Assembly (NCBI RefSeq): GCF_018336915.1
Contig: NZ_CP064923.1
Location: forward strand, 4,920,001-4,952,000
Length of the DNA: 32,000 nt
Direction of reading: 5' to 3'
Source: Acaryochloris marina S15
Lineage (GTDB): Bacteria; Cyanobacteriota; Cyanobacteriia; Thermosynechococcales; Thermosynechococcaceae
Part shown: positions 1-32,000 of the stretch, piece after piece
How the letters are laid out: the number at the start of each line of letters is the position of its first letter
Position numbering within the stretch: position 1 is the first letter of the stretch
Program-made: the position numbers and the translations under genes
Notes under the pieces: model-generated
What the model was told of the DNA's origin: nothing
The model's input: the letters and a program-made list of their open reading frames with translations, nothing else
Database searches by the model: none

Positions 1-47
1 TCCTCACTAATACCAGGCAACCCTCTATCCCCACTCATCAATAAGGA

Positions 48-74
48 AGAGATCAACCGTATAAGCTGATCTCT
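48..74 (-). terminator. Possible intrinsic terminator hairpin downstream of the GMC/DUF1080 gene
   Basis: Perfect 8-bp inverted repeat AGAGATCA (48-55) / TGATCTCT (67-74) with an 11-nt loop, about 30 nt past the stop at 106. On the minus strand it is followed by TCCTTATT, which is only weakly U-rich. Confidence 0.3.
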
Positions 75-105
75 GTTCTCAACGTTCAGGCAGAACGACT
101 AAGCT

Positions 106-2697
106 TTATAACGGTCGGATCCGAATATTCCGAAACTGCACCACTTCGGTATGGCACTGCAAACCAATAAAGCCATCCGATCGCTTTGTGCCATTGGTAT
201 TAGGTGCATTTGCTTGTCCCGGCGGCTGCAGCTCAGGAAACGTACCTTGACACACCAGCTGGTCGTTGAGTTTCACCTCAATCTGATTCCCTTCTAGCCT
301 AATTTCATAGCTATTCCAGAAATCCCGACCATTGCCATCACGAGAGCTAATCTGCTTCGCAGCCCATTGCTGTGCCGGGAAGACTTCATACACGGCTCCC
401 GTCCGATGAAACGGACTGCCATAGACGCTATTGGCAGGACTAAACTGTAAGCCCCGCTCATCAATTTGAACTTCTATCGATGAATTATAGAAGTTATCAC
501 TGTCAAGAATTAGTGGCCTCGGGATGCGGAGAAAAATACCGGAATTGGCAGTAATATCAAAGCTTCTCCACTCTAACTTGAAGACAAAGTCCCTAAAGCT
601 AGTGGGGGTATACCAAAGGACCCCAAGCACACTATTAAACCCAGGATTTTCAATACCAGCGCTCAGAATGGCTTGATCCCCATTGACATCGAAGAAGGGG
701 ATTTGGCCATCAAACTGCCCCCCTACATATTGCCAACCATCGGCAGCATAGTTGCCAGTATAGAGGGGCTGAAACCCAGCTTCATCGGTGCTGGGCATAG
801 CAGGCTGATACCGTTCCACAATCGAGCGGGCTACCTTACGGGCTAAGGCCAGACCGGTGGGTACGGGATTAGCGGATCCAGCCGTAGGGAATAGGGCTTG
901 ATCGGCGCAATAGGCGTTGTAGATATGGTGAAATCTGCCATTTACATCCGTGACTGAGTTGCGGAAGTCTCTACCCATCCAGAGGGAGCCGCACTCATGG
1001 TAGGTGGTGCCAATGCCATCTTCGTCACTGGTCTCCCGATCCGGATCGAAATACTGGATATTGCCATTGGCATCGGTATCATCCGCACTCGCAAGAGGTT
1101 GCCCCGCTAAGGTAGAAATAAACTTAAAGGCGGAGCCGGACTGATCTTCTCGCACTTTTTTGTCAGCGGGGGTTTCTACAAATCGAACAAAAGCTTTAGG
1201 AACCCGCAATTCTTGGCCATTTTCAAAGTAGAGATCATCCCCAGTTCCCCCAAAGGGATTGACGTTCATCCAGCTGGTGGGGGAATTGATATTGCCAACA
1301 GCAGCGGTTTTATCCCCGAACATTTCCCCGCAGGTACGAATGCCGATAACGATGCGATCGCTAATCGGTCCTGAAGTTTGTGCTTCCAATATCTTGTCCA
1401 GCTCCTCAAAGTTAGGCACCATCCGGTAAAGGAATTCTTCGGGATTATTGGCGGCTCCGGGAAAGGCCGGGGTATTCATATTAGGAGCTGCATAAAACTG
1501 GAAATGAAACTGTCCTTCGCCCGCAGGGGTATTCGTTTTGCCTCGAATATTAAGGGCAGCCGTTTGCAGTTCAGTCTTGAGCTGGTCGGGCACCCCTAGG
1601 AGGTCACGCTTCACTTTCCAGACAAAGTTGCCGCGCACATGGGCCATTAAGTTGCGGCCCATCAGTTCTCCATTGGGCGCTAAGGCCGCAGGTCGCGGAA
1701 AAGAATTGAGGGCGAGGCGAGTGGAGTTGATGGTATTCCCAGCCAAGACAACGGAGGCACTAGGCTGGAGCGGCAACCGGACCACTTGGGCCTGGGTGGT
1801 GTCCTTAGGATTATCAGCAAACTGATTTTTCAAGGCCACCACGATTTCCGTGACCACCCCATTTACCGTTTCGAGTTTCAAGACTTCGGCATTGGGAACC
1901 AGAAACAGGCGGCGGGCATTATTATTGGCATTGGTTTGGTCGTTATCTTGGCGAATATTATCCAACAGCAAAGGCAAGCTGCTGAACTTATCCAGACTAA
2001 AGAGCCCTGAACCTGGGGATTGCCCTAATACCGCAATTGGGGCATCTTCTACAGCGGTTAAGCGTTCGTTCTCTCCCAGAACGCTACTGGCCTTTTGCTT
2101 GATGATGTCGAACAGCTCGCCATTGATAAAATCGGCGGCGGGCACGGCTCCAATTTCGCGTTCTACAAATTCATACCCATCAGGCTGCCCGGTTTGGAGT
2201 AAGTAATCTCGCACATCATCCGGCCATTGGTTGAGGTCTGCCTCCGTCAGCCGCGGTGTCCACCCACCCCAAAACAGAGATTTCCCACCAACACACTTGT
2301 GGTGCTGGACAAACTGACCGCTATTGGCATAGTTGGGTTCCGTAAATTGCGCCCGATCTGACTCGACGATAGGCTCCAGGGTGACACCGAATAAGCCCCC
2401 AATCCGAGTCATATTTTGGAAATGTTCACTGATTAAGAAGGGCCCCGCCTCTAGGACTAAAATGCGAGGCTTCACCGCTGCCGTTTGGGTAAATTCAAAG
2501 ATTTTGGTGGCACAGTAGGCACCATACATGCCAGACCCAATCACCACGACATCAAAAGGTCCACCCATTTGAGCCGCTTGAATTTCGGACCAGGTATTGC
2601 AGACAAAGCGAGCAATCCCATCGATGGCAAAGGTGGTTCTCTGCAGATCGGGTAGGGGCAGTGGCTGACCGGTATCAGCCAGTTTATTTAACGGCAT
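106..2697 (-). CDS. FAD-dependent GMC-family oxidoreductase (pyranose-oxidase-like) fused to a C-terminal DUF1080 / 3-keto-disaccharide-hydrolase-like domain
   Basis: ORF 106..2760 trimmed to the ATG at 2697, which is preceded by AAGGAG (plus-strand 2707-2712, 9-nt spacer). N-terminal Rossmann motif DVVVIGSGMYGAY. GMC C-terminal signature TTYHECGSLWMG...NAYCADQALFPTAGSANPVPT. The last ~220 aa show the DUF1080 pattern (FVFKLEWR...NSGIFLR...EVQIDE...TGAVY...GFIGLQCHTEVVQFRNIRIRPL). Confidence 0.85.
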   Translation of the reverse strand: MPLNKLADTGQPLPLPDLQRTTFAIDGIARFVCNTWSEIQAAQMGGPFDVVVIGSGMYGAYCATKIFEFTQTAAVKPRILVLEAGPFLISEHFQNMTRIGGLFGVTLEPIVESDRAQFTEPNYANSGQFVQHHKCVGGKSLFWGGWTPRLTEADLNQWPDDVRDYLLQTGQPDGYEFVEREIGAVPAADFINGELFDIIKQKASSVLGENERLTAVEDAPIAVLGQSPGSGLFSLDKFSSLPLLLDNIRQDNDQTNANNNARRLFLVPNAEVLKLETVNGVVTEIVVALKNQFADNPKDTTQAQVVRLPLQPSASVVLAGNTINSTRLALNSFPRPAALAPNGELMGRNLMAHVRGNFVWKVKRDLLGVPDQLKTELQTAALNIRGKTNTPAGEGQFHFQFYAAPNMNTPAFPGAANNPEEFLYRMVPNFEELDKILEAQTSGPISDRIVIGIRTCGEMFGDKTAAVGNINSPTSWMNVNPFGGTGDDLYFENGQELRVPKAFVRFVETPADKKVREDQSGSAFKFISTLAGQPLASADDTDANGNIQYFDPDRETSDEDGIGTTYHECGSLWMGRDFRNSVTDVNGRFHHIYNAYCADQALFPTAGSANPVPTGLALARKVARSIVERYQPAMPSTDEAGFQPLYTGNYAADGWQYVGGQFDGQIPFFDVNGDQAILSAGIENPGFNSVLGVLWYTPTSFRDFVFKLEWRSFDITANSGIFLRIPRPLILDSDNFYNSSIEVQIDERGLQFSPANSVYGSPFHRTGAVYEVFPAQQWAAKQISSRDGNGRDFWNSYEIRLEGNQIEVKLNDQLVCQGTFPELQPPGQANAPNTNGTKRSDGFIGLQCHTEVVQFRNIRIRPL

Positions 2698-3009
2698 GAA
2701 CAAATGCTCCTTGCGGTAAGAATGGGCATGAGAAATCTCTCCTAGGACAAGAACGACCAAGGTTGAAGTCCATAGATATGGCTTCCCCGACCAAAGAATA
2801 GGGGAAGGCCCTCGTTGAAACGGAGGGGAAACAATTTACTCTACTGAAAGACTAAATTCAGGAAATTTCGACTGCTATGGTCTTATCAGCGCTACAGGGC
2901 AGGATTATGCAGCCCTTGCTTAAGAAGGATTTAAGATGCTCTATACTGCAACATTCAATAACTTGCAACGGTTGCTTGAAGAGAAGGCTGGCTCATAGAT
3001 GACCGCAAA

Positions 3010-3282
3010 CTAATCATCTCGTGAGTAGATAGCAACGCCATATACGGCAAAGCTACCGTATACAAAGGCAGGCATAATGAAAATCGTCCACCATTTACCC
3101 AACAGCCACCATTCATTAATGGGAGTATGGGGTTCAATATTACTCGCAATTAAAAGGCCTAACGCCGTCGCACAACCACCGATCACATGAATATACAGGG
3201 GACATTTAAATCCTGACTGCTGCCAAAGAAACAGCGCACAGGACAGAATGATTACAAGGGTGCCAACTTCAATGGGAGTCAC
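3010..3282 (-). CDS. Small hydrophobic (about 3 TM) hypothetical protein
   Basis: 90-aa ORF with three hydrophobic segments. It has a GTG start and no clear Shine-Dalgarno sequence, so it may not be a real gene. Confidence 0.4.
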   Translation of the reverse strand: MTPIEVGTLVIILSCALFLWQQSGFKCPLYIHVIGGCATALGLLIASNIEPHTPINEWWLLGKWWTIFIMPAFVYGSFAVYGVAIYSRDD

Positions 3283-3504
3283 GATCGTCTTTGTATGCTT
3301 CGTCTTTAGGTTTCCCGGATGGGGGAACGACTTAGCATGGTCAATTTTCAGGAACAGTCCTCGGTATCGCTCTACGTTAAAAACGTTGTAGCGATCAAAA
3401 AAATAGACTGATGCTTGAGCAGGCCAACCTGGAGAGGAAGGCGATCACTCGCATCAGTCCGGTGTGAGGTTTAGTGTGTTGGAAAGGGTTTCAGTAGATG
3501 TCGC

Positions 3505-4239
3505 TTAGTCGATTTTGAGATCTTTTTTTAACCGCAAATCCAAATCGCGATCGGGATAGATAACGACGAGGTTGCGATCTCTGGTATCAATATCGTCATT
3601 GCGTCTATCGAAGTCATCATCTCGGCGGCGGCGATCGCCCAAAATAGTGGATAAGACATCTCGGACCCCATCAGAGGTTTTGGTGCGGCGAGAGGCAACC
3701 CGGCGGTTGGGATAAATCACCTCAGAGAAAGCATCTAGATTGTAACGACGGCCATTGGGTAACACGATCCGCTTGGCGTCATACTGAATGCCACCATCGC
3801 GAGAACGCAGACGGCCTTCAATGCGGCTATTACGCGGGATAATCACCCGGCCCGTATCGTCTGCCCGAATATCGTCATCGATATAGAGGGTGAGATCTCG
3901 ACTATCGTCTTTGCGTATCACGATGCGATCGCGATTCTTCGCCGAGGTCTGTATCGTTTGACCTTCATACAACCGACCTTTGTTAAACCGTTGAGAATCT
4001 TGTCGTTGGTCCCGCCGATCGTCAAAGCGGTCGTCATCATCGACCCGGTCATCATCCACTTTACAGAAATAGCCACTGCGCTGGCGTTTGCACTCATAGC
4101 CCCACCGTTCTGCGGCTTCTGGGAAGGAGCGCGGTCGCCGACCGGAAAACTGGGCGTGGGCCGAATCGATGCCCAGTCCTGAGCCCAGCAAGACCACAGA
4201 AGCCAGGGTTGTAGGTAAAAGTCTGATTTTAGATTTCAT
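3505..4239 (-). CDS. Secreted Asp/Arg-rich hypothetical protein
   Basis: ORF trimmed to the ATG at 4239 (MKSKIRLL...). Signal-peptide-like N-terminus ending AHAQ. Contains charged low-complexity runs (DDDRVDDDDRFDDRRDQRQD). Confidence 0.6.
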   Translation of the reverse strand: MKSKIRLLPTTLASVVLLGSGLGIDSAHAQFSGRRPRSFPEAAERWGYECKRQRSGYFCKVDDDRVDDDDRFDDRRDQRQDSQRFNKGRLYEGQTIQTSAKNRDRIVIRKDDSRDLTLYIDDDIRADDTGRVIIPRNSRIEGRLRSRDGGIQYDAKRIVLPNGRRYNLDAFSEVIYPNRRVASRRTKTSDGVRDVLSTILGDRRRRDDDFDRRNDDIDTRDRNLVVIYPDRDLDLRLKKDLKID

Positions 4240-4350
4240 AAGTATCACTGCCTTACAAGGAGTTCAGAGAGATTCAACAACCGATCGGTACATCTTCTGA
4301 CGCCCCAAAAATCTAAATAGTTTCTGGCGAGTAAGTGATTTGCCTTCTGC

Positions 4351-5739
4351 TCAGGGCGATACGGCGGTATCAGCCGCAGTGGTTTGGCGATAATAGCTGG
4401 CGACGATGGCCACCGTTAACCACCACAGAGTATTGATTTCAGGGCGATACCAAACCGTATCCACAAACCCATGAATAAGCATGCCAAGGATGGATGCAAT
4501 AGCACCCACTAACCACCAAACATCCTGGCTCTTGAGCTGACGCAGCTTGTGAAACTGCACCCAGGCTTGCTGAAAAATCAGGGCAAGCAGCCACATCAAG
4601 CTGGCGAACCCAACAACCCCAGTCTCCACCAAGGTTTCTAAATAAATCGAGTAGGCACTTAGAGCCGTGTAATTAGGTCTTTGAAATAGAGGATAAATCT
4701 TGTTAAAGGCTACGTTACCAGGTCCAATTCCCAAGATCGGACGTCTCTGGATCATGTCCTGCACCCCGGCCCACACATTGAGTCGAAAGCTATTGCTGCT
4801 ATCGTCATGGCCTGAAAAGACACTCAACGCTCGGTTGCGGAGGGGAGCCACAAATAAAATCCCCAAAGCGACCGCGCCGACAATCGTGCCGATGGTGAGG
4901 GGAAACGCCCAAATCTGCCAAAACCGGGGTAAGCGAGGCAATAACAAATACAGCGTCATCATGGCCATCACAAAAATAGCCAGGACTAAGCCAATCCAAG
5001 CCCCTCGGCAGCCCGTCCAGTACATACAGGCACAGTGAACCAGCAGCATTGTCCCGGCCAGGAGTTTAGCGCCCCAACGCTGCCAAACCACCAGGGCACA
5101 GATGCTAAAGAGGATGGCGGGTAAAATATAGGCTGCCAGCAAGTTGGGATTGCCCAAGTAACTATAGACTCTCACCTCATCGGCGGTAGTGGAGTTGGGA
5201 TCAACCCAAGTGGCTAGGGCTTCTGCCCCAAAGAATTTTTGCCGCACCCCATAAATAGACACAACGATCGCCGTATGCAGATAGACGGCGATCAGCCAGG
5301 AGCGTAATCGAGGCGACCTCACTACCCGCTCCGCCAGAACAAAAACAAACACATACAGAGTCATTTTCACCAGCCCAGAGGCTGCTGCCATCTTCACCGG
5401 CGACAGGGCCGTAGCAATGATCGTCACTCCCCAGAACAAAAACACCAGTAGATAAATCGGGGAAAATCGATGCGGTCTTAGGTCATCCGACAGGGTTAGC
5501 AACAGCCAAAAACCGCCACAAGCCATCGCTAATAATCCCGTCAGACTATTAGGGACAAAGGGAGCCAGGGCAAAAACCGCCGTTAGCAAGACTGCACCAA
5601 TTTCCTGATGCCATTGCAACAACCAGCTGCCCTGCCGCCATTGGCGGAGGAAGGCGAGCAGTCGCCAGAACAGACTGCCTTGCCGCCACTGCAGAGATTG
5701 GATATTGTTCAAGGTCAATGTCTGCCAAATGGTATTCAT
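4351..5739 (-). CDS. ictB: IctB-family membrane protein (O-antigen-ligase-like; putative inorganic-carbon transport related)
   Basis: 462 aa and polytopic. End-to-end resemblance to my recollection of Synechococcus IctB (MxxWQTLT..., VYSYLGNPNLLAAY, HDDSSNSFRLNVW, ILGIGPGNxAFNxIYPL, FVDTVWYRPExxTLWW). Confidence 0.8.
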   Translation of the reverse strand: MNTIWQTLTLNNIQSLQWRQGSLFWRLLAFLRQWRQGSWLLQWHQEIGAVLLTAVFALAPFVPNSLTGLLAMACGGFWLLLTLSDDLRPHRFSPIYLLVFLFWGVTIIATALSPVKMAAASGLVKMTLYVFVFVLAERVVRSPRLRSWLIAVYLHTAIVVSIYGVRQKFFGAEALATWVDPNSTTADEVRVYSYLGNPNLLAAYILPAILFSICALVVWQRWGAKLLAGTMLLVHCACMYWTGCRGAWIGLVLAIFVMAMMTLYLLLPRLPRFWQIWAFPLTIGTIVGAVALGILFVAPLRNRALSVFSGHDDSSNSFRLNVWAGVQDMIQRRPILGIGPGNVAFNKIYPLFQRPNYTALSAYSIYLETLVETGVVGFASLMWLLALIFQQAWVQFHKLRQLKSQDVWWLVGAIASILGMLIHGFVDTVWYRPEINTLWWLTVAIVASYYRQTTAADTAVSP

Positions 5740-5744
5740 AAGAG

Positions 5745-6428
5745 TTACTGTGTCAGACCGTTCTCCAAGGCAAAGCGTACCAGTTCTGTCCGACTATTGG
5801 TGCCTGTTTTACTAAAAAGTCGGCTCACATATTTCTCGACATTGCGGACGCTAGTTTCTAAGCGGCGGGCAATCTCTTTGTTCATCAGCCCTACGGCAAC
5901 CAGATCTAAGACACTCTGTTCGCGAGGGGTAAAGTCAATTTTGATCGTGGGGGTATTTTGGGTAGGCAAAGGGGCACGGTTCATTAGAATGGCCCGAATT
6001 TCAGCTACCTGATTGGCTAAATCGGCAATATCGGTAGTCGCATTGGCGTCTTTGGCTTCTTTGCGGGTCAGCAGATTGGTGACAATGGCAACGAGTTCGT
6101 CCGGGTCAAAGGGCTTGGAGAGATAGGCATCCACCCCGGCGTTATAGCCTTCAATCCGGTCCTTGGTCATGCCTCGGGCCGTTAAAAACACGATAGGCAA
6201 TCGCATAAACCGCGCATCTTCCCGCAGTTGGGCCAGAAATTGATAGCCATCGACTTCAGGCATCATAATGTCAGAAATCACCAGGTCGGGAATTCGCTGC
6301 TGCAGCAAGTCCCATCCGGCTTTGGCATTACTGGCAACATCAACGGTAAAGCCGCTGTCTTCGAGGTAGGCTTGCACGGCTTCTCGCAATCCTGGCTCAT
6401 CGTCTACCAATAATAAATGCCCGGTCAT
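5745..6428 (-). CDS. Two-component response regulator, REC + LuxR/NarL-type HTH
   Basis: REC motifs LLVDDEP, DLVISDIMMP and KPF. C-terminal LTPREQSVLDLVAVGLMNKEIARRLETSVRNVEKYVSRLFSK. The stop is 5 nt upstream of the ictB ATG, so the two are probably one operon. Confidence 0.9.
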   Translation of the reverse strand: MTGHLLLVDDEPGLREAVQAYLEDSGFTVDVASNAKAGWDLLQQRIPDLVISDIMMPEVDGYQFLAQLREDARFMRLPIVFLTARGMTKDRIEGYNAGVDAYLSKPFDPDELVAIVTNLLTRKEAKDANATTDIADLANQVAEIRAILMNRAPLPTQNTPTIKIDFTPREQSVLDLVAVGLMNKEIARRLETSVRNVEKYVSRLFSKTGTNSRTELVRFALENGLTQ

Positions 6429-6518
6429 AGAATTTCCGTCAATGAGTACTACTAGCTTCAGTTTACCGCCCGAATCTGTCAGTATGAGGGATGAATTGCC
6501 GAATGAGGGATTGAGCCG

Positions 6519-6923
6519 ATGCGGTTAGAGTTTGTGCCAGTGGAAGAGTTTTACTTTGCGATTACGCTCTGTGTGCGGGTGCTGACGGAGATTGAGAATC
6601 CTGAATTGGTGGCTCAAATGCAGGAGAAGTTGGCGACCACGTTGGGACAGTCTTCGACGGTGGCATCGGCTCAGCAGAACAGTTTTAATTATGTATTCAG
6701 GGTGTATGAGGTGGATTGTACCCCGGCGGAGGAGTTGATTGTTTCAATTTCGGATTGGGGAGAGGCACTGCGGTTGAATAGTGATTTTGGCTGGATGTTG
6801 GATGAGAATCGCAAGCCTAAGCGGACGGAGAAGTTTGGCCAGCGGGATGAGTTTTTGCAGCAGTTGAAGGCTAAGTTGCAAGAGGAGTTTCAGGTCATAT
6901 TAAATGAGCCGACTCCAACCTAG
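6519..6923 (+). CDS. Hypothetical protein (134 aa), probably co-transcribed with the Roco gene
   Basis: ATG preceded by GAGGGA. The stop lies 13 nt before the Roco ATG. No motif recognised. Confidence 0.55.
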   Translation: MRLEFVPVEEFYFAITLCVRVLTEIENPELVAQMQEKLATTLGQSSTVASAQQNSFNYVFRVYEVDCTPAEELIVSISDWGEALRLNSDFGWMLDENRKPKRTEKFGQRDEFLQQLKAKLQEEFQVILNEPTPT

Positions 6924-6936
6924 AACAGAGTAAGTT

Positions 6937-9900
6937 ATGGAGCCTTTTTGCATGGACTCGGTAACACTGATGTGCCAAATTGAGCAAGCTAAGCAAACTG
7001 GTGAGCTATACCTCAACAATAAGCAACTGACGCATGTGCCGCCAGAATTGACACAACTCAAAAACTTAACTCTCCTATCTCTCAGCGATAACAATCTGAC
7101 GAGTGTGCCACCAGAATTGGCACAACTTAAAAACTTGACAGCGCTAGATCTAAGTAAGAATCAACTGACGCATTTTCCACCAGAATTAGAACAACTCAAA
7201 AACTTAACTCTGCTGTACTTGAGCGATAACCAGCTTACAAGTTTGCCTGCAGAATTGGCACAACTACAAAACCTAAAGGAGCTAGACCTCCGCTCTAACA
7301 ATCTGGCGAGTGTGCCACCAGAATTGGCACAACTACAAAACTTGAAGGAGCTATACCTCAGTGCTAACCAGCTCACAAGTTTGCCTGCAGAATTGGCACA
7401 ACTACAAAACTTGAAGGAGCTATACCTCAGTGCTAACCAGCTCACAAGTCTGCCCGCAGAAGTGGCTCAGCTACAAAATTTAACTCTCCTATCCCTCAGT
7501 TCTAACAAGCTCACAAGTTTGCCTGCAGAATTGGCACAACTCAAAAACTTAACAGCGCTATCCCTACGCGACAACAAGCTCACAAGTGTGCCTGCAGAAT
7601 TGGCACAACTCAAAAACTTAAAAGAGCTTTACCTCCGTTCTAACCAGCTCACAAGTCTGCCCGCAGAATTGGCTCAGCTAACCAACTTGACTTTGCTATC
7701 CCTCAGCAACAACCAATTAATGCGTGTGCCCTCAGAATTAGCACAACTCAAAAACTTAGAAGAGTTACATCTCAGCGGCAACCATCTACTAGATATTCCT
7801 CTGGAATTAGCACAACTGACAAACTTGACGTGGTTATATCTCCGTTCCAACCAACTGACAAGTGTGCCTCCGGAATTAGCACAACTCAAAAACTTGAAGG
7901 AACTAGACCTCCGTGATAACCAACTATCAAATATCTCGCCAGAGATTTTGGCTCAAGGACCTGCAGCTATTTTGGGGCATTTGCGAGCACAACTCAAAGC
8001 AGGCCAACCTCAATGGATCTCTAAGCTACTCGTTGTCGGAGAGGGTGGGGTAGGCAAAACATCTCTCATACGAGCGTTACGCAACGAACTCTTTGATGTA
8101 GCTGAGTCCACAACCCACGGTATTGATATCCAAACTTTGGAACTCCAACATTGCCAAAAACCTGGAGTCACAATGCAACTCAATAGCTGGGATTTTGGCG
8201 GTCAGGAGATTTACCATGCGACCCACCAATTTTTTCTCACCAATCGCTCTTTATTTGTTGTGGTGTGGAATGCTCGTTTGGGTTTTGAACAAGGCAAGCT
8301 TAGCTACTGGCTCAAAACAATTCGAGCCAATGCTCCCGAATCCCCTATCTTGATTGTTGCCTCCCATATCGACGAGCGGTTTGCTGACCTACCTTTTAGT
8401 GAATTCAAACAACAGTTTCCACAAATCGTTGGTCAATATACCATCAGCAATAAAGATGGACAAGGCATTCCAGAACTTCGCCAGGCTATCACCAATGCAG
8501 CAGCAGACCTCCCTCTAATGGGTGAAATCTGGCCTGAAAATTGGCTGCAAGCTGCTACTGTAATTCGCAATTTACCGAAGGATCAAAAATGTATCTCTCC
8601 CCATCAGCTTTGGCAACGAATGACTGAGAAACATGTCACGCAAGAGCATCACGCCATACTGGCCCAATGGCTGCATGAGTTAGGTGACATCCTTTTCTTT
8701 GTAGATAGCGAAGACCTCAATGACTTAGTGATCCTCAAGCCCCAATGGGTAACTGAGTACATCAGCAAGGTCTTAGAAGCAGAGGGTGTCATTAACAATC
8801 AAGGTATCTTTACCCGCCAGTGCATGGATCAAATTTGGTCCGATCTAGAGTTGTCTTTGCACATCCATTTTCTCCGCCTCATGGAGCGGTTTGATCTGTC
8901 TTATCGCACCCTTGAAAATAAAGACATTAGCTTAGTTGTAGAGCGCCTTGCCTTTGAGCCTTCTGCCTACCAAGAACTATGGGAAAAACCCACCCAAACA
9001 GAACCCTGCAAGCAACTCTCCATGAAGTTTCAACTCAGTGAGATCTTGCCCGGTATTCCCACTTGGTTTATTGCCCGTCAGCATCGCTTCACAACCGGGA
9101 ACCACTGGCGCACAGGTGTTCTACTAGCTGATAGCCCGGCACACAAGCACTTGGGCTTAGTCAAAATTGGCCGCGATCCTTCTACCAACGTGGAATTTTT
9201 AGAGCTAACGGTGCGTGGTCCCATGCCCCACAATTTCTTTGACCTCCTCAAAGAAGGTATAGAAGTCACCCTTAACCGCTATCCTGGCCTCAAAGTAACC
9301 CGATTGATTCCCTGCCCAGATCCTAACCAAGAACCTTGCTTCCACGAGTTTGACTATGCCAACCTGATTAAGCGCCTTGAGCGCAAGCAGCCCAAAAATC
9401 ATATTGAATGCCCCAACTGCCTAGAAAATATCTACGTCCCCCAACTGCTCTTTGGTCTCCACCCCACCACCGAAGCCGCAGTCTTCCGGAAAATTGACGA
9501 ACTCAACCAAACCACTCAAGCAGGTTTTTCCGACATGCAATCGGGCTTTTCCGAATTGCGCGAACTCCTCCAGCGCGAATTCCTCCGCCAATTTCGCCGC
9601 GACCAACAATTCCCCGAATCCCAATGCCCTAACGTCTTCGCTTTACGTCCTGATGATCGGGGTATGTGGACCAAAGATCTTGATCAAACCCGCATCAACC
9701 TCCAGCTCTACTGCCAAGCTCCTGGTCAGTGGCATCCCACCAATACTCCCGAACAACCCAAAAACGGTCTATACACCATTGATGTTCCTAAAAAGTGGTT
9801 ACAAGCAATGGCCCCCCATATGCGACGGCTAGTGAAAGTCTTTAAATATGCGTCTCCCTTAGTCAGTCCCGTCCTAGGGAAAACCCTTCCCGATATTGCC

Positions 9901-10200
9901 GAAGCCGTCAAAGCGGATGTGGGGTTAATGAATGCCTTAGTCACCAAACTCCCAGACATTATGGACTCGCCAGAATTCCGCTGGCAGGATGATCGGCACG
10001 AAGACGAGATTGAACGACTATCGGGTTCAGCCCTTCGCTCCCTCCGCCATTTCCTAGACGAAAAAGATCCTCAGCAACATTGGGGCGGCTTAAAACGTAT
10101 CCTCACCCCAGAAGGCGATTACCTCTGGCTTTGCGAGAAACATGCTCGGGAATATGCATCCACCTACAGCGAAGATTATCCAGAGCAGCGCGAACAGTGA
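6937..10200 (+). CDS. Roco-family protein: 14 leucine-rich repeats + Roc GTPase + COR, with a Cys4 motif and an unassigned ~260-aa C-terminal domain
   Basis: 14 x 23-aa LRRs (LxLsxNqLTSlPxELAQLkNLxx). P-loop GEGGVGKT (8038-8061). Switch II WDFGGQE (from 8188). SHID in place of NKxD. COR-like ILKPQWVTEYISKVL. CX7C-X23-CX2C at 9313-9420. The start could instead be the ATG at 6952. Confidence 0.9.
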   Translation: MEPFCMDSVTLMCQIEQAKQTGELYLNNKQLTHVPPELTQLKNLTLLSLSDNNLTSVPPELAQLKNLTALDLSKNQLTHFPPELEQLKNLTLLYLSDNQLTSLPAELAQLQNLKELDLRSNNLASVPPELAQLQNLKELYLSANQLTSLPAELAQLQNLKELYLSANQLTSLPAEVAQLQNLTLLSLSSNKLTSLPAELAQLKNLTALSLRDNKLTSVPAELAQLKNLKELYLRSNQLTSLPAELAQLTNLTLLSLSNNQLMRVPSELAQLKNLEELHLSGNHLLDIPLELAQLTNLTWLYLRSNQLTSVPPELAQLKNLKELDLRDNQLSNISPEILAQGPAAILGHLRAQLKAGQPQWISKLLVVGEGGVGKTSLIRALRNELFDVAESTTHGIDIQTLELQHCQKPGVTMQLNSWDFGGQEIYHATHQFFLTNRSLFVVVWNARLGFEQGKLSYWLKTIRANAPESPILIVASHIDERFADLPFSEFKQQFPQIVGQYTISNKDGQGIPELRQAITNAAADLPLMGEIWPENWLQAATVIRNLPKDQKCISPHQLWQRMTEKHVTQEHHAILAQWLHELGDILFFVDSEDLNDLVILKPQWVTEYISKVLEAEGVINNQGIFTRQCMDQIWSDLELSLHIHFLRLMERFDLSYRTLENKDISLVVERLAFEPSAYQELWEKPTQTEPCKQLSMKFQLSEILPGIPTWFIARQHRFTTGNHWRTGVLLADSPAHKHLGLVKIGRDPSTNVEFLELTVRGPMPHNFFDLLKEGIEVTLNRYPGLKVTRLIPCPDPNQEPCFHEFDYANLIKRLERKQPKNHIECPNCLENIYVPQLLFGLHPTTEAAVFRKIDELNQTTQAGFSDMQSGFSELRELLQREFLRQFRRDQQFPESQCPNVFALRPDDRGMWTKDLDQTRINLQLYCQAPGQWHPTNTPEQPKNGLYTIDVPKKWLQAMAPHMRRLVKVFKYASPLVSPVLGKTLPDIAEAVKADVGLMNALVTKLPDIMDSPEFRWQDDRHEDEIERLSGSALRSLRHFLDEKDPQQHWGGLKRILTPEGDYLWLCEKHAREYASTYSEDYPEQREQ
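7006..7971 (+). repeat. Tandem 69-bp coding repeats (LRR array) inside the Roco gene
   Basis: 14 in-frame 69-bp units. Units 7321-7389 and 7390-7458 are identical at 67 of 69 positions. Confidence 0.9.
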
Positions 10201-10305
10201 TAAGAGATACTGCCCTGGCATAGCCATCCTGCCAAGCTAAAGAATTAAAATTGATTAATACCGAGATTTCTGCCGTCTCTTTTGGCAACATCAGCTTTTG
10301 CACTC

Positions 10306-10460
10306 GCCCCCTAAATTCCCCATCCTGGGGGACTTTGAGCCTATATCTAGGCTAATGAATCTAGACAGTGAGATCTCTAGAGCTGCTGAGGTTCAATTCT
10401 GCCACAGATTCTGTGTGGGTCAAGCAGACAAGTCCCCCACTAGTGGGGGATTTAGGGGGC
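10306..10460. repeat. MITE-like element / long hairpin bounded by ~28-bp imperfect terminal inverted repeats
   Basis: GCCCCCTAAATTCCCCATCCTGGGGGAC (10306-10333) versus GTCCCCCACTAGTGGGGGATTTAGGGGGC (10432-10460). The outer ~14 bp and inner ~8 bp are complementary. The element is intergenic, and the 77-aa ORF over it is probably an artefact. Confidence 0.5.
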
Positions 10461-10709
10461 CATTAGTGGCGTTAAGGCTGTGGAGGATAGGAGGTAGAGC
10501 CGTGTTCAACTATATTTTCCGGTGTTATTAAGTTCGTTATCCTAAGACAATTAAGCATTCTGTAAGCTTGCCCACCCAAGACACCCTAGCAGTGACATAA
10601 GGTTTTTAGCCGGGTCTAATGCCCAAACCCACCCACAGATCAACAGCAATTGACCTCATCCTACGAACCCTTGCTTTAGTATGGTGAAGATCGTTTCCAC
10701 TGCTGACTG

Positions 10710-12014
10710 ATGGCAGTCAAAACCAAAACAAACATCACCCTCACCGAGCATCAACAGACTGCCCTGGACCAGCTCCATGCTTTTTTGGATAGTCCAGAAC
10801 GGCTGTTTGTCCTAGAAGGATATGCAGGCACAGGCAAAACCACCCTATTGCAAGCCTTCGTCTCTCAGCTAAAAGAGCGGGGAGACCGTCGAGACATTGT
10901 TTTTAGTGCCTTTACCAACAAAGCCACTAAAGTTCTAAACCAAATGGTGTCTTCTTGGGGATTGAGCGTCGAATGCCTCACCTGCTGTCAGCTTCTAGGT
11001 CTACGCCCACAGATCAATCCCGAGACAGGGGAACAAGATTTCGTCCTCGATTCAAACGAAGAAAGCTCCTTTGGAAAATTTGCCTTAGTAGTCGTTGACG
11101 AATGCTCCATGGTCAACCGCAACCTGTGGGAGCTATTGCAAACGGAACTATACGCTTTTCACCTCACCACCCAGTTATTATTCGTGGGGGACTCCGCCCA
11201 GCTGCCTCCCATTAATGAACCCACATCCCAAACCTTCCTGGAGATTCCCAACAAAGCTCAGCTGACGGAAGTCATGCGTTATGGCAACTCCATCGGAGTC
11301 TTGGCAGAATCGGTGCGCTGTCATTTAGACACCTACAAACTCCCTACCTTCCATACGGATCTCAATGAAGATAAAACCGAAGGCACCGTAATCCTCCGAC
11401 AAACTGACTGGACCCAACAGCTCCTCCGAGCCTTTACCAGTGAAAAAGGCCAGGAAGATTCTGATTATGTCCGAGCCTTGGCCTATACCAACAAACGGGT
11501 CGCCCATCTCAATCAGCAAATTCGTAACGCTATCTTTGGCAAAGAGGCTTGCCGCTTTGTCCCCGGCGAACGACTAATTGCCACGGGTCCTGTGTTTCGG
11601 CGTAAGGATGAAATCGTCATGCAAACCTCCTCCGAATGCTGGGTGGAGGATGCCTATGAGGACAGCTCCTCTGGTTGGCAGGTCTGGCGACTATTTGTGG
11701 TCACCGATGCCAACTTTGATGTCGAGGTCACCGTTCTGCATGAGTCAGAACATCAACGATTTCAAAAAGAACTCAAACGCCTAGCAGACGGCAAACAATG
11801 GCAAGATTTCTGGATCCTCAAGCAACAACGATTTGCCAACCTAAACTATAGCTACGCCTTAACCGTCCATAAGTCTCAAGGCTCTACCTTTCAGAATGTC
11901 TTCGTTGACCTCCCCAACCTAATGCGCAACAGCAATATTCGCGAACGCAACCAGCTACTTTATGTCGCCGTCACCCGATCAGCCAAAAGGCTGTTTGTAT
12001 GCAAAGCCCGCTAA
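10710..12014 (+). CDS. SF1B ATP-dependent DNA helicase, RecD/Dda-like
   Basis: Walker A GYAGTGKTTLL. Walker B VVVDECSMV. C-terminal YALTVHKSQGSTF...LLYVAVTRSAKRLFV. At 434 aa it has the size and layout of Dda-type helicases. Confidence 0.85.
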   Translation: MAVKTKTNITLTEHQQTALDQLHAFLDSPERLFVLEGYAGTGKTTLLQAFVSQLKERGDRRDIVFSAFTNKATKVLNQMVSSWGLSVECLTCCQLLGLRPQINPETGEQDFVLDSNEESSFGKFALVVVDECSMVNRNLWELLQTELYAFHLTTQLLFVGDSAQLPPINEPTSQTFLEIPNKAQLTEVMRYGNSIGVLAESVRCHLDTYKLPTFHTDLNEDKTEGTVILRQTDWTQQLLRAFTSEKGQEDSDYVRALAYTNKRVAHLNQQIRNAIFGKEACRFVPGERLIATGPVFRRKDEIVMQTSSECWVEDAYEDSSSGWQVWRLFVVTDANFDVEVTVLHESEHQRFQKELKRLADGKQWQDFWILKQQRFANLNYSYALTVHKSQGSTFQNVFVDLPNLMRNSNIRERNQLLYVAVTRSAKRLFVCKAR

Positions 12015-12037
12015 TCCATACCCAGGAAAGGTCGCAG

Positions 12038-12058
12038 AGAATATACAATTCTTTTTTT
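12038..12058 (+). terminator. Weak candidate intrinsic terminator after the helicase gene
   Basis: AGAAT (12038-12042) / ATTCT (12048-12052) with a 5-nt loop, followed by a T6 run. The stem is short and AT-rich. Confidence 0.2.
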
Positions 12059-12402
12059 AAATGTCTTTGAAACTTCTACAGAAGTTATACAAGTACAACT
12101 TGTGATTGAACACTATCTCAACCCTGGCCTTGTAATACTAATGATGTGGAGAAAAAACAAACCCCTCCAAACCCACTCTTAAACAAAGCATCATCCAGTG
12201 AACACTCCTACACTACTCACCACACAATCCCAGGCAGTCCGGATGATGACTCCAGTGATGTCCCACCCATCACACTCCCAAGAAAATACCCCGACTGCAA
12301 AAGCAATCGAGGTACGACAGACACATGATGGGAACACAACAACGTTTCAGGTAGAAGCCAAAGAAAAAGGCAACTGAAACAAAAAACAAGGAAAAGAAAA
12401 AA

Positions 12403-15400
12403 TTAAAAAGCAACAACAGGGCTAGCGTAATAGAAAGAAGAATCAGCCAAAGAAAGCTGAGAAGCGCCAGAAATTGTTGCAATTAACTCATCAGAACCAC
12501 CCACTTGACCATCTTGGTTGGTATCTAGATAAAGATTTGCGCCTTGAGCGGTAGATCCTAATACATAGTCAGCAGCAGATCCGGCGAGCTGAATCTTGTC
12601 TTCTTGGGCATTGAAGTCCGTAATCATGGCAAAGTCATTTGTACCTGCCAGTAGGTCGTCGCCATCGTTATAGAAGGCAACTGCATTACCGAGAATAAAG
12701 TGGTCTTCACCAGCACCCCCTGTAAGCCGATCTACAGATCCTTGGCCAAAGCCAGCGTTGGGATCGACACCGACTAAAATATCGTTACCCGCTCCACCGA
12801 TGAGGGTGTCATTGCCAAAGCCACCTTCTAAGATGTCATCGCCTTGGTTGCCGGATAGGCGGTCGTTTCCATTGTTGCCCAAGACAATATCGTTGCCTTC
12901 GCCACCAAACAACACGTCATGACGAATTGCAGAGACGGATTCAAATACAGTGACATCATCAAGATAACCACCTAGACTGTCATCCTTACCTGCTGCTCTA
13001 AATTCTAGAGCAGTCGTCCCGCCTTCACCCGCTTCAACTGTGTAGGTATAGGTTTTCCAGTCTTCAGTCTTGCTAACTCCAGTGATGGTGTCTAGAAGCT
13101 CTCCATTCCAGTAGACTTCAACAGGGTTACTGGTTTCAGCCACACCCGGACGAGGAGTGTAAGCAAAGGAGATTTCGTAGGTTTTTCCGGCTTCAGTGTC
13201 TAAGTTTTGCATCATGCCACTGTTGTCATGACTGTCTAGCTCAATTCGAGCTTTGCCATCATCAGCCTTGCCAAACTGCTGAACTTCAATTCCTTTGCCT
13301 TGAGTGGTTGTCCAGCCCTCAACGGAGCCAAACACACCCCAGTTACGATTGCCGAGCTGGTTCTCTTCAAAGCTACCGTTAGCGACTAAGTTGCGAGGTG
13401 CAATAATATCTTCTGCACCACCGTCAATAATGTCGTTGCCGGTGCCACCGTAAATTGTGTCGTTGCCCGTGCCACCGTTGAGGATGTCATGGCCCGCATC
13501 ACCATACATGCGGTCTGCACCTTCGTTGCCGACAATAATATCTTCGCCTTCGCCACCGTACAGCTTATCTTTACCCGCACCACCGAGGACAACATCGTTG
13601 CCCGTGCCACCGTAGATTAAGTCGCGGCCTTCGTCTCCACTTAAAACATCATGACCCGCTTCACCGTAGAGGCTATCGTTGCCTGTCCCACCAGACATCC
13701 AATAGTCGTCGCCGGCACCACCCACTAACTTGTCACGGCCTGCCTCGCCTTCAAGGATATCGTGACCGTCTTGGCCGAGGAGCGTATCATTACCTGCGCC
13801 ACCTTTGAGGACATCATGGCCTGCACCACCATCTACAAAATCGCGTCCTGCGCCACCTTCAGCATAGTCTTCGCCTGCGCCAGCATATAAGGTGTCACGA
13901 CCTTCATCGCCGAAGAGGGCGTCGTTGTCGAGGCCACCTTCAATATAGTCACGGCCCTTACCGCCACTTAAGACATCATGACCGGCTTCACCGTAAAGAC
14001 TATCGTTGCCTGTCCCACCAGACATCCAGTAGTCATCGCCAGCTCCACCCATCAATTCGTCGTGGCCTGCTTCACCTTCTAATACATCATTTCCGTCTTG
14101 GCCGAGCAGGGTGTCATTACCTGTGCCACCTTTGAGGACATCATGACCGGCTCCACCATCGATCAGGTCGCTGCCTTTGCCGCCTTCTGCATAATCGTCA
14201 CCTTCTCCAGCGAATAGGGTGTCTTTACCCTCATCACCGAAGAGGGCGTCATTGTCGAGACCACCGTCCAAGTAGTCATGGCCCTTACCACCACTTAAAA
14301 CATCATGACCCGCTTCACCATACAGACTATCGTTGCCAGTACCACCAGACATCCAGTAGTCATCACCGGCACCACCGATTAACTCATCATGGCCGGCTTC
14401 ACCTTCAATAATGTCATGACCGTCTTGACCCAGAAGAGTGTCATTGCCACTGCCACCTTTAATGTGGTCATGGCCTGCTCCACCATCGACAAGATCACTG
14501 CCCTTGCCGCCTTCAGCATAATCGTCACCTTCGCCTGCAAATAGGGTGTCTTTGCCTTCATCTCCAAAAAGTGCGTCATTATCAAGGCCACCTTCAAGGT
14601 AGTCATGGCCTTTGCCACCACTTAAGACATCATGACCGGCTTCACCGTAAAGACTATCGTTACCTGTCCCACCGGTCATCCAATAGTCATCACCAGCACC
14701 ACCCATCAATTCGTCATGGCCTGCTTCACCTTCTAGAATGTCGTGACCGTCTTGACCCAAAAGGGTGTCATTGCCGCTGCCACCTTTGATGTGATCATGG
14801 CCTGCACCGCCATCGACTAAGTCGCGACCAGTGCCACCATCTGCATAATCTTCACCTTCACCACCAAGAAGGACATCATGCCCTTGGTTCCCCTGGAGAT
14901 TGTCATTATCAGCGCCCCCGGCGAGATAGTCATTCCCTTTTCCACCCGTTAGGAAGTCATTACCAGCTTCTCCATAGAGGCTGTCATTCCCTTTTCCACC
15001 AGAGACAAAGTAGTCGTCACCCGCGCCGCCAATGAGTTTGTCATGGCCCACTTCACCTTCGATCACATCATGGCCGTCTTGCCCTAGAAGGGTATCGCTA
15101 CCGCTGCCGCCTTTGATATGGTCATGGCCTGCACCGCCGTCTACCAAATCGTTGCCAGTACCGCCGTCTGCATAGTCTTCGCCTTCTCCTGCAAATAGGG
15201 TATCTTTACCTTCATTCCCGGATAGATTATCGTTGCCAGTGCCGCCTTCGATATAGTCGTTGCCGGTGCCACCGGTCAGGTAGTCTTCACCGGCTTCTCC
15301 GTATAAGCTATCGTTGCCAGCACCACCGGAAACCCAATAGTCATTGCCTGCACCACCGATTAACTCGTCATTTCCACCTTCACCATCGATGATGTCGTGA

Positions 15401-15966
15401 CCATCTTGACCGAGGAGGGTATCGTTACCACTGCCACCCTTAATGTGGTCATGGCCGGCCCCACCGTCTACGAGGTCATGGCCTTGGCCGCCGTTGGCAT
15501 AGTCTTCATTATCGCCACCATAGAGGCTATCGTTCCCCTGGTCACCACTGAGATTATCGTTATCTGCACCGCCTGCGAGGTAGTCATGGCCAGTGCCACC
15601 GCTCATAACATCGCTATTCCCTTCACCGTAGAGGCTGTCGTTGCCTGCCCCACCGGACATCCAGTAATCGTCGCCAGCGCCACCGACTAGTTTGTCATTC
15701 CCGGCTCCGCCTTCGAGGATATCGTGGCCGTCTTGACCAAGAAGCGTATCGTGTCCACTGCCGCCTTTAATGTGGTCATGGTTGGCACCACCGTCTACTA
15801 AGTCATTGCCTTGACCGCCATCTGCAAAGTCTTCACCTTGACCAGCAAGTAGGGTGTCATCCCCTTTTTCACCGACCAGATTATCGTTACCAAGGTCTCC
15901 TAGAATCATGTCTTCTTCTAAGGAGCCGACTAATAAATCGTCATTCTCAGTTCCGAATACCTGCAT
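12403..15966 (-). CDS. Large RTX-type (hemolysin-type Ca-binding nonapeptide) repeat protein with an embedded beta-sandwich-like domain
   Basis: 1187 aa, dominated by GGxGxDxLx nonapeptides. No N-terminal signal peptide. Acidic, repeat-poor C-terminus, consistent with a type I secretion substrate. Confidence 0.9.
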   Translation of the reverse strand: MQVFGTENDDLLVGSLEEDMILGDLGNDNLVGEKGDDTLLAGQGEDFADGGQGNDLVDGGANHDHIKGGSGHDTLLGQDGHDILEGGAGNDKLVGGAGDDYWMSGGAGNDSLYGEGNSDVMSGGTGHDYLAGGADNDNLSGDQGNDSLYGGDNEDYANGGQGHDLVDGGAGHDHIKGGSGNDTLLGQDGHDIIDGEGGNDELIGGAGNDYWVSGGAGNDSLYGEAGEDYLTGGTGNDYIEGGTGNDNLSGNEGKDTLFAGEGEDYADGGTGNDLVDGGAGHDHIKGGSGSDTLLGQDGHDVIEGEVGHDKLIGGAGDDYFVSGGKGNDSLYGEAGNDFLTGGKGNDYLAGGADNDNLQGNQGHDVLLGGEGEDYADGGTGRDLVDGGAGHDHIKGGSGNDTLLGQDGHDILEGEAGHDELMGGAGDDYWMTGGTGNDSLYGEAGHDVLSGGKGHDYLEGGLDNDALFGDEGKDTLFAGEGDDYAEGGKGSDLVDGGAGHDHIKGGSGNDTLLGQDGHDIIEGEAGHDELIGGAGDDYWMSGGTGNDSLYGEAGHDVLSGGKGHDYLDGGLDNDALFGDEGKDTLFAGEGDDYAEGGKGSDLIDGGAGHDVLKGGTGNDTLLGQDGNDVLEGEAGHDELMGGAGDDYWMSGGTGNDSLYGEAGHDVLSGGKGRDYIEGGLDNDALFGDEGRDTLYAGAGEDYAEGGAGRDFVDGGAGHDVLKGGAGNDTLLGQDGHDILEGEAGRDKLVGGAGDDYWMSGGTGNDSLYGEAGHDVLSGDEGRDLIYGGTGNDVVLGGAGKDKLYGGEGEDIIVGNEGADRMYGDAGHDILNGGTGNDTIYGGTGNDIIDGGAEDIIAPRNLVANGSFEENQLGNRNWGVFGSVEGWTTTQGKGIEVQQFGKADDGKARIELDSHDNSGMMQNLDTEAGKTYEISFAYTPRPGVAETSNPVEVYWNGELLDTITGVSKTEDWKTYTYTVEAGEGGTTALEFRAAGKDDSLGGYLDDVTVFESVSAIRHDVLFGGEGNDIVLGNNGNDRLSGNQGDDILEGGFGNDTLIGGAGNDILVGVDPNAGFGQGSVDRLTGGAGEDHFILGNAVAFYNDGDDLLAGTNDFAMITDFNAQEDKIQLAGSAADYVLGSTAQGANLYLDTNQDGQVGGSDELIATISGASQLSLADSSFYYASPVVAF
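13480..15820 (-). repeat. About 7 tandem 327-bp (109-aa, 12-nonapeptide) super-repeats within the RTX gene
   Basis: The marker G(A/T)CATCCA(A/G)T recurs at 13694, 14021, 14348 and 14675, exactly 327 bp apart. The protein motif GGAGHD(H/V)(I/L)KGG(S/T/A)G recurs 7 times. The outer boundaries are approximate. Confidence 0.85.
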
Positions 15967-16249
15967 AATTTTGGCCTATCTCTCGTGTATATATTCAGGC
16001 TATTCATTGCAGTTAGCTTGAAGGTCAACAAAAATAGGCATAAGAATAACTTATGAATTGTACTTTTTAAGCGCTGTATTCTTTTACTAGAAAGGGTTCA
16101 GGTTTATTTTTATTTTCAAACAAATTTTTTTCTTTTAAGCGGTGTCATCCGTAGAATTATGAATTTTTTTTTGAGTATTGGGGGAACAAATCGTCTCAAG
16201 AGCTGCTAACTTATGGGAGTAAATCAGGCTATTTAATGCAGGTGAACTG

Positions 16250-17071
16250 ATGGGGGGCAAGAGAAAAAAAACTTGGCGACGACGCGTTTTCGAAATCTTA
16301 GAAGTGGCCGATGCCGGTGATCGAGCTAGCCAAATCTTCGATATCAGCTTGTTGGTGCTAATTTTGGCCAACTTGGTGGTGATTACCCTAGAAACGGTGG
16401 AAGGATTAACCACACAGTATCGAAGCTATTTTGAGATCTGTGAGACCGTCAGCATTACGATCTTTACGATTGAATATCTGCTACGAATCTGGTCCTGTAC
16501 GGCCTCTCCAGACTTCAAACATCCCCTATTAGGGCGAGTTAAATTTCTATTTACACCGCTCGCGTTGATTGACTTGATGGCCCTGGCACCGTTTTATTTA
16601 CCGTTACTGATTCCCATCGACATCCGGTTTATTCGCTTTATCCGACTGCTGAGAGTTTTACGGTTATTTAAGCTCAGTCGATATTTTCAGTCGTTTCAAG
16701 TCTTAGGCAATATCCTAAAGTCAAAACGAGATGAGTTATTAGTCACCCTGATGGGGGTTTTAGGCTTACTATGGCTGGCCTCTACGTTGATGTACTTTAT
16801 TGAGCATGATGCTCAGCCTGAGGCCTTTGCCAATATTCCAGCCACCATGTGGTGGGGGGTGGCGACTCTGACCACGGTGGGATATGGAGATATCTACCCT
16901 GTAACCACCGCCGGTCGAGTGTTAGGGAGTGTGATTTCGATTTTGGGGATTGGTTTATTTGCTTTGCCAACGGGGATTTTGGCTTCTGGATTTACGGAAG
17001 AATTAGATCGGCGAAAACAATTACCTACAAATGAATCCAGCACTTGTCCACATTGTGGAAAACTTTTATAG
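16250..17071 (+). CDS. Voltage-gated (6-TM, KvAP-like) potassium channel
   Basis: S4 segment IRFIRFIRLLRVLRLFKLSRY. Pore and selectivity filter WWGVATLTTVGYGD (16871-16891). AGGTGA lies upstream of the ATG. Confidence 0.9.
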   Translation: MGGKRKKTWRRRVFEILEVADAGDRASQIFDISLLVLILANLVVITLETVEGLTTQYRSYFEICETVSITIFTIEYLLRIWSCTASPDFKHPLLGRVKFLFTPLALIDLMALAPFYLPLLIPIDIRFIRFIRLLRVLRLFKLSRYFQSFQVLGNILKSKRDELLVTLMGVLGLLWLASTLMYFIEHDAQPEAFANIPATMWWGVATLTTVGYGDIYPVTTAGRVLGSVISILGIGLFALPTGILASGFTEELDRRKQLPTNESSTCPHCGKLL

Positions 17072-17121
17072 GACCATTTTTCTCACTCTCTTCCAGATTG
17101 AGCCAGGAAACCCTAAAAAAA

Positions 17122-17445
17122 ATGACAACAGAAATTTCAGTTGAATCCATCGATGGTGTGTTGAGTGTTAGAACAGCCAATGGACCGAGGGATTATATCT
17201 TGTGGCAATGGACTGAATCGGCACCACACGACATCTATGTTGAGTTTAATAACCCAAGCCATGGTGAATACAATTCCATTGATGAATGCACTGTCATGCT
17301 GGATGGAGTGCATATTGTTACCTCAGATCAGGACCTGATTCACTTCTACTTTGATGGCATCAGCCAAGCACTATATTCAAAGTTCAGTCATGGCTTAAAA
17401 CAAATCTACGCTTTCGTACCCGATATTCTGGCAGTTCTCGATTGA
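17122..17445 (+). CDS. Hypothetical protein (107 aa)
   Basis: ORF 17044..17445 trimmed to its first ATG (17122). The TTG start at 17044 would overlap the channel gene. No motif recognised. Confidence 0.5.
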   Translation: MTTEISVESIDGVLSVRTANGPRDYILWQWTESAPHDIYVEFNNPSHGEYNSIDECTVMLDGVHIVTSDQDLIHFYFDGISQALYSKFSHGLKQIYAFVPDILAVLD

Positions 17446-17646
17446 GGGATCTTAACTGATCTGCCGATGGTCTCACCCTCTGAAAGATATGTTGAGCTGA
17501 ATCTATACATGGTTCGGACAATGTGGGTGTGCTAGCGTGGAAGCTCCGTTTGCGGGACTTGAGTGCGACTTCCGAACTCCATCTTGAAAATGGCGCAAGT
17601 CTGTCGTGCCACTACTCCCCAAGCGGGCTGATTTATATCTAAGACA

Positions 17647-19089
17647 ATGGCTTCTACCTGGACGGAACGTCAGCAACAGGTCGAACGGGAAGACCTGGTC
17701 ATGTTTATCAATGCCTGTCTGAGCTGTACGGGGCAGCGGGAATTTTATGACGAGGCCTGGGGACAGAAGCTTTCCCTCGACTTTTTGCATGACTATATTT
17801 TGGGCAACTATCGACTGCTCTATGCCCGCACCTTAGCCGCAGGGATTAATCACTTTAATCAGGGCCAAATCATTCTCAAATTACTGGCAACGGGAAAGCA
17901 AACACTCCCAGAACATCGCCAGGAAGAAGGCACTCTGATCGCTTCTACCCTAAATGCGTTGCCACCCCAGCGGGCCTGGAAAGTGCTGGAGCAAATTCGG
18001 AAACGACGGATTAATAACCGTCGAGCTAGGGCAATTGCCCGGGACTATATTGCGCAACGCCACCAGCGGCTGGATTTTGATGCAGTGAAATATCGCTCTA
18101 AGGTCAGTGGAATAGCCACTCACAATCACCTGAAACTACCGGGTGAAGTCGGGTCGTTTTTGTTTCGAGACTGGCCCCAGCAGTTTGAAACTGAGCTGTT
18201 TGAGAAATTTCGAAAAGCGTATTACAGCCAAGACGCGATCTATGCCCTGCCCTTTACGGTGGCAGAAGGGTTGGCGGCAAAACATCAGATCCCCCGTGAT
18301 CGCTTTTTAGCCCGCATCGAAGCCCAAATGACTCAGGCTGAAAAAGTGCGAATGCAGCAGAGTACGGAATGCGATCGCAACTCAAAACTCACGGTTGATC
18401 TCAAACACACCCCGATCACAAAGCTAGCTCTCTACTGCTTATCTTTGCCGATCAAGGATCGACAAGCACGACATACGGAATTGACTCAGGCTTTACAGCA
18501 ATCGGCCCAAGCAGCGCTGCATCGGGCTCCTTTACGGCTGGGAAAGGTGGCAGCAGTACTGGACTGTAGCTATTCCAGTAGCGGCTCGAATGAAAAGCGG
18601 AGACGGCCTTTGGGAGTCGCCTTAGCCATTCACTATCTGTTGCAAGCGGCATCCAATCAATATCAGGCCTTTTGGACATTACCTATCTCCGATCCGCTGT
18701 TGGTGCAGCCTCGGGGACAGACGGATCTGGCTACACCCTTGCTGGATGCCCTAGCAACCCATCCTGATGTAGTGGTGATTTTGTCCGATGGCTGGGAGAA
18801 TGATCCACCCAATGGTGCCGCAGAAGTGTTGCGGGTGTTTCGTCGTCGCCTTGATCCATCCGTTTCGATCCTGCACTGCAATCCGGTTTTCAATGCAGAT
18901 GACTTTTCTGTTCGAAACCTCAGTTCCGCAGTACCCACTGTCGGACTACGAGATGCTGAGGACTTACCAACAGTGCTGGGCTTTGCTCAATTTGCTGACG
19001 GCAAATCTTCTCTTGGGGATCTGGAACAGTATTTAAAGGTCCGGGTCCAACAGTTTCTCTCCAAATTCGATCCCAATCATGGCTCCTAA
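17647..19089 (+). CDS. vWA-domain protein with Ro60/TROVE-like architecture (helical N-terminal region + C-terminal MIDAS vWA)
   Basis: MIDAS DxSxS = D306-C-S-Y-S310 (18562-18576). vWA strand VVVILSDGWEND. The N-terminal segment LVMFINACLSCTGQREFYDE resembles the L..FL.LG..GGTFY segment I recall in bacterial Rsr. At 480 aa the length is similar to Rsr. The family call is an inference. Confidence 0.6.
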   Translation: MASTWTERQQQVEREDLVMFINACLSCTGQREFYDEAWGQKLSLDFLHDYILGNYRLLYARTLAAGINHFNQGQIILKLLATGKQTLPEHRQEEGTLIASTLNALPPQRAWKVLEQIRKRRINNRRARAIARDYIAQRHQRLDFDAVKYRSKVSGIATHNHLKLPGEVGSFLFRDWPQQFETELFEKFRKAYYSQDAIYALPFTVAEGLAAKHQIPRDRFLARIEAQMTQAEKVRMQQSTECDRNSKLTVDLKHTPITKLALYCLSLPIKDRQARHTELTQALQQSAQAALHRAPLRLGKVAAVLDCSYSSSGSNEKRRRPLGVALAIHYLLQAASNQYQAFWTLPISDPLLVQPRGQTDLATPLLDALATHPDVVVILSDGWENDPPNGAAEVLRVFRRRLDPSVSILHCNPVFNADDFSVRNLSSAVPTVGLRDAEDLPTVLGFAQFADGKSSLGDLEQYLKVRVQQFLSKFDPNHGS

Positions 19090-20254
19090 AGCGCCTCTAC
19101 TGAATACCCTTTCCCTCAAGGGGATAGAGATTGCTCCCTCCCAAGTCTGGGGAGGGATTCGGATTGTGCCGTTACTGCGCCGAAATGTTCGGGGAGATCT
19201 GCGTCTAGCCAAACGCGACTATGACGACGATCTGACAGTGGTCTCTCTCCAAGGTCAACCCTTAGCAGCTGGCCTCAAGTACACTTCCTACGTCCCCCAC
19301 GGGTTAGTACTGTCCTGGGATGAAGAGGGCCAGCCCGTTGCAGCGAAAGGCAGCCAATTAGGGACGGACGGGCAACGGTTTAAGGCCGGTCCCGTCAGTG
19401 TCAGGGTGCTATCGCGAATGGCGAAGCGGGAAGCTCGCAATCAACTCCGATTTCTCCCTCTGCATCTGGCGATGGAAGGCTTCTTGTCTCTGTTTTTCTC
19501 CGGGCCAGATATTGCTTGGAGTGAGTATTCTAAGCAAGCCCTGTCTCAAGGGTTATCGTCTCGAACCGAATGGTCGGTGTCAGGGCAGGCGATTCAAGGA
19601 CTAGCGGATGCTCTACGGGTGTTTGAAATCCACGAGCATCAGGTGGGGATGCTGCTGTTTGTATCGGAAGCGCTAGCCTCTGCCTTTATCACGCCCACAC
19701 CGGAAGATTACCGGCTGCTACACCCCAGTCTGCTGCAAGATTTCTATGGAGAACTGCTGTATCAGTACGGACTCTATGGGGGCACGGTGCCCATGCAGTC
19801 CCAGGTGGATGAGTCTAAGGTGGAGACTTTGGCGGATTTGCGGGATGCGATCGCAACCCTCAGACAAGACTGGGCCGCTTTCCAAGGGCTGATGGCCAGC
19901 GACCTCCTCCAACGGCCTGTAGAATCCAAACGCATCTATACGGCAGGTCCATTCACCTTGCAGCGGTTTATCACAGATCTCAAACTCAAATCCGAGAATC
20001 ACATTGGTGAAGCGATTGTCCGCAATGATGGACAACTAGAATACCTAAAAACCTATCGTTTATCTGCAGGTCAGGCTCGAAGGGCCTATTTACTCAGCCA
20101 GCTCGCTGCCCAGGGCTGGCACTTAGAACGAACCGCCTTATCCATGGGGGAGTTGCTAGAAAACTTTATCTATCGACTAGAAAAAGCTGGCTTTGGCTAT
20201 TTAATCAATAATCAAGTGCGTGAGCAGGCACAAAAAGCGAGGCGACGGGATTAG
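19079..20254 (+). CDS. Hypothetical protein (391 aa), translationally coupled to the vWA/TROVE-like gene
   Basis: The ATG at 19079 lies 11 nt inside the upstream gene (stop at 19087-19089). No catalytic motif recognised. Mixed beta-rich N-terminal region and helical C-terminal region ending in a basic tail. Confidence 0.65.
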   Translation: MAPKAPLLNTLSLKGIEIAPSQVWGGIRIVPLLRRNVRGDLRLAKRDYDDDLTVVSLQGQPLAAGLKYTSYVPHGLVLSWDEEGQPVAAKGSQLGTDGQRFKAGPVSVRVLSRMAKREARNQLRFLPLHLAMEGFLSLFFSGPDIAWSEYSKQALSQGLSSRTEWSVSGQAIQGLADALRVFEIHEHQVGMLLFVSEALASAFITPTPEDYRLLHPSLLQDFYGELLYQYGLYGGTVPMQSQVDESKVETLADLRDAIATLRQDWAAFQGLMASDLLQRPVESKRIYTAGPFTLQRFITDLKLKSENHIGEAIVRNDGQLEYLKTYRLSAGQARRAYLLSQLAAQGWHLERTALSMGELLENFIYRLEKAGFGYLINNQVREQAQKARRRD

Positions 20255-20271
20255 GGTAATGTCGATGATGG

Positions 20272-21552
20272 TTAAGATCCAATGGCCATTTCATTGAAGC
20301 GAAGTTGAGATCGCACATTCACCCGATGATTGGCCTGAATATAGTCAGCCACATACCGAACATCCCGAGCAATCCCTGAAAAGCGGCCTGACCCCCAAGT
20401 GTAGAGCCAAGGCAAGCCCACAAAATACAGTCCTTTCACTCCCGTCACGCCCCGATCATGACCGGGATAGCCCTTGCCATCAAACACAGGAATTTCCACC
20501 CAGGAATAGTCCATGTCATAGCCAATGGACCAAATCACGGTGCTGATATTAGCAGTTTGCAAGTTCAATGCCGTGGGTTCTGAAGCCGGCTCCCAAGCGG
20601 GGCTGTAAGGCTCATCCACTGGCGCAGCAATTTGATGTTTTTCAATATAAGCATCAATGGTGCCCTTGATGCTTTCAGCCACTGCATCGGCCTGATCCAA
20701 GTTCTCTTTCAAATTAGGCTGAAACGTTAACTGAGACCCACGAATATCTGCCAGCCTGCCGTAAAGCCGCATCCCTTCCAGGGCAAAATGACGCAAATCA
20801 ATTTCCCGCCCACCTCCGCGTCCCGTGACATAGTGGTTGGTTTTAGTTCTCACATTCTCTTTTTGGGGATGATCTTCAATGGTCAGATCGTAGTAACCCA
20901 ATTGATCGAGCCAATCCACCACATCTTTACCTCGGTATTGTCGGGGCGATCGCGGCGCACTACCGACACATAAATGCACCTGTTTTCCTGCTAGATGAAG
21001 GTCTTCGGCAATCTGACAGCCCGACTGCCCGGTGCCCACTACAATCACAGCTCCATCGGCTAAACTCTCCGGATTTTTATACTCAGAAGAATGGAGTTGG
21101 CGAACCTCTTCGGGAAGACACTGGGCTATACCAGGAATGCTAGGTCGATGATAGCCTCCAGTGGCCACCACAATTTGATCAGCCGTGAATTCCCCAATCG
21201 AGGTAGAGACTTCAAACACATCGCTAATGGGATTTTTGCGCACTCGCTGCACACTGACGCCTTCTCTAACGGGAGGATTAAAGGAACGAGCGTAGGCTTC
21301 GATATAGTCGACAATTTGGTCTTTTTGCATAAATCCGTTGGAGTCATCTCCAGAATAGGAAAATCCCGGTAGCTGACATTGCCAGTTGGGGGTAACTAAA
21401 CAAAAAGAATCCCAACGCTTGCTCCGCCAGGAATGGGCAATCTGATACTGCTCAAAGATAATGTGATCAATCTGACATTCACCTAAACAGTAACTAATGG
21501 ATAAGCCTGCTTGTCCACCGCCCACAATAATGACGGAATAATGGCTGCCCAT
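20272..21552 (-). CDS. Flavin-dependent oxidoreductase (FMO/CzcO-like), likely the MSMEG_0569-family partner of the Nit1C cluster
   Basis: ORF trimmed to the ATG at 21552 (MGSHYSVIIVGGGQAGLS). Second dinucleotide motif VIVVGTGQSGCQIAED. The longer ORF start at 21630 would run into the candidate NtcA box. Confidence 0.8.
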   Translation of the reverse strand: MGSHYSVIIVGGGQAGLSISYCLGECQIDHIIFEQYQIAHSWRSKRWDSFCLVTPNWQCQLPGFSYSGDDSNGFMQKDQIVDYIEAYARSFNPPVREGVSVQRVRKNPISDVFEVSTSIGEFTADQIVVATGGYHRPSIPGIAQCLPEEVRQLHSSEYKNPESLADGAVIVVGTGQSGCQIAEDLHLAGKQVHLCVGSAPRSPRQYRGKDVVDWLDQLGYYDLTIEDHPQKENVRTKTNHYVTGRGGGREIDLRHFALEGMRLYGRLADIRGSQLTFQPNLKENLDQADAVAESIKGTIDAYIEKHQIAAPVDEPYSPAWEPASEPTALNLQTANISTVIWSIGYDMDYSWVEIPVFDGKGYPGHDRGVTGVKGLYFVGLPWLYTWGSGRFSGIARDVRYVADYIQANHRVNVRSQLRFNEMAIGS

Positions 21553-21589
21553 ACTAGATTCCCTTTTGAACTGAGTACGTCGAAGACTA

Positions 21590-21637
21590 TTGGCACCATA
21601 AAGGGGGAATGAGGCGACAACGAGTAGCAAGAGATAC
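21590..21637 (-). promoter_or_regulatory. Candidate NtcA-activated promoter for the flavoprotein gene
   Basis: GTAGCAAGAGATAC (GTA-N8-TAC, 21624-21637). On the minus strand, 23 nt further on, lies TATGGT (TAN3T-type -10 box), about 40 nt upstream of the ATG at 21552. Confidence 0.4.
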
Positions 21638-22612
21638 AGATTGCTGAGGTTTATGACTTTCCCCAGGCTTCACGACATCTCTTGTCCAGTGACTCTGTGA
21701 AGAATACTCGTTTTGAACGGATGAACCTAGCAGTTTAGATAGTTTTCTGAAATATTAGAGTAATTCTTGAACTGGGACTGACCTGCTAGTCAGAGATCCG
21801 TGCAAGTAATCTTAAATGAGTATGGAAGGACAAGTATTCTGTCGTTATTTCAATAAACTCTCGCAAGACAATAGATCATAGGTCTCGCAGAATATCAAGA
21901 GGTGGCTAAATCGAATTGATGCTCCCAAGCAAGGTTGCCACAAACGAGTTCAAGAAAGTTGTGAAGAATGAAATACCATCAACCAAAGAATGAAAACGGG
22001 AGAAGGTATGGCATTTTTTCTAGGTAATATAAATCGCATCTTTAATGAGAAAAATACAGAAATAGCTTACTGACATCCATCAAGACATGCAATTAATGAT
22101 TCATATTAAATTCTTACGAAAAAGTGATTCCAGGAATGCATCACCATTTTTTTATCAAGGAAATAGGCTGAAAAAATTATAACGAATACTTGAATAGTAT
22201 CTTTCGACAACCACTACCTAAGACAGTCCAATTGAGACTCATATTCTATCAGAAACTGAATAATAGTATCGGAGCTATCTGGTATTTGAGAGATAACTAT
22301 AATATAGAAATAAAAATCATCTTAAGCCTATGAATCACTTTCGGCAACTGGAATGAAATAATATGATACTTCTCCAAGACAATGAAGAGAAATCAATCCT
22401 ATTAAGTATGCTTGACAACTTATTATGAGTGACATCCAATAAGTCGTAAAAAAAGGAATTAAGATATTTTAATGCTGGATTGAATATTCAATTTTGTAGA
22501 GAAATCGTTGTATACTCCATGATCATTCACTCAGCAAACCTTTGGGTTATCTACGTTTCTTTAAGACAGGCCACAATAGATTCAAGGCTACGCAATTGGT
22601 GTTCTTCACTAT

Positions 22613-22626
22613 ATGTGTTAACACAT
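22613..22626. promoter_or_regulatory. Perfect 14-bp palindrome, possible operator upstream of the GGDEF-EAL gene
   Basis: ATGTGTTAACACAT is perfectly self-complementary and sits ~90 nt upstream of the ATG at 22715. The cognate factor is unknown. Confidence 0.3.
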
Positions 22627-22714
22627 TCGATGTAATACATCCCCACAAATATGCAAGTAGTACATTTAATTTTATTCTTGCAAATTCATCGAATTCTTGT
22701 GGGCCTCTGAATGT

Positions 22715-25519
22715 ATGATTAAAGCCTATAAAGTAAAGCCACTTAGCGCTTCACCCAATCCCCCCAATCAGTCAGATCGACAGATAAACTGGCTCCAAGC
22801 TTTTGTAGGAACTGCCTTAGTTATTGTTACTGTAGCCGCATATTACAGCTATAGCGTAATACGACATTTGGCACTGGAGAGTCTGAGGCAAAATGCCTTT
22901 GAAGAAGCGCAGCATGGTGCAGGAGAAATTGATACCTGGTTAGCTAGATTGAAGTCTCAAACCGAGACCATTGCCAATACTCCCACGGTTCTCTCTTTAG
23001 ACTGGTCGACTATAGAACCCTACTTTATGGATGAACTGAAGCGAAACCAAGAATCATTCAAGCTCTCTTTGATTGGGAAAGACCGCTATTTAATTGCTAA
23101 CACTTCTGTGGGACTCCAGCGGCAAGACTTACGTCACCGAAACTACCTACGAGAAGTCTTAAAAGGCAAAACGTTTGTCAGTGATGCGGTTGTCTCCCCC
23201 ACCACAGGTGTTACTCAAATATTGATATCAACACCAATTTGGTCCACAGTCTCACCCACTCCATCATCATTGGATGAGTCAGATGCCATTCAGCAGCAAC
23301 CCAGCATTTTAGGCGCTGTTAATAACGCTGTCACGGTTGAACTGGTGTCAGAGGTGGTCTCAAGATTAAAGTATGGCCCTGATAGTTATGCATTTGTCCT
23401 GAATTCTGATGGCCGGGCTATGGTTCATCCCGATACTCAGTGGATGTCAACGCAAGAAGAGCCCGCAGCTAGCTTGCTAGACGATACCAATACAGATTTA
23501 GCTGACATCGCCAAGCGAATGGTTGATCGGCAAGAAGGCATTGAACTGCGTAACATAGATGGGCGACTTCAATATATTGCTTATCTCCCTTCTAAAGAAG
23601 CAAATTGGGCGATCGCTTTTGTCATCCCCAAAAACAATATTGAACATCAACTGCAACCCCTAGATCTGATTGCGTTTGCCTTTGGAATGCTGGCTATCAG
23701 CTTAGGAGTTGTGCTCTGGCGCTTGCAGGCGACTCAACATCACCAGCTTCGTCAAATCCAAGCGTTGACCAAGGCGACTAACCAAGCACTGGAACAAAGA
23801 GTACAGGAGCGTACGATTGAACTCGCACAGGCTAAAGAGCGTGCGCAAGTGACTCTTGAATCGATTGGTGATGCAGTGATTACCACTGATGCCGAGGGAC
23901 GTGTCGATTATCTCAACCCAGTTGCCGAGAGATTGACGGGTTGGTCACTAGAATCTGCACAAGGAGCGCCGCTCCCTGAGGTATTTCGACTCATTAATGA
24001 ATACAGTCGTGAGCCAGTAACTGATCCCGTGGCTCGTTGCCTAGCGGAGGGATGCATAGTCGATCTAGCAAATCATACGGTGTTGATCAACCGGCATGGC
24101 CAAGAGTTCGCCATTGAAGATTCGGCTGCTCCGATCCGGGACACCAACAATCACTTATTAGGGGTCGTTCTGGTGTTTCACGATGTGAGTGAACAGCGCC
24201 GATTACAAGAGGAAATCTCTCATCAGGCTCAACATGATGCGCTGACAGGTTTGTTTAATCGCTATGAGTTTGAACGCCGCCTGCAGCAGGCCATTGAGAT
24301 GGCCCAAGCACAAGATAGTGAACATGCACTTTGCTACCTGGACCTTGATCAGTTCAAGTTGGTCAATGATACCTGTGGACATGCTGCAGGTGACGCCTTG
24401 TTAAAACAGCTGTCCGTTTTGTTCGAGAGTAAAATCCGGCAGTGCGATACATTGGCACGATTAGGTGGCGATGAATTCGGGGTGTTGTTAGAGCATTGCT
24501 CCCTCACTAATGCCAAGTCCATTGCTAACACCTTGCGTCAAGCCGTCGAAGATTTTAGCTTTAGTTGGCAGGAGCAGCGTTTTCGCGTCGGGGTCAGCCT
24601 TGGTTTGGTTACGGTTGATGCCATGAGTACCAACGTTGCCAATATTTTACAGGCGGCCGATAGTGCCTGTTATGTCGCTAAAGACTCCGGTCGCAATCGT
24701 GTCCATGTGTACCTTGAACACGACGAGATGTTAGCTCAACGATATGGCGAGATGAAGTGGGTCTCCCGTATTCAGCAAGCATTAGAGGAAGATCTGTTTG
24801 AGTTGTATGCTCAGCCGATTGTTCCCCTCAATGAACGTTTTGCCGGCAGATTACACTGCGAATTGTTATTACGCTTGATTGAAGAAGATGGTAAAACCTC
24901 TCTCCCAGGAGCGTTTATGCCAGCTGCCGAGCGATATAACCTAGCCGTTGCCATCGATCGTTGGGTGGTAAGTCACGCTTTTCAGTGGTTGGTTGCCCAC
25001 GCTGATGTATTTGATCGATTGGCATTAGTTACGCTCAATTTGTCTGGGCATTCCATTGGCGATCGATTTTTTCATGCATACGTATTGAAGCAACTGGATG
25101 ATACGGGTATATCCGCTAAGAAAATCTGCTTTGAGATTACTGAAACTGCTGCTATAGCCAATCTGACTGATGCCACCCGATTTATGCAGACCCTCAGAAC
25201 ACGAGGTTGTCGTTTCTCATTGGATGATTTCGGTAGTGGGTTATCGTCTTTTGGATATCTAAAAACTTTACCGGTTGATTTTTTAAAAATTGATGGCTTA
25301 TTTGTGAAGGATATTGTTGACGATCCAGTTGACTTGGCAATGGTGCGCTCGATTAACGAGATTGCTCAGTTGCTCAATAAGGAGACTGTTGCTGAGTGCG
25401 TTGAGAATGATGAGATACTCAATCAATTACGCACTCTGGGAGTGGATTATGGACAAGGATATGGTTGTGGTCGCCCCCAACAACTGTCCACTTTTATGCA
25501 TGAGGGCTCCACACTTTAA
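22715..25519 (+). CDS. Membrane sensor diguanylate cyclase/phosphodiesterase (Cache-TM-PAS-GGDEF-EAL)
   Basis: ORF trimmed to the first in-frame ATG. Two TM segments flank a Cache-like periplasmic region. PAS segment LESIGDAVITTDAEGRVDYLNPVAERLTGW. I-site RQCD lies 5 aa before the intact GGDEF. EAL-domain motifs ELLLR, FEITE, DDFGSG, LKIDG, ECVEN and GQGYG. Confidence 0.9.
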   Translation: MIKAYKVKPLSASPNPPNQSDRQINWLQAFVGTALVIVTVAAYYSYSVIRHLALESLRQNAFEEAQHGAGEIDTWLARLKSQTETIANTPTVLSLDWSTIEPYFMDELKRNQESFKLSLIGKDRYLIANTSVGLQRQDLRHRNYLREVLKGKTFVSDAVVSPTTGVTQILISTPIWSTVSPTPSSLDESDAIQQQPSILGAVNNAVTVELVSEVVSRLKYGPDSYAFVLNSDGRAMVHPDTQWMSTQEEPAASLLDDTNTDLADIAKRMVDRQEGIELRNIDGRLQYIAYLPSKEANWAIAFVIPKNNIEHQLQPLDLIAFAFGMLAISLGVVLWRLQATQHHQLRQIQALTKATNQALEQRVQERTIELAQAKERAQVTLESIGDAVITTDAEGRVDYLNPVAERLTGWSLESAQGAPLPEVFRLINEYSREPVTDPVARCLAEGCIVDLANHTVLINRHGQEFAIEDSAAPIRDTNNHLLGVVLVFHDVSEQRRLQEEISHQAQHDALTGLFNRYEFERRLQQAIEMAQAQDSEHALCYLDLDQFKLVNDTCGHAAGDALLKQLSVLFESKIRQCDTLARLGGDEFGVLLEHCSLTNAKSIANTLRQAVEDFSFSWQEQRFRVGVSLGLVTVDAMSTNVANILQAADSACYVAKDSGRNRVHVYLEHDEMLAQRYGEMKWVSRIQQALEEDLFELYAQPIVPLNERFAGRLHCELLLRLIEEDGKTSLPGAFMPAAERYNLAVAIDRWVVSHAFQWLVAHADVFDRLALVTLNLSGHSIGDRFFHAYVLKQLDDTGISAKKICFEITETAAIANLTDATRFMQTLRTRGCRFSLDDFGSGLSSFGYLKTLPVDFLKIDGLFVKDIVDDPVDLAMVRSINEIAQLLNKETVAECVENDEILNQLRTLGVDYGQGYGCGRPQQLSTFMHEGSTL

Positions 25520-25749
25520 CAATCTCAAATTTTGTTTCTAAATGAATGGTGATTTCATCAAAATAGTTTTTAACCGCATAAAAACGTGAAACTTACTTGT
25601 AGCTTTTTGCCACAGCCCACTAGAAAAGCTGCCAGACGTTTTTGAGGTAGTCTACCTGTTACTTTCGATAGGTAGCATCCAATTACGCTGTCTTTTATTT
25701 CGCAAAAAGCTAGTGTACCCCTGTCACTTCAAGTAGACATTAAGAGTTT

Positions 25750-25791
25750 GTAGTAGTTGATACAGGGGAAGGATTTCAACCCACTTACTGT
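25750..25791 (+). promoter_or_regulatory. Candidate NtcA-activated promoter of the Nit1C operon
   Basis: GTAGTAGTTGATAC (GTA-N8-TAC, 25750-25763), then exactly 22 nt, then TACTGT (TAN3T, 25786-25791). It lies 68 nt upstream of the ATG at 25859. Confidence 0.5.
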
Positions 25792-25858
25792 GCAGAGTTA
25801 ATGATGCTCACCCATGCATCAGGCACTTCCAAAACTCTTCAAGAAGGATGCTTAACCA

Positions 25859-26341
25859 ATGCCAGAAGTTACTACTCCAATCCACCAGACTGGCGACTTT
25901 TTTGTGGATTATGAGGAAAAAGTATTCCCCGATGTGCAGGCCGATCCAGGTGAAAAAGCCTTAGTCACTTTTCATACCGTGGCCTTTGAAGGGTCCATTG
26001 GCTTGGTCAATTTATTGCAGGCCACCCGTCTGATTCGCAAAGGATTTGAAACCTCCATTCTGCTCTATGGTCCCGGTGTGACATTGGGAGTGCAGCGAGG
26101 GTTTCCCAAACTTGGGGATGAGGCTTTCCCAGGTCATATGGCCATGAATAATCAGCTGGTCAAAATCATGGAAGAAGGCGGCAAAGTCTATGCCTGTCGG
26201 TTTGCCCTACAAGCCCTATACGGCCACGGTGAACCCTCGTTGATTCCCGGCATTCAGCCTATCAATCCGTTGGATGTCCTAGATATCGTCTTGATGCACC
26301 GGAAAGATGGTGCCTTCATTCTGGATACCTGGACGATGTAG
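25859..26341 (+). CDS. Sll0783/MSMEG_0572-family nitrogen-starvation response protein (first gene of the Nit1C cluster)
   Basis: 160 aa, positioned directly upstream of the nitrilase as in the Synechocystis sll0783 operon. GAAGGA lies upstream of the ATG. The assignment rests on context and size, not on a catalytic motif. Confidence 0.7.
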
Positions 26342-26391
26342 CTCTTTGATGTGCCGTCACTTTAGTCCGCTCATACTCTGAGGGAATCACT

Positions 26392-27402
26392 ATGGATCAC
26401 GTCAAAACAGTACGAGCTGCCGCTGTCCAGATTAGTCCGGTCTTGTTCAGTCGGGAGGGGACAACGGAGAAAGTTTTGGATGCGATCGCATCTGCAGCCC
26501 AAGAAGGCGTCCAACTGATCGTCTTTCCTGAAACCTTAGTCCCCTATTATCCCTATTTCTCCTTCGTTCAACCGCCCGTGGTCATGGGCAAAGCCCATAT
26601 GCAGCTTTACGAAGAAGCGGTAACCGTGCCGGGGGCAGTGGTTGATGCCATCAGCCGAGCCGCACGATCCTACGAGATGGTCGTGGTTCTGGGGGTGAAT
26701 GAACGAGACGGCGGCTCCCTCTATAACACCCAACTGATCTTTGACACTGATGGCACCTTGGGGCTAAAGCGACGCAAGATCACCCCTACTTACCATGAGC
26801 GGATGGTTTGGGGGCAGGGAGATGGGGCCGGATTGACCGTCCTAGAGACGGCAGTGGGTCGACTGGGAGCCTTGGCCTGCTGGGAGCATTACAATCCCCT
26901 GGCTCGCTATGCCCTGATGGCTCAGCAGGAAGAAATTCACTGTGGGCAGTTTCCGGGGTCGATGGTGGGACAAATCTTTGCGGACCAAATGGAAGTAACG
27001 ATGCGCCACCATGCCTTGGAGTCGGGCTGTTTTGTGGTCAATGCCACGGGCTGGTTAACCCCAGAGCAAAAGCAGCAAATCACCCCCAATGAAAACCTAC
27101 AAAAAGTCCTAAGCGGCGGCTGTTATACCGCCATTATTAGTCCCGAGGGCGTGCCCCTCTGCGACCCCGTAACCGAGGGAGAAGGAATGGCAATTGCCGA
27201 CCTCGATTTTTCTCTAATTACCAAGCGCAAACGGATGATGGATTCCGTGGGCCATTATTCCCGGCCCGATCTACTCCAGCTGCAGGTAAATCAAAAGGCT
27301 TGGGCAGTGATGCAGCCACCCCCAACAACACTCCCGGAGCAGGACAAGGAGCCTTCTTTACCCCTCTTATCCGATGAGCCCATTCCTCGACCCGTCGATT
27401 AA
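26392..27402 (+). CDS. Nitrilase (Nit1C / Nit6803-type)
   Basis: Catalytic triad contexts [11 protein letters not shown] and ACWEH (Cys163, 26878-26880). GAGGGA Shine-Dalgarno sequence. Confidence 0.92.
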
Positions 27403-27411
27403 AGCAAAATT

Positions 27412-28494
27412 ATGGACAAACAACATCTAATTACGGAACTGCAATCGAACGGACTGCAGGTGATTGACCCCAGTATTGGCGTTGCGGGGCGTCGAGGTGG
27501 AGCTGGCCCCTCGGATCATAAAGCAGTGACCGTGGATGGGACGACGGTGATGGTTCCGATTTATACGGGAACCGCCAGCCAATCTCCCTATACGACCCAG
27601 GTCAACCAGGGCCGTCAGGCGGTGCTAGAGAAATCTAGTCAGGCCGTGGCTACGGTGGAGTTTCCTCTGCAGCCCCAGTTTTACGACCTGCAAACGTCAG
27701 ACGGCATCCCCTATTGGAAGATTGCCCTGCTCCATAGTCATGACGTGTTGGCCACCACGGTATTGCAAACCTGTATGCGGTATCGCAATACCGATACGGC
27801 CTGTCAGTTCTGTGCCATTGAAAAGTCCCTAGACGCCGATCGCACCATTGCCCGCAAAACGCCAGAACAGCTAGCAGAAGTGGCAGAGGCAGCGGTGCGC
27901 CTAGATGGGGTCCAGCATATGATCATGACCACTGGGACACCGAATACCCACGATCGCGGGGCGGCCTACCTAGCCGAATGTGCCCAAGCCATCAAAGCGC
28001 GGGTTAACCTGCCCATCCAGGCCCAGTGCGAACCTCCAGACGATTTTGGCTGGTTCGCCCAGATGAAGGCAGCAGGGGTAGACAGTTTGGGAATGCACCT
28101 AGAAGTGGTTGATCCACAGGTGCGATCTAAAATCATGCCCGGTAAAGCAGAAGTGCCCCTATCCCATTATTTTGAAGCCTTTGAGGCAGCGGTTCAGGTA
28201 TTTGGTTGGGGCCAAGTGTCTACCTATTTATTAGCAGGACTGGGGGATAGCCTAGAAACCCTGGTGGAAACCTGCCAACGGCTGATTGACTTAGGGGTTT
28301 ATCCGTTTGTCGTCCCCTTTGTCCCCATTTCCGATACACCCTTAGCCCACCATCCGGCCCCCAGTAGCGAGTTTATGTTTGCCCTCTATCAGCAGGTGGG
28401 GACGATGTTAAAGCAAGCGGGAATGTCGTCCACAGACATGAATGCAGGATGTGCCAAGTGTGGCGCTTGTTCCGCCTTATCTACGTTTGAGTAA
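27412..28494 (+). CDS. Radical SAM-like protein (MSMEG_0568/Sll0785-type)
   Basis: Cys cluster C121-x9-C131-x2-C134 (27772-27813). Second cluster C347-x2-C350-x2-C353 at the C-terminus. Occupies the cluster position after the nitrilase. Confidence 0.75.
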   Translation: MDKQHLITELQSNGLQVIDPSIGVAGRRGGAGPSDHKAVTVDGTTVMVPIYTGTASQSPYTTQVNQGRQAVLEKSSQAVATVEFPLQPQFYDLQTSDGIPYWKIALLHSHDVLATTVLQTCMRYRNTDTACQFCAIEKSLDADRTIARKTPEQLAEVAEAAVRLDGVQHMIMTTGTPNTHDRGAAYLAECAQAIKARVNLPIQAQCEPPDDFGWFAQMKAAGVDSLGMHLEVVDPQVRSKIMPGKAEVPLSHYFEAFEAAVQVFGWGQVSTYLLAGLGDSLETLVETCQRLIDLGVYPFVVPFVPISDTPLAHHPAPSSEFMFALYQQVGTMLKQAGMSSTDMNAGCAKCGACSALSTFE

Positions 28495-28607
28495 GTGCTA
28501 TGCATTCTCAGGGCATTGATAGAAGAGAGACTGGAAACCATACAACACTCTCTCTCCTTCAAGTACACAAAACTCGTACTTGTGATTGCCCATCCTCATC
28601 TGTACTG

Positions 28608-29291
28608 ATGCTAAGTATTTCAACCCGCAATCTTGACTCTCTTCCCGATGTGAATAGCCTCAAGCAGTTATTACAATCTCTCGCCATGCTGGACGCAATC
28701 TTATCGCCTGAATGGGAATACCGTTACTACTCATTCAATGCAAAATGGTCACGGGATGGACAAATGGGTTCCATGCGAGATGGCTCTGGGGATGAGTTTT
28801 TTGCGTTCTTCAATAACGCTGGATGCTTCTTGAAAGGGTTTGTCCATGACTGTTCTATGACCCCCTATCGAACTCAACCCCCTAAAATCTGGCCAGGGAT
28901 GCTGGAGGGTGTTCCTGAAGCATTCTCGTCAGCCTTGTCTGAGCCTGCATTCTCAATGGATGACATAACATTTGGTCTTTGGCGACACTACTCCGATCAA
29001 GCTTGGTCTCATGGTTCCATTGAATTCCCTGAAGGTGATGATCCAGACGGATCTGAGTCCCTGCTAGCCCTCCTTGATCGCAATCCTGCCACTTACCGAC
29101 AGTTTGCTGAAGAGTATTACGAAATTGAGATCCCCTTGAACTCTATCCAACATATTTATAAGCATTTGCCGCTGACGACCGATCTGGTTTCATCTCTGAA
29201 CAATGACCTCTCGCTAACGGATTTGGCAGAAGACATTAGCGAGATTGACTATCCCTACACCCAGATCACTAAATCAACGACTCAACAATAA
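28608..29291 (+). CDS. Hypothetical protein inserted within the Nit1C operon
   Basis: Uninterrupted ORF 28500..29291. The start is either the ATG at 28500 or the ATG at 28608. No motif recognised. It is not one of the Nit1C families I know. Confidence 0.55.
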   Translation: MLSISTRNLDSLPDVNSLKQLLQSLAMLDAILSPEWEYRYYSFNAKWSRDGQMGSMRDGSGDEFFAFFNNAGCFLKGFVHDCSMTPYRTQPPKIWPGMLEGVPEAFSSALSEPAFSMDDITFGLWRHYSDQAWSHGSIEFPEGDDPDGSESLLALLDRNPATYRQFAEEYYEIEIPLNSIQHIYKHLPLTTDLVSSLNNDLSLTDLAEDISEIDYPYTQITKSTTQQ

Positions 29292-29322
29292 ATGATTAGC
29301 AATGTTAAAGGAGCAGAATCTG

Positions 29323-29838
29323 ATGGCATCCAGTCGATATAGTTTCAAGTTGGCGCAATCTCCCCAAGATCTACGAGGGTATTGTGAGCTACGCCAAGCG
29401 ATTTTTTGTCAGGAACAAGGACTCTTTGAAGGCAAGGATAAAGACGACATCGATACCACCGCCTATCCGATTGTGGCCATTGACCCAGAGGCCCCACCAG
29501 ATCAGCAAGTGGTAGGAGTGGTTCGCATTTATGAAGAACAGGATCGACTTTGGTACGGCGGTCGCTTAGGGGTTCATGCTGACTATCGCCGAGCTGGGCG
29601 CATCGGTAAGGGACTGATTTATAAAGCCGTCACCACTGCCAATACTTGGGGATGCGATCGCTTCCTCGCTACGGTCCAACTCCAAAACGTCCGATTCTTT
29701 CAACGCCAACACTGGGACTCTTTAGAAGAGATACAGATCTGCGATCGCCCCCATCATCTAATGGAAGCCGACCTAGATTTTTATCCTCCTAATGATGAAT
29801 CCCGTCCACAAGTTACACCCCTTCTCCAAGCCTCTTAA
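29323..29838 (+). CDS. GNAT-type N-acetyltransferase (MSMEG_0567/Sll0786-type)
   Basis: ORF trimmed to the ATG at 29323, which is preceded by AAGGAG (29308-29313, 9-nt spacer). GNAT-like core VVGVVRIY...GRLGVHADYRRAGRIGKGLI. Confidence 0.8.
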   Translation: MASSRYSFKLAQSPQDLRGYCELRQAIFCQEQGLFEGKDKDDIDTTAYPIVAIDPEAPPDQQVVGVVRIYEEQDRLWYGGRLGVHADYRRAGRIGKGLIYKAVTTANTWGCDRFLATVQLQNVRFFQRQHWDSLEEIQICDRPHHLMEADLDFYPPNDESRPQVTPLLQAS

Positions 29839-30812
29839 TGCTGTCGGAGTTAGCAGCAGAGTTACAACAAACCTTGGGACTTCTGCATAAACAGGATATT
29901 CAACCCGTTGCCCGTCACCTAGGCACTTGGGTTCCTGACAATACCACTCAAACCCCCATCTGGTTGGGGGATGACTGTGCTGCTATCCCCGATGAAGAAG
30001 GTTATTTATTACTGGCGGCGGAGGGGATGTGGTCAGTCTTAGTCGAAACAGAACCCTGGTTCGCAGGCTGGTGCGGCGTTCTAGTCAACGTTAGCGATAT
30101 CTATGCCATGGGCGGTAAACCGATTGCAGTAGTGGATGCCCTCTGGAGTCGGTCCACCGATCAAGCTGAACAGCTGTGGGAAGGAATGAAGGCGGCGTCC
30201 AAGGCATTTAATGTACCGATTGTAGGAGGCCATACCCATTGTCATAGTCCTTATGAAGCCCTTTCAGTAGCGATTTTGGGACGGGCACAGCAGTTGATAA
30301 CTAGCTTTAATGCCCAACCTGGCGATATCGTATTGCTGGTCACCGATCTCAACGGTCAACCCCATCCTAAATATCCGTTTTGGGATGCAGCAACAATGGC
30401 AGAGCCAAAGACACTACAAACCAATCTCAATTTACTCCCCACCCTGGCGGAATCGGGATTATGTGATGCCGGGAAAGACATTAGCATGGGGGGCTTAATA
30501 GGTACCTTGTTGATGCTATTAGAAACTTCTGGTTGTGGAGCTGTACTTGACTTAGAATCGATTCCCTATCCTTCGGGTTTAGACTTCAAACAATGGTTGG
30601 TGAGTTTCCCTAGTTACGGTTTTTTGCTCAGTGTCAGGCCAGATTGCGTTGAGCCGATTCAGCAATTATTTGAGCCGCATAATATAGTCTGTGCTGCCAT
30701 TGGGCAAATCACGCCAGAGCATACATTAACCCTGAAATCTAAAGCTGAGTCCGCTTGCTTCTGGGATTTGAGCCAAGATGCCCTAACTGGATTCTCAAAA
30801 TTCAGTTCCTAG
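29838..30812 (+). CDS. AIR-synthase-related (PurM/ThiL/HypE-fold) protein, Sll0787-type
   Basis: LGDDCAAI and VNVSDIYAMGGKP motifs. The start overlaps the GNAT stop (TAATG), which indicates translational coupling. Confidence 0.85.
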   Translation: MLSELAAELQQTLGLLHKQDIQPVARHLGTWVPDNTTQTPIWLGDDCAAIPDEEGYLLLAAEGMWSVLVETEPWFAGWCGVLVNVSDIYAMGGKPIAVVDALWSRSTDQAEQLWEGMKAASKAFNVPIVGGHTHCHSPYEALSVAILGRAQQLITSFNAQPGDIVLLVTDLNGQPHPKYPFWDAATMAEPKTLQTNLNLLPTLAESGLCDAGKDISMGGLIGTLLMLLETSGCGAVLDLESIPYPSGLDFKQWLVSFPSYGFLLSVRPDCVEPIQQLFEPHNIVCAAIGQITPEHTLTLKSKAESACFWDLSQDALTGFSKFSS

Positions 30813-30874
30813 CCTTGTGCCTCTTGATTTTATGATTTTGGGTTTAAGGAATCTGAAGTTATTCTTTCCAAAAA

Positions 30875-31924
30875 CTACGGCAGGCTATACCATGCACCCC
30901 GCCCACTCCCATGCAATACCAGTAAGTTTTGCTTAAGTAAACTCTTGAAGTGCGACTTGAGTGTGTTTCGACTCGCTCCAGTTAAAACCACAGCATCGCT
31001 CATGGTAATACGACCGTGGTTTCGGGCCTGGTCCAGAATTTGCACTGACAGATTTGGCAACTTTGCCAATAGCAGTTTTTCTCGTCCGACTTTTTCACGA
31101 AGCCCTAGCATCTGACGCTGGAGTGCTCTTAGGAAAAACAATAGCCATGGTGTCCAGTTAGGGGTATTGGTGCGAATAGTTCCCTGAGTTTGGCGCAATG
31201 CCAGATAATAGTCTTCTTTATTCTGTTCGACAATGCTCTCAAGTGAGCTATAAGGCACATAAGCATAGCCTGCTTGAAGTAACAATAATGTTGTCAGTAC
31301 TCGGCTCAGACGACCGTTACCATCCTGAAAAGGATGAATCTCCAAAAACACAACGGTAAAAAGGCCAATGGTTATCAGGGGGTGAAGCGCCTTATCTTGA
31401 GTCGTAGTATTAAACTCATCAATCAGTTCTGCCATGAAACGGGGAGTATCAAATGGAGTGGCCGTTTCAAATACAATGCCAATGGGTTGTCCATCTACAT
31501 CAAAAGCAGCAACGCTGTTAGAAGAGGTTTTGTAATTGCCTCGATGCCAGTTATCTTTGGCGCTATACCGTAGTAAATCACGATGAAGTTGTTTGAGATG
31601 GTTCTCTGTCATCGAAATCGCTGTCCATGACGAGAAAACAGTCTCCATCACCTCCGCATAACCTGCAACCTCCTGCTGATCCCGACTGGTAAATGACTGA
31701 ATCTCTAGATTGGACAGAAGTTGCTCAACTTCTCGATCAGAAAGTCTGCTGCCCTCGATCCGAGTTGAGGAGCCAATGCTCTCGATAGTAGCCACATGGC
31801 GAAGTGCTGAAAGTCTTTCTGGTGCAAGGGAACCGAGAGCACGCCAAGCGCCCTTGAATTCATCAATCTCGGCAATCAGCAAAAGCATTTCTTGACTGAT
31901 TTGTAGTGAGGTAGTATCGAACAT
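30875..31924 (-). CDS. Fic/Fido-domain protein (probable AMP-transferase) with an N-terminal autoinhibitory motif and a C-terminal wHTH-like region
   Basis: Fic motif HPFQDGNGRLSR (from 31336 downward). Inhibitory (S/T)xxxE(G/N) motif as S-TRI-E-G. The start is either the ATG at 31924 or the GTG at 31939. Confidence 0.9.
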   Translation of the reverse strand: MFDTTSLQISQEMLLLIAEIDEFKGAWRALGSLAPERLSALRHVATIESIGSSTRIEGSRLSDREVEQLLSNLEIQSFTSRDQQEVAGYAEVMETVFSSWTAISMTENHLKQLHRDLLRYSAKDNWHRGNYKTSSNSVAAFDVDGQPIGIVFETATPFDTPRFMAELIDEFNTTTQDKALHPLITIGLFTVVFLEIHPFQDGNGRLSRVLTTLLLLQAGYAYVPYSSLESIVEQNKEDYYLALRQTQGTIRTNTPNWTPWLLFFLRALQRQMLGLREKVGREKLLLAKLPNLSVQILDQARNHGRITMSDAVVLTGASRNTLKSHFKSLLKQNLLVLHGSGRGAWYSLP

Positions 31925-32000
31925 GCTCCATTTATACACCCATTTACACCCAATTAAATCAGCGTTAAAAGCAAGCTATCTAACATTGACTCAGCTAACC

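What the first reader, a model, noticed from the sequence alone, without database searches (positions are those of the whole stretch)
6519..10200. Bacterial Roco (LRR-Roc-COR) GTPase with a Cys4 motif and an unassigned ~260-aa C-terminal module, preceded by a small unknown gene
- LRR, Roc and COR account for roughly residues 24-790.
- After that comes CX7C-X23-CX2C (9313-9420; zinc-ribbon-like) and then ~260 aa (9421-10197) with no motif I recognise. Part of that sequence reads QCPNVFALRPDD...INLQLYCQAPGQWHP...VPKKWLQAMAPHMRRLVKVFKY.
- Prokaryotic Roco proteins are poorly understood, and multidomain signalling NTPases with repeat sensors are a recurring design in conflict and immunity systems.
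- The gene sits in an accessory-looking stretch: a MITE-like element, an orphan Dda-like helicase and a giant RTX protein follow it. By eye the stretch has no HIP1 copies.
- A 134-aa unknown gene ends 13 nt upstream and may be a partner.
Basis: partly seen in the sequence, partly recalled or inferred. Interest (0 to 1): 0.65.

Follow-up and report, generated by a model that had tools for sequence, protein, structure and literature searches.

The report
Bacterial Roco GTPase with unannotated C-terminal domain
This cyanobacterial gene encodes a bacterial relative of the Parkinson's protein LRRK2, and its last 250 residues form a widespread, unnamed, probably zinc-binding domain in the position where related proteins carry immune 'killer' domains; the small gene upstream is unrelated.

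Summary
The ORFs, coordinates, motifs and quoted peptides are all present. The 1087-aa protein is a complete LRR-Roc-COR-A-COR-B (Roco) GTPase.

- **One boundary correction.** COR-B runs to about residue 838, so the Cys motif (793-828) lies inside COR-B. It is conserved as Cys3 plus a swappable fourth ligand, which points to a zinc site.
- **C-terminal module.** Residues about 841-1087 are not extended COR-B. They give a confident AlphaFold model with no match in PDB, BFVD, Pfam, NCBIfam, PHROGs or PADLOC. The profile finds 1924 cluster representatives. Among the long representatives scanned, the module almost always follows COR-B at the extreme C-terminus.
- **Effector slot.** In a sister Roco clade the same position holds TIR, TCAD2 or transmembrane tails, swapped between proteins 88% identical in Roc-COR-A.
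- **Prior work.** Kaur et al. 2021 predicted LRR-AP-GTPase-COR-effector counter-invader proteins. They list a probable Acaryochloris orthologue of this gene with no C-terminal domain assigned.
- **134-aa gene.** It is a conserved cyanobacterial backbone gene, not a partner.
- **Defence context.** Association with defence islands is weak.

Verdict: a new variant of a known, predicted kind, of moderate interest. The module's activity is unknown.

The parts
6937..10200 (+). Roco gene: LRR-Roc-COR-A-COR-B plus the C-terminal module. It is 1087 aa from the first ATG; public annotation starts at 6952 (1082 aa).
   Evidence: ORF list; Pfam domains; exact-sequence look-up finds the 1082-aa form in NCBI on a 5.88-Mb contig.
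7006..7986 (+). LRR domain: at least 13 repeats of 23 aa (69-nt period). Presumed sensor or protein-binding part.
   Evidence: LRR_8 E 9e-58; 69-nt direct repeat family from 7006 to 7995; 13 strict LxxLxxLxLxxNxL matches spaced exactly 23 residues apart.
8023..8373 (+). Roc GTPase domain. P-loop GEGGVGKTS (8038-8064), switch II DFGGQ (8191-8205), G4 variant SHID (8362-8373).
   Evidence: Pfam Roc E 7e-27; phmmer hits to MbRoco2 4wnr (3.7e-41), CtRoco (~1e-33) and LRRK2 (~1e-25); motif positions.
8533..8940 (+). COR-A domain.
   Evidence: Pfam PF16095, E 4e-32, residues 533-668.
9007..9450 (+). COR-B domain, residues 691-838.
   Evidence: Pfam PF25497, E 2e-21, profile positions 1-143 of 145. 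Foldseek aligns about 150 columns of the model to CtRoco COR (3dpt, 6hlu; E ~1e-6) and LRRK2.
9313..9420 (+). Cys cluster inside COR-B: C793-x7-C801-x-H803 ... C825-x2-C828. Putative zinc site in the segment that corresponds by position to the CtRoco dimerisation element.
   Evidence: C793, C801 and C825 conserved in 36/37, 37/37 and 45/46 homologues. The fourth ligand is either H796 or C828: 0 of 27 sequences with H796 have C828, against 5 of 9 without it. CtRoco has IPLPG where this protein has IPCPD.
9457..9612 (+). Long helical linker (residues 841-892), the least conserved segment.
   Evidence: AlphaFold2 predicts one helix (model residues 4-46) when the module is modelled alone, and two helices when it is modelled with COR-B. 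Mean pairwise identity is 37%.
9613..10170 (+). Core of the C-terminal module (residues 893-1078), a compact alpha/beta domain. Motifs: CPNVFALRP, LQLYCQAPGQWHP, LRxLRxxLDEKD, TPEGxYLWLCxxHAxEY. It carries a second conserved Cys/His cluster: C897, C926, H933, C1066, H1069.
   Evidence: Model of the module alone has pLDDT 85 and pTM 0.79. No structural match: PDB best E 1.3, BFVD best E 0.34. The profile finds 1924 representatives at E<=1e-3. Conservation is 96-100% for the five Cys/His residues.
6519..6923 (+). Upstream 134-aa gene. It is a neighbour, not part of the system: a conserved cyanobacterial gene of unknown function.
   Evidence: More than 200 homologue clusters across cyanobacteria. 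It is present without an adjacent Roco gene in Fischerella PCC 9605 and in Acaryochloris-like contigs with the same Wzy_C / response-regulator synteny.

Best explanation
The gene encodes a single-polypeptide switch protein built like an NLR, belonging to the Roco (Roc-COR, 'AP-GTPase') family.

**Shown from sequence and models**
- The protein has at least 13 N-terminal LRRs.
- The Roc G domain is intact, and COR-A and COR-B follow it.
- A conserved Cys3 + His/Cys cluster lies in the last part of COR-B.
- A ~45-residue helix follows COR-B.
- A ~190-residue alpha/beta domain with no detectable fold relative comes last, carrying a second conserved Cys/His cluster.

**Inferred mechanism**
- The LRRs bind a protein ligand.
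- Roc-COR runs the GTP-driven dimer-to-monomer cycle described for C. tepidum Roco.
- The two Cys/His clusters bind zinc and stiffen the COR-B dimerisation segment and the module.
- The C-terminal module is the output (effector) domain that the switch exposes or activates.

This position is an effector slot in bacterial Roco proteins: sister-clade members carry TIR, TCAD2 or transmembrane tails there. The most likely biological role is therefore counter-invader or regulated cell-death signalling, as Kaur et al. 2021 predicted for LRR-AP-GTPase-COR-effector proteins. The module's biochemical activity is unknown. The gene acts alone; the 134-aa upstream gene and the downstream helicase are not partners.
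For: - **Domains and motifs:**
- **Module is autonomous:** it gives a confident model on its own, COR-B structures cover only the first ~150 residues of the 691-1087 model, and it also occurs directly after LRRs without Roc-COR (P0201, P0373).
- **Large conserved family:** 1924 representatives. Of 49 long members, 47 have COR-B, 46 COR-A, 44 Roc and 37 LRR. The module core is 49% identical on average across phyla, similar to COR-A at 53%.
- **Metal sites:** near-invariant Cys/His residues, and the mutually exclusive H796/C828 fourth ligand.
- **Effector slot:** in 80 metagenome loci found with a Roc-COR-A profile, the module tracks one clade. The sister clade has TIR_2 (4 loci, E down to 1e-30), TCAD2 (2), transmembrane tails (7) and other tails. 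L169 (TIR) and L163 (TCAD2) are 88% identical over Roc-COR-A and 87-98% identical in most 40-column windows across Roc-COR. They fall below 30% in the C-terminal tail after COR-B.
- **Literature:** Kaur et al. 2021 describe the architecture with at least 24 C-terminal domains. They list WP_010471910.1 (1082 aa, context '<-REC ?->') as LRR+AP-GTPase+COR only; length and context match this gene, but the sequences were not compared.
- **Accessory character:** the gene is absent at the syntenic site in a relative with 75% DNA identity, the stretch is HIP1-free, decayed or split copies are frequent, and proteins from different phyla share 50-65% identity.
Against: - No PADLOC model matches the protein.
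- Neighbours of 49 diverse homologues are mostly housekeeping, with only a few defence hits (one Septu pair, MzaA and a few candidate systems).
- In Nostoc the locus is stably syntenic next to an amidase and riboflavin genes, which fits a resident signalling gene better than a mobile defence gene.
- There are no homologues on PLSDB plasmids or INPHARED phages.
- Within its own clade the module is never swapped, and it has no recognisable catalytic signature.
- Standalone COR-B+module ORFs fit a dimerisation role as well as an effector role.
- Zinc binding, GTPase activity and any phenotype are untested.
Confidence: 0.5

Rival explanations
1. The protein is a housekeeping signalling GTPase. The C-terminal module is a zinc-stabilised dimerisation or regulatory extension of COR-B (or a docking platform), not an effector, and the protein regulates a cellular process in bacteria with complex lifestyles rather than defence.
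For: - Synteny is stable and vertical across about 20 Nostoc species, next to housekeeping genes.
- Flanking genes are mostly metabolic, with few PADLOC hits.
- The module is invariant within its clade.
- pTM of 0.85 for COR-B plus module suggests one rigid unit.
- Standalone ORFs start exactly at the beginning of COR-B and end with the module. One of them lies directly upstream of a Roc-COR-module gene in Entotheonella.
- The Cys cluster lies in the segment that is the dimer interface in CtRoco.
Against: - The module also follows LRRs directly, without any COR.
- In the sister clade the same position holds TIR, TCAD2 and transmembrane tails that are swapped like cassettes.
- Conserved polar residues (R1034, R1037, D1044, E1059) go beyond what a structural zinc site needs.
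- The gene varies between strains in Acaryochloris and is often decayed elsewhere.
Confidence: 0.3
2. The 134-aa gene and the Roco gene form a two-gene system, either sensor plus partner or toxin-antitoxin-like.
For: The genes are on the same strand, 13 nt apart (28 nt with the annotated start), and no promoter-like or terminator-like site was found between them on the + strand.
Against: - The 134-aa family is far more widespread in cyanobacteria than the Roco module. The single-sequence search with the same tool returned 204 clusters for it, against 17 for the module.
- It is present without a Roco gene in Fischerella and in Acaryochloris-like contigs where an acetyltransferase follows it.
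- No conserved neighbour gene accompanies module-bearing Roco genes across phyla.
Confidence: 0.03
3. The C-terminal region is just an extended COR-B domain.
For: It directly follows COR-B, and the two together give a single confident model.
Against: - Foldseek aligns only about 150 columns (COR-B proper) to the CtRoco and LRRK2 structures.
- The module alone models confidently and matches nothing in the PDB.
- A profile of the module does not hit full-length CtRoco in the PDB sequence set.
- The module occurs without COR.
Confidence: 0.03

Closest known systems
Prokaryotic LRR-AP-GTPase-COR-effector 'counter-invader' proteins predicted by Kaur, Iyer, Burroughs and Aravind (eLife 2021, PMC8195603, Fig. 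6D and source data)
   Same: The core architecture is the same: variable N-terminal LRRs, the Roc ('AP-GTPase') domain, COR, and a C-terminal output position. A probable orthologue of this gene (WP_010471910.1, 1082 aa, Acaryochloris sp. CCMEE 5410, context '<-REC ?->') is in their table; length and gene context match, but I did not compare the sequences.
   Different: Their table gives this protein as LRR+AP-GTPase+COR with no C-terminal domain. The ~250-aa module is not among the effectors they name (TIR, DRHyd, caspase, trypsin, FGS, GT4, EADs). Their function is a prediction, not an experiment.
Chlorobium tepidum Roco (CtRoco; PDB 3dpu, 6hlu, 8r4b) and Methanosarcina barkeri Roco2 (4wnr)
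   Same: The LRR-Roc-COR architecture is shared. Roc-COR homology is E 1e-33 to 4e-41, and the COR-B fold matches. CtRoco supplies the mechanistic model of a GTP-driven dimer-to-monomer switch (PMC11052575).
   Different: CtRoco lacks the COR-B Cys cluster: it has IPLPG where this protein has IPCPD. Its last ~150 residues are flexible and are not detectably related to this module. The G4 motif here is SHID (family consensus THxD), not NKID.
Human LRRK2 and DAPK1 (Roco proteins with C-terminal kinase/WD40 or death domains)
   Same: Roc-COR homology is E ~1e-25. From my own recollection, not checked here, the G4 motif resembles LRRK2's THLD. An output domain follows COR.
   Different: There is no kinase, WD40, ankyrin or death domain here. 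The output domain is an unrelated module rich in conserved Cys and His.
Sister-clade bacterial Roco proteins with TIR, TCAD2 or transmembrane tails (loci L163, L166, L169, L172-L175 and others)
   Same: They share LRR-Roc-COR-A-COR-B, with 33-45% identity in Roc-COR-A, and the tail begins right after COR-B.
   Different: Their tails are known conflict-system domains and are exchanged between near-identical cores. The window's clade carries one fixed, uncharacterised module.
Bacterial STAND/NLR-like antiviral proteins (Avs, bNACHT)
   Same: The logic is the same: a repeat sensor, an NTPase switch and an effector in one polypeptide. This rests on general knowledge and on the titles and abstracts returned by the literature search.
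   Different: The switch here is a Ras-like GTPase with COR, not a STAND ATPase. The domain order is reversed, with the sensor at the N-terminus and the output at the C-terminus. No PADLOC model matches.

Membership tests
Roco (Roc-COR) GTPases | Ras-like Roc G domain with intact nucleotide-binding motifs | tested here: met
   Pfam Roc E 7e-27. P-loop GEGGVGKTS, switch II DFGGQ and G4 SHID are present. Homology to MbRoco2, CtRoco and LRRK2 Roc.
Roco (Roc-COR) GTPases | COR-A and COR-B immediately C-terminal to Roc | tested here: met
   COR-A E 4e-32 and COR-B E 2e-21. The COR-B model matches 3dpt, 6hlu and LRRK2 by Foldseek.
Roco (Roc-COR) GTPases | GTP binding and hydrolysis coupled to a dimer/monomer cycle | not testable with these tools
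   Needs biochemistry; inferred from CtRoco (PMC11052575).
Prokaryotic AP-GTPase counter-invader proteins (Kaur et al. 2021) | N-terminal LRRs + AP-GTPase + COR core | tested here: met
   Domains found. A protein of the same length (1082 aa) and same gene context, WP_010471910.1, is listed with this architecture in their source data; sequence identity to the window protein was not checked.
Prokaryotic AP-GTPase counter-invader proteins (Kaur et al. 2021) | A recognisable effector or effector-associated domain in the C-terminal position | tested here: inconclusive
   A discrete domain occupies the position, but it matches no known effector. The position holds TIR, TCAD2 or transmembrane tails in the sister clade.
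Prokaryotic AP-GTPase counter-invader proteins (Kaur et al. 2021) | Fast-evolving sensor repeats relative to the NTPase core | tested here: inconclusive
   In the module-bearing clade, LRR identity is 49% against 64% for Roc, but repeat consensus inflates the LRR figure. Protein lengths of 850-1600 aa reflect varying repeat numbers. The contrast is clear in the sister clade: 21-64% identity in the N-terminal region against 87-98% in the core.
Prokaryotic AP-GTPase counter-invader proteins (Kaur et al. 2021) | Protection against phage or other invaders | not testable with these tools
Catalogued anti-phage defence systems (PADLOC-DB v2) | Significant match to a defence-protein model | tested here: not met
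   The best hits are E 0.045 and 0.13, on the P-loop and LRR only.
Catalogued anti-phage defence systems (PADLOC-DB v2) | Consistent co-localisation with known defence genes | tested here: not met
   Among 132 genes within +/-2 positions in 49 diverse loci, no PADLOC family matches more than 3 of them (PtuA 2, PtuB 1, MzaA 1, PDC-S05 2-3). Pfam shows mostly housekeeping functions. No background control was run.
Zinc ribbon / structural zinc site (COR-B Cys cluster) | Four Cys/His ligands in two knuckles flanked by beta-strands, conserved across the family | tested here: met
   C793, C801 and C825 are about 100% conserved. The fourth ligand is H796 or C828, never both. Strands flank the Cys residues in the model. 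The five C828 sequences may be one lineage.
Zinc ribbon / structural zinc site (COR-B Cys cluster) | Actual metal binding and tetrahedral geometry | not testable with these tools
Two-gene operon with the 134-aa protein | Co-occurrence of the two genes across genomes | tested here: not met
Extended COR-B | COR-B structures cover the C-terminal region | tested here: not met
   Only about 150 of 397 residues align (TM score normalised to the query 0.30). The module alone has no PDB match.

The most novel reading that the evidence does not exclude
The C-terminal module is a new zinc-dependent effector domain, either an enzyme or a toxic or assembly-forming executioner. It would be held inactive in the Roco dimer and released by LRR ligand sensing and GTP-driven monomerisation. 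The largest clade of bacterial Roco proteins would then be a GTPase-based, NLR-like abortive-infection or cell-death system with an effector chemistry not yet seen in prokaryotic immunity.
Probability: 0.2. Interest if true: 0.75.

Novelty: new variant of a known kind. Interest (0 to 1): 0.45.

Why it matters
- **An open question.** The physiological role of bacterial Roco proteins is unknown, even though they are the standard structural models for LRRK2. A 2019 review of the family still describes prokaryotic members as simply LRR-Roc-COR.
- **What this adds.** A large clade (about 1900 cluster representatives) carries a conserved, confidently modelled C-terminal domain that no database names. 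It has two candidate zinc sites. It sits in the position that sister-clade proteins use for TIR and other conflict-system effectors.
- **Why that helps.** Both the Roco field and the bacterial-immunity field get a concrete output domain to test: toxicity, metal content, binding partners and phage challenge.
- **Side result.** The comparison gives clear evidence of cassette swapping at the post-COR-B position, TIR against TCAD2 on cores 88% identical. That supports the 2021 computational prediction that bacterial Roco proteins are immune-type switches.

Tried and rejected
1. **Sequence libraries.** Pfam, NCBIfam, PADLOC and PHROGs were searched with the module and with the 134-aa protein, and found nothing. 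Pfam at E<=10 on 17 module sequences gave no consistent family.
2. **PDB by sequence.** phmmer with residues 691-1087 and a profile of the module gave only noise, and no hit to full-length CtRoco.
3. **Structure comparison.** Foldseek with the module against the PDB (best E 1.3) and BFVD (best E 0.34) found no fold relative. Weak hits to PHD, B-box and ribosomal zinc proteins at E 5-7 are not evidence.
4. **Plasmids and phages.** Megablast of 4000-16000 and tblastn of the module against PLSDB, plus tblastn against INPHARED, found no match.
5. **Conserved partner gene.** Clustering of +/-4 neighbours in 80 loci recovered only Nostoc-internal synteny and LRR fragments of the same or paralogous genes.
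6. **134-aa gene as partner.** Rejected.
7. **Helicase as partner.** No helicase family recurs next to homologues.
8. **Word-index protein search artefact.** It returned only proteins under 450 aa, which first suggested standalone modules. The exhaustive representative search and the genome loci showed that most hosts are full-length Roco proteins of 850-1600 aa. A few genuine standalone COR-B+module ORFs remain.
9. **Zinc-site geometry.** Model coordinates are not exposed, so it could not be measured.
10. **Second structure job.** I used it on the module rather than the 134-aa protein, so that protein has no model.
11. **Literature.** Searches for an experimental link between Roco proteins and phage defence found none.

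Full report
**1. Observation**

Public annotation uses Met6 (6952) as the start. That 1082-aa form is in NCBI on a 5.88-Mb contig. [quoted passage not shown] 'Moss Beach'.

Pfam assigns the following domains:

| Domain | Residues | E-value |
|---|---|---|
| LRR_8 | — | 9e-58 |
| Roc | 363-479 | 7e-27 |
| COR-A | 533-668 | 4e-32 |
| COR-B | 691-838 | 2e-21 |

- The LRRs are at least 13 units of exactly 23 residues, a 69-nt DNA period.
- The G-domain motifs are intact: GEGGVGKTS, DFGGQ, and a G4 variant SHID. The family consensus for G4 is THxD.
- Roc-COR is homologous to M. barkeri Roco2 (3.7e-41), C. tepidum Roco (~1e-33) and LRRK2 (~1e-25).

**2. The Cys motif belongs to COR-B**

Two results say otherwise. 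The Pfam COR-B model spans residues 691-838. A Foldseek search with a confident AlphaFold2 model of 691-1087 (pLDDT 85, pTM 0.85) aligns about 150 columns to the COR-B domains of CtRoco and LRRK2.

The motif is not a chance pattern. C793, C801 and C825 are conserved in 36/37, 37/37 and 45/46 homologues. The second Cys of the CX2C (C828) is present in only 6 of 46.

Most homologues have His at position 796 instead ('CPGH'). The two never coexist: 0 of 27 sequences with H796 have C828, against 5 of 9 without it. A swappable fourth ligand is what a real tetrahedral metal site would show. The five C828 sequences may, however, be a single lineage.

CtRoco has Leu at the first Cys position (IPLPG against IPCPD). 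The segment corresponds by position to the CtRoco COR-B C-terminal dimerisation element described in PMC11052575.

**3. The C-terminal module is a distinct, widespread, unnamed domain**

No library recognises residues about 841-1087:
- Pfam, NCBIfam, PADLOC and PHROGs give no hit.
- PDB sequences give no hit, either by phmmer or by a profile. The profile does not find full-length CtRoco.

Modelled alone with 85 aligned sequences, the module gives pLDDT 85 and pTM 0.79. The model has these elements:
- a ~43-residue helix
- a small three-stranded sheet
- three long helices
- a C-terminal beta-hairpin followed by a helix

Foldseek finds nothing significant in the PDB (best E 1.3) or BFVD (best E 0.34).

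The near-invariant residues include a second Cys/His cluster (C897, C926, H933, C1066, H1069). They also include polar residues R1034, R1037, D1044, E1059 and Y946.

Family size and architecture:
- A profile of the module finds 1924 representatives of 50%-identity clusters at E<=1e-3, and 223 at E<=1e-30.
- Of 49 long members, 47 have COR-B, 46 COR-A, 44 Roc and 37 LRR.
- In 80 genome loci the module sits at the extreme C-terminus of proteins that are mostly 850-1130 aa long.
- Exceptions show that the domain is autonomous. Two proteins are LRR+module with no Roc-COR. Standalone ORFs begin exactly at the start of COR-B. One has no Roco gene nearby, and one lies directly upstream of a Roc-COR-module gene in Entotheonella.

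Distribution is patchy: 163 hits in 185,579 species genomes. Hosts are mostly filamentous or large-genome bacteria: Nostoc and other cyanobacteria, Planctomycetota, Chloroflexota, Acidobacteriota, Parabeggiatoa, Entotheonella, KSB3 and Polyangium.

Mean pairwise identity by segment across 37 full-length proteins:

| Segment | Identity |
|---|---|
| Roc | 64% |
| COR-B | 58% |
| COR-A | 53% |
| Module core | 49% |
| LRR | 49% |
| Helical linker | 37% |

**4. The upstream gene and the neighbourhood**

The 134-aa protein has more than 200 homologue clusters across cyanobacteria. In Fischerella PCC 9605 it lies between a glycosyltransferase and an RRM protein, with no Roco gene nearby.

In an Acaryochloris-like relative (protein 82% identical, DNA 75% identical) the left-hand synteny is the same: Wzy_C, response regulator, 134-aa gene. 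An acetyltransferase follows instead of the Roco gene, and DNA similarity to the window stops at 6896. Closer relatives (81% and 94% DNA identity) do carry the LRR start, and their contigs break inside the repeats. The small gene is therefore backbone, and the Roco gene begins a strain-variable stretch.

That stretch is HIP1-free. The window has 10 HIP1 copies and none between 3933 and 18370. It also contains a Dda-like helicase and an RTX protein.

No gene family accompanies module-bearing Roco genes across phyla. The only cross-phylum cluster of neighbours is made of LRR fragments.

Among 132 genes within +/-2 positions in 49 diverse loci, only a few match PADLOC models: PtuA 2, PtuB 1, MzaA 1 and a few candidate families. 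Pfam shows mostly housekeeping functions. In Nostoc the locus is vertically syntenic next to an amidase and riboflavin genes. In another metagenome locus the gene is decayed, among transposase, XisH/XisI and restriction genes. The module is absent from PLSDB plasmids and INPHARED phages. Defence-island association is therefore weak and inconsistent.

**5. What the position after COR-B is used for**

I searched metagenome contigs with a profile of Roc-COR-A only, so the search was blind to the C-terminus. I then classified what follows COR-B.

- Complete ORFs whose Roc-COR-A is roughly 40% or more identical to the window's nearly all carry the module (38 loci).
- A sister clade (33-45% identity) has diverse tails:

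| Tail type | Loci | Evidence |
|---|---|---|
| TIR_2 | 4 | E 2.5e-8 to 1.3e-30 |
| TCAD2 (PF19971) | 2 | E 2.6e-15 |
| Hydrophobic, transmembrane-like | 7 | hydropathy window |
| 187-aa unknown domain | 3 | |
| Helical tail family | 4 | |
| Short tail (<60 aa) | 7 | |

- L169 (TIR) and L163 (TCAD2) are 88% identical over Roc-COR-A. They are 87-98% identical in most 40-column windows across Roc-COR, fall below 30% in the C-terminal tail after COR-B, and also diverge in the N-terminal repeat region.

This pattern, a conserved NTPase core with a variable sensor and a swapped C-terminal cassette, is typical of conflict systems. It shows that the position after COR-B is an output or effector slot in bacterial Roco proteins.

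**6. Literature**

- The 2019 Roco review states that all identified prokaryotic Roco proteins have only LRR-Roc-COR (PMC6337361).
- The CtRoco cryo-EM paper reports no density for its last ~150 residues (PMC11052575).
- Kaur et al. 2020 (PMC7159879) found AP-GTPase+COR in vWA ternary conflict systems.
- Kaur et al. [quoted passage not shown] These have rapidly evolving N-terminal LRRs and at least 24 different C-terminal domains: TIR, DRHyd, caspase, trypsin, FGS, GT4 and EADs.
- Their source data list WP_010471910.1, 1082 aa, Acaryochloris sp. CCMEE 5410, with the context '<-REC ?->'. Length and context match this gene, so it is probably the orthologue, although I did not compare the sequences. 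They annotate it only as LRR-repeats+AP-GTPase+COR. The general class is therefore published as a prediction, and the module is not recognised there.
- I found no experimental test of any bacterial Roco protein in defence.

**7. Mechanism**

Shown from sequence and models:
- the domain order and the intact G-domain motifs
- two conserved Cys/His clusters
- an autonomous, confidently modelled C-terminal domain
- clade-wide retention of that domain
- cassette swapping at the same slot in the sister clade

Inferred:
- The LRRs sense a protein ligand.
- Roc-COR runs the GTP-dependent dimer-to-monomer cycle of CtRoco.
- Zinc stabilises the COR-B dimerisation segment and the module.
- The module is the output that is exposed or activated, most likely in counter-invader or regulated cell-death signalling.

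I give this reading about 0.5. The main rival, at about 0.3, is a resident signalling GTPase whose module is a zinc-stabilised dimerisation or regulatory extension. Nostoc synteny, housekeeping neighbours, invariance of the module within its clade and the standalone COR-B+module ORFs support that rival. The two-gene and extended-COR-B readings are rejected.

**8. Verdict**

The protein is a member of a known and already catalogued kind. The new element is an unannotated, widespread C-terminal domain with no detectable fold relative and two putative zinc sites, occupying the effector slot: a new variant of a known kind. Interest is moderate (0.45). It gives a concrete, testable handle on the unknown function of bacterial Roco proteins, but its activity cannot be deduced here.

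Noticed in passing
window 17647-19089 and 19079-20254 (+): A 480-aa ORF with no Pfam, PHROGs or other hit overlaps by 11 nt with a 391-aa ORF that matches Pfam ARPP-2 (PF22549) at E 1.4e-115. This looks like a two-gene unit of unknown function. A literature search for ARPP-1/ARPP-2 found nothing relevant.
   Followed up: partly
window 3933-18370: This 14.4-kb stretch has no HIP1 (GCGATCGC) copy, while the rest of the window has 10 copies (0.28 expected by chance for the whole window). It covers the Roco gene, the helicase, the RTX gene and the ion-channel gene, and also the conserved backbone genes at 4351-6923.
   Followed up: partly
window 10710-12014 (+): A 434-aa SF1B helicase matches the Dda-like family phrog_325 at 4.7e-96. 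It also partly matches the PADLOC candidate family PDC-M16A (3.9e-44, N-terminal 300 residues of a 721-position profile). It is not a recurrent neighbour of Roco homologues.
   Followed up: partly
window 12403-15966 (-): A 1187-aa RTX protein has 33 HemolysinCabind stretches and a weak DUF642-like region at residues 875-1007.
   Followed up: no
window 10306-10322 / 10444-10460: A 17-nt inverted repeat (94% complementary, 121 nt apart) lies in the 510-nt gap between the Roco gene and the helicase.
   Followed up: partly
L169 vs L163, L173 and L160 (metagenome loci): These Roco proteins are 79-89% identical over Roc-COR-A but carry different C-terminal domains: TIR, TCAD2 or a helical tail. The break comes after COR-B. 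This is a clean example of effector-cassette swapping in bacterial Roco proteins.
   Followed up: yes
L003 8001-11289; L004 / L065 157-3445 (Candidatus Entotheonella): Two adjacent genes each end in the module: a 372-aa ORF made only of COR-B plus the module, directly followed by a 705-aa Roc-COR-A-COR-B-module protein without LRRs. This may be a heteromeric pair.
   Followed up: partly
L020, L024, L028, L029, L031, L032, L034, L036, L038, L092 (Nostocales), 0.1-2.5 kb upstream of the Roco gene: Arrays of a short tandem repeat read as ORFs of ...ESLIL(A/V)(D/N)ESLIL..., a period of about 7 aa (21 nt). They recur upstream of the Roco gene in ten loci. Their nature was not examined.
   Followed up: no
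L161, L162, L165 (metagenome loci), last 187 residues of the Roco ORF: A conserved 187-aa C-terminal tail with no Pfam match follows COR-B in three sister-clade Roco proteins. It is another unassigned occupant of the effector slot.
   Followed up: partly
L096 / L097 6416-8672: A decayed module-bearing Roco gene is split into Roc, COR and module fragments. It lies among a transposase, XisH/XisI, Uma2 and a type I restriction HsdR N-terminal fragment. The same contig type was seen in 15 samples.
   Followed up: no

Follow-up and report, generated by a model that had tools for sequence, protein, structure and literature searches.

Two coupled genes in a 32,000-nt window of the Acaryochloris marina S15 genome (NZ_CP064923.1:4920001-4952000, the whole stretch of DNA analyzed here) raise the question of whether they encode a new kind of Ro-like RNP with a novel protein partner or a vWA-based conflict module. 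These were the two possibilities put forward in an earlier note made from the sequence alone. Its description of two coupled ORFs, of a helical N-terminus followed by a vWA domain in the first product, and of the position of a D-C-S-Y-S MIDAS motif is correct throughout (Table 1). Both ORFs begin with ATG and run in the same direction. The first ends with a TAA stop codon at 19087-19089, and the start codon of the second, at 19079, lies inside the first gene and creates an 11-nt overlap.

Table 1. Features of the locus in window coordinates
Feature	Position	Strand	Basis
Structured RNA motif, ~85 nt	17544..17628	+	covariance-model match 17534-17638
Ro60/Rsr-like protein gene, 480 aa	17647..19089	+	ORF, AlphaFold2, Foldseek, hhalign
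TROVE-like helical-repeat domain, residues ~1-293	17647-18525	+	
TROVE-like segment K148-Y149-R150-S-K152 ... H159-N-H161-L-K163	18088..18135	+	hhalign vs Ro60
vWA domain, residues ~294-480	18526-19086	+	
MIDAS D306-x-S308-x-S310	18562..18576	+	family alignment and register with Ro60
ARPP-2 family protein gene, 391 aa	19079..20254	+	Pfam PF22549

The 480-aa protein is predicted to be all-helical to approximately residue 293 and then to continue into an alpha/beta domain of the vWA type. Its AlphaFold2 model is of moderate confidence (pLDDT 77.6, pTM 0.70), and a Foldseek search of the PDB with this model places Ro60/Rsr structures at all of ranks 1-9 (E = 1.5e-6 to 1.4e-4), with the first non-Ro match following at E = 7e-3. 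The Ro60/Rsr matches have a probability of 1.00 and more than 500 aligned columns, at a TM score (~0.5) and RMSD (8-10 A) that, with a model of this quality, do not demonstrate a closed ring with a cavity. Comparison by hhalign with a Ro/Rsr profile of 120 sequences gives probabilities of 95.4% (local) and 97.3% (global) for a collinear alignment of residues 14-452 with Ro60 residues 27-525. Each half of the protein also rises above the decoys when it is scored separately. The N-terminal half scores 36.9 against TROVE (decoy maximum 20.5), and the C-terminal half scores 35.1 against the Ro vWA domain (10-20 for decoys and cross-domain controls). Sequence identity to Ro60/Rsr is ~12-15%, and the helical domain is ~70 residues shorter than that of Ro60. 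Judged from the model and the profile comparisons, the protein is a divergent Ro-like TROVE-vWA homolog over both domains with an intact MIDAS, as the earlier note had supposed.

This kinship is visible only with deeper profiles and structure; the Pfam TROVE model alone is blank. PF05731 has no match to the window protein at E <= 1 and none at E <= 0.1 among 10 distant relatives, the Ro60 vWA model PF25045 gives the window protein no score, and PDB sequence searches with it return no matches. Both Pfam models are carried by canonical Rsr proteins, and the sole Pfam match of the 480-aa protein is a sub-threshold one to VWA_CoxE (E = 0.0019). The profile check for TROVE that had been recommended earlier is consequently negative with Pfam and positive with deeper profiles and structure search. 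Some family members are labelled 'TROVE domain-containing' in UniRef.

Conserved motifs in both domains align with Ro60. The D-C-S-Y-S motif occupies residues 306-310, and the remaining MIDAS residues are the T/S of G-Q-T-D (residues 357-360) and D381 of S-D-G. Among 25 family members D306, S308, S310, G357, Q358, S380 and D381 are invariant, and position 359 varies conservatively between T and S. In the alignment these vWA motifs are in register with DVSAS, GGTD and FTDNE of Ro60. Two segments pointed out in the earlier note, VVVILSDGWEND and LVMFINACLSCTGQREFYDE, begin at residues 375 and 17, respectively. Within the helical domain, K148-Y-R-S-K152 ... H161-L-K163 is aligned by hhalign with K170-Y-K-Q-R174 ... 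H187-L-K189 of Ro60, and the family alignment shows no variation at K148, Y149, R150, K152, H159, H161 and L162. The alignment makes H161 the counterpart of Ro60 H187, and the H187S substitution in Ro60 abolishes Y RNA binding (PMC11277228).

The product of the second gene, which could not be assigned to any family in the earlier note, matches the Pfam ARPP-2 family (PF22549) with E = 1.4e-115 (385.6 bits, cutoff 27). The match covers profile positions 1-278 of 278 and places the domain at residues 11-290, leaving a C-terminal region of ~100 aa with no Pfam match. PF22549 is carried by 120/120 among the relatives listed, and relatives of this protein are already named 'ARPP-2 domain-containing protein' in NCBI/UniRef. 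This profile match makes the partner a genuine ARPP superfamily protein; its family, ARPP-2, has a name but is uncharacterised. ARPP is predicted to be an enzyme acting on sugar moieties and is tied to ADP-ribose processing, and it has also been linked to HIRAN, a DNA 3'-end binder (PMC9503650). A cysteine and a glutamine are described as absolutely conserved in ARPP (PMC9503650). The glutamine is present here (Q22 and Q188 are both invariant), but the cysteine is missing. The window protein contains 0 cysteines, and the Cys-based covalent capture proposed for ARPP therefore cannot be its chemistry. High-GC members have Q-C-G where the cyanobacterial ARPP-2 proteins have Q-V-G. Across ARPP-2 and ARPP-1 partners Q22, G25, P31, P73, P127, W147, F182, E183, Q188, G190 and L254 are invariant, and the polar residues kept across phyla in ARPP-2 (Q22, H129, R162, E164, E183, H185, Q188, D210 and H215) suggest catalysis. 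The structure prediction for this protein is of low confidence (pLDDT 40.5).

A third component, missed in the earlier note, lies directly upstream of the pair. An RNA of ~85 nt ends 18 nt ahead of the ATG of the Ro-like gene and is built from a closing helix P1 (9 bp plus GGGA/UCCC, 13 bp in all), a helix P2 (8 bp) and a terminal hairpin P3 (4 bp). Internal loops follow P1, and the junctions GCGGGACU, (A)CUUCCGAA and UUCCCC are nearly invariant. Searches with nhmmer and cmsearch find the RNA in 75/81 loci. All 96 matches (68-113 bits) lie just ahead of the Ro-like gene in its own orientation, and no comparable match occurs elsewhere in the 949 kb searched. Each of the loci with the RNA has 1-3 tandem copies, with 2-3 copies in 20 loci. 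Compensatory changes are present in 16 of the 25 predicted base pairs, 95.8% of cells are paired (shuffles, 81%; slid partners, 34-47%), and 203 cells carry double changes (49 in shuffles). None of 500 shuffles reaches the observed values for pairing or covariation, and the single-sequence fold coincides with the consensus structure (z = -2.6). The upstream RNA is shown by this analysis to be a real, covarying structure. It is strongly conserved and was previously uncatalogued. Rfam has no match at E <= 10 to the element and none at E <= 1 to the region, and the Rfam Y_RNA and YrlA models in particular do not match it.

In bacteria with 70-77% GC, too, the RNA lies ahead of this gene pair. Each metagenome copy confirmed by the model (8/8) precedes a Ro-like gene, as do the copy at a locus with fused genes and a copy on a plasmid. 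No orphan copies that lack a Ro-like gene were found in the loci or metagenome contigs examined, where the metagenome scan used one exact pattern and could miss divergent orphans. The distance from the RNA to the start codon is usually 15-60 nt (median 42 nt). The spacers vary between 0 and >500 nt in length and are taken up by unrelated repeats, and no conserved sequence joins the RNA to the start codon across loci. Neither a promoter nor a terminator belonging to the RNA was detected, and no terminator-like site follows the element.

Many of these properties recall Y RNAs, which are 80-130 nt long, have a long stem formed by their 5' and 3' ends and a large internal loop, and are encoded, often as several copies, on the strand of a Ro ortholog and within 4 kb of it (PMC4201824). 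The window RNA is alike in its size, 13-bp closing helix, internal loops, same-strand position near the Ro-like gene and multiple copies. It differs in having no Rfam Y_RNA/YrlA match and no tRNA-like module (ARAGORN finds no tRNA-like domain in the window). Ro-binding sequences on the Y RNA 5' strand are GGUCCGA in animals and GNCGAA(N0-1)G in bacteria (PMC4201824). On its 5' side the window RNA has an invariant UUCCG(A)A that shares UCCGA or CGAA with these contact motifs, a resemblance of 5-6 nt only. Its place in the mRNA leader, with 18 nt separating it from the ATG, also distinguishes it from the RNAs of known Ro60/Rsr RNPs. Operon-borne Y RNAs have been described (PMC7790460).

The same place fits a leader equally well, and the RNA could be a metabolite riboswitch or another cis-acting leader to which the Ro-like protein does not bind. 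The operon would then be switched on by a small molecule, such as a nucleotide or a signal derived from NAD or ADP-ribose, and the proteins would need no RNA cofactor. Like orphan riboswitch candidates and protein-binding leaders, the window RNA has covarying helices joined by highly conserved junction nucleotides, a position in the 5' leader and, as in some riboswitch classes, tandem copies. For ARPP systems, regulation by Nudix or WYL transcription factors that sense ADPr or nucleotides has furthermore been proposed (PMC9503650). Against this view, no recognisable expression platform is found, because there is no terminator and the sequence between the RNA and the ATG is unconserved. Across phyla, the RNA precedes only this one gene family in all loci examined, whereas a riboswitch typically governs several. 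The downstream protein is, in addition, a homolog of an RNA binder whose cognate RNAs are encoded adjacent to it. A riboswitch or another unbound leader is unlikely here. The homology to a protein that binds adjacent non-coding RNAs also sets the locus apart from orphan riboswitch candidates and from protein-binding leaders, of which the autoregulatory leaders of ribosomal-protein mRNAs are an example.

An RNA-protein module is the best explanation. The locus would be a three-part module, consisting of the ~85-nt RNA, the Ro60-like TROVE-vWA protein and ARPP-2, that diverges from the Ro60/Rsr-Y RNA RNP as a variant of it and presumably has an RNA-directed function. We assign this reading a probability of about 0.5. 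The conserved RNA strongly supports the Ro-like RNP with a novel partner that had been one of the two original proposals. Known RNPs of this type, such as D. radiodurans Rsr-Yrn1-PNPase and Salmonella rsr-yrlBA-rtcBA, have the same order of a TROVE-like helical domain and a vWA domain with a MIDAS, and the window protein keeps the histidine equivalent to the Y-RNA-binding H187. A genetically linked effector is likewise common to both, although the linked partner is RtcB/RtcA or PNPase there and the candidate effector is ARPP-2 here.

In such a module the Ro-like protein would bind the upstream RNA. This RNA could be a Y-RNA-like cofactor that is excised from the transcript of the operon, as for Salmonella rsr-yrlBA-rtcBA, or it could be an autoregulatory operator in the leader of the Ro-like gene itself. 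If the helical domain forms a ring, then it might capture single-stranded RNA ends as in Ro60. ARPP-2 may be an effector in place of the PNPase or RtcB found with canonical Rsr, and it may be bound through direct protein contact that possibly involves the vWA MIDAS. It could act on the ribose or sugar-phosphate end of the captured RNA, or on an adduct of the ADP-ribose type. The module would probably work in RNA damage or in conflict between phage and host, as suggested by the other contexts of ARPP and by related pairs in huge phages that lie by tRNAs and, once, by an RNA ligase.

The co-conservation and adjacency of the two protein genes, raised earlier as a check, are borne out. The pair is conserved in 77/80 genome loci with ARPP-2 downstream on the same strand, and one metagenome contig carries the Ro-like and ARPP proteins as a single fused gene of 828 aa. 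Only the Ro-like and ARPP-2 genes form ORF clusters that recur in all loci, and the rest of the context is variable. Across phyla the RNA stays associated with both the Ro-like gene and the ARPP gene. The overlap of the two ORFs had been taken to imply stoichiometric co-expression, but neither is conserved. The 11-nt overlap is specific to Acaryochloris, the genes are 0 to ~2000 nt apart elsewhere, and in one Nostoc plasmid examined xisH/xisI genes lie between them. With such variable spacing, translational coupling is not a conserved property of the pair.

The Ro-like family is present in 440 species genomes and has 674 representatives after clustering at 50% identity. This breadth bears on whether the module could instead perform housekeeping RNA quality control under stress, as canonical Rsr does. 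The Ro-like protein and its RNA would then aid rRNA or tRNA decay or maturation during starvation or UV stress, with ARPP-2 as an adaptor rather than an enzyme and with no role in phage conflict. Conservation in cyanobacteria is wide and vertical (60-70% identity, mostly chromosomal with some plasmid occurrences), and the Ro-like sequence is highly conserved rather than fast-evolving (mean column identity of the family alignment 74%). The lack of cysteine in the window ARPP-2 points the same way, as does the action of D. radiodurans Rsr/Y RNA in structured RNA decay (PMC4201824). This role is nevertheless improbable, since the invariant polar residues of ARPP-2 suggest catalysis, related pairs occur in huge phages, phage-like contigs and plasmids, and the genomic context is variable.

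The neighbours of the pair in the window are an ion channel gene (16250-17071), a small unconserved ORF, a flavin monooxygenase gene (20272-21630, minus strand) and a gene for a PAS-GGDEF-EAL protein, within a variable neighbourhood that includes a ROCO protein and a RecD-like helicase. No RNA ligase, cyclase, kinase or phosphatase adjoins the pair in the window, much as had been noted before. RNA-repair genes, RtcB/RtcA included, are absent from the neighbourhood of the pair in the window and from the recurrent ORF clusters of the 80 loci. The same is true of ARG (ADP-ribosylglycohydrolase) and rhodanese-phosphatase genes, and macro, Nudix and WYL genes do not recur beside the pair across these loci.

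The module has its closest counterparts on the ARPP side in the systems described in PMC9503650. They share the superfamily (ARPP-2 in the window and ARPP-1 in distant pairs), and the tight two-gene plan with a nucleic-acid- or ligand-binding partner resembles HIRAN-ARPP and WYL-ARPP. A TROVE or Ro-like partner is not among the three two-gene contexts given there, and 'TROVE' is absent from the text. The window module also differs from these systems in its dedicated structured RNA and cysteine-free ARPP-2, and the ARG, rhodanese-phosphatase, Nudix and WYL genes of ARG-centred systems are not recurrent beside the Ro-like pair. These systems do include vWA proteins, predicted to be peptide-binding chaperones, in ARPP neighbourhoods (PMC9503650). 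A conflict or chaperone module without RNA binding could be imagined on this basis, in which the MIDAS binds a peptide or modified protein, the helical domain is a mere scaffold drifted from TROVE, and ARPP-2 processes a protein-linked or soluble adduct of the ADP-ribose type. Although the invariant MIDAS, the variable surroundings with ROCO and RecD-like proteins, and an EAD4-NACHT-HEAT STAND NTPase (a conflict-system protein) that adjoins the module in ~21 Nostocales loci are compatible with it, this is quite doubtful given that the helical half is collinear with TROVE through the segment with the Y-RNA-binding histidine, that a dedicated structured RNA accompanies the Ro-like gene across phyla, that no ARG, macro, Nudix or rhodanese-phosphatase gene recurs beside the pair, that PADLOC models match neither protein, and that the STAND neighbour is restricted to one lineage.

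More distant relatives extend the association of Ro-like proteins with the ARPP superfamily. Distant Ro-like subfamilies are followed by ARPP-1 within 8-20 nt at three loci (L129, L131 and L133) and in the huge phage LR756500.1. Distant members also lie beside tRNAs on phage-like contigs and in a 462-kb phage, and on one phage-like contig an RNA ligase gene (PF09414) and a YAcAr gene are nearby. At L131 the Ro-like gene is directly preceded, in its own orientation, by a tRNA-like domain closed by a 10-bp stem and by a second element with this closing stem, a further likeness to Y RNAs. TROVE proteins of jumbo phages are proposed to provide a ROT/TROVE RNP platform for RNA repair (PMC7824862). 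The distant Ro-like members beside tRNAs, and once an RNA ligase, fit such a platform, although they have no Pfam TROVE match, and pairing with ARPP-1 goes unmentioned in the passages of that study consulted.

Taken a step further, the locus could represent an undescribed class of Ro-type RNP that combines a dedicated Y-like RNA, a highly divergent TROVE-vWA ring and an ARPP enzyme and that both cyanobacteria and high-GC bacteria keep as one unit. This proposal is tentative. The protein pair is also present in huge phages, and the ring may present RNA 3' ends to ARPP for processing while the RNA gates or tethers the complex. Possible substrates are ribose-linked adducts, such as ADP-ribosylated or cyclic-phosphate ends. 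If such a class exists, then the orphan ARPP superfamily would gain an RNA substrate and Ro proteins would gain a new type of effector.

The 480-aa protein is a divergent Ro60-like TROVE-vWA homolog that lies outside curated family models. Both open reading frames described in the earlier note are present, as are its D-C-S-Y-S motif (residues 306-310) and the two peptides that it quoted. Pfam gives only a sub-threshold VWA_CoxE match to this protein and NCBIfam, PADLOC and PHROGs give none, and PDB searches with the single sequence or the family profile do not return Ro60. An AlphaFold2 model (pLDDT 77.6, pTM 0.70) consists of helices alone up to about residue 293 and is alpha/beta thereafter. 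Its nine top Foldseek matches in the PDB, each a full-length structure of Ro60 or Rsr, have E = 1.5e-6 to 1.4e-4 with probability 1.00 and >500 aligned columns; the next match has E = 7e-3. The nearest named relatives are from Acaryochloris, with 86% identity to A. marina MBIC11017, and an identical gene occurs with the same neighbors on a Logan contig. The family comprises 1324 clusters at 90% identity, or 674 representatives at 50% identity, in 440 species genomes; in an alignment of 25 cyanobacterial members, column identity averages 74%.

Profile alignments with hhalign extend over both halves of the protein. The human Ro60 sequence used here was checked against PDB 9nen_A (537 of 538 residues identical); Xenopus and Deinococcus sequences were also recovered. 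A shallow family profile aligned with single-sequence Ro60 in the vWA half only (25% probability), so matching both halves required deep profiles on both sides. A 105-sequence family profile reaches 61-79% probability against the human, Xenopus and Deinococcus sequences. Against a reference profile of these three sequences and 120 Rsr proteins, the local alignment pairs residues 14-452 with Ro60 27-525 (95.4%, E = 1.6e-8), and the global alignment reaches 97.3% (E = 5.8e-11). By domain, the helical half scores 36.9 against TROVE and the vWA half 35.1 against the Ro vWA domain, versus 10.6-20.5 for reversed decoys, ten column-shuffled decoys and cross-domain controls. The aligned hallmarks (Ro-like, then Ro60) are MFINACLSCTGQREFY and RFLCFGSEGGTYY, NNRRARAIARDY and WGRALRKAIADWY, AVKYRSK...THNHLK and the Ro60 segment K170-Y-K-Q-R174...H187-L-K189, LDCSYS and VDVSAS, GQTD and GGTD, and ILSDGWEND and VFTDNET. 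The family-invariant H161 pairs with Ro60 H187, and the H187S substitution in Ro60 causes loss of Y RNA binding (PMC11277228). Relative to Ro60, the helical domain lacks about 70 residues.

The 391-aa partner, which the earlier note could not assign to any family, matches ARPP-2 over its full length (Pfam PF22549, E = 1.4e-115), and its relatives are so named in databases. ARPP proteins are predicted enzymes in which one Cys and one Gln are absolutely conserved. They are proposed to act on sugar moieties and are found both in conflict systems with ARG and rhodanese-phosphatase and as gene pairs with HIRAN, WYL or a deacetylase (Iyer, Burroughs, Anantharaman, Aravind 2022, PMC9503650). The text of that paper does not mention a TROVE partner, and no mention of ARPP-2 or PF22549 was found in the literature searched. 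The protein in the window contains no cysteine; cyanobacterial ARPP-2 proteins have Q188-V-G where high-GC relatives have Q-C-G. Residues Q22, G25, P31, P73, P127, W147, F182, E183, Q188, G190 and L254 are invariant across ARPP-2 and ARPP-1 partners, and H129, R162, E164, H185, D210, R212 and H215 are also invariant within ARPP-2. The predicted structure of ARPP-2 has a pLDDT of only 40.5, and a PDB profile search with the protein was empty.

In 77 of 80 genome loci, the Ro-like gene is followed by a co-directional ARPP-2 gene; two of the three remaining loci are truncated by contig ends. These two genes are the sole ORF clusters that recur in all loci. A single 828-aa polypeptide joins the two proteins in one metagenome contig. 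The ATG of the ARPP-2 gene does lie 11 nt inside the Ro-like gene, as had been claimed, but spacing across genome loci varies between a 7-nt overlap and a gap of about 2 kb, so the 11-nt overlap is peculiar to Acaryochloris. Locus tags place the two genes on different contigs in Desmonostoc vinosum HA7617-LM4 (L022; P0038, P0325) and Cyanosarcina radialis HA8281-LM2 (P0012, P0295), so the pair can be unlinked with both genes retained. In Nostoc sp. UHCC 0926 plasmid pn3, xisH and xisI are inserted between the two genes; the Ro-like gene of this plasmid has no CDS entry in the PLSDB table. Gaps of ~820-1060 nt separate the pair in seven other Nostoc loci (L023, L025, L038, L043, L049, L050 and L062) and may have the same cause. 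The 100-nt spacer of an Oscillatoria contig contains a 24-nt match to the Rfam family CRISPR-DR28 (36.4 bits versus a gathering threshold of 35), which is probably a stray palindromic repeat.

In heterocystous cyanobacteria the module adjoins an EAD4-NACHT-HEAT STAND NTPase gene and a conserved 122-aa ORF, neither of which is in the window. We rejected these as core parts, since both are found in heterocystous lineages only and are not placed uniformly with respect to the RNA described below; in L066, L067 and L073 the RNA is upstream of the 122-aa ORF instead of downstream. The adjoining genes in the window encode an ion channel, a flavin monooxygenase and a PAS-GGDEF-EAL protein, which bears out the reported absence of RNA-repair neighbors. 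None of these, nor the RTX-like protein gene, co-travels with the pair in other loci. The stretch upstream with ROCO, helicase and RTX-type genes looks like a variable, possibly conflict-related neighborhood, and these genes also have no linkage to the pair in other genomes. A small upstream ORF has no match in Pfam, NCBIfam, PADLOC or PHROGs and was dropped from the module because it is unconserved even within Acaryochloris marina.

Coordinates of the module, its RNAs and neighboring features (L-numbers denote compared loci)
Feature	Location	Strand	Remarks
Ro-like gene	window 17647..19089	+	480 aa
D-C-S-Y-S motif	window 18562-18576	+	in Ro-like gene
ARPP-2 gene	window 19079..20254	+	391 aa
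RNA motif	window 17544-17628	+	~85 nt
Shared upstream block	window 17547-17624	+	~81 nt
Small upstream ORF	window 17044-17445		rejected as module part
95-aa ORF	window 17503-17790	-	overlaps RNA motif and start of Ro-like gene
ROCO protein	window 6937-10200	+	LRR-Roc-COR, 1087 aa; upstream of module
RecD/UvrD-like AAA_30 helicase	window 10710-12014	+	434 aa; upstream of module
Glycine/aspartate-rich repeat protein, RTX type	window 12403-15966	-	1187 aa; upstream of module
EAD4-NACHT-HEAT STAND NTPase	L003:1895-4801	-	~970 aa; divergent from module; similar in ~21 loci
Conserved 122-aa ORF	L003:5083-5451	+	no Pfam match; beside module; similar in ~33 loci
xisH and xisI	L127:7618-8357		Nostoc plasmid pn3
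CRISPR-DR28 match	L079:5817-5840		Ro-like/ARPP-2 spacer
Tandem RNA motif copies	L012:5578-5658, 5784-5864		two subtypes
Tandem RNA motif copies	L017:5715-5795, 5858-5938		two subtypes
Tandem elements	L131:5692-5803, 5898-5988	+	upstream of distant Ro-like gene 6001-7467
YAcAr gene	L131:810-1175		SLOG family, NAD-linked
RNA ligase gene	L131:4096-4746		PF09414
tRNA clusters	L129:8961-9566; L133:8830-9128; L134:2364-2439, 9073-9425	same as pairs

A structured RNA precedes the Ro-like gene. Clustering places 76 of 81 upstream non-coding regions in one group with a shared block, and the RNA motif is found in 75 of the 81 sources, always 5' of the Ro-like gene and on its strand. A 54-sequence alignment predicts three helices with 25 pairs, 16 of which have compensatory double changes. 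Paired cells make up 95.8% (81% in shuffles and 34-47% with slid partners), double changes occur in 203 cells (49 in shuffles), and the covariation score is 0.50 versus 0.22; none of 500 shuffles attains the observed values. The junctions GCGGGACU, CUUCCGAA and UUCCCC are near-invariant. Across 949 kb, a covariance model finds 96 matches that score 68-113 bits, each of them 5' of a Ro-like gene. Of 45 pattern matches in metagenome contigs, the model upheld eight, and the 37 without its support were set aside as chance. Seven of these eight are in DNA of 70-77% GC. The helices of the eight are rewritten by compensatory changes, with junctions retained. All eight lie directly 5' of a Ro-like gene, ARPP-2 is next in the five loci with sufficient contig, and the fusion gene has the motif immediately upstream. 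In the unlinked Desmonostoc locus the RNA remains with the Ro-like gene. No orphan copies were found in the 949 kb of genome loci or among the metagenome pattern matches, and Rfam 15 contains no family for this RNA at gathering or permissive thresholds to E <= 10.

The median distance from the end of the proximal RNA copy to the start codon is 42 nt (18 nt in the window), and longer spacers contain heptamer repeats or a small ORF. In Nostocales (e.g. L040, L022, L031 and L034), tandem heptamer-type repeats (AATTCGT, GATTTTA, TTAGGAG and GTTGATA) expand the spacer and explain most of the differences in motif-to-gene distance. The RNA is present as two or three tandem copies in 20 Nostocales loci, and these copies form two subtypes. 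The distal one reads ...CUUCCGAAC...CCUAGCUAG... and the proximal one ...CUUCCG-UU...CAAACCUAG... This linked change at two junctions may reflect an additional tertiary interaction or base pairing; alternatively, the subtypes may be RNAs with different functions, analogous to YrlA and YrlB. A DNA operator was rejected because strand-specific G-U pairs are common and the reverse strand scores only ~22-25 bits versus ~100 forward. The 95-aa minus-strand ORF is almost certainly spurious because RNA covariation there is strand-specific. Promoter and terminator scans around the motif in the window gave nothing beyond shuffle expectation.

We favor a Ro-type RNP module, with a probability of about 0.5, in which the RNA would be the cognate ligand of the Ro-like protein and ARPP-2 the effector. 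Y RNAs measure 80-130 nt and have internal loops and a long terminal stem; their genes, often in several copies, share the strand of the Ro ortholog and lie no more than 4 kb from it, and Ro contacts them through a 5'-strand GGUCCGA / GNCGAA motif (PMC4201824). The new RNA resembles them in size, architecture, position, strand and multiplicity, and it has an invariant UUCCGAA on its 5' side. Neither the Y_RNA nor the YrlA model matches it, and a tRNA-like module is absent. The leader position and conserved junctions would also suit a small-molecule riboswitch, but this is unlikely given that no recognizable expression platform was found and that, in the loci covered, the RNA is linked exclusively to one gene family. 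A vWA-based conflict or chaperone module that acts independently of RNA seems slightly less likely still, and a housekeeping Rsr-like RNA quality-control factor equally so.

Distant Ro-like subfamilies (488-549 aa) have an ARPP-1 or mixed ARPP-1/2 gene within 8-20 nt downstream. They occur on phage-like contigs (L129, L131/L132 and L133) and in a 462-kb uncultured phage (LR756500.1), so the Ro-like/ARPP partnership is old and common to both ARPP families. Two tandem elements on the same strand precede the distant Ro-like gene of L131, with fold z-scores of about -3 and near-identical 10-bp closing stems (CGAGGGAGAU/AUCUCCCUCG and CGGAGGGAAG/CUUCCCUCCG). The stem of the first is perfect and surrounds a tRNA-like cloverleaf of 73 nt, which ARAGORN reports as tRNA-Ser(GCU) although it lacks a long variable arm. 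This layout of a tRNA-like domain and a second element is like that of YrlA/YrlB in this single case. YAcAr and RNA ligase genes within 5 kb upstream of the L131 pair hint at an RNA-repair or NAD-linked setting for this branch. In the phage-like contigs and the huge phage, tRNA genes also cluster near the pairs, on their strand and at most a few hundred nucleotides away, and several are 73-74-nt "tRNA-Ser" calls, seemingly short for class II tRNAs. These could be ordinary phage tRNA clusters or tRNA-like partners.

In the favored Ro-type RNP, the RNA motif may be a Y-like cofactor or an autoregulatory operator bound by the Ro-like protein. ARPP would then act on the ribose of RNA ends or on ADP-ribose-type adducts. 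We suggest this because of the published contexts of ARPP, among them its pairing with HIRAN, a binder of DNA 3' ends, because Ro60 is known to bind RNA ends and because tRNA and RNA-ligase genes are neighbors in phage-like loci.

ARPP-2 is already named in databases, and Ro-like proteins are occasionally called "TROVE domain-containing" (a few members in UniRef). We found no description of the obligate Ro-like/ARPP pairing, the fusion, the phage ARPP-1 pairs or the RNA motif in the literature searched, or of the RNA in Rfam. The locus is best read as a putative variant of the Ro/Y-RNA-type RNP. Ro60 is a major autoantigen in humans, and what Ro-Y RNA particles do is accessible mainly through the bacterial relatives of the protein. 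To our knowledge, the only established effector links of Ro proteins are to PNPase and the RtcB/RtcA operon. The present locus suggests that a third Ro arrangement, with another effector and another RNA, is widespread. Family-model searches overlook this whole Ro-like branch, and surveys of bacteria with Ro therefore probably undercount. The RNA motif is a new cross-phylum structured RNA family missing from Rfam 15. ARPP proteins, predicted enzymes without a known substrate, are tied here to a likely RNA-binding partner, which makes the substrate question directly testable, and the Ro-like/ARPP-2 arrangement occurs in the genetically tractable Anabaena, Nostoc and Trichormus groups.

Follow-up and report, generated by a model that had tools for sequence, protein, structure and literature searches.

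Nit1C is a known, widely conserved nitrogen-starvation cluster that also goes by the names nitHBCDEFG, sll0783-sll0787 (in Synechocystis) and MSMEG_0565-0572, or the 'gpr' genes (in M. smegmatis). The Synechocystis sll0783-sll0787 operon, with its Nit6803 nitrilase, was reportedly described by Schlebusch and Forchhammer in 2010. Nitrilase activity has been measured in vitro for both Nit6803 and Nit11764; the latter acts poorly or not at all on cyanide itself and on several cyanohydrins (PMC7815647). In Pseudomonas, nitC has been linked to cyanide assimilation (PMC11049912), and effects on NADPH/NADP have been reported in two phyla (PMC3901256; PMC6039565). The physiological role was described as unclear in 2021 (PMC7815647) and again in 2024 (PMC11049912). 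The first-pass annotation of the present locus had noted the cyanide link in pseudomonads, which is borne out in PMC11049912, and had called the substrate of the cluster undefined, with which the literature up to 2024 agrees (PMC7815647, PMC11049912).

The locus is the Acaryochloris copy of this already described cluster, which that annotation had identified correctly, and its sole oddity is the presence of three unrelated genes between the cluster's own. Taken as a whole, it is likely to consist of a nitBCDEF operon and a separate nitH, both under the control of NtcA and serving nitrogen scavenging, with one of the unrelated genes (gene X) carried as a passenger.

Gene content and extent of the cluster

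The following features lie in the window, by which we mean the whole 32,000-nt stretch of DNA that was analysed (scores are given against the curated cut-off of each family model):

25859..26341, + strand: nitB, Sll0783/MSMEG_0572-family protein, 160 aa (TIGR04044, 290.5 against 109.85)
26392..27402, + strand: nitC, Nit6803-family nitrilase, 336 aa (TIGR04048, 590.6 against 502.6)
27412..28494, + strand: nitD, MSMEG_0568-family radical SAM protein, 360 aa (TIGR04043, 624.7 against 303.7)
28608..29291, + strand: gene X, uncharacterised conserved family, 227 aa (longest ORF from ATG 28500)
29323..29838, + strand: nitE, Sll0786/MSMEG_0567-family GNAT (TIGR04045, 245.6 against 68.45)
29838..30812, + strand: nitF, sll0787-family AIR-synthase-like (PurM-fold) protein, 324 aa (TIGR04049, 497.5 against 321.3)
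20272..21552, - strand: nitH, MSMEG_0569-family flavin-dependent oxidoreductase (TIGR04046, 688.3 against 498.35)

Only part of what had been proposed from the sequence survives unaltered. The five nit frames on the + strand exist, as do their junctions: exactly 9 nt (27403-27411) separate the nitrilase from the gene that follows, and the GNAT and AIR-synthase-like genes overlap at TAATG (29836-29840). The five families also follow one another in the order given, but a sixth ORF, gene X, which follows the radical SAM gene and precedes the GNAT gene, had been missed. The flavin oxidoreductase counted among the enzymes is present in the window, but outside the interval 25750-30812 to which the cluster had been assigned. 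That interval holds nitB to nitF and its first base coincides with a GTAN8TAC box (see below); the cluster itself is wider. The family names drawn from MSMEG_0565-0572 match, except that MSMEG_0565 denotes the glycosyltransferase family (TIGR04047) and not the AIR-synthase-like one.

Assignment to Nit1C is supported by family scores, structure-linked similarity and synteny. All five operon proteins lie far above the cut-offs of the TIGRFAM models named in the first-pass annotation, and with nitH included six NCBIfam models are passed with wide margins. NitC aligns over residues 2-315 with the Nit6803 crystal-structure sequence 3WUY (E 2.2e-170). Gene order is identical across 80 cyanobacterial Nit1C loci, with which synteny is clear. 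All nit genes in the window are intact, full-length and above equivalog cut-offs, with dN/dS values of 0.02-0.10, while dS along the operon is mosaic, indicating recombination.

Features of the individual proteins are as follows. NitB carries an invariant Cys113 and has no Pfam or PDB match in sequence searches; its AF2 model is of low confidence (pLDDT 63.5, pTM 0.60), and the five best Foldseek matches of that model are of the DsrE/DsrF/YchN family (3mc3, E 1.8e-4; 3pnx; 1jx7; 2hy5; and 2pd2, a hypothetical protein). NitC has the Glu-Lys-Cys triad noticed earlier (E47, K129, C163), plus E136. The cysteines of NitD are arranged as C121-x9-C131-x2-C134 and C347-x2-C350-x2-C353. The ORF of nitE could begin at 29302, but ATG 29323 is the probable start; the resulting MASSRYSF is kept in all Acaryochloris loci. 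NitF carries AIRS and AIRS_C Pfam domains; among solved sequences, ThiL, PurL and SelD come closest to it. NitH has two GxGxxG motifs; its ORF reaches TTG 21630, but the TIGR04046 match begins at residue 31 of this long form and the probable start is ATG 21552 (MGSHYSVIIVGGGQAG).

The arrangement of the genes suggests that nitB-C-D-E-F form one operon and that nitH is transcribed separately. The core genes share one strand, the successive gaps (with X included) are 50, 9, 113 (or 5 with X taken from 28500), 31 and -1 nt, and no intergenic terminator-like site was found between 25859 and 30812. Most gaps between core genes are short, but the radical SAM-GNAT interval of 810 nt is the largest among 74 loci (median 74 nt).

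Set against the definition of Nit1C given by Podar et al. 2005 (PMC1199592), the families of ORF1 to ORF5 are all present in the window, NitB with its 160 aa falling within the 160-163 aa of ORF1 and NitC being of the subfamily-1 (Nit6803) type. The definition also places the core genes on one strand with hardly any nucleotides between them; strand and most gaps agree with this, the 810-nt radical SAM-GNAT interval with gene X does not. The flavin oxidoreductase family is represented as well, by nitH, which an inserted gene has left 4.2 kb from nitB. ORF6 (∼100 aa, MSMEG_0570 family) was not found within the 32,000 nt. In relatives L001-L003 and L009 the MSMEG_0570 gene sits after a gene for an MSMEG_0565-family glycosyltransferase, and the spacer that precedes the latter is recognizable close to the end of the window:

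31909..31985, + strand: conserved spacer preceding the MSMEG_0565-family glycosyltransferase gene in relatives (blastn, 91% to L003 9829-9905)

In L003 the glycosyltransferase gene (546.7 bits to the MSMEG_0565 family) starts at 9925; by this alignment its counterpart should start ∼20 nt past the window end, and both it and the MSMEG_0570 gene probably lie just beyond base 32000. Neither is universal: the glycosyltransferase occurs in 21 of the 44 loci that are well flanked, and roughly half of the well-flanked cyanobacterial loci lack it and the MSMEG_0570 gene.

Proposed nitrogen control and function

Cyanobacterial promoters of class II, activated by NtcA, carry a GTAN8TAC box ∼22 nt upstream of a -10 element of the form TAN3T. 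Two candidate boxes precede the nit genes:

25750..25763, + strand: putative NtcA-type box GTAGTAGTTGATAC, 109 nt upstream of the nitB ATG
21624..21637, - strand: putative NtcA-type box GTATCTCTTGCTAC, 85 nt upstream of the nitH ATG

Both fit the class II layout: the -10-like TACTGT (25786-25791) lies 22 nt downstream of the first box and TATGGT (21600-21595) 23 nt downstream of the second. The window contains seven copies of the motif where 2.8 would be expected, and because 5 of 100 shuffles reached seven, a single box is weak evidence; it is conservation across loci that carries the argument. Of 71 loci, 61 have GTAN8TAC in the 400 nt that precede the sll0783 homologue, as compared with 7.7% of random 400-nt windows; in 44 of 54 loci it is found in the 300 nt that precede the flavin gene. 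In Synechocystis, NtcA ChIP-seq shows a peak at the sll0783 promoter (PMC5714215), and in M. smegmatis induction of the cluster is GlnR-dependent and exceeds 500-fold (PMC6039565). We infer that the operon is co-transcribed and that NtcA binds here too: when nitrogen is limiting, NtcA would occupy the boxes at 25750 and 21624, and this would switch on both the nitB-C-D-X-E-F transcript and nitH.

The cluster would then serve nitrogen scavenging. NitC may free ammonium from a nitrile, possibly one derived from cyanide, and the remaining enzymes, drawing on SAM, ATP, acetyl-CoA and NAD(P)H/O2, would make or process its physiological substrate; the effect on NADPH/NADP balance in other organisms could be a knock-on consequence. 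Simple nitrile hydrolysis does not account for the NADPH phenotypes, and these are among the observations that speak for an alternative in which the cluster would be biosynthetic, with the radical SAM, PurM-fold, GNAT and flavin enzymes plus the glycosyltransferase assembling, under nitrogen starvation, a small protective or redox-active molecule, possibly glycosylated, and the nitrilase acting in tailoring. Sets of enzymes like this one typically assemble small molecules, the glycosyltransferase is part of the cluster in relatives, and the known nitrile substrates are inefficiently turned over in vitro (PMC7815647). Moreover, M. smegmatis has a raised NADPH/NADP and resists peroxide when its cluster is expressed (PMC6039565), and the Synechocystis sll0783 mutant is more oxidised (PMC3901256). 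However, no product of the cluster has ever been detected, around half of the well-flanked cyanobacterial loci do without genes for the glycosyltransferase and MSMEG_0570, genetic data from Pseudomonas connect nitC with cyanide utilization as a nitrogen source (PMC11049912; PMC7815647), and nitrogen control in three phyla fits scavenging. We regard a biosynthetic role as rather unlikely and retain nitrogen scavenging.

Unrelated genes in the spacers

Three unrelated genes occupy spacers of the cluster: a GGDEF-EAL gene between nitH and nitB, gene X between nitD and nitE, and a Fic gene after nitF. The insertions are strictly intergenic. Those other than X are:

21554..25717, + strand: lineage-specific segment parting nitH from nitB, composed of a 1066-bp AT-rich spacer (GC 0.34) and the GGDEF-EAL gene
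22697-25519, + strand: dCache-PAS-GGDEF-EAL gene (Pfam and NCBIfam matches)
30875..31939, - strand: Fic-domain gene in the spacer that follows nitF, ahead of the expected glycosyltransferase gene (Pfam Fic; PADLOC SoFic, 152 bits)

The first of these has increased the distance from nitH to nitB to 4229 nt, where the other loci have a median of 306 nt; only L001 and L002 share the segment by blastn, and A. marina MBIC11017, L003 and L009 do not. The Fic gene is absent from the corresponding position in L003 (a 190-nt spacer), and in L001 and L002 a YhcG_C gene stands in its place.

Gene X, whose ORF spans 28500-29291 at its longest, probably starts at ATG 28608, since the N-termini of the family align from MLSISTRN. 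It has replaced the ∼55-nt spacer of MBIC11017 in a clean intergenic swap. The family is large (2073 homologues, none with a Pfam domain) and well conserved, with 55-68% identity across phyla and 34 invariant positions including K-G-F-x-H and P-D-G-S. Searches with X itself gave no match in Pfam, NCBIfam, PADLOC or PDB sequence and profile searches, and its AF2 model (pLDDT 87.4) found no neighbour with Foldseek (best E 0.02 with TM 0.17 in PDB; best E 0.26 in BFVD).

The distribution of X bears on its role. Three related contigs carry it in the same slot, with proteins 84-97% identical to that of the window, but it is found in none of 80 other species-representative cyanobacterial Nit1C loci, which include three other Acaryochloris loci, MBIC11017 among the 80. 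None of the relatives looked up outside Acaryochloris adjoins nit genes; homologues elsewhere have unrelated and variable neighbourhoods. In a Chamaesiphon MAG the slot held here by X contains a DJ-1/PfpI-family gene. Gene X is under purifying selection (dN/dS 0.22-0.28), at values higher than those of both flanking genes, and its dS is below that of both, suggesting recent spread.

It is conceivable that X was recruited into the pathway in an Acaryochloris sub-lineage, as an additional enzyme, as a carrier, or as a factor with a protective or immunity-like role towards an intermediate. Such a view draws on its position within the operon, where gaps are short and no terminator was seen, its retention in one slot in three related contigs, a dN/dS below 0.3, family conservation more like that of an enzyme or ligand binder than of a fast-evolving immunity protein, and the Shine-Dalgarno-like AAAGGAG ahead of nitE, which arrived with the insertion. 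But a gene missing from all 80 other loci, with the relatives looked up outside Acaryochloris lying away from nit genes and with signs of recent spread, is probably not a step in the pathway, and the two further, plainly unrelated insertions indicate that the spacers are simply permissive; we consider recruitment improbable. Judged by its sequence and context, X is most likely a passenger riding on the operon promoter.

The notion that the cluster is breaking up and is no longer a functional unit in this lineage, the insertions having uncoupled genes from promoters, could appeal to the three insertions, to the 4.2 kb that now separate nitH from nitB and to the recombination seen in dS, but is highly improbable given full-length genes above equivalog cut-offs, the low dN/dS of the nit genes, insertion sites that are strictly intergenic and NtcA-type boxes retained or re-created before both units.

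Comparison with known systems

The locus of A. marina MBIC11017 (L008, NC_009925.1 2228216-2249295), from the same genus, encodes proteins 89-98% identical to those of the window. Its flavin gene is likewise divergent and a box of the same type, GTAGTTATTGATAC, also lies 109 nt upstream. It differs in its ∼55-nt radical SAM-GNAT spacer without X, in a nitH-nitB spacer of 772 nt with no GGDEF-EAL gene, and in having no glycosyltransferase or MSMEG_0570 gene within 10 kb downstream.

The sll0783-sll0787 operon of Synechocystis sp. PCC 6803 (PMC3901256, PMC5714215) comprises these five families too, arranged in the same order. NitB shares 87% identity with Sll0783 and an NtcA-type box lies upstream in both; unlike that operon, the window has gene X, the GGDEF-EAL gene and the Fic gene.

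The nitBCDEFGH clusters of P. oleovorans/pseudoalcaligenes CECT 5344 as well as P. fluorescens NCIMB 11764 contain the same seven protein families, and Pseudomonas NitC likewise belongs to the Nit6803 nitrilase family, its catalytic residues being the same at an offset of 3 (PMC7815647). Unlike in the window, nitG and nitH directly follow nitF (PMC11049912, PMC7815647). In Pseudomonas the sigma-54 activator NitA controls the cluster, which is linked to growth on cyanide, whereas the window has putative NtcA-type elements, and none of its scanned ORFs was identified as a nitA-like regulator.

Finally, the gpr cluster of M. smegmatis (MSMEG_0565-0572) has the same families, is induced by nitrogen starvation and begins with a DsrE-like protein; it is controlled by GlnR, and its phenotype is peroxide resistance with an altered NADPH/NADP ratio (PMC6039565). 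In MSMEG_0567 the GNAT and AIR-synthase-like domains are fused (TIGR04045, TIGR04050), whereas in the window they are encoded by separate genes that overlap by one base.

Identity and architecture of the cluster

Six consecutive, intact reading frames occupy the + strand between 25859 and 30812. Five are the genes from which the first-pass annotation had proposed a Nit1C cluster, and they stand in the order it gave: nitB (Sll0783-like), nitC (nitrilase), nitD (radical SAM), nitE (GNAT) and nitF (AIR-synthase-like, with a PurM-type fold). The sixth, here called X, had been missed: the radical SAM gene ends at 28494, and the GNAT gene follows only after 810 nt that contain X. The finer details had been read correctly: the 9-nt gap following the nitrilase (27403–27411) and the TAATG overlap of the GNAT and AIR-synthase-like genes (29836–29840) are exact, and the E-K-C triad of the nitrilase is Glu47-Lys129-Cys163, with Glu136 also present (residue positions read from the sequence). 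The flavin oxidoreductase that had been counted among the enzymes is encoded in the window, but outside 25750–30812; its gene, nitH, represents the seventh Nit1C family.

All five core proteins score well beyond the cut-offs of the named curated NCBIfam (TIGRFAM-derived) models; none therefore falls short of its trusted cut-off, which had been named in advance as grounds for abandoning the assignment. Compared with the sequence of crystallised Nit6803 (3WUY), the nitrilase gives a match at E 2e-170, and the flavin oxidoreductase contains two GxGxxG dinucleotide-binding motifs.

Table. Scores of the cluster proteins against curated NCBIfam models, and the cut-offs of those models.
Sll0783/MSMEG_0572 protein (NitB): TIGR04044, 290.5, cut-off 109.85
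Nit6803 nitrilase (NitC): TIGR04048, 590.6, cut-off 502.6
MSMEG_0568 radical SAM protein (NitD): TIGR04043, 624.7, cut-off 303.7
GNAT (NitE): TIGR04045, 245.6, cut-off 68.45
sll0787 AIR-synthase-like protein (NitF): TIGR04049, 497.5, cut-off 321.3
MSMEG_0569 flavin-dependent oxidoreductase (NitH; 20272–21552, −): 688.3, cut-off 498.35

Scanning the radical SAM protein against species-representative genomes yielded 80 cyanobacterial Nit1C loci, the nearest being those of Acaryochloris marina MBIC11017 and two Acaryochloris MAGs (93–94% identity). Locus architectures were established by tblastn of all cluster proteins against the 80 loci, and gene presence was counted in the 44 with at least 6 kb on either side. 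The expected synteny with cyanobacterial Nit1C was confirmed: each core gene is found in 42–44 of these 44 loci. The flavin gene occurs in 33, of which 18 have it co-directional and 15 divergent; 21 loci encode the MSMEG_0565 glycosyltransferase and 16 encode the MSMEG_0570 protein. The Nit1C identification is correct and the cluster already described, having been defined as seven genes by Podar et al., 2005 (PMC1199592); the window copy is another member, carrying lineage-specific insertions. We regard it as very probable that the locus is Nit1C with the architecture set out here.

Further genes in the window are as follows.
106–2760 (−): 884-aa fusion of a GMC-oxidoreductase C-terminal domain and a 3-keto-disaccharide hydrolase domain
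4351–5739 (−): IctB-family putative bicarbonate transporter (TIGR00947, 563.8 bits)
6937–10200 (+): ROCO-type protein, 1087 aa, with LRR, Roc GTPase, COR-A and COR-B domains
12403–15966 (−): RTX protein, 1187 aa, with calcium-binding nonapeptide repeat (31 matched stretches, 636 bits)
17647–20254 (+): two overlapping genes adjoining the 3′ side of nitH and convergent with it, for a 480-aa protein that matches no family and then a 391-aa ARPP-2 (PF22549, 385 bits)

NtcA-type boxes and transcription units

Both transcription units are preceded by an NtcA-type box.
25750–25763: GTAN8TAC box GTAGTAGTTGATAC, 109 nt ahead of the nitB start; TACTGT lies 22 nt downstream of the box
21637–21624: flavin-gene box, 85 nt before the ATG at 21552, with TATGGT 23 nt downstream

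One GTAN8TAC box by itself is weak evidence, because the window holds seven against 2.8 expected. Taken over many loci, the evidence is strong: of 71 usable loci, 61 have a box in the 400 nt preceding the sll0783 homologue, often at a similar distance, compared with 7.7% of random 400-nt windows (a 72nd locus, L076, was left out as a truncation artefact), and in 44 of 54 loci a box lies within 300 nt upstream of the flavin gene. ChIP-seq in Synechocystis places an NtcA peak at the sll0783 promoter (PMC5714215), and a terminator scan found no terminator-like site between the operon genes. From the conserved boxes, the Synechocystis peak and the terminator-free intergenic regions we infer co-transcription and nitrogen control of the window operon, a reading that is well supported. 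Promoter and terminator scans of the window as a whole both stayed within shuffled-sequence expectation, and an Rfam scan, which included the AT-rich spacer and the leaders, returned no structured RNA.

Insertions between the genes, and gene X

The window carries three insertions, each between genes: a GGDEF-EAL segment, X and a Fic gene.
21631–22696: AT-rich spacer from nitH to the GGDEF-EAL gene, 1066 bp, GC 0.34 against 0.49 for the window
28521–28558: inverted repeat in the X leader, downstream of the radical SAM gene
28608–29291 (+): X, 227 aa
30875–31939 (−): Fic-domain gene (PADLOC SoFic model, 152 bits)

Spacing between nitH and nitB is 4229 nt, against a median of 306 nt among loci, and comprises the AT-rich spacer, which has no ORF above 60 aa and no Rfam match, and a dCache-PAS-GGDEF-EAL gene. 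This segment is common to the window and two of the related contigs (L001/L002) only. The Fic gene, whose SoFic model stands for a candidate anti-phage defence protein, sits between nitF and the expected position of the glycosyltransferase gene; the corresponding spacer is 190 nt in a third related contig, L003, and in the close relatives L001/L002 a YhcG_C-domain gene takes the place of Fic. Neither nitG nor the glycosyltransferase gene was found in the window before base 32000. Since positions 31909–31985 are 91% identical to L003 sequence directly upstream of the glycosyltransferase gene, that gene should start some 20 nt outside the window, and the MSMEG_0570 gene is expected further on, by analogy with L001–L003 and a further comparison locus, L009.

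By tblastn, X is absent from all 80 Nit1C loci, MBIC11017 included; only the window and three Logan contigs carry it (L001/L002, 97% identity; L003, 84%). The 810-nt radical SAM–GNAT gap is the largest among 74 loci (median 74 nt), and DNA alignment reveals a spacer of about 55 nt in MBIC11017 replaced by X and its leader, with the flanking genes intact. No target-site duplications or terminal inverted repeats were found at the borders of X, where there are only chance-level short repeats and a leader hairpin. The leader contains a 13-nt inverted repeat (AGAAGAGAGACTG / CACTCTCTCTCCT; 85% complementary, 12-nt loop); it is not a terminator, since no T-run follows, and may have a structural role or one in RNA processing. 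A Chamaesiphon MAG (L064) has an unrelated DJ-1/PfpI gene (11114–11770, 218 aa, Pfam 45.8 bits), inserted independently, at the radical SAM–GNAT junction: the slot is thus tolerant of insertions.

DNA and protein alignments make ATG 28608 the likely start of X; a 263-aa version from 28500 was rejected, its first 36 residues not being conserved in the family and its frame being broken by a 7-nt indel in L003. Likewise, a GNAT start at 29302 was set aside because the DNA alignment shows ATG 29323 to be conserved.

Synonymous divergence from L001 and L003 is a mosaic along 25859–30812: against L001, dS is low for X (0.04), sll0783 (0.12) and the radical SAM gene (0.16), and higher for GNAT (0.44), the nitrilase (0.49) and the AIR-synthase-like gene (0.69). 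Such a pattern suggests recombination within the cluster among Acaryochloris strains. The dS of X is lower than that of both neighbours in each comparison (0.04 against 0.12–0.69 for L001; 0.40 against 0.68–0.99 for L003), and its dN/dS within Acaryochloris is 0.22–0.28, compared with 0.02–0.10 for the nit genes. These values fit a functional gene whose arrival or spread postdates the divergence of the genes flanking it.

We interpret X as a passenger whose expression comes from the Nit1C operon. That it has been co-opted as an eighth, lineage-specific part of the NtcA-driven operon in an Acaryochloris sub-clade seems to us improbable; were it so, the operon would provide the first functional context for the X family, and X-bearing and X-free Acaryochloris would form a natural pair for probing the Nit1C product or substrate.

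Passenger or not, X belongs to an orphan family deserving its own description. At E ≤ 1e-3 there are 2073 homologues, typically of 215–228 aa and without a Pfam domain among them; the family numbers over 2000 clusters, its proteins being about 220 aa long, and has members in Acidobacteriota and many metagenomes. It is strongly conserved, with 54–84% identity to X and 34 invariant positions in the alignment. The AlphaFold2 model is confident (pLDDT 87.4, pTM 0.87). Sequence and profile searches of X against Pfam, NCBIfam, PADLOC and PDB gave no significant match, and Foldseek found no neighbour of the model in PDB (best E 0.02, TM 0.17) or among the viral models of BFVD. Eight homologues from outside Acaryochloris (L004, L005, L006, L087, L088, L090–L092) lie in unrelated and variable neighbourhoods: an Imm33/Tdi1 array (one homologue), pentapeptide-repeat arrays, ATP-grasp genes with a lysine-aminomutase-like radical SAM gene, adjoining XisH/XisI genes, or small uncharacterised genes; otherwise the homologue stands alone. 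The Imm33-like/Tdi1 neighbours of that one homologue raised the reading of X as a polymorphic-toxin immunity protein, which we did not take up because the other neighbourhoods are unrelated and the family is too conserved, immunity proteins usually being far less so.

Protein features, proposed role and known systems

Nit1C is among the best-conserved ‘function unknown’ operons of bacteria: a nitrogen-starvation response in cyanobacteria, mycobacteria and pseudomonads with links to cyanide use, PHB accumulation and NADPH balance. Two of these links, to cyanide and to PHB, appear in the first-pass annotation. In Pseudomonas, nitC is tied to cyanide assimilation via a 2-hydroxynitrile (PMC11049912), and in Synechocystis, mutation of sll0783 lowers the NADPH/NADP ratio and reduces PHB (PMC3901256). 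The purified nitrilase prefers fumaronitrile and cinnamonitrile, uses cyanide poorly and is inactive on acetone cyanohydrin and mandelonitrile, its physiological role being termed unclear (PMC7815647). GlnR induces the M. smegmatis cluster over 500-fold, and the cluster increases both NADPH/NADP and resistance to peroxide (PMC6039565); nitHBCDEFG occurs in marine picocyanobacteria of low-nitrogen waters (bioRxiv 10.1101/2022.08.17.504260). We found no newer literature on the pathway chemistry.

Under nitrogen limitation, NtcA would activate nitB-C-D-X-E-F and nitH; the SAM-, ATP-, acetyl-CoA- and NAD(P)H-dependent enzymes, together with DsrE-like NitB, would make or process the physiological substrate, and NitC would release ammonium from a nitrile. 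Whether nitrogen scavenging via a nitrile is the physiological role we consider evenly balanced. For this chemistry the window is no more tractable than the loci of model organisms; what it adds is multi-locus evidence, in the form of conserved NtcA-type boxes at both transcription units, a picture of gene-insertion tolerance in the Nit1C spacers, and an orphan family wired into the operon of one Acaryochloris lineage.

NitF has a PurM fold; its closest solved sequences are ThiL, PurL and SelD, and methanogenesis marker 2 is a strong secondary match. The canonical radical SAM motif, C-x3-C-x2-C, is replaced in NitD by C-x9-C-x2-C, and there is a C-terminal C-x2-C-x2-C. NitB is exceptionally conserved, being 87% identical to Sll0783 and 88% to an alphaproteobacterial homologue, and its Cys113 is invariant; a profile search against PDB sequences gave only spurious antibody light-chain matches. 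The NitB model has low confidence (pLDDT 63.5), yet the best five Foldseek matches, all to DsrE/DsrF/YchN-family proteins, agree with published DsrE-type assignments (PMC1199592, PMC6039565). Finally, NitE and NitF are fused in mycobacteria (TIGR04050), whereas in the window they are encoded by separate genes that overlap by one base: the overlap and the fusion together suggest that the two proteins act jointly.
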